Positions 1 to 20,000 of a DNA stretch of 20,000 nucleotides are shown here, in pieces. The position numbers and the translations under genes are program-made. Within the stretch, counting starts at the first letter, position 1, and every line of letters starts with the position of its first letter. The stretch covers positions 49,417-69,416 of the forward strand of contig JBFLGF010000090.1 of NCBI GenBank assembly GCA_050230475.1. The letters are read 5' to 3'. The notes beneath the pieces were generated by a model, which worked only from the letters and a program-made list of their open reading frames with translations, had not been told where the DNA came from and did not search any database. The DNA is from Ancylonema sp. (lineage: Eukaryota).

Positions 1-4
1 ATTT

Positions 5-64
5 GCCCCTCATGGAGGTCTTCATGCCCCTCATGGAGGTCTCATGCCCCTCATGGAGGTCTTA
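5..64. repeat. Three tandem copies of a 20-21 bp unit, gcccctcatggaggtct(t)cat
   Basis: Read directly. Each unit contains the small inverted repeat cctc-atg-gagg. Confidence 0.9.
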
Positions 65-135
65 GATACCTCCGGCAAAGGCAGCAGCCAATCCAGTGCA
101 TATATGTGATATGGAACTCCATTATCACCATATCC

Positions 136-236
136 CTCTCATGCAATGTATCCGATGTTACATTGCATGGTTCCGATGTGGGGTACAATGCTCTTTCATG
201 CAATGGTTCCACTGTTACGTTGCATGGTTCCGATGT
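136..236. repeat. Two imperfect copies of a repeat with 57-bp period, each with an internal hairpin
   Basis: catgcaatgta (140-150) and tacattgcatg (159-169) form a perfect 11-bp inverted repeat. The second copy, catgcaatg...cgttgcatg, is at 197-226. Confidence 0.8.
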
Positions 237-274
237 AGAGTCTTTTGTGCTTCACTCTGAAGTAAGTAGCTCAC

Positions 275-415
275 CTAGTGTCGAGGACAAGTCCAGTTTC
301 CCTCCGGCACTCCTACCAGGGGTGGTGTTAATAAACACCAAGTGTGATACCCCTGGTTACACTTGTCGCACAGCACCATCCGTTTCGGGTAGGACTGCAA
401 CCCACAAACCCGGCA
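275..415 (-). pseudogene. PHD zinc finger at the C-terminus of the Gypsy integrase
   Basis: Manual translation: CRVCGLQSYPKRMVLCDKCNQGYHTWCLLTPPLVGVPEGNWTCPRH*. This has PHD spacing, the YHxxCL-xPPL-xxVP-xGxW-xC signature and His as the last ligand. It is frameshifted relative to ORF 328..510. Confidence 0.88.
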
Positions 416-800
416 TGTGCTGTCTCCCCGCGATCATACAACTCTGGGTAGACCCTCTTGTCTCCCACCGGTATAGTGCAGTGAGCAATGTGCTTCACTT
501 GCTCTTGCATTGTCGTCCCATCTCTACCCCCAAGAACTGCTATCCCTCAGTCCCTGAGCTCCACATCCTCAAGATGTGTGGCCTTGTGATGACCTCCAGG
601 GAGCTAGCCGTTGGCCGCTTCAGCAGCACGAAGTCTCCAACCTTGAACTTCGCCTTTGGCCTATCCCACCCTCCTCCACGGACTAGCTTGTACCTCTCCA
701 CCTCCCTTTGCTGGGCAATCGCCAGGTTCCTGAATGCCAGTGGCAGAACTTCCTGAAAGATCTGGCCCCTCCTATCTAGGAACACTTTCATGGCCTCCAC
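416..800 (-). pseudogene. Integrase C-terminal (GPY/F or SH3-like) region, frameshifted
   Basis: A..NL..AQQR...Y and FKVGDFVLLKR..RPHILR, typical of Gypsy integrase tails. Confidence 0.7.
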
Positions 801-2314
801 CCCTTGAGTCTCATCAAAGACTCTCTCCTCCTCGTCCTAGATCCGAGCTTGAAAGATCGGAAAAGCATGAAGTATGGCGAGTAGCCTAGTGACTTCTGCT
901 TGGACAGCCTGTAGCCCATAGCTACGTAAGGCTGCAGTTCATCCCACTGCTCCCCACCTCCCTCAAGCAAGCACTTCCTGAGTGCTTTCTTCATTGTTTT
1001 CACCATCCTCTCCGCCAACCCGTCTGACTGCGGGTGATCCCTGGCTGCAGTCCTGTGAGTGATCTCATGGCGGGCCACGAGTGTCTCAAACTCTCCTCGA
1101 AACTCACCACCCTGATCCGCAATCACCTCCCCTGGTGCGCCATACCTAGACAAGATCTGGGACTTGAACTGGTATGCCACCTCTTCGGCCCTCTTGGAGG
1201 TTGTTGGGATGAGCTCCACCCACTTGGTGAAATGCTCTATGCACACCAGCACATATTTGTTCCCCCTCTCCGTCTCCTCCATTGGCCCCGCAAAGTCTAC
1301 CCCCCACCTGTACATAGGTCCTTTGATGGGAAGCGGCTGAAGGTTCTTCCCAGACTCTCTGAAAGCACCCTTGCCCCGAGCGCAACTCATACACTCTTTC
1401 ACCACTTTCGCCACCATCTCCACCATGCCTCTCCACCAATAGGTCTTTCCCAACAAGTCTGCTACCCTCATGACCCCAAAGTGCCCCATCTCCTCGTGCA
1501 CTTTCTTCACCAGCCCCCCCCGCTCCCGCGGTCTTGGGATCACTAGCATCCTCCCTTTCTCTCCCACCTTGTACAGGTTGGTTCCCAGCCACCTGTACTT
1601 GGTCCCCCTCCGGTACACCCGATCTCTCTCCAGAGCATCCCACTCCTCACTGTGCTTGCCAGCCTGCAGGTACTCAAGCAAGTACTTGTCAGCCCACACC
1701 TCCCCCGAGGCTGCGTCAGTGGTCTCATCCACTTTCTTATGTTCCCCCACTCCTAGTGCCAAAAGAGTCATGGCTAAAAGAGTCTCGGGTCGGAAAGTGA
1801 TATCACCCCGGTCCCAGTCAGGAACCTCAAGTCCTCCTATGGAATCCATGGGAAACCTGGAAAGGCAATGTGCGTTGCCGTTCTCTGCGCCTGCCCTGTG
1901 CTCCACCTTGAAGTCGAACTCTTGCAGCAACAAAGCCCACCTCGCCAGCTTCCCCGACAGCTTCTTTGTCGACAGGATCCACTTGATTGGCTCATGGTCG
2001 GTCACCAGTGTGAACTGGTTTCCGATCACGTACTGCCTGAAATGTGAAGTCGCCCACACCGCAGCCAAACACTCCCCCTCAAAACTAGAATAGTTATTCT
2101 CAACTGGGTTGCAACTCCTGCTGGCATAAGCCACAACATAGTCCAGCCCCCGCTCGTCCTTCTGCCCAAGGACTGCCCCCATCCCCTTCTGACTCTAGTC
2201 AGTAGCAAGGTAGAAGGGCTTGCTCCCATCTGGTCGCCTCAGCACCCCAGCCGAACACAGCGCCTCCTTCAGCTTTAGGAAGGCCTCCTTCTGTTCCCCC
2301 CCTCACTCCCAGAC
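788..2314 (-). pseudogene. Gypsy RNase H and integrase core
   Basis: RNase H: LATD*S..GMGAVLGQ, VVAYASR, YSSFEGECLAAVWA, LVTDHEP. Integrase: H-EEMGH...CMSC zinc finger; VDFAG, ADQGGEF, GLAERMV (D-D-E). Confidence 0.95.
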
Positions 2315-3200
2315 CTATCCTTTCCGCAACAGCTTGTTGAGCGGAAAGGCAATGGTGTTGAAGTGCGGTACAAACTTGCGATAGTAGCTGAATAACCCCG
2401 AAGCCCCCCTTAGCGATGACAAGTTTGTAGGTGCTGGTAGATCCTTGACTGCCTTCACCTTCTCCTCCTGCGGCTGCAACTCTGCTGCAGTGATCTTGTG
2501 CCCCAGGAAGTCGATGCTCTCCACAGCAAATAGACACGTCCCTGGGTGCACATTCAACCCCGCTGCTCTGAGTCGTCTGAAGACCTCCTGCAGATGCTCC
2601 AGATGCTCCTCCAGCGTGCTTCTCCACACGATGATGTCATCGATGTAACACCTCGCAAATGTCAGCCCCCCCAGAATGTGGTCCGTCTGACGCTGAAAGT
2701 AAGGTGGCGCGTTCTTCAGTCCGAACGGCACTACGCACCACTCCCACAGCATCCGCCTGGCTCCCCAGAATGTTGTCTTGGCACGGTCCCTCCTACAGTA
2801 GTGGCATCTGATGGTACCCCGACCTCAGATCCAGCTTGCTGAAGATCTTTGCCTCCTTCATGACATCGAAGATGTCCTCTATCAATGGCAGCGAGTACTT
2901 GTCGACGGCGTCAGTGCATTGATCGGCCTGTAGTCCCCGCACTTTCTGAAGTCAGTGTAGTTCCCCTCATCGTCCTTCTTCTTCACCACCACAGTAGCCG
3001 AAGCATACTTGGTCTGGACTGATTTCCTTGATGAACTTCAGCTTCTCCAGCTTCTCGCACTGCTTCTCCACAAACTCCCACTCCTTTTCCCCGAGTTTCT
3101 GCGGCGGCCTGTAAACCCTCCCCTCCGACACCCCCCCGATGCTCATTGGCTCTCCCTTGAACTGCTCCAGATCCTCCATGCTGTAAGCAAAGCGACAATT
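2315..3200 (-). pseudogene. Gypsy reverse transcriptase, several frameshifts
   Basis: PFGLKNAP, YIDDII, IDFLGH, GLFSYYRKFVPHF. N-terminal VYRPPQKL...EKQCEKL is in ORF 2967..3374. Confidence 0.95.
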
Positions 3201-4391
3201 GTTCTCCCTCAGCAGCTCCAACACCAGCAGCTGGTCCCTTTCCTTTACCCCCCCCCCACCCTTGATTTTCTTAAAATTCTCAAAAAAAACAGGTTTTCGG
3301 TTTAAGATCCCACCCTTAGTGCTCACTCCTACCCCTGAGTGCTGGCTACCGTTCCCCCCAAACTCCCCCTGCACATCATTTTTTTTTTTGTTTTTTTATG
3401 ATTTTCTGAAGTTTTCAGTGGGGCCCCAACCTCCCCACCCCCAACCTCCCCCAACCGCTTCCTCTCCCCCAGAGCAGCCATCTGCAGCTCTGTAGGCCTC
3501 AGTTCTGCTCCAAATCCAGAGTGCAATAGTGCTATGGATATCTCTTTCCCCCATCTATGGTTTTTTAAATCCATGACATCCCCCCCTAAAACCCCTGTCT
3601 GAAAATCCAAATCTTGGATTTCAGATCTGGCCAACTCCAATTTACACTCAGAGTAGTAAAAAGGGCTGGAAATCTTTGATATTGAGTTTCTGAGTACACG
3701 AAATGGCTTGTTGAAATTTCCTACTCTATCCTCACTACCAGCTCGAAAACCTGCTTCTGGTTCCAAAACCCTAGGGTTTAACAGCACTTTTTCTGAATTC
3801 TGGACAGAATTCTGGCCTTTTTGACTGCCTGAGATACCTAGCTCTCCTTGGCTGCTAACTTGTCCAAATTCTGATCTGATTAGTGATCCTGGCTCCTTAG
3901 ATACTTCACTACCAGATCTCAAAGTTACAGATTTTTCTGGATGGAGGTGCAAAAACGCCCCATCAGCATCTCCCTCAGCTATTTTTTTGTCGGGAAGGCC
4001 AGCTGGCAATGATAAATGTTGCCCTGAGCTTCTCCCTTCGAATATGGCTGCACCCAGCTTGTTTCCTGGTTCTTCTTAATGCCCTCTAGCTGATCCCAAA
4101 TTTTCAGCTTAGCATCGAAGTCTAGCAGCGCGCGCACCACTTTTTGTGCCTCTGCCATCTCCCCTCCCCCTATGAGCCCAGCATACATTCCGTATGCTGG
4201 AGGGCTGTCCTTTTCGATTTCACTCCTCTGGTTTTCACCATTGTGTTCCTGATCTCCCCAGCTCCATTCTCGTGAGCCATTGCCAGTTGCCCCCAACCGT
4301 GCCCCAACCGCACCCTCCCCGCAGTCCCCCTTGAACTGCGGCTGGCCCCCCCCAACCCCTGATCTTTTAGGGGTTGGGTGGCAGCGCCTCC

Positions 4392-5400
4392 CTAGCTGAT
4401 CATGCTGGCTTCCCACAGAGCCCCCAGCCACCTCATGGTGTTGCCCTCCATGCATTTCCCCAGCCTCTCCGCTCGCTGCTTCGCGGAAACCACCTCCGCC
4501 CGAGTGGTCCCCTCAGGGAACCCCAACAGCTGCTCTTTCTCACCCACATCTGGCTCCTCCCGCCTGTGGGTGTTGGTGTTGTACACCTGCCCCTCCCCTG
4601 GGCTCCCATCCTCCTGGGTTCTGAAGGCATAGCTCCCCTGAAAGCTGACGATTGTCGGCATCAGGATCCTCTCCTCTCCTCGGAAATTCCTCACGACCTG
4701 AGGTGGGAAGTCGGTGAAAGCAGGTGCCTTGGGGATGTGATACTCCCTCAAGATCTCCCTCAGTGGTGGGCTTGGCTGCAGATCCTGCGGAATGGCCTCT
4801 TGCAGCTCATCCCGGTCCATAGCGTTCGTCCAACAGTAGCGCAGCCGATGGCTGGCTGCCCCCAACCCCCCTGCGTCCAGAACCACCCCCAACCCAATAA
4901 AAGACTCTATCAGGCATCTTTGCCAACTCCCCGGGAGAGGTATTTTCCAGAAAGTAGACTGGCGATCTCTCCTGGTGGTGCTGCAGCCACCCAAGGATGC
5001 GCATCAAGTCGTAGAAATACTGAAACCGCTTGTCTGCGTACCCCTCCTGCTTGCCTCCCCTGCTGATACTCTGGCACTCCGAGCCAGCCCCCACTATGTC
5101 GACCTCCCCGTTTTGCGCAATGAGATTCACCAGCGCCATTTCTCCGATCAGCCCCACATCCTGTGGCAGCCTCTTCTCCCAGCCAATGAATGCCCCCCTG
5201 TTGATCTGGCCTGGGTACTCAAGGATCAGCTTCTCGATCACCCCCTCGTTGATCCGGTTGGAGATGAGGTCTCTCTCGGCGCACGACACCAGCCGCACCC
5301 TCAACCCTGCCGCCAAGGCTGTTCTAGTGGGCCCCAGACCGATGCCACTGAAAAGTTCGACAATATGCACTCCCTCTTCTGGTGCCTCCTCCCTCAGGCT
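4392..5400 (-). pseudogene. DNA (cytosine-5) methyltransferase domain, DNMT3-like, inside the Gypsy polyprotein; one frameshift near 4935
   Basis: Motif I ELFSGIG (~5341-5364), II AERD, III QDV, IV GSECQSIS (Cys at 5074-5076), VI FLENT (~4941-4953), VIII AASHRLRYCWTN (~4821-4856), IX EKEQLLGFPEGTT, X QRAERLGKCM. Motifs are in the unpermuted I-X order. Confidence 0.9.
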
Positions 5401-6385
5401 CACGACCCGTGTGTTGATCGGAGCTGCTCCCCTCACTGGTGGTCCCACCCACTTCCAGGATCTCTCGACTCTGACCTTTCCCAGCAACCTCTCCCTTGCC
5501 TTCAGCAGCCTCAAAGCTGCAGCCGCTCGCCGTGCTGCATCCGCCTGCTGCACTGCTACCACGCGAAGATCTGCCTCACTAGGCTCACCAGTCAGCTCCC
5601 CCAACCGCGGTTGGGACTAACTTTGCTGTGCGCTCTTCACAGCCACCCCCCCCACCATCACCCTAGGGTCAGGTTGCACCACACTCGTGTGCTTCCCCCA
5701 TCCCTGAATATGTCCCTCCTCCCCCTTTCCCAGCATCTGCTGCGGTTGGGGGCCCCAGCCGCGGTTGGCCCTCCTCCAGCTGCGGTTGGGTGGTTGCCCC
5801 CCCCTCCCTTGGGCTATCTCCCAACTCTATGACCGCCATGCCCTGAAATTTCTCCCAGGCTTCCCCATTACCCCCCCCATACCCCTCCTCAGCCACCCCG
5901 TACTTTTTCCACCCATCTCCTCCTCCAGCAAGAGGTTGGCCTCATCGAGCGCCACCCTTCGAGCTATTTCCACATCCATATCCCACCCCCGTGCCGCATG
6001 CTCCTTCATCTGCTCCAATAAAGTGAGCAGTGCCAGATTCTGCACCTCCCCTTCCCACTCTAACTCCACAACCCCCTCACTCTCACCCCCCCCATATCCC
6101 CCTCCTCAATCTCCTGCCACTCATATGAAGTGTCACCGTCCGCATCCTCGAATTGACCCTCCTCAGCCTCTAAGCTGTAGAGATCAGACTGCATATGAAC
6201 CTCTCTTGACCACTCCCTGTGGATCCTACCCAACGCCATGGCCTACATAGGCAGTGTTGAGCGCAGTGCCCTGCACTCCTCCTCTGTCATCCTCCCCTGA
6301 GCCGGTACAACCCCTCTGATCTTTCCCCCCCCCTCAGCCGCTGAGCGATGGTAGTCTACTCTCCATTTGAAAACCTCTACCCAAC

Positions 6386-6832
6386 CTATACCCCCCCAAT
6401 AGGCCCAATAACCTCCATCCCCAGTAACACGTCGTAACACTCAGTGTCCACTACGAAAGCTACCTCATTGTACGTGGTCTCGTACCGTGTTCCAGCAGCC
6501 AGGGTGAATCTCATCTTCTCCCTTGTCATGCGCTGACCCGTCGCCATCTTCCTTGTTGCCGAAACGAATGACACCCCCACTGTCAACTGCCCCTCTGTGA
6601 GCCCCATACGTCTAGCCATCCGAGGGCTAATCATTGGTTTAGTAGCCCCCGAATCCAGAATCACCATGCCCAATGGGGATATGCCATTCACCACCAACTC
6701 CGTGTTTTTCACTGGAAGTGTAGCCACACTCCAGGGTCCCTTCTGCCCTCCCCCTTCTACCCATCCCGCGTGTAGTGGATCCCCCTCCACTAATGACCTC
6801 AACCCCCCGTACTGATCCATATTTTTCTGCAA
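6386..6832 (-). pseudogene. Gypsy aspartic protease
   Basis: VILDSGAT active site (~6641-6661) and a downstream YDVLLG motif. Confidence 0.9.
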
Positions 6833-8061
6833 GACCTATGCTTGTAGCTTGTGGTTTCTTTCTAGGGTTTTAAACTTCTCTGTCAGCATGTTTGCTAGCA
6901 CCTCCCCTTGTGTTCCCAATCCCCTCCCCATGATCTGAATCATCTTTGCCTGGTCTATTACCGCCCCTGAGTCACCTAGCTTCTTGAGATCCCCTACCAC
7001 CTCCAACCTCCCCGTCATAATTGGCATCGTCTCTGCAAGTTTCCCTCCTGGCCTCCTGGAGCCGCTGCCTCTAGTTCCACCAGCCTCTCCCTCTCCTTGG
7101 CATTATAAACCACCTCCTGTACCCCCTCCTCCGCCACCTCTATTGAAACCGGTTCTCGGCCGTATCTGCCGTACTCAACTCGCCAGTCATAAGACCCGAA
7201 TTGTAGATCGGTTGCCTCTTGCAATGCTCTACCCGCTGCAGTGTCCATTCCTGGAGGGTATCCCATAGGAGGGTATCCCTCACAGTACTACCCTCCCCGA
7301 CAAACACCGCTAGAGCACCCGTCGCCATTGCTGACGGAGGCGTTGTCACCCCTGTGACGCTCATCCCTGGTCGGATCTGAACTGACGGCCCTCTATCTAC
7401 CCTCTCTGAAGGGTAGATAATGTCGCGTGGCTGAGTGTTGTGTGCGAAAATAACTATCCTCGGTCTCCCTCGTCCCCTCCTCTCTGCCGCCGTCGCTTCT
7501 GCTGCACGGACCCCAGTTGCGTGCACTGCCCTCTCTGCTGCCTCTTCCTGCTCCAGACGTTGCCCTACGTTCTCGATCACACGCCTCAAATCAGGTGCCC
7601 CCGGTGATCTCGGTCGTGTCCCCCCTTTAGCTGCCCCCGCACTCTGGGGTCCCAGCTTGCCTTCCAGGCTGCTACCCTCTCCCCTCTCCCTCCCCTCTAG
7701 CCTCTCGGAAGTCAGAACTCCCTCCTCCAGCCCGCCCTCCCCTAGCGCGTGGCGCCATCATCTTGAATGGTGGCCTGACGTGCACCACTGGCACGTCCAT
7801 GACAACCCACATCTTCCCCACGTAGAATCCCAGTTCCACTCCGTTTACATCACCCTCCTCAGCCACCCCCATTGCCAGCATCTGGCGTGGGTAACCAGGG
7901 CTGAAGAACTCTTCATCTCCTCGGCCCAGCCTCTCCTCAAACTCTGGAGTTCTCCTTCCTGGTGGCCCTGGTACCGCCATGGCCAACCCCTGACGTGGCC
8001 GCTTGGCATCAGGTGCCCCCCCGGGGTTGTAGTTCTTGGGGCGAAGCTCCGGGTGCTTTGC

Positions 8062-9386
8062 CTAACACTGCTCCTCGGTGTGGTTCTGTTTGTCACAAAA
8101 CCTGCAAGGTGCCCCCTCCGTCATGTGCACCCGTGGCATGGACATGGCCACCCCTCTCGCCGTCCCAAATCTGGCGGCGAAGGGTGCTTTCATACCCTTC
8201 CCGCGTCTTGCTGTTGCGGTCTTGAGTGCCTCCCTCAGCCTCCCCGCCGTCTCCTCCCTCGTCCCCGTGGGACAGTTGGCAGCGCGGTGCCCCAGTCTGT
8301 CACAAGTGAAACACTTGACAAGGCTTTTCCCCCCCATCCCTCCTCCTCCAGTCCCACCCCCTCCACTCCCAACCCCCCCTCCTCCTCCATTCCCATCCCC
8401 CCCCCCTCCTCCTCCCTCTCTCGGCTTCCCTTTCCCCTCCTCCCGTCCCCCTCCCTCCTTTTCCCCCTCTTTTTGACGCGGCAACAGGCCAAACATCCGC
8501 AACTCCGCATCCCGCGACATCTGCGCTCTCTCCTGGGAGGTGGCAATATCTCTGACATCTGCCATACTTATCTTGGGAAGTCCTCCTCCATCCCGGCGCT
8601 GCTCCTCAGCCCGAAGCTTTGGGCCGACCACCCCCCGCAACCCTCCCAGCAAACAATCCTCATAAAAGCACGCTGCCTGACGCGCGCTGACCATATGTGG
8701 AACGAGGTTAACAGTTATCCGGAACAAGTCCTCGTAGATGGAGTTTGAGGTAGCTCCTGCTGGTGGTCTGAAGTTCTGGAACTCCCCTAACCATTCTGAC
8801 CCCGCGGTTGCAAATCGCGTCCTCAATCGCTGGAAGAATCCCTTGAGATCAGAGCTTCCAGAGGTACTGCTGGAGGCCCCTGAAGCCCTGAGGTGAGTCG
8901 CATCAGGTGCCAACTCGCCTTCTGCCCATAGTATACGCGCCAGACCACTCTCACTATTTCCACCACTTGCGCTATTGCCAACGCTGGGTTATCACGGTCA
9001 TGCGGGTCAATGGACCAGCGGTAATAATCTAGAACCAATCTTGCCTGCCCCTCTACGTGGCCTGACATCCGCTTGAGGACCTCAAACTGACCATATTCCC
9101 CACTAAGGAATTTTTGGAGATTACGCTTCTCTGCCTCCCACATATATTTCATATTTTGGATAAATTGGCGCTGCGCCACCCCTCCTCCTCCTGAATACTT
9201 GGGCACAACCAAAGTACTCTCCATCTCTGCCTCCTCCTCTCAACCCGCGAAATACACCAACGAATAAGCCGCAAACATAGGTACCGGAGGTACAAAAGCC
9301 GGTGGTTGATATATGACAAGCTGAAAATTCTCCACTTCGGCCTCTCCCTCTGAGTTTGCCGAACCCTGAGAATCAACTGATCCTGC
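8062..9386 (-). pseudogene. Gypsy gag, main part, with two CCHC zinc knuckles
   Basis: CFTCDRLGHRAANC and CRFCDKQNHTEEQC (CX2CX4HX4C), preceded by a Gly-rich linker. Stop at 9240 and a frameshift near 8900. Confidence 0.85.
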
Positions 9387-9833
9387 TTTTAGCAATGTTA
9401 CGTGATAGGTGTGCACGATCGTGTTAATCTTTCCGTACAAGGAACTTCGTCTCTCAAAGATGATCAATGACAAGTATAGTGTTGGAAGAATTATTATTGA
9501 ATGGTCGGCATCGTGTAGGTATACCACGATGCCTCATCCAAAACAAGAATCTACAAAGCGTGCCGACGGTCGTATCGACGGACCGTCGGCCTATCAAAAC
9601 ACAACAACAGTCAGATCCTGACACCGGCACATGCCGGACAGTCTGACAAGACATAGTCTAGATTCGGAACCATCTAGACCGCACGTGCTACAAACCGGCA
9701 CAACGAAACGTCATATTCGGGTGCCCGGACATAAGTCCGGCCCCTCAATATAAGCACACCCTAGGAACCGGTGTTACACTAACAGTCTGGACTAGCACAC
9801 TTGCAAACATGGCTATCCGATATTATTCCTACA
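9387..9833 (-). repeat. Copia 3' LTR (447 bp)
   Basis: Direct repeat of 14997-15469. Begins TGTAGGAAT on the minus strand. Confidence 0.95.
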
Positions 9834-9842
9834 CACCCCCTC
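9834..9842 (-). promoter_or_regulatory. Copia polypurine tract
   Basis: GAGGGGGTG lies immediately before the 3' LTR on the minus strand. Confidence 0.85.
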
Positions 9843-10199
9843 GGATGCCATGCCAAGTTTGGCATTGAGTCAGCACCAAGGGACTACCCTATCTACAGCT
9901 AAGTCATGGCGAAACCATGACATACGTAATATGAATGGCAACACATATGCCAGAATTCATGAACAACTGACCACTCTAGATGCAAGCAGATCTGCAACTT
10001 TTCAGGTGTCCTTAAGTGTTTTCAGGGCAGAAAAAAGAGTGGGGTGACTTAGCTGGATAGGCGAGCGTAGAGAGCCCTCCACAGGTGCATTTTGCAAGAA
10101 GAATAACAGAACATACACCCCCTGCCAAACATAGCATGGCAGCCGAAAATCTCCTAGAACTTAATGTGCACCCCCATTTCAGTGAACCCTCCCAAAACC

Positions 10200-11673
10200 T
10201 ATAGACTTTCCGTGTCTGTCAAGTAAGACTTGTGGAAGAGCCTTAGTGAACTATCGGCTGGTTGATTGGCCCCTGCCAGAGATACACATACTTCAGCCTG
10301 CCAGTTTTGTGACACTCTCTCACCACCCAGTGGTACACCACAACAACATTGAAATGCTTGGCCTTCTGGCGCTGGACTGGGTTCTAGATCATTGAGAGTG
10401 CGGCTGTTGAGTCACTGTAAACTGTAATTTAATTAGGGAGTTTGAGCTCATGCAGGAGCGACTTCAGGTAACAGTATTCCTTAGACACACTACAGGCAGC
10501 AATATATTCAGCCTCTGCTGTACTCTGTGCGCGACTGTAGACTCTGTGTTTCTGTGACTTCCAGCTCAATGCAGTTCCCCCAACAGTAGTGACCCACCCT
10601 GTGACCGACTTCCCACAGTCATACTGCAGCTATTCCAACTAGCATCACACCAACTAGCATCACAACCTCTTCCGCGCCTCACGTAGCATATTCCGTGATC
10701 CACTCTTCCTTTTAAATATCTAAACAGTTGGTGTAAGGCTTTGATGTGAGCAGTCCCAGGATTCCCCATGTGTTTTGCCAGTACCCCCAGTGCATGCGCA
10801 ATATCCGGTCTAGTGTTTTTCATTGCATAAATGAGTGACCCAATTTTTCCCCGGAATTCAGTTATCTGTACAGGTGTAGGGGGAGTTAGAGGTTCATCTT
10901 CTTGGTGAAATGTCAGTCCAGGTGGTAAGGGTAGTTTTGTAGGGTTACAGTTTGCCATGCCAAAACGTTCCAAAACCTGCTTTATGAACCCTCCCTGATG
11001 CAACGTGAGCACCCCTTGTTGTCTGTCCCTTTTCACTTCCACCCCCAGGATATGGGTTAGGGCCCCAAGATCCTTCATTTTGAATTTCCGAGATAGTTCC
11101 TGTTTGAATGCTTTAATGACCATGGTGTTAGGACCAACTATCACCTGATCATCTACGTGTATCCCCACTATGATCCGTGACTGTCCTGTGCCCCTGGTGT
11201 ATATGCATGTGTCCATAATGCACTGTTTGAACCCTATAGTGAGCATGAAGGTTGTGAACATCTCACCCCAGACCTTGCTACTCTGTTTCAGTCCGTACAG
11301 TGCCCCCCTCATTCTCAAAACTTTTCTCTCTGCCCCTCCCTCTATCTCCATAAATGGTGAAATTTTCATATATACTTCTTCGGCCAGTCTTCCATGCAAG
11401 AAAGCAGTCACCACGTCCATCTGTTCAATTTCCCAACCCTCTTGATTCGCAATAGATAGTAGAATGAGATATAGAGGTACTATCTACTACAGGTGCGAAT
11501 ATTTCATTATAATCAACTCCTTCTTGTTGTAGAAAACCCTGAGCGACCAGTCTGACTTTATATACTTTCAAGGGTTCCCGTGGGTGTGTATTTTGTTTTG
11601 AATACATATTTGCACCCCACAGCCCTTTTACGTGGTGGAAGTTCACACCCTCGAAAGTGTTGAATTCCCCCAA
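10200..11673 (-). pseudogene. Copia reverse transcriptase and RNase H
   Basis: RT: KVRLVAQGFLQQEGVDYNEIFAPV, MDVVTAFLHG, LYGLKQSS, HVDD, TRPDIA. RNase H: WCDASW, SWKSQK, STAEAEYIAA, YSDSTAAL, KAKHF. Frameshifts and stops present. Confidence 0.95.
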
Positions 11674-12374
11674 GCTTTTCAGCTCCTCCTGGATAGCAAC
11701 TAACCACTGATACTAGTGTGGCCTCGTCATGGCCAGGTCAGCGTCAAAGGGTCGGAGGAGTCAGCAGACATGGACACCATGCAGAATCCAGGGTCAGAGG
11801 GGCCGTTGAAGCCTGTGAAGAAGCATGTTGCTTCCCAATCGTCGTCCTGAATGGCTGCTTCCAGCGCCTGGTCATCGAACTCCTCTCCATCATATCAAAA
11901 GACATCCCCAAAGTGGGCAAAGTTTGCCCTCCTCCTTCCCATTACTCTCTCAGCTATGCTCCCAGCATTCACCCCTTGCCCCCCCTCTTCATCCCCTCCT
12001 TGAACTTCCTCCTCCTCGCCTGCCACACCTACGTTGTTGACCCAGATTGGCTGTCAGACAGGCTCAATCACAGCGATGGGGACCTCAGCAGCTGGTGGTG
12101 GCGGAAACTGTAATGCTGGGATCTGGGCTCTTGGGTTGTTGTGGGCGGCTGCTGCTGCTAGCATTGCTGCTGACTGCTGCTGGTACTGCTGCTGGCGTTG
12201 CTGCTCTCACTGCTGCTTGCCCTGTCACCCCTCCAGCCTTAGGCTCATCATCTGTGTCGGGGACCGGCTGGAGAAAGTGTTCATCTGCTTTGGCCTCGAC
12301 CTGGGGAGCTCTCCCCCCCATGAGTCTCGGGTACCCCGGTACTTCCTCAAAGACACGGACGTCTGTCCGCACCA

Positions 12375-13286
12375 TCACACCGGCTCTGAGCGGGTCGAAG
12401 ATGTTGTAACCAGCTTGATCTGCTGCCAGCCCAATGAAACCCCAAAAGCAGTCCTGGCAGCATACTTGTCCCCTTGTTTATTTTTATCATGCCCAACTTT
12501 CAAATACTGCACTAGGCAGCCAAATGTGTGACTTCTGTTCAGTTTGATTTGGCGTCCCGTCCACTTTTCAATAGGTATCCCCCTTGTCAATGAACTAGTG
12601 GGGTAGCTGTTCCTTAGCCAATTTGCATGCATTAGTGCCACATCCCAGTATGATTTAGGCAGTTTAGACCACATCAGCAAACATCTCATCTTCTCCATCA
12701 GTGTTCGGTTCAGCCTTTCACACATACCGTTCTGCTGAGGACTATAGGGGGCAGTCAGTTCATGTTTGATGCCTTTATCCTCACAATAGCCTTTCCACTC
12801 CTTGCTGGTATATTTCCCTCCTCCATCTGTCCTGATCGACTTTAAACGGCAGTCCTGACTCAACCTCTAGTTTCTGTCAGTGATGCGCGTTTGACTGAGA
12901 GCATCGCTCTTGTGCTTGAGAATAGATACTGTTGACAGTCTAGAATTGACCTCTATCCCTGTCTGAGCATAATCAAACCCTCCGTGCATTGATCTGACAC
13001 ACACCAAAAGGATCAGATCTAGATGCAACCTCCCCATTTTTGGCATAGTGGTCACATCATCGCTAGCCATAGCATGCCCCCTCTGTCCCATTTTCCCCAT
13101 ACAGCAGATCACACAATCCTTGACCACAGTCAACTCTTCCTGACTCAGTCTCGGTATGTCCCCACGTCTGGCCATGTTTGACATGGCTGGTATACCAGGG
13201 TGACCCAGCTTGCCATGCGAGAGCACTATGGACAGATTTGCTTGCAGACCAGATGAACCAGGCATGATGATAGATGCATGCAGCAA
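12375..13286 (-). pseudogene. Copia integrase
   Basis: HGKLGH...CVIC zinc finger; LHLDL, IRTDGGGKY, PQQNGMCERLNRTL; FGCLV. Confidence 0.93.
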
Positions 13287-13339
13287 TGACAGACCATTCC
13301 TCTGCCTGCTGACATCAGCCCATTTCTGTCCATTTTTAG

Positions 13340-14782
13340 TCAGTGGACGTGCAGAGCAGTGAGAGGGACGACGAAGAAGGAGTCGTCGTTCTTCACTCGA
13401 ACGTGCACGAAGCCTGTCCCCTTGACCTTGTGGGGCGTGCCATCAGCCGTGTGGATGAATGAATGGTGCATCAAGACGTTGGTGTCGTACTCGACGAAGT
13501 GGTCTTTGTTTGTGAAGACGTGATCGGTCGAGCCTGAATCAAGCCACAGATGCGAGCAATCAGTTCCAACTGCCATAGCAATTCGTGCATCAAATGAGAA
13601 TGCTGCATAAGCCAGGGATTCGGATGCATCAAAAGGTGTGTCTGAACGTGCAGCAAGTCGAGCCTCAGCTTGGTCACGAAGATTAGAATCAGGTGCAGCC
13701 AATGCCAGGTCAGATCTACGCTTCATGCATTCTACCAATGTGTGTCCAAGCTTATCACAGTATCTGCATTTTGGTTTCGGACTGCCACTTCCCTGGCCAG
13801 CCGATCTTCCCCCTCCCCCTTGCCGTTGGTGTCCACACTGCGACAGCTTGTGGCCGATCTGGTTGCAGCCATGGCACCTCATTTGCGGACGTGTAGGGCA
13901 GTCCGATTTTAAGGTGGCCATACTGGTTGCAGCCGTAGCACTGAAGTTCTCGTCAGGTCGCGACTTCCGGGACCGCCACTCCCACCTGGTCGACACTTGG
14001 GCCAGCTCCGGAGCTGCCCAAGTAACCCCCTTTTCCCACGAAATTGGCCTGCTGCCCTCCCGGCAACGCCCCTCTCCTCTTCCGGTCGTTGCAGACCTCC
14101 CGTCGATCGCCAGCTGACAAAGTGCTGACGGCAACGGCCTGCGGGATCGTGAAGAGTGTTGGCGCACAAACTGCCCAAGACATCACACTCTCCCGCGCGC
14201 TGTAGCGAGTGTTGAGGGAATTTCAGAAAGTTGATCGTCTGCTTCGCAAGCTTGACTGGCTCTCCCAGATGCCCTAGACGATAGTGCAGCTCCTGAAGCC
14301 GCTTAACGTAGTCGCTCAGGTCCTCCGCCTCTCCCATGATAATCGCCGTGAGCTCAGCCTCAGCGTTGGCGATCTCAATGGCTCCCTGAATGTCGTAGAA
14401 GGCTTTCAGGGCGTCCCACATATCCGCTGCAGTCTCGCAATTTCGTACGTGCGTTAGCTCCCCCGTCTGGAGGTGTTTGACGATGTACGCCATTGCAGCG
14501 ATATTCTTCTTCGACCAGACCTCTCGAAGGAGAGTCTGTCGACCGATGAGCTGGGTGCGTGCCGTGACCGTTCGAGCGACGTCCGCAGCATCCAGTGCAT
14601 CGAGCTCGTCCTGCGTGAGTAGTGGAGACACGACAGGCCGCTTGCCTCGGGGATTTGCTCCAATCCATGACAATGTCATGCAACTCCTTGTCAGCCAGAC
14701 CGAACTTAATTTTAAAAGCCCAGCCCTTGTAGTCTGCTCCTGTGAAGACCGGAATGTATGACTTTTCCGTCATGTTAGGCAA
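13340..14782 (-). pseudogene. Copia gag (two CCHC knuckles) and protease
   Basis: IPVFTGADYKGWAFKI N-terminus; CETAADMWDALKAFY; CHGCNQIGHKLSQC; CRYCDKLGHTLVEC; WLDSGSTDH. Frameshifted across three ORFs. Confidence 0.92.
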
Positions 14783-14982
14783 CAGCTAGATTCTTTTGAT
14801 GATCGGCTCTCAGCTGCTTTCTTGAGCGTGTTTCGTGCAGCGCAGCTCACACCTCAGTCACTGGCAGCGCAATTCGAAGGATTACGTGCAGTACTTAATA
14901 ATCCCAACCTCAGAGTCTCTTTGCAGCGAATCGCGTGGAATGCCTGTAGGTTATTGACACAGCGTCTTTACCTAGACCGCCT

Positions 14983-14996
14983 GTGGGCCCATAACC
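14983..14996 (-). promoter_or_regulatory. Copia primer-binding site complementary to the anticodon half of tRNA-iMet
   Basis: GGTTATGGGCCCAC abuts the 5' LTR. This is the half-tRNA priming type of Drosophila copia, Ty5 and Volvox Osser. Confidence 0.9.
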
Positions 14997-15469
14997 TTCT
15001 AGCGATGTTACGTGATAGGTGTGCAAGATCGTGTGAATCTTTCCGTACAAGGAACTTCGTCTCTCAAAGATGATCATTGACAAGTATTGTGTTGGAAGGA
15101 AGGTTGGAAGAATTATTATTGAATGGTCGGCATCGTGTAGGTATACCACAATGCCTCGTCCAAAACAAGAATCTACAAAGCGTGCCGACGGTCGTATCTA
15201 CGGACCGTCGGCCTATCAAAACACAAAAACAGTCAGATCCTAACAACGGCACATGCCGGACAGTCTGACAAGACATAACGTCTAGACTCGGAACCATCTA
15301 GACCGCACGTGCTACAAACGGCACAATCGCAACGTCATATTCGGGTGCCCGGACATAAGTCCGGCCCCTCAATCCTCCTAGGAATCCTACCACCGGTTAC
15401 ACGGACAACAACACTAACTAGTCTGGACTAGCACACTAGCAAACATGGCTATCCGATATAATTCCTACA
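14997..15469 (-). repeat. Copia 5' LTR (473 bp)
   Basis: Direct repeat of 9387-9833 with scattered substitutions, a short duplication near 15100 and a divergent block at ~15374-15415. Confidence 0.95.
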
Positions 15470-15473
15470 CTTG

Positions 15474-15579
15474 CCCTGGAATCAGATATATTGCTCGATG
15501 ATTCACTACCACCACCGCCTCCTCCACTATCCACTCTCCGCACCAAACGTCTGTTCTCGTCGCGGGACGAGGCAGACAT
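15474..15579 (-). pseudogene. N-terminus of the Gypsy gag, separated from the rest by the Copia insertion
   Basis: ATG at 15579 gives MSASSRDENRRLVRRVDSGGGGGGSESSSNISDSR, which joins in frame across the TSD to AGSVDSQGSANSEG at 9386. Confidence 0.8.
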
Positions 15580-15688
15580 GGACTGCGTGACTCAGAATGA
15601 AACTAAAACTACCACCTTGGGTCGTTCAATTTTAACTACGCGCTGAAAATTTGACTCAAAATTTGGTTTTGATTTTTTTTCTAGCGTA

Positions 15689-15702
15689 GCATTACGCCAG
15701 AG
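15689..15702 (-). promoter_or_regulatory. Candidate Gypsy primer-binding site, self-priming type
   Basis: CTCTGGCGTAATGC follows ...AGAGTCA, the putative LTR end. 15689-15703 is the exact reverse complement of 15894-15908. Confidence 0.55.
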
Positions 15703-16696
15703 TGACTCTACTGGGCAAGATATCAAGCTCTGTCTTTAGACGCGTCGAACGCACTATCGTACGCAGAAAATGATCACCGATACGATATATGGCATTCGCA
15801 CAACGATATCAGCCTTTAACATCGCCATAGCCAAAGCTCAACGCAATCACAATACGACACGTCAACGCTCTTGCCAAAGCTTAGGTGGTATGTACTCTGG
15901 CGTAATGCAGCCAGAGTGCTCCAGCATCAGAATACATAGTCCGAAAGTCCAACAAGGCACTTCCGACTCACTTGTACTATCCGTACGCTAGAATGTAATC
16001 TACATCGTACGCATGCGTCCGATCGAACACATTCAGTCCAAGCATATTCCATCCTTAGCCGTAATCGAATACGATAACAATCGGCCAATCACATTCCTGC
16101 CAGCATGTCACTACATGGCCCCTCAACCCGGGAGTCGGGCACGTTTCGCTTGGACGTCTGTGGCCGTTGTGACGGTTGTGGCTTTTTGACGGCCGCTATG
16201 TCGAACACAAATAATACGGGCGCGGAAGTAAGTCCTGACTTCCATACTTCCGCCATACTTCGGCCGTACTTCCGTCTCCCCGCTACAGCAATCGAATATT
16301 GATCGCTCTATCGAACAGTTAATATTCCGACGGGCCCCTGCGGGCTCCCGCACGCTGCCGCTATATCGCGAGCAAATAAATAACCCAGCCCCCAGCCGCC
16401 TACCGCCCTACTGCAGACCGCATGCAGACCGCATGCTAGCGGCGTCAACCGTACCCGGGTCAATACCCGGCCGGGACTGTACGGCAGACACAGGCCGCAC
16501 GTGCGACTGGAATAAGTATGACACATAGCCAATTGCATGAATGCTTTCTAGTTTCTCCGCTGACATGTTTCTGAGCGAATGAAACTCCTCGGAGTGCACG
16601 TGCAAGTTAGGTTCAATAGTGGAAGTACGACCTCTTAAACGTGTATCCCATACGTCTAGGTCCGCATTCTGGTATGCGATTTCGTCGACCTAGTCA
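15703..16696 (-). repeat. Candidate Gypsy 5' LTR; partner LTR not in the window
   Basis: CpG-rich non-coding block upstream of gag, with TGACT...AGTCA termini possible at 16696/15703. An alternative outer end is at 16755. Confidence 0.4.
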
Positions 16697-16855
16697 CTGA
16701 AGTGTGACGTTTGTCAACAATGTGGGGAGATGAAAACCGCTTGGTATGAAAGTCATATGTGCTCAAGAGCATGCATGCACGCAATCAGGAACCGGTAAGA
16801 GATATCCAACTAATCCAACTTGGGAAGTTGGAAACAATAACAGCAAAAAGTGTAA

Positions 16856-16877
16856 TTTTTTTTTTTTTTTTTTTTTG
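16856..16877. repeat. Poly(T) tract, about 22 nt
   Basis: Read directly. Confidence 0.9.
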
Positions 16878-17850
16878 AAGTATTAAATATTAAAAATCCC
16901 AGCCACGTCCAGAATTAAAAGTTATGCCCGGTAAAAGTAACAACCTAAGTGCCGAGGCCTGTCTTGGTCCCAAGAACGCAGTCTATAATCAGCCGATGCC
17001 GATATCGGGTAACTATGAATACACATCATTCTTAAATGTTGGGACTTTTAAGGATATGGTGTAGTGTCGCCAAATACGTCAACGGGGTGAAGGTACGTAC
17101 CGTACTGGCCATACATAATGACCCGGGTTGTCAAAAACGAATTCATTTTAGCTAATGAACTACCATACTACCCACCCGCGCACCCAGTATAACATTTACC
17201 AAACTTCTGAATAATGTGTATTATCTGACAACCCACATTATGGAATGACAAATATTTGAGGGTCAATTATGTATACGGAATATGATTGATTTGGAATACT
17301 GTTTTACCCAAAGTCAATTCAGCAAACATGCTCTACTTCACAACTGGATATCCATCCTTTACAAAAACATTTTTTTCGAGGTAGGTACGCTAGAAAACGG
17401 TTCACATACCGGTTCACCTATCACTTCACTTCTCGGTTCACATATCATTCTGGCATGAGCCTGATTCCACAGATTGACATGTTCCAATCATTCCAAAACC
17501 CAAGTGCTTATCGATGCATTCAAGCTTCTGAGGGCAACACAAATCTCTCACACCATTCAATGGCAATGCCGGCATTCCGTAAAAGGCATCCTGAATAAGT
17601 GGTTCAACCTCATGTATCCATCGCTTACAGATGCAGATCTTGATCTTGACCCCTTCACCGAGCTTTGCAATCAATCACACAATTTTTCTGACTCCTCTCA
17701 GGGCTCGTTACCAGACTACGGCCGCTAATGGATTCTGGCACATATGTTGCAACCGACGGACGATATGAACATATAAGTTGAAGCAACAGGCATGATGGAA
17801 GCAGTACCCCCTGGCCTACTTCCCTGTGAATCTCGTCCGCGTCCCTCTCT

Positions 17851-18042
17851 CTAATAATCCTCCACCAATGTCAGCAGCCCCTTCACCTCCGCCTTGAGTT
17901 CCTCGTACTTCTGTTGAATCGGCGAAAGGCGCGTGTTGGTTTCGCTGGCCGGGAGTTTCTTTTCGTAGCACTCCACCATCACCTGGTGCTTCTGAAGAAT
18001 GGCGCCCACCTTATCCTTCTCCTTTGCCACCAGAGCTTGCAC
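17851..18042 (-). CDS. RPN1: Ribophorin I (OST subunit 1), terminal exon
   Basis: CAG acceptor; VQALVAKEKDK...LLTLVEDY*; resembles the plant RPN1 cytosolic tail. Confidence 0.88.
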   Translation of the reverse strand: MQALVAKEKDKVGAILQKHQVMVECYEKKLPASETNTRLSPIQQKYEELKAEVKGLLTLVEDY

Positions 18043-18156
18043 CTGGGAAAAACAACGGCAAAAGAAAGATGTTTTGTGTCCGACCGTCCGACTCCCTCCT
18101 TCCCTCCGTCGGTACCCCCTTTACCAACAAACCTGTGGACATCAGACGATCCTCAC

Positions 18157-18381
18157 CTTGGGAAGCATGGGAGGAGGGTTGGGGGCCGATTCTAGAGTTG
18201 CCAGAAGGGCCTTCATGTCGTTCCCAGACTCTCTCAGGGCCTCCTCTGCACTTCTGCGCGCGGATTTGGCAGCCTCAATGTCCCCCGTCCGGCTCAGTGC
18301 GACCGTGGCCCCGTCCAGCTTGTCTGCGATGGAGGAACGGATGGCCACAAACTTCTGGAGTCTCTGAGTGGCGTCCACGGC
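18157..18381 (-). CDS. RPN1: Ribophorin I exon
   Basis: AG/GT bounded, 75 codons; ALSRTGDIEAAKSARRS resembles the plant LSRTGD motif. Confidence 0.9.
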
Positions 18382-18726
18382 CTGGAAAAGAAATGCGGAC
18401 AGAGGAGTGGGATTCAGTCGGGCGGACAAACGCAACAGAATGACGGGATGAGTAACGACAAAGCATGGCATGAGGGTGAAGTAATGTATCAAACGAGAGA
18501 AGGAGATGGACATGAGCATCACGAGTGCACACTCAATGTTGAGCCCGACCTCTGTTGGGCTCAACATTGAGCCTGCCTCGACACCCTGCAGACTGCTTTG
18601 AGGTTGTTGCTGGGAGGGGCAGGATAGTAGTTGGAAATCTGTGTGTGTACCGTCTGAAACCGTTTCTGGTTGACCTACGATTGCCTTCCACCTCGTAAAA
18701 ATAGGAAGTAGCGTCGGAAGGGAGAA

Positions 18727-18773
18727 CACAAAACAAAAAAAAAAAAAAAAAACAAAAAAAAAAAAACAAAAAA
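18727..18773. repeat. Intronic A-rich low-complexity tract
   Basis: Poly(A) interrupted by single C residues. Confidence 0.85.
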
Positions 18774-18798
18774 GGGCAGATCACGACGAGATAGGCAC

Positions 18799-19050
18799 CT
18801 GCTCGTTCTGCATCTTTGTGTGATACGTTGCCGTGTTCTTGGAGATGGTCAAGTCCGTCCTCGAGTAGGCGATGAGCGCGAGGAAGAAGAGCAGGAAGGC
18901 GCCCACCAGAAGAAACGGCTCCACCAGTAGGGCCGCGGAGGTGAAGGAGTAGGAGACCTGGAAGAACTGGGTGGAGTGCTCGGGGATGACGTTGCGCTTC
19001 TTCAGGACCACCACTGGCCGTCCCACCGTGTCAAGGTTGGTGTATTTCAC
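18799..19050 (-). CDS. RPN1: Ribophorin I exon including the transmembrane helix
   Basis: AG/GT bounded, 84 codons; VKYTNLDTVGRPVVVLKKRNV...EPFLLVGAFLLFFLALIAYSRTDLTISK. Confidence 0.95.
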
Positions 19051-19357
19051 CTGAAAAAACGGAAGAGGGCAAGGGGATGGGGGCAGGGAGGGAGCGTATG
19101 GACTTATGCAGTAGGGGCACAGGGTATATGAGGTGAGGAAATTGAAGTTTATGCATGGGTGGAACATTGGATGGCCAGAAGATGGACCAATCGCGGACAG
19201 ACTTTGACATCACTTCATCCTCTGGAGGGGGCGACGGCAGAGTCAATGAGACTTGAGAGTTGTGCGATCTGGAACGAGATTTGCAGAGAATGGACATTGG
19301 TGGTAAACATTACGATGAGTTCTTGCCAGTCGAGCGGCGTTGAGGTGTCAGTCTTAC

Positions 19358-19426
19358 GTCTTGATACTGCTCTGTGTCAAAGGGGACGATGGCCTGCAAG
19401 TCCCTGGACCCCTCTGGCAACACCAC
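19358..19426 (-). CDS. RPN1: Ribophorin I exon
   Basis: CAG/GTAAG bounded, 23 codons; VVLPEGSRDLQAIVPFDTEQYQD, containing the conserved LPEG. Confidence 0.92.
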
Positions 19427-19745
19427 CTGCACAAAAACTTGAGAGGAGTCTTTAATGATCCGACCCATCTGCCCTCACCTTACACTCTTTACCACAAACT
19501 GCGCCACACTGCTTTTCTCAGATTCTTTCTTTGAACTACTCCAGTGCTATGTCTCATGAATGCTCCGCAGGATCTGTAAGCGACGCAGCCAGTCGACCTC
19601 CAATCTCTCCCGTGAAAGACTTGAAGTTGTCCAAGCATCCCATGACTGGCTGTGATGAAGACAACAGAGCAGTGCGATGTCTTTCAACCTAGATTGACCT
19701 CCGCCTACTAGCTTTCATCAGGTGCCAGGTGTCAGCGCAACGGAC

Positions 19746-19925
19746 CTTCACCACCAGCTCCTCGATGACGACATCCAGAATGGGTGTGCCATACGTGGCA
19801 TTCACCACCCTTCTTCCGTCCAGGCCGCGGAATACCAAGTCCTCGAGGGGGACGCTGTATCCGAGGGTGAATGTGATGGACCACCCCCCGAGCAGAGGGT
19901 AGCGGGGCTCAAACTCCAGGTCCGT
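19746..19925 (-). CDS. RPN1: Ribophorin I exon; upstream exons lie beyond the window
   Basis: AG/GT bounded, 60 codons; LEFEPRYPLLGGWSITFTLGYSVPLED is the ribophorin I signature. Confidence 0.95.
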
Positions 19926-19934
19926 CTGGACACA

Positions 19935-20000
19935 GAGAAAAAAAGAAAGAAGAAGGAGAAGGAGAAGGAGAAGGAGGAGGAGGAGGAGGAGGAGGAGGAG
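19935..20000. repeat. Intronic (GAAGGA)n/(GGA)n microsatellite, forming the polypyrimidine tract on the minus strand
   Basis: Read directly, next to the acceptor at 19926-19928. Confidence 0.9.

What the first reader, a model, noticed from the sequence alone, without database searches (positions are those of the whole stretch)
275..415. Hidden PHD finger ends the integrase where chromoviruses carry a chromodomain
Seen: a frame absent from the ORF track gives CRVC-x10-LCDKC-x3-YHTWC-x3-PPL-xx-VPEGNWTCPRH*, a near-canonical PHD with His as the last ligand. Known: PHD fingers read the H3 tail, typically the K4 methylation state. From memory, a PHD-tailed integrase occurs in the Selaginella Selgy clade of REXdb. 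Inference: it targets integration to a particular chromatin state.
Basis: partly seen in the sequence, partly recalled or inferred. Interest (0 to 1): 0.75.

Follow-up and report, generated by a model that had tools for sequence, protein, structure and literature searches.

The report
PHD-tipped integrase of methyltransferase retrotransposon
A broken copy of a jumping gene with relatives in green algae ends its integrase with a real PHD zinc finger and also carries a DNA methyltransferase; the finger likely grips histone H3 tails that lack the promoter mark and would steer new copies away from active promoters, in a family that is already partly described.

Summary
The motif is real: minus strand 415-278, Pfam PHD E=2.8e-11. 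It ends the integrase of a decayed Ty3/gypsy element (gag-protease-C5 DNA methyltransferase-RT-RNase H-integrase-PHD). Three frame breaks separate it from the integrase in this copy; other copies differ in length at those places. Of 120 listed relatives, 109 carry the PHD after the integrase in one ORF, about where chromoviruses carry a chromodomain. The His last ligand is shared by all 10 closest relatives, so it is not decay. The Selgy link is unsupported. The element falls in a non-chromovirus clade with Klebsormidium polyproteins, matching KnitGypsy-Dnmt3. The finger has no H3K4me3-type Trp (0 of 105) and is most like KDM5-PHD1/ATXR5/DPF fingers, so it likely binds H3 tails without K4me3; binding and targeting are untested. 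PHD-bearing Gypsy elements are published for Chlamydomonas, and this scan noted the PHD-plus-DNMT3 architecture twice before on other DNA. Real, moderately interesting, partly known.

The parts
275..415 (-). PHD finger (C4-H-C2-H) and stop codon; end of the polyprotein
   Evidence: PF00628 E=2.8e-11; PDB PHD hits to E=5.5e-12; motif and stop
416..860 (-). Integrase C-terminal arm: long helix, predicted SH3-like barrel and linker; frame breaks near 860, 564 and 415 in this copy
   Evidence: tblastn with intact relatives; length differences in other copies; five strands in the model of relative P0128; profile match to chromovirus C-termini up to the first SH3 strand
860..1537 (-). Integrase zinc-binding and catalytic domains, D-D-35-E present
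   Evidence: PF17921, PF00665; own profile; motif positions
1916..2302 (-). RNase H
   Evidence: PF17917 E=8e-32
2486..3242 (-). Reverse transcriptase, broken by stops and frame changes
   Evidence: PF00078; tblastn
3250..4290 (-). Spacer of about 1 kb between methyltransferase and RT, A+T-richer, longer than in P0009; role unresolved
   Evidence: Composition; tblastn gap; covered by contigs of other copies
4293..5454 (-). C5 cytosine DNA methyltransferase, DNMT3 type, one frame change near 4910; motifs FSGIG, SECQ, ENT, HRLR present
   Evidence: PF00145; 40-49% identity to P0009/P0010; motifs; homologous domain of L017 hits DNMT3A best, E=1.5e-11
6404..6748 (-). Aspartyl protease
   Evidence: tblastn to the Pfam-labelled protease of P0009
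8065..9239 (-). gag-like region with zinc knuckle at about 8269-8316, broken
   Evidence: PF00098 E=1.1e-4; frames
9386..15470 (-). Unrelated Ty1/copia element inserted just upstream of gag; it hides the left end of the gypsy element
   Evidence: LTR pair 88% over 478 columns; copia gag, integrase and RVT_2 hits

Best explanation
This is the PHD finger at the end of the integrase of a decayed Ty3/gypsy retrotransposon that also encodes a DNMT3-type methyltransferase, and the finger likely binds the free N-terminus of histone H3 that lacks K4 trimethylation, which would tether the integration complex to non-promoter chromatin. Shown: the domain order, the fusion in intact relatives, the clade, the conserved residues. 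Inferred: that the PHD stays on the integrase after protease cleavage, binds H3 Ala1/Arg2 through the conserved P-x-G-x-W pocket and the Asp after the third Cys, disfavours K4me3, and biases insertion as chromodomains do in chromoviruses. This copy cannot make the fusion.
For: PHD follows the integrase in one ORF in 109 of 120 listed relatives (120 of 202 hits were listed) and in 14 of 80 loci by profile. It starts 204-205 residues into C-terminal ORFs in which chromodomains start at 192-227 (19 of 41 non-PHD loci had a Chromo hit, none a PHD). The AlphaFold model of relative P0128 gives integrase, a five-strand barrel, a low-confidence linker (pLDDT 53) and a PHD at pLDDT 75-87. The position two before the His ligand is Gly in 89 and Trp in 0 of 105 motif matches; that H3K4me3 readers put their cage Trp there is recalled, the Trp residues themselves are named in PMC4225485. 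The best PDB hits are DPF2, KDM5B PHD1, ATXR5, Lid, KDM5A PHD1 and WSTF; none of the 60 listed (of 61) is ING, BPTF or TAF3. The KDM5B PHD1 contacts D328, P347, G349 and W351 are kept in the window finger, with Val at L325, by the alignment; the D328 position is Asp in 98 of 105. A PHD-bearing Gypsy in Chlamydomonas inserts 2.6 times more often between genes than expected, with selection not excluded (PMC9940879).
Against: No binding or insertion-site data were obtained. The K4-contacting acid of KDM5B (D308, four before the first Cys) is absent in all 10 closest relatives, although the window's upstream frame has Glu there. The loop between Cys2 and Cys3 is net basic in the His-ending group (mean +2.0, n=10, against -0.84, n=95), which does not favour a basic histone tail. 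The Met of the ING-type cage position is kept in 93 of 105. The only neighbourhood seen is about 8.5 kb (2.4 kb without the later copia insertion) from a host gene, which does not look like deep heterochromatin. The Chlamydomonas element lists PHD before INT in its legend, so it may be a different arrangement.
Confidence: 0.55

Rival explanations
1. The finger is a general nucleosome tether: it binds the H3 N-terminus without regard to K4 methylation, or binds DNA through its basic loop, and raises integration efficiency rather than choosing a chromatin state.
For: No acid at the D308 position in 10 of 10 closest relatives; basic loop in the His group; many UHRF1 and KAT6 fingers among the PDB hits, and their weaker K4 sensitivity is recalled.
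Against: The top hits include KDM5B PHD1, whose binding falls more than 15-fold with K4me3. The wider family often has Asp three before the first Cys (35 of 105).
Confidence: 0.25
2. The finger serves the methyltransferase: it stands in for the ADD domain that this DNMT3 lacks and directs methylation of the new copy or its flanks, with little effect on where integration happens.
For: DNMT and PHD share one ORF in 69 of 120 relatives, and in 66 the DNMT lies between RNase H and integrase. The catalytic Cys is kept in 85 of 87 aligned domains. DNMT3A's ADD reads H3K4me0 (PMC7311975). CpG o/e is 0.52 in the element against 0.86 at 15500-20000.
Against: In this element RT, RNase H and integrase lie between DNMT and PHD. 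The KnitGypsy DNMT showed no activity in yeast, a result its authors call inconclusive. Host methylation explains CpG loss equally (the copia element is at 0.64).
Confidence: 0.13
3. The finger reads H3K4me2/3 through an atypical cage and directs insertions next to active genes.
For: Met kept at the cage position in 93 of 105; this copy lies near a host gene; cnidarian retrotransposons carry PYGO-like, H3K4me-type PHDs (bioRxiv 2021.11.30.470311).
Against: Trp in 0 of 105 at the cage position; no ING/BPTF/TAF3 hit among 60 listed.
Confidence: 0.06
4. The motif is a chance frame or a captured host exon lying beside the element.
For: It is not in one ORF with the integrase in this copy.
Against: E=2.8e-11; co-linear with intact relatives; other copies differ in length at each break.
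Confidence: 0.01

Closest known systems
KnitGypsy-Dnmt3 of Klebsormidium nitens / streptophyte 'Gypsy-DNMT3' (PMC5890265: passages, section 10 and a supplement search seen, figures not seen; name also in bioRxiv 2026.05.21.726589, sections 7-8 read)
   Same: Gypsy pol with a DNMT3-type domain. K. nitens polyproteins P0024, P0027 and P0116 lie in the same clade (99* SH-aLRT), and P0027 has DNMT before RT as here. DIRS-like split repeats, as in that paper's Fig. 4 legend, occur in 3 of 13 related loci checked.
   Different: The window copy forms its own branch with the His-ending group (100*), not with the K. nitens sequences. 'PHD' occurs 0 times in that paper's main text and held supplements, but Fig. 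4c, which I could not see, may draw one. The ends of the window element could not be examined.
PHD-bearing Gypsy elements of Chlamydomonas: Gypsy-7a_cRei (PMC9940879, passages seen) and REM1 (Perez-Alegre 2005, not held; only its citation seen)
   Same: A PHD accessory domain in a green-algal Gypsy, with the same proposal that it limits harmful insertions.
   Different: The Gypsy-7a legend lists RH, PHD, INT and no methyltransferase; a protein with that order (P0115) falls outside the window's clade. That REM1's PHD lies in a separate antisense ORF is recalled, not checked.
Chromoviruses (MAGGY, Tekay, Reina, Tcn1, Chlamyvir)
   Same: A histone-reader module at the same place after the integrase core and SH3-like domain.
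   Different: No chromodomain here; separate clade; chromodomains read methylated H3K9, whereas this finger is predicted to avoid K4me3.
EpiLTRs (bioRxiv 2026.05.21.726589, sections 7-8 read)
   Same: An LTR element combining a histone reader with a cytosine methyltransferase.
   Different: EpiLTRs have a chromodomain, a DAM and a DNMT4-related DNMT, and the authors separate them from Gypsy-DNMT3.
REXdb Selgy and Phygy (PMC6317226: passages and supplementary file 3 read)
   Same: Non-chromovirus Ty3/gypsy of early-diverging plants. Phygy's size range (7.7-10 kb) fits related loci of about 9 kb.
   Different: No extra domain is listed for either; Selgy is 4.4-6.7 kb. No sequence comparison was possible.

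Membership tests
PHD finger (PF00628) | Profile score above the curated cut-off | tested here: met
   43.7 bits against 24
PHD finger (PF00628) | Eight zinc ligands, C4-H-C3 | tested here: met
   Seven canonical; the eighth is His in the window and 10 of 10 closest relatives, Cys in the other 95 of 105. Zinc binding by the His is inferred, not measured.
H3K4me3-reading PHD (ING/BPTF/TAF3 type) | Cage Trp two residues before the His ligand (position recalled) | tested here: not met
   Gly in the window; Trp in 0 of 105 relatives
H3K4me0-reading PHD (KDM5B PHD1 type) | Ala1 pocket (P-x-G-x-W) and Arg2-binding Asp after Cys3 | tested here: met
   Alignment to 2mny with residue roles from PMC4225485
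H3K4me0-reading PHD (KDM5B PHD1 type) | Acidic residue before Cys1 that binds Lys4 | tested here: inconclusive
   Absent at that position in 10 of 10 closest relatives; Glu in the window's upstream frame
H3K4me0-reading PHD (KDM5B PHD1 type) | Measured preference for unmodified K4 | not testable with these tools
   Needs a peptide-binding assay
Ty3/gypsy LTR retrotransposon | Order protease-RT-RNase H-integrase; Ty3-like sequence | tested here: met
   best PDB hit of P0010 is Ty3 Gag-Pol, E=1.2e-93
Gypsy-DNMT3 (KnitGypsy-Dnmt3 kind) | DNMT3-type C5 methyltransferase inside pol with catalytic motifs | tested here: met
   Motifs in the window; the homologous L017 domain hits DNMT3A best; the window's own half-domain gave only weak HhaI and DRM-type hits
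Gypsy-DNMT3 (KnitGypsy-Dnmt3 kind) | Same RT/RH/INT clade as K. nitens elements | tested here: met
   48-row clade, SH-aLRT 99 (quick tree, 67 of 170 rows, no bootstrap). That P0027 is the published element is inferred from its species and domains.
Gypsy-DNMT3 (KnitGypsy-Dnmt3 kind) | DIRS-like split repeats A-coding-B-A-B | tested here: inconclusive
   Complete in L008, L010, L013 (3 of 13 loci checked); the window element's 3' end runs off the window and no terminal repeat pair was found in it
Chromovirus | Chromodomain at the integrase C-terminus and chromovirus clade | tested here: not met
   No Chromo hit in the window or P0128; separate side of a 99* branch
REXdb Selgy | 4.4-6.7 kb, no extra domain | tested here: not met
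   At least 9 kb with DNMT and PHD against the table; REXdb may not have scored PHDs
REXdb Selgy or Phygy | Phylogenetic placement with REXdb references; PBS and TSD | not testable with these tools
   No REXdb sequences available; element ends not in the window

The most novel reading that the evidence does not exclude
A green-lineage-wide retrotransposon clade has rebuilt the DNMT3A logic from parts: an integrase-borne PHD reads unmethylated H3K4 in place of the ADD domain, so one particle both lands in promoter-free chromatin and methylates its own new copy.
Probability: 0.15. Interest if true: 0.75.

Novelty: new variant of a known kind. Interest (0 to 1): 0.4.

Why it matters
Chromodomains are the textbook case of a retrotransposon reading histones to choose its landing site. 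This clade puts a different reader in the same slot and pairs it with a DNMT3-type writer in most relatives found. The finger's residues give a specific, cheap test: H3 N-terminus yes, K4me3 no. If true, it is a second solution to gene avoidance, by reading the absence of an active mark. The pieces are each in print and this copy is dead, so the gain is a sharper description and a testable prediction rather than a new kind of system.

Tried and rejected
No whole genome is held for the window, so intact copies, ends, TSD and insertion sites could not be read. A complex prediction of the P0128 PHD with an H3 tail gave no verdict (score 0.00); it is not used either way. No RNA holder was listed; not used. 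A FastTree run placed the His group as sister to the RH-DNMT-INT group, but IQ-TREE did not, so that relation is left open; support labels may be shifted by re-rooting, so one search is the one cited. The careful tree did not finish. 14 proteins and 17 loci were dropped from the 170-row tree for missing domains. Self-comparison found no terminal repeats of the gypsy element in the window. The host-gene search gave a family but no species name. The chromovirus profile comparison stopped at the first SH3 strand, so SH3 homology rests mainly on the model. The fold search returned only integrases. REM1 and a PHD review are not held. Paper searches: PHD+Selgy+retrotransposon 0 hits; Gypsy+DNMT3+PHD+moss+retrotransposon+integrase 0 hits; searches listed no paper whose title or abstract start describes an integrase-terminal PHD in Gypsy-DNMT3. 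PMC8226300 has no mention of PHD. Subscription papers, figures, theses and bioRxiv supplements were not seen and may hold this. Alignment A4 was not used. CpG depletion was rejected as evidence of self-methylation.

Full report
Observation. It scores 43.7 bits on Pfam PHD, E=2.8e-11, so it is not chance. The frame is only 52 codons between stops, which is why it is missing from the ORF track.

The element. Reading down the minus strand there is a gag-like region with a zinc knuckle, a protease, a C5 DNA methyltransferase, a spacer of about 1 kb, RT, RNase H, integrase and the PHD. The integrase keeps D-D-35-E and the methyltransferase keeps its SAM-binding, catalytic Cys, EN and RxR motifs. 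The copy is broken at many places. Between integrase core and PHD the frame changes near 860, 564 and 415. Contigs of other copies differ in length at those three places in all 4 runs laid (at most 3 samples). The family has many diverged copies: 2,129 contigs of run X1 lie on the first 1,100 bases; this is not a copy number. A copia element is inserted upstream of gag, and the 3' end runs off the window, so the ends are unknown. No genome is held.

Relatives. A search with the RNase H-integrase ORF among longer proteins gave 202 hits, 120 listed. By my profiles, 109 of 120 have the PHD after the integrase in the same ORF, 1 has it before the integrase and 10 have none; several of the 10 end early and two are annotated partial. 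73 of 120 also carry the methyltransferase, 69 together with the PHD. Named relatives are Coleochaete scutata, Klebsormidium nitens, Pleodorina, Tetrabaena and Cymbomonas. The host is therefore likely in the green lineage, but it was not identified.

The His ligand. All 10 closest relatives (56-59% identity) end the finger in His; the other 95 of 105 motif matches end in Cys. The window and the six His-ending relatives included form a 100* branch. The His is a clade trait, not decay.

Position and clade. In C-terminal ORFs cut at the same point of the integrase, the PHD starts at residue 204-205 (2 loci) and chromodomains at 192-227 (19 of 41 other loci). An AlphaFold model of relative P0128 (mean pLDDT 81.8) shows integrase, a long helix, five strands, a flexible linker and the PHD. 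A profile comparison with chromovirus C-termini aligns up to the first SH3 strand. So the title's positional claim holds. On RT, RNase H and integrase, the PHD/DNMT elements are separated from the chromodomain-bearing loci by a 99* branch (quick tree on 67 of 170 rows, SH-aLRT only). Relations inside the clade are unresolved.

What the finger probably reads. The best solved relatives are DPF2, KDM5B PHD1, ATXR5, Lid, KDM5A PHD1 and WSTF; no ING, BPTF or TAF3 finger is among the 60 listed. Methyl-K4 readers use a Trp cage and KDM5B PHD1 does not (PMC4225485, passages and section 11 read). At the position I recall for that Trp, 89 of 105 relatives have Gly and none has Trp. The Ala1 pocket and the Arg2-binding Asp of KDM5B are kept. 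Against a strict K4me0 reader, the K4-binding Asp is missing in the 10 closest relatives, their loop is basic, and the cage Met is kept in 93 of 105. I commit to an H3 N-terminus binder that disfavours K4me3 and tethers the integration complex (0.55), with a K4-blind tether as the main rival (0.25). No binding or insertion data were obtained.

Comparison with print. The Selgy recollection is not borne out: no PHD in the REXdb paper's text or held supplements, no extra domain and a smaller size for Selgy, though REXdb may not have scored PHDs. The element matches KnitGypsy-Dnmt3 (PMC5890265). K. nitens proteins share the clade, a relative's methyltransferase is DNMT3-like, and 3 of 13 related loci checked show the DIRS-like split repeats named in that paper's legend. 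'PHD' is not in that paper's text or held supplements, but its figure was not seen. PHDs in green-algal Gypsy and other elements are published, with the same targeting idea (PMC9940879, PMC8557442, PMC6673714, bioRxiv 2021.11.30.470311; passages seen). Two earlier notes of this scan describe the same architecture in other genomes; I saw them after reaching this reading, and they are not independent evidence.

Verdict. This is a His-ligand variant within a partly described Gypsy-DNMT3 clade. Interest 0.4.

Noticed in passing
P0028, P0029, P0071, P0109, P0118 and others (tails after the PHD): 44 of 104 relatives have more than 200 residues after the PHD. In 11 the tail has an SP[PW][WF] motif, often with a DPF-x-G-x-G motif; weak PF02086 hits and Atlas look-alikes with minority N6_Mtase/MTS labels (14% and 26%) suggest a second, amino-type DNA methyltransferase. 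DNMT3 + PHD + such a domain is not in the EpiLTR sections read.
   Followed up: partly
P0022-P0114 subset: The DNMT sits between RNase H and integrase in 66 of 120 relatives and before RT in 6; the former form one branch (99*), implying a domain move. Some also carry a G-patch.
   Followed up: partly
L008:2515-11460, L010:5465-14555, L013:6203-15523: Integrase-encoding elements with DIRS-like split direct repeats A-coding-B-A-B; how they prime reverse transcription is unexplained.
   Followed up: partly
P0106: Weak chromodomain hit (E=9e-5, below cut-off) after the PHD.
   Followed up: no
P0115: PHD between RNase H and integrase in a protein outside the main clade, suggesting a separate PHD gain.
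   Followed up: partly
window 9386-15470: Ty1/copia element nested just upstream of the gypsy gag; LTRs 88% alike.
   Followed up: partly
window about 17850-19910, minus strand: Intron-containing host gene of the ribophorin I family (PF04597).
   Followed up: partly
window 1-245: Short tandem and near-tandem repeats downstream of the PHD (about 20-nt units at 1-60; 49-nt pair 136-184/193-241), variable among copies.
   Followed up: no
P0001-P0008, P0011, P0012, P0018; window 3250-4290: Many close relatives are called as ORFs starting shortly before RT, without the DNMT; pol may be split into two ORFs in part of the clade.
   Followed up: no
P0157 (cluster of P0012): A member is labelled as from an uncultured cyanobacterium, probably eukaryotic DNA in a metagenome bin.
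   Followed up: no
L081-L118: 38 viral-collection contigs encode proteins starting with a near-canonical histone H3 tail.
   Followed up: no

What the first reader, a model, noticed from the sequence alone, without database searches (positions are those of the whole stretch)
275..5400. Reader-writer pair in one mobile element: histone-binding PHD plus DNMT3-like MTase
Seen: both domains lie in the same pol region. Known: animal DNMT3A/B couple a PHD-like ADD domain that reads H3K4me0 to the catalytic domain. Inference: this element may have convergently assembled its own chromatin-targeting and self-methylation kit, choosing a chromatin state and then marking the new copy. This combination is the best candidate here for an undescribed system.
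Basis: inference. Interest (0 to 1): 0.85.

Follow-up and report, generated by a model that had tools for sequence, protein, structure and literature searches.

The report
PHD-tipped Gypsy-DNMT3 retrotransposon, dead copy
A broken copy of an old green-plant-lineage jumping gene carries both a DNMT3-type DNA methyltransferase and a PHD finger predicted to bind histones; the two usually travel together in its family but likely work as separate tools, and in several intact relatives a likely leaky stop codon puts them on different protein products.

Summary
Both domains are real. The minus strand holds a decayed Ty3/Gypsy element, gag-PR-DNMT-RT-RH-INT-PHD. It has a DNMT3-like domain (5388-4407, one frameshift, catalytic Cys kept) and a canonical PHD finger (433-278), about 4 kb apart. 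It belongs to the Gypsy-DNMT3 kind (KnitGypsy-Dnmt3, 2018). The pairing is inherited and family-wide: 70 of 120 RH-INT relatives hold both domains in one protein, as do 32 of 34 assessable DNA loci (many near-copies).

An ADD-like coupled pair is not supported. The PHD is not an ADD domain and sits about 1,100 aa from the enzyme. The DNMT takes two positions in Pol, and each domain occurs without the other. In 24 of 28 assessable loci (two families) a stop in TMV-like context (stop-CAR) lies between gag-PR-DNMT and RT-RH-INT-PHD. The window's DNMT frame ends in TAG GGA GGC plus stable hairpins, a possible readthrough signal.

Likely mechanism: the PHD steers integration and the DNMT methylates cDNA, independently; both steps are untested. 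This scan found the same kind of element before on other DNA. I found the PHD rule, the chlorophyte clade and the stop in none of the texts searched; Fig. 4c of the 2018 paper was not visible.

The parts
275..433 (-). PHD finger at the C-terminus of integrase. C4HC2H variant: the last zinc ligand is His, as in its 10 closest relatives. First Cys at 415, stop at 277-275.
   Evidence: Pfam PHD E 2.9e-11; PDB hits; last-ligand His in 11 of 118 PHDs, all in the window's own clade
434..860 (-). Integrase C-terminal region between core and PHD, broken by frameshifts and stops
   Evidence: tblastn with P0178/P0170 in three successive frames
857..1504 (-). Integrase zinc finger and catalytic core
   Evidence: Pfam Integrase_H2C2 1.2e-13, rve 8.6e-11; own profile
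1844..2194 (-). RNase H
   Evidence: Pfam RT_RNaseH 8e-32
2471..2980 (-). Reverse transcriptase, two frameshifts
   Evidence: Pfam RVT_1 8.4e-17; three frame segments
3273..4318 (-). Long DNMT-RT linker with no relative found; open stretches of 177 and 248 codons in different frames
   Evidence: ORF list; no Pfam hit; no blastp hit among 345 session proteins
4319..4394 (-). First in-frame stop after the DNMT (TAG GGA GGC, 4394-4386) followed by two hairpins (4385-4345, 4341-4319); candidate type III readthrough signal (inferred)
   Evidence: fold z -3.73, 0 of 200 shuffles as stable; rank 2 of 179 windows along the element; context named in PMC13517186
4407..5388 (-). DNMT3-like C5 cytosine methyltransferase. 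Motif I ELFSGIG, motif IV GSECQ (Cys at 5076-5074), motif VI EN, AHR-type motif (SHRLRY), GF and GKCM at the end; one frameshift at 4927-4913.
6407..6697 (-). Aspartic protease
   Evidence: Pfam Asp_protease_2 1e-7; own profile
8062..9239 (-). gag region with CCHC zinc knuckle(s)
   Evidence: Pfam zf-CCHC 1.1e-4; translation

Best explanation
This is a decayed copy of a Gypsy-DNMT3 retrotransposon whose integrase ends in a PHD finger predicted to tether integration to nucleosomes with an unmodified H3 N-terminus, and whose DNMT3-like enzyme likely methylates the element's own cDNA or new copy as a separate step. Shown: anatomy, DNMT3 affinity, the invariant catalytic Cys, family-wide co-occurrence, two DNMT positions, single-domain variants, and an in-frame stop between DNMT and RT in several intact relatives. 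Inferred: after protease cleavage the PHD stays on integrase while the DNMT is a separate product. Where the stop exists, readthrough would make the DNMT at Gag-PR level and INT-PHD at a fraction of that, so the particle would carry DNMT in excess. The window's own TAG GGA GGC plus hairpins would be such a site. The two modules would be kept together because both help a new copy land in, and look like, methylated non-promoter chromatin. They would not form an ADD-like allosteric pair.
For: Architecture shared with intact P0178/P0179. Catalytic Cys in 136 of 136 aligned family DNMT domains, motif VI Glu in 135 of 136, at 41% mean identity. Of 120 relatives found by RH-INT: 109 carry a PHD by my profile (110 with P0207), 75 a DNMT and 70 both. 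Of 80 DNA loci, 34 could be scored for both: 32 have both, 1 lacks DNMT, 1 lacks PHD. The DNMT lies before RT (type A) or between RH and INT (type B). Type B is one clade in the RH-INT tree (100/99) and in the DNMT tree (99). Intact PR-RT-RH-INT-PHD Pols without DNMT nest inside type B. Intact loci L001, L003 and L162 read gag-PR-DNMT | TAG CAR YYA | RT-RH-INT-PHD with a single stop. 24 of 28 type A loci keep a homologous stop-CAR, 19 of them exactly 113 or 120 codons before RT. CAR YYA is the TMV readthrough consensus, about 10% efficient (PMC2754532, passages). PHD: Gly/Ala/Pro/Thr and never Trp two residues before the His in 118 of 118; Leu before the third Cys in 93; Asp after it in 109. 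This fits the H3K4me0-type description in PMC3241642 (passages); that the cage Trp sits two residues before the His is recalled, not from a call.
Against: No activity is shown. The one family member tested (KnitGypsy-Dnmt3 domain in yeast) gave no methylation, called inconclusive by the authors. Motif IV has Glu in place of the usual Pro in 87 of 136. CG depletion of the element (o/e 0.51) is no stronger than that of the DNMT-less Copia next to it (0.56). The acidic residue before the first Cys, typical of K4me0 readers, is D/E at -3 in only 50 of 118, so K4 discrimination is unsure. The stop is not universal: P0178/P0179, K. nitens P0196 and P0227 run from DNMT into RT without one. The 28 loci are only two families, many of them near-copies. 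The window's TAG rests on one decayed copy and was noticed post hoc; another frame is open across it, so it may be a decay product. A small residual DNMT-PHD distance correlation remains after removing RH-INT (partial r 0.13).
Confidence: 0.6

Rival explanations
1. Coupled reader-writer: the PHD contacts or recruits the DNMT in the integration complex, so that H3K4me0 binding licenses methylation of the new copy and its flanks, as ADD does for DNMT3A.
For: Very frequent co-retention. In type B the DNMT is next to INT, so a DNMT-INT-PHD product is possible. Weak residual DNMT-PHD correlation (partial r 0.13). The PHD is of the cage-less type.
Against: Not an ADD domain. About 1,100 aa and three enzymes lie between the domains in type A. 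They lie on different sides of a stop in L001/L003/L162. Intact elements with only one of the two exist, and the PHDs of DNMT-less elements keep the same signature residues.
Confidence: 0.15
2. The DNMT domain acts mainly as a DNA-binding, base-flipping or shielding module, or against host enzymes, rather than as a methylase of the new copy. The PHD is an ordinary integrase tether unrelated to it.
For: Glu for Pro in motif IV in 87 of 136; no activity in yeast for the K. nitens domain; no extra CG loss against the neighbouring Copia.
Against: Cys in 136 of 136, motif VI Glu in 135 of 136, SAM-binding motif I and the AHRxR motif all kept. 35 of 136 keep the canonical PC. Related SymbioDIRS-Dnmt3 domains are active. 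Human DNMT3B also failed in that assay.
Confidence: 0.15
3. The DNMT works in trans or for self-restraint: made in excess from gag-PR-DNMT, it methylates genomic copies or rival elements and so limits transposition, with the PHD only steering insertions.
For: The stop placement implies DNMT excess over RT/IN. De Mendoza et al. list host-beneficial slowing of transposition as an option.
Against: In type B and in P0178/P0179 the DNMT is on the Pol product. The K. nitens methylome is ordinary.
Confidence: 0.1

Closest known systems
KnitGypsy-Dnmt3 / 'Gypsy-DNMT3' of Klebsormidium nitens (de Mendoza et al. 2018, PMC5890265; parts 1-2 of 7, passages, sections 10-11, Fig. 4 legend and peer-review passages read; figures and supplementary figures not seen)
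   Same: Gypsy Pol with a non-rearranged DNMT3-like domain. K. nitens protein P0196 (KFL_009030040) has the same PR-DNMT-RT-RH-INT order, and both are type A on the trees. The DIRS-like A-coding-B-A-B repeats described there are seen in relative L063.
   Different: The text never mentions a PHD (0 hits; Fig. 4c may show one). It places the DNMT in the RT ORF, whereas several relatives here and perhaps the window have a stop between DNMT and RT. The window's clade has a His as last PHD ligand. The family reaches far beyond K. nitens.
EpiLTRs (Fernandez-Moreno et al., bioRxiv 10.64898/2026.05.21.726589; abstract, sections 3 and 7, passages of 8; supplements closed)
   Same: LTR elements that combine a histone reader with a cytosine DNMT (and an adenine MTase).
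   Different: Their reader is a chromodomain and their DNMT is sister to DNMT4; the preprint calls it distinct from Gypsy-DNMT3. No PHD finger is mentioned. The window has no adenine-MTase-like domain.
PHD-bearing Gypsy elements of Chlamydomonas (Gypsy-7a_cRei, REM1; PMC9940879, PMC6673714, PMC8557442, passages)
   Same: PHD as an accessory domain of a Gypsy polyprotein, proposed to steer insertions.
   Different: No DNMT reported. The Gypsy-7a legend lists the PHD between RH and INT, as in outgroup P0279; here it is C-terminal to INT.
Animal DNMT3A/B ADD-MTase pair (mechanism recalled)
   Same: DNMT3-type catalytic domain and a zinc finger predicted to read unmodified H3.
   Different: Canonical PHD, not ADD; not adjacent to the enzyme; attached to integrase; separable.

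Membership tests
Gypsy-DNMT3 (KnitGypsy-Dnmt3 kind) | Ty3/Gypsy domain order PR-RT-RH-INT | tested here: met
Gypsy-DNMT3 (KnitGypsy-Dnmt3 kind) | Intronless, non-rearranged DNMT3-related domain with key residues kept | tested here: met
   Motifs in linear order, Cys and Glu kept; DNMT3 best by profile and fold
Gypsy-DNMT3 (KnitGypsy-Dnmt3 kind) | Common descent with the K. nitens elements | tested here: met
   K. nitens P0193/P0196/P0280 are among the RH-INT hits and share a side of the type B split with the window (18 rows, 100/99). No host DNMT3 was available as outgroup, so a single capture is not proven.
Gypsy-DNMT3 (KnitGypsy-Dnmt3 kind) | DNMT in the same ORF as RT | tested here: inconclusive
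   The window is decayed. Nearest intact relatives P0178/P0179: yes. L001, L003, L162: separated by one in-frame stop.
Gypsy-DNMT3 (KnitGypsy-Dnmt3 kind) | DIRS-like terminal repeats A-coding-B-A-B | tested here: inconclusive
   The window ends 274 nt after the PHD. Full pattern in L063; B-B in L009, L036, L043, L060, L072, L079; A-A in L010; of 50 loci examined.
Gypsy-DNMT3 (KnitGypsy-Dnmt3 kind) | Methyltransferase activity | not testable with these tools
   Also unshown for the type element
ADD-coupled DNMT3 | ADD domain directly N-terminal to the MTase | tested here: not met
   Canonical PHD, no ADD hit, 4 kb downstream
EpiLTR | Chromodomain + DAM + DNMT4-sister DNMT | tested here: not met
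   No chromodomain or adenine-MTase-like hit in the window; the DNMT is DNMT3-like
H3K4me0-type PHD finger | No aromatic cage; hydrophobic residue before the third Cys | tested here: met
   closest PDB fingers
H3K4me0-type PHD finger | Acidic cluster before the first Cys | tested here: inconclusive
   One Asp at -3 in the window; D/E there in 50 of 118
H3K4me0-type PHD finger | Binding to unmodified H3, abolished by K4 methylation | not testable with these tools
   Needs a peptide assay

The most novel reading that the evidence does not exclude
An ancient retrotransposon clade spanning chlorophytes and streptophytes carries a DNMT3 and a PHD-tipped integrase as standard equipment and sets the dose of its methyltransferase by translational recoding. 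In several streptophyte-type families a leaky stop places the DNMT on the abundant gag-PR product, making it a particle-packaged cDNA methylase, while INT-PHD is made only by readthrough. The chlorophyte-type clade moved the DNMT into Pol and often adds a third, amino-methyltransferase-like domain behind the PHD. The window's family would have swapped a type I (CAR YYA) for a type III (UAG-G plus structure) signal.
Probability: 0.35. Interest if true: 0.7.

Novelty: new variant of a known kind. Interest (0 to 1): 0.45.

Why it matters
What retrotransposon-borne DNMTs do has been open since 2018. Intact elements such as L001, L003 and L162, plus natural DNMT-less and PHD-less relatives, make it directly testable: is the enzyme packaged in particles in excess, does it methylate cDNA, and does the PHD set the landing site? 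The gain is the family-level picture (PHD as the rule, two DNMT positions, a conserved recoding site), not this locus.

Tried and rejected
Complex prediction of the P0178 DNMT (aa 295-645) with its PHD (aa 1722-1783): no verdict, score 0.00, alignments not used by the tool; it says nothing either way.
No own genome is held and no read data were obtained, so copy number, expression and the window family's consensus at the TAG are unknown.
Viral origin of the DNMT: best viral contigs matches are weak (E 1e-9 or worse, 24-39% over short stretches; 80 of 182 shown), far below the DNMT3 match; rejected.
Protein atlas: only generic C5-MTase clusters (0.94); no answer for the linker.
A TAG CAG CCA at 3857 fits CAR YYA but is out of frame with the 248-codon open linker stretch; judged chance.
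A TAA at 3398-3396, 139 codons before RT, lies near the family's stop position but lacks CAR; not excluded as the boundary.
No downstream structure at the stops of L001, L003, L010 (z -0.1 to -0.6), as expected for type I.
CG depletion as a sign of self-methylation: no difference from the Copia neighbour.
Order of acquisition: PHD-less P0227/P0219 fell among PHD-bearing rows in the fast trees but next to the outgroup without support (27/47) in the careful tree (bootstrap not settled, 70 of 136 rows, long rows P0264 and P0272 left out). PHD loss versus DNMT-first is unresolved.
Literature searches without a description of PHD+DNMT3 Gypsy or of this stop. PMC6317226 has 0 hits for PHD or methyltransferase. 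PMC2774666, PMC6338049, PMC11982613 and bioRxiv 2021.11.30.470311 (passages) added only background.
Full report
ANATOMY. The minus strand from about 9240 to 275 is one Ty3/Gypsy element. It holds gag with a CCHC knuckle, protease (6697-6407), a C5 methyltransferase (5388-4407), RT (2980-2471), RNase H (2194-1844), integrase (1504-857) and a PHD finger (433-278) that ends at a stop at 277-275. It is dead: 9 stops lie in the segments aligned to intact relative P0178, with at least six frame changes, one inside the DNMT and three between the integrase core and the PHD. A Copia element (9386-15482) abuts its 5' side and Ribophorin I exons lie at the right end, so the host is a eukaryote. No genome is held. 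A streptophyte host is inferred from named relatives only.

THE TWO DOMAINS. The PHD passes Pfam's cut-off (E 2.9e-11) and is closest to the DPF2, ATXR5, KDM5B/KDM5A PHD1 and related fingers. It is not an ADD domain. In 118 family PHDs (of 136 rows) the residue two before the His is Gly 102, Ala 8, Pro 7, Thr 1 and never Trp. The residue before the third Cys is Leu in 93 and the one after it Asp in 109. This fits readers of unmodified H3 as described in PMC3241642 (passages). The acidic residue before the first Cys is present in only 50 of 118, so K4 discrimination is a prediction of moderate strength.

The methyltransferase has its motifs in linear order. A profile of 25 relatives ranks DNMT3A (2e-24) over DRM (7e-15) and M.HhaI (2e-10), and a confident model of relative P0012 matches DNMT3C/A/B first. 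The catalytic Cys is present in 136 of 136 aligned domains, but the preceding Pro is Glu in 87 and Pro in 35. The window reads SECQ where its nearest relatives read WECQ.

THE FAMILY. A profile search found 781 proteins at E<=0.001, of which 150 were listed. A search with the window's RH-INT frame found 202, of which 120 were listed. Of those 120, 109 carry a PHD by my profile, 75 a DNMT and 70 both. Seven of the 11 without PHD end before its position, one has a PHD by Pfam, and three lack it (P0219, P0227, outgroup P0281).

Two layouts exist. Type A (PR-DNMT-RT-RH-INT-PHD) includes the window and intact P0178/P0179. Named proteins with the DNMT behind the protease come from Klebsormidium nitens, Closterium and Mesostigma; a Coleochaete RT-RH-INT-PHD protein groups with them. 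Type B (RT-RH-DNMT-INT-PHD) includes named proteins of Chromochloris, Pleodorina, Tetrabaena and Cymbomonas. Type B is one clade in the RH-INT tree (100/99) and in the DNMT tree (99). DNMT distances follow RH-INT distances (Mantel r 0.59, 73 elements), so the enzyme was inherited with the element. Without a host DNMT3 outgroup, one capture with relocation cannot be told from two captures.

Among 80 metagenome loci (best 80 of 471), 34 could be scored for both domains and 32 have both; many are near-copies. Exceptions are real. P0212, P0244 and P0250 are intact PR-RT-RH-INT-PHD Pols with no trace of a DNMT and nest in type B. K. nitens P0193 has PR directly before RT. P0227 has a DNMT and no PHD.

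A STOP BETWEEN WRITER AND READER. Intact loci L001, L003 and L162 each read gag-PR-DNMT, one in-frame TAG followed by CAA TCA or CAG TTA, then a 1,047-codon RT-RH-INT-PHD frame. A second family, 58% identical downstream, has TAG/TAA CAA CCC at the same place. Of 28 type A loci with DNMT and RT start, 24 keep this stop: 19 exactly 113 or 120 codons before RT, and 5 displaced by indels. CAR YYA is the TMV readthrough consensus, with about 10% efficiency (PMC2754532, passages). This explains the many database proteins that end after the DNMT or begin just before RT.

The stop is not universal: P0178, P0179, P0196 and P0227 are continuous. Type B loci L033 and L035 have an in-frame TAG 208 codons before RT, which puts their DNMT on the downstream product.

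In the window the first stop after the DNMT is TAG GGA GGC, the type III context quoted for CIRV in PMC13517186 (passages). It is followed from +10 by two hairpins (z -3.73, 0 of 200 shuffles; rank 2 of 179 windows). Type III hexamers make up 10 of 277 stop triplets in the element. This is one decayed copy, noticed after the fact, and another frame is open across the site; I put it at about even odds.

MECHANISM. Shown: co-occurrence, separability, two positions, and the stop in relatives. Established knowledge: Gypsy Pol is cut by its protease, and readers at the integrase C-terminus, such as chromodomains, steer insertion (PMC6673714, passages). Inferred: the PHD tethers the integration complex to nucleosomes with a free H3 N-terminus, away from H3K4me3 promoters. 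The DNMT acts on cDNA in the particle, in excess where the stop exists; cDNA methylation was proposed for the DIRS-borne DNMTs in PMC5890265. Against: the K. nitens domain was inactive in yeast (inconclusive), and the element is no more CG-depleted (0.51) than the DNMT-less Copia beside it (0.56).

WHAT IS KNOWN. Gypsy-DNMT3 was described in K. nitens in 2018. PHD-bearing Gypsy elements are known from Chlamydomonas. Elements with reader, DNMT and DAM are the EpiLTRs of a 2026 preprint, with a chromodomain and a different DNMT. In searches I found no text that reports the PHD as the rule in Gypsy-DNMT3, the type B clade, or the stop. Fig. 4c and the supplementary figures of the 2018 paper (too large to read) and the preprint's supplements were not visible and may bear on this. 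Earlier notes of this scan report the same kind of element on other DNA; a word search for the readthrough idea returned none.

VERDICT. Observation confirmed; interpretation partly supported. It is a dead member of a known kind with two features not found in print, a PHD-tipped integrase and a likely recoding site that separates writer from reader in part of the family. Interest 0.45.

Noticed in passing
P0342, P0104, P0109, L013:4683-5318 and other type B relatives: 46 of the 120 relatives carry behind the PHD a ~210-aa domain that models confidently (pLDDT 88) as a class I SAM-dependent methyltransferase. Adenine DNA MTases M.BseCI and M.TaqI are among the top but weak fold matches (E 4e-4 to 2e-3); Pfam does not detect it. 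A short beta-rich (Tudor/SH3-like, by eye) segment lies between PHD and this domain. The window lacks both. Whether it equals the DAM of the 2026 preprint was not tested.
   Followed up: partly
window 9386-15482: Copia element on the minus strand with two LTRs about 88% identical (9386-9834 / 14996-15470), gag, integrase and RVT_2, broken. GGTTATGGGCCC next to the 5' LTR looks like a half-tRNA-iMet primer site (recalled motif). Its LTRs are not CG-depleted (o/e 1.1) although its interior is (0.56).
   Followed up: partly
window 17850-20000: Exons of a host Ribophorin I gene on the minus strand (Pfam 4e-15 and 3e-16).
   Followed up: no
window 7395-7494 (minus): The most stable 100-nt fold in the element (z -5.6) lies between gag and protease, where a gag-pro recoding signal might sit; not examined.
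   Followed up: no
window 1-241: Short tandem repeats just 3' of the PHD stop (three 20-nt units at 1-61; a 49-nt pair at 136-184/193-241), where relatives begin their B terminal repeat (about 180 nt after the PHD).
   Followed up: no
L161, L162, P0300: An intact eukaryotic Gypsy-DNMT3 element sits in a bacterial genome assembly labelled as a cyanobacterium; most likely contamination of that assembly.
   Followed up: no
P0109, P0075, P0114, P0201, P0252: G-patch domain between DNMT and integrase in some type B Pols.
   Followed up: no
window 3273-4318 and 5450-6290: Both linkers flanking the DNMT are about 500-600 nt longer than in P0178/P0179 and match nothing held.
   Followed up: partly

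What the first reader, a model, noticed from the sequence alone, without database searches (positions are those of the whole stretch)
4392..5400. Ty3/Gypsy retrotransposon encodes its own DNMT3-like cytosine methyltransferase between protease and RT
Seen: C5-MTase motifs I-IV, VI and VIII-X in canonical order, on the same strand as pol, with no introns and one frameshift. Motifs VIII (AASHRLRYCWTN), IX (EQLLGFPEG) and X (QRAERLGKCM) resemble DNMT3 (AAHRARYFWGN, ERVFGFP, RQRLLGRSW) rather than the circularly permuted plant DRM. Known, from memory: DNMT-carrying retrotransposons were reported in Symbiodinium and in the charophyte Klebsormidium (de Mendoza et al. 2018), so the class is rare but has precedent; this lineage may or may not be new. 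Inference: the protease releases an MTase that could methylate the element's cDNA or new insertions.
Basis: partly seen in the sequence, partly recalled or inferred. Interest (0 to 1): 0.9.

Follow-up and report, generated by a model that had tools for sequence, protein, structure and literature searches.

The report
Jumping gene carrying its own methyltransferase
This is a broken copy of an abundant Gypsy-type jumping gene whose family keeps a DNMT3-shaped DNA cytosine methyltransferase domain and a PHD finger under selection and likely uses the enzyme to methylate its own new DNA copies; the kind is known from one alga, but here a shared stop codon separates the enzyme from the reverse transcriptase.

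Summary
Observation confirmed. Minus strand 5430-4395 encodes a C5 cytosine methyltransferase domain (motifs I, IV, VI, VIII, IX, X in canonical order, one frameshift) between protease and RT of a decayed Ty3/Gypsy copy. A relative 45-47% identical folds like DNMT3A/B (pLDDT 93.6; Z 27.1, rmsd 3.0, 277 aligned). It is no one-off capture: the family is deep in public runs, 14 of 17 variants segregating among copies are synonymous (34% expected), and 1,754 relatives exist, named ones in Closterium, Scenedesmus and Cymbomonas. So the enzyme likely ends the Gag-protease polyprotein rather than sitting in Pol. Activity is untested; the Klebsormidium counterpart gave no methylation in yeast. The kind is published (KnitGypsy-Dnmt3, PMC5890265), and this scan noted similar elements on other DNA. 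New variant of a known kind; interest 0.5.

The parts
6836..9224 (-). gag region, broken into several frames; ATG at 9224; CCHC zinc knuckle 8313-8272
   Evidence: PF00098 22.6 bits; tblastn of P0122/P0123 gag at 9203-8865, E 3e-13/3e-11; codon-phase model
6386..6835 (-). aspartic protease, D-S-G at 6658-6644
   Evidence: PF13650 33 bits, PF13975 31.8 bits
5431..6385 (-). protease-to-methyltransferase linker, coding but frameshifted in this copy
   Evidence: linker profile of 9 relatives hits its last 60 residues, E 1.2e-9; phase changes match small indels shown by other copies
4933..5430 (-). DNMT3-like methyltransferase, N-half: motifs I (5367-5338), IV (5100-5071, catalytic Cys), VI (4956-4939)
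   Evidence: PF00145 22.6 bits; 44% to P0002; 89% to sister copy P0103
4914..4932 (-). copy-specific break (short deletion with frameshift) between motifs VI and VIII
   Evidence: sister protein P0115 reads through in one frame; loose ends at 4913 and 4938
4395..4913 (-). DNMT3-like methyltransferase, C-half: motifs VIII (4859-4824), IX (4535-4509), X (4478-4449)
   Evidence: 49% over 170 aa to P0002; 14 of 17 segregating variants in 4395-4530 synonymous
4392..4394 (-). TAG stop directly after the domain, shared by other copies
   Evidence: no variant listed at 8% or more in X1-X3, and X3 record 17 spans it with both its differences elsewhere; 44 of 54 relatives end within 3 residues of the domain end
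4319..4385 (-). two predicted G+C-rich stem-loops starting 6 nt after the TAG; candidate recoding signal
   Evidence: -46.5 kcal/mol, z -3.5; lowest energy of 591 windows of the element, z rank 8
3243..4391 (-). spacer of about 1.1 kb, partly coding-like (248-codon open frame 4075-3329), no known domain
   Evidence: linker profile of fused relatives matches only its RT-proximal end
2195..3242 (-). reverse transcriptase, YIDD at 2647-2636, broken
   Evidence: PF00078 62 bits; 69% to P0129 over 157 columns
434..2194 (-). RNase H, integrase zinc finger, core and C-terminal region
   Evidence: PF17917 110 bits, PF17921 51.4, PF00665 42.4; tblastn of P0129/P0130
275..433 (-). PHD finger closing the integrase frame
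   Evidence: PF00628 43.6 bits; best solved matches DPF2, ATXR5, KDM5 PHD1, E 5e-12 to 3e-11; 49-51% to P0129/P0130

Best explanation
The segment is the DNMT3-like cytosine methyltransferase domain of a dead copy of a high-copy Ty3/Gypsy family (gag-protease-DNMT-stop-spacer-RT-RNase H-integrase-PHD) that keeps the domain under purifying selection; in working copies the domain is likely made at the end of the Gag-protease polyprotein, likely cut free by the protease inside the particle, and would methylate cytosines of the element's own new cDNA, while the PHD finger likely steers integration by reading histone H3 tails. Shown: anatomy, fold of a relative, conservation of catalytic Cys, E-N and R-x-R, selection, the shared stop, decay of this copy. 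Inferred: polyprotein continuity (from relatives P0122, P0123), cleavage, packaging, activity, target and benefit (camouflage of cDNA as methylated host DNA, or immediate self-silencing). Odds: identity about 0.95; active enzyme about 0.7; cDNA or new insertion as the target, given activity, about 0.7.
For: Fold: model of relative P0005, pLDDT 93.6, pTM 0.92; Foldseek top rows all DNMT3A/B/C, E 2e-18; VIA Z 27.1, rmsd 3.0, 277 aligned for DNMT3A, against 23.6 for the bacterial CpG enzyme 4dkj and 22.7 for HhaI. Catalytic Cys in 194 of 197 relatives covering the column; E-N in 79 of 83 and 120 of 128, R-x-R in 81 of 93 and 125 of 128. Selection: 14 of 17 segregating variants synonymous against 34% expected, p 5.6e-5; 2 of 17 in each other frame. 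Constancy: contigs cover protease, linker, DNMT and spacer continuously in X1-X3, DNMT no thinner than protease; intact relatives P0129 and P0130 have protease-DNMT-RT-RNase H-integrase-PHD in one frame, P0123 has zinc knuckle-protease-DNMT then ends. The window groups with P0129/P0130 in both the DNMT tree (19 rows, support 100) and the RT tree (3 rows, support 98). Precedent: two SymbioDIRS-Dnmt3 domains methylate CG de novo in yeast (PMC5890265).
Against: Motif IV has Glu in place of the canonical Pro in 143 of 197 relatives, Pro in 39; its effect is unknown. KnitGypsy-Dnmt3, the closest published case, gave no methylation in yeast, called inconclusive by the authors. CpG observed/expected is 0.51 in this element and 0.57 in the neighbouring DNMT-less Copia, so there is no element-specific footprint of self-methylation. 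The selection test rests on 136 bases and on contig variants, not on full copies. Gag-to-protease continuity was not shown for this family. No host DNMT3, DRM or Klebsormidium sequence was in the trees, and by sequence profile tobacco DRM (E 2e-11, two permuted pieces) scores as high as DNMT3C (E 2e-10).
Confidence: 0.55

Rival explanations
1. The domain is kept for a non-catalytic or altered role: it binds DNA, RNA or SAM, traps a cytosine, or acts as a decoy for host methylation machinery, and the W-E-C loop marks this change.
For: Pro-to-Glu change before the catalytic Cys in 143 of 197 relatives; no activity of KnitGypsy-Dnmt3 in yeast; no element-specific CpG loss. Earlier unchecked notes describe catalytically dead MTase folds in other Gypsy elements.
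Against: Cys, E-N, R-x-R and F-x-G are all kept; Glu and Pro interchange within one family (W-E-C 62, W-P-C 30 of 123 distant relatives), which fits a tolerated loop change better than a loss of function.
Confidence: 0.22
2. The enzyme is active but works on host chromatin (flanks of the insertion, other copies, or genome-wide) after nuclear entry rather than on cDNA inside the particle; the PHD finger would supply the histone reading that the ADD domain gives animal DNMT3.
For: PHD and DNMT travel together in 39 of 273 proteins scanned; the PHD resembles DPF2, ATXR5, KDM5 PHD1 and UHRF1 fingers, which bind unmodified H3 tails (my own knowledge).
Against: PHD and DNMT lie at opposite ends of pol and would be separated by the protease or, in this family, by a stop; PHD fingers also occur in Gypsy elements described without a DNMT (Gypsy-7a_cRei, PMC9940879 passages), so the PHD likely serves the integrase.
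Confidence: 0.2
3. A one-off captured host gene fragment, neutral in this copy.
For: This copy's own near-private changes look neutral: 4 of 12 synonymous; weak Pfam score.
Against: Sister copies, deep family coverage, synonymous excess among copies, intact relatives in the same position and congruent RT and DNMT groupings.
Confidence: 0.02

Closest known systems
KnitGypsy-Dnmt3 of Klebsormidium nitens (de Mendoza et al. 2018, PMC5890265; read parts 1-4 of 7 of the main text and passages of the peer-review file; Fig. 4c and Supplementary Fig. 13 could not be seen)
   Same: Intronless, non-permuted DNMT3-related domain in a Ty3/Gypsy coding region, under purifying selection, likely in the same green lineage.
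   Different: In K. nitens the DNMT is described as part of the Pol ORF with RT and RNase H; here a shared TAG and a 1.1 kb spacer separate it from RT. The text I read mentions no PHD finger, no W-E-C motif and not the position of the domain; these may stand in the figures I could not see. The family here is far more abundant than the at most 33 DNMT genes listed for Klebsormidium, as far as summed contig depth shows.
SymbioDIRS-Dnmt3 and SymbioLINE-Dnmt of Symbiodinium (same paper)
   Same: Retrotransposon-borne C5 methyltransferase; the DIRS version is DNMT3-type and methylates CG de novo.
   Different: DIRS (tyrosine recombinase) or LINE backbone; independent capture according to the paper.
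EpiLTRs of Cymbomonas and Euglena (bioRxiv 10.64898/2026.05.21.726589; passages and section 8 read)
   Same: LTR element combining a DNA methyltransferase with a histone reader.
   Different: EpiLTRs carry a DAM adenine methylase, a chromodomain and a DNMT4-sister enzyme; this element has a DNMT3-like domain and a PHD finger, and no DAM or chromodomain was found.
PHD-bearing green-algal Gypsy elements (REM1, Gypsy-7a_cRei; passages of PMC6673714 and PMC9940879)
   Same: PHD finger in the Gag-Pol polyprotein of a Gypsy element.
   Different: No methyltransferase is mentioned for them in the passages read.
Moloney murine leukaemia virus gag-pol read-through (passages of PMC5009743)
   Same: UAG followed closely by a stable RNA structure between two coding blocks.
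   Different: There the stop lies between gag and protease and read-through is proven; here it lies after the DNMT, and neither the frame register across the stop nor read-through is shown.

Membership tests
C5 cytosine methyltransferases | Motif I F-x-G-x-G SAM loop | tested here: met
   FSGIG at 5367-5338; F-x-G in 51 of 53 near and 92 of 111 distant relatives
C5 cytosine methyltransferases | Motif IV catalytic cysteine | tested here: met
   Cys in the window and in 194 of 197 relatives; aligns with HhaI and DNMT3 Cys
C5 cytosine methyltransferases | Proline before the catalytic cysteine (P-C) | tested here: not met
   Window S-E-C, sister copies W-E-C; Glu 143, Pro 39 of 197
C5 cytosine methyltransferases | Motif VI E-N and motif VIII R-x-R | tested here: met
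   YFLENT and HRLRY in the window; family counts
C5 cytosine methyltransferases | Two-domain C5-MTase fold | tested here: met
   On relative P0005, not on the broken copy: Z 27.1, rmsd 3.0, 277 aligned to 6f57
C5 cytosine methyltransferases | SAM-dependent methylation of cytosine | not testable with these tools
   Needs an assay
DNMT3 (versus DRM) | Canonical, non-permuted motif order | tested here: met
   Motifs I to X in order; DRM 4onj aligns in two permuted pieces
DNMT3 (versus DRM) | Closest structure is DNMT3A/B/C; motif X G-R rather than G-N | tested here: met
   Rows 1-34 are DNMT3; after the motif X Gly: Arg 100, Gln 25, Asn 18 of 174; window has Lys
DNMT3 (versus DRM) | Branches within DNMT3 in a tree with host DNMT3, DRM, CMT and bacterial enzymes | not tested
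   No such sequences were among the proteins fetched; the tree holds element-borne domains only
Ty3/Gypsy LTR retrotransposons | Order gag, protease, RT, RNase H, integrase; YxDD | tested here: met
Ty3/Gypsy LTR retrotransposons | Terminal repeats, PBS and target-site duplication | tested here: inconclusive
   No repeat pair for this element in the window; the window ends 274 bases past the PHD stop and a Copia element sits upstream of gag
KnitGypsy-Dnmt3 | Intronless DNMT3-like domain in a Gypsy element under purifying selection | tested here: met
KnitGypsy-Dnmt3 | DNMT in the same ORF as RT and RNase H | tested here: not met
   Shared TAG at 4394-4392; met in close relatives P0128-P0131
KnitGypsy-Dnmt3 | DIRS-like arrangement of terminal repeats | tested here: inconclusive
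   Element ends not visible in the window
KnitGypsy-Dnmt3 | Common origin with the K. nitens sequences | not tested
   None of the 30 relatives looked up was named Klebsormidium

The most novel reading that the evidence does not exclude
This clade of Gypsy elements has moved its gag-pol boundary: a conserved UAG with a downstream stem-loop sits right after the DNMT3-like domain, so the methyltransferase is made and packed at Gag-level amounts while RT, integrase and PHD come only by read-through. The W-E-C enzyme is active and methylates the cDNA inside the particle. The DNMT3-plus-PHD element is an ancient lineage of green plants (chlorophytes, a prasinophyte, Zygnematophyceae) in which the enzyme occupies two different positions, before RT or between RNase H and integrase, rather than a Klebsormidium oddity.
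Probability: 0.25. Interest if true: 0.75.

Novelty: new variant of a known kind. Interest (0 to 1): 0.5.

Why it matters
Why a retrotransposon carries the enzyme that hosts use to silence it is an open question, and the one Gypsy-borne DNMT3 tested gave no activity. This finding supplies many natural, uninterrupted domains to assay, a family-wide change next to the catalytic cysteine that may explain the earlier negative result or a new specificity, and an ORF layout predicting that the enzyme is abundant in particles. It widens the range from one alga to named relatives in Closterium, Scenedesmus and Cymbomonas. Searches and 106 of the held library found Gypsy-DNMT3 described only for K. nitens or, in passing, for streptophytes; subscription papers and the unread supplementary figures may hold more.

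Tried and rejected
No whole genome is held for this window, so copies could not be collected and no full dN/dS was computed. Two scans of metagenome contigs found no related locus (32 and 225 pattern matches, none confirmed); the broad alignment gave no pattern for viral contigs. No RNA holder listed. CpG depletion as a sign of self-methylation: rejected, the Copia neighbour is as depleted. A seeming likeness of the spacer to the post-protease linker, or to the DNMT-RT linker of fused relatives, was not borne out by profiles. Reading frame across the TAG: the codon-phase model is negative in all three frames at 4394-4275, so read-through is neither shown nor excluded. RNA structure control: with 30 and 22 shuffles the windows near the stop scored z -2.9 to -3.7; seven other windows of 591 scored lower, and the window was picked by eye. 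No Rfam match. The maximum-likelihood tree did not finish; FastTree was used, midpoint-drawn, without outgroup. The host could not be named; the Atlas did not take the ribophorin exon and was unreachable. The REM1 paper is not held. Summed contig depth is no copy number by the tool's own note; it is used only to say that the family is abundant. No complex was predicted.

Full report
Observation. On the minus strand the window holds, from high to low coordinates, a gag region with a CCHC knuckle, an aspartic protease, the segment in question, a spacer, RT, RNase H and integrase: the Ty3/Gypsy order. On its own the copy barely passes Pfam PF00145 (22.6 bits, cut-off 22) and the C-half matches nothing in Pfam or the PDB. 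Homologues settle it: P0002, a protease-DNMT protein without a break, is 44% and 49% identical to the two halves and collinear with them.

The break and the state of this copy. P0103 and P0115 are 89-100% identical to the window and are taken as sister copies. P0115 runs in one frame from motif IV to motif VIII, and both have W-E-C where the window has S-E-C. Contigs laid on 3900-7000 show loose ends at 4913 and 4938. The frameshift is thus a short deletion of this copy. Stops at 6838, 5829 and 4078 are replaced in over 90% of the depth in X1 (only 40 of about 620 variant places were shown). Near-private changes in the DNMT are synonymous in 4 of 12 cases, as expected of neutral decay. The copy is dead; some of its indels lie in homopolymer runs and may be assembly errors.

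What the domain is. An alignment of 105 sequences (103 relatives and the two window halves) was used to fold P0005, 45-47% identical to the halves: pLDDT 93.6, pTM 0.92. All rows Foldseek listed are DNMT3A/B/C (best E 2.4e-18); VIA-align gives Z 27.1, rmsd 3.0, 277 aligned for DNMT3A, rows 1-34 all DNMT3, then 4dkj at 23.6 and HhaI at 22.7. By sequence profile tobacco DRM and DNMT3C score alike, but DRM aligns in two permuted pieces; the order here is canonical. The catalytic Cys is kept in 194 of 197 relatives covering it; the residue before it is Glu in 143 and Pro in 39; after the motif X Gly stands Arg in 100 and Asn in 18 of 174, the DNMT3-like state seen in the alignments. So it looks and folds like DNMT3, with a non-canonical motif IV. 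No tree with host DNMT3 was possible.

Constancy and selection. Five runs of three studies hold part of the stretch. In X1, X2 and X3 contigs cover all 30 bins from protease to spacer; summed depth in X1 is 24,000-69,000 over the DNMT and 11,000-20,000 over the protease, while single listed contigs have depths near 100. The tool warns that this is no copy number; I take it only as showing an abundant family that carries the domain. In 4395-4530, 22 variants were listed at 8% or more in some run; 17 have under 75% of X1 depth and are counted as segregating among copies, 14 of them synonymous against 34% expected for transitions (p 5.6e-5), and only 2 of 17 in either other frame. The sample is small but the signal is clear.

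Relatives. The profile found 183 near-length and 13 long proteins and 1,754 cluster representatives, 235 at E 1e-30 or better, of which 150 were listed. Among 273 proteins examined, most are fragments (179 DNMT only); 25 read RT-RH-DNMT-INT-PHD, 15 PR-DNMT, and 10 have the DNMT before RT. P0129 and P0130 carry protease, DNMT, RT, RNase H, integrase and PHD in one frame; P0123 carries zinc knuckle, protease and DNMT and ends there. Of 30 relatives looked up, eight have species names: six Closterium (DNMT after protease or before RT), one Scenedesmus, one Cymbomonas (DNMT before integrase); none is Klebsormidium. In FastTree trees the window's DNMT falls in a 19-row clade (support 100) with P0129/P0130 and the stop-type proteins (135 near-full domains), and its RT with P0129/P0130 (support 98; 55 rows). 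The nearest relatives are unnamed; the host is probably a streptophyte, which is inference from the named relatives and the Atlas's top cluster (commonest Streptophyta).

After the integrase, 433-278 encodes a complete PHD finger (PF00628 43.6 bits), closest to DPF2, ATXR5, KDM5 PHD1 and UHRF1 fingers. From my own knowledge these bind unmodified H3 tails. PHD fingers are already known in green-algal Gypsy elements (passages of PMC6673714, and PMC9940879), so it most likely guides the integrase.

The frame ends at TAG 4394-4392. No variant is listed there; because the place lies 28-30 bases from the edge of the laid stretch, where listing may be filtered, the better evidence is X3 record 17, which spans 4365-4426 with two differences, both accounted for at 4399 and 4411, and carries 51.7 of 56.9 depth. 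Of 54 relatives that reach the domain end, 44 end within 3 residues, 35 at exactly the same column (a few may be contig ends); the rest run on towards RT. Six bases after the TAG begin two stem-loops (-46.5 kcal/mol, z -3.5), the lowest-energy windows of 591 in the element, but only rank 8 by z. The spacer holds a 248-codon open frame and scores as coding from about 4214. The geometry recalls UAG read-through in Moloney virus (passages of PMC5009743), but the frame across the stop is unresolved, so a separately started or spliced pol is as possible. Either way the DNMT would be made with Gag and protease, in larger amounts than RT (inference).

Mechanism. Most likely the protease frees the domain in the particle and it methylates the new cDNA, which then enters a methylated genome disguised or pre-silenced; this follows the proposal of de Mendoza et al. 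for DIRS elements. Against it: the Glu before the Cys, the negative or inconclusive yeast result for KnitGypsy-Dnmt3, and CpG depletion no stronger than in the DNMT-less Copia next door (0.51 versus 0.57). Rivals are a non-catalytic role and action on host chromatin.

Comparison and verdict. It works like KnitGypsy-Dnmt3 and meets its main description, but fails one stated feature (same ORF as RT), and kinship with the K. nitens sequences was not tested. Figure 4c and the supplementary figures of PMC5890265 could not be read and may already show the PHD, the position or the motif. Later papers mention Gypsy-DNMT3 only in passing (passages of PMC12344493; bioRxiv 10.64898/2026.05.21.726589). 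Two earlier unchecked notes of this scan describe DNMT3-bearing Gypsy elements, one with a PHD, in moss-like DNA of other genomes; I had found the PHD before reading them and did not test their host assignment. Verdict: real, well supported, a new variant of a published rare kind; interest 0.5.

Noticed in passing
window 9386-15470, minus strand: A whole decayed Ty1/Copia element (gag, integrase, RT by Pfam; LTRs 9386-9834 and 14996-15470, 88% alike over 478 columns) sits about 160 bases upstream of the Gypsy gag start, probably nested in its leader.
   Followed up: partly
window 17850-20000, minus strand: Exons of a host ribophorin I gene (PF04597, 60 and 56 bits), showing a eukaryote with spliced genes.
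   Followed up: partly
P0144, P0145, P0151, P0264, P0227 and others: A large group of relatives carries the same DNMT3-like domain between RNase H and integrase (RT-RH-DNMT-INT-PHD in 25 of 273 proteins); named members come from Scenedesmus sp. and Cymbomonas. They fall apart from the DNMT-before-RT elements in both trees.
   Followed up: partly
P0229: One relative has the DNMT before the protease, a third position, with a canonical F-P-C motif; long branch in both trees.
   Followed up: no
P0159: A G-patch domain follows the DNMT in one RH-DNMT-INT element.
   Followed up: no
window 4-63 and 136-241: A 20-base tandem repeat (2.9 copies) and a 49-base direct repeat just past the PHD stop; may belong to the element's 3' end.
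   Followed up: no
window 275-9239: CpG is halved (0.51) but CHG is not depleted (1.06) in the Gypsy element; the same holds for the Copia (0.57, 1.27).
   Followed up: no
window 4175-4265 and 7220-7475, minus strand: Further windows with strong predicted RNA structure (z -4.7 and -5.0, 22 shuffles); the second lies in the gag region.
   Followed up: no
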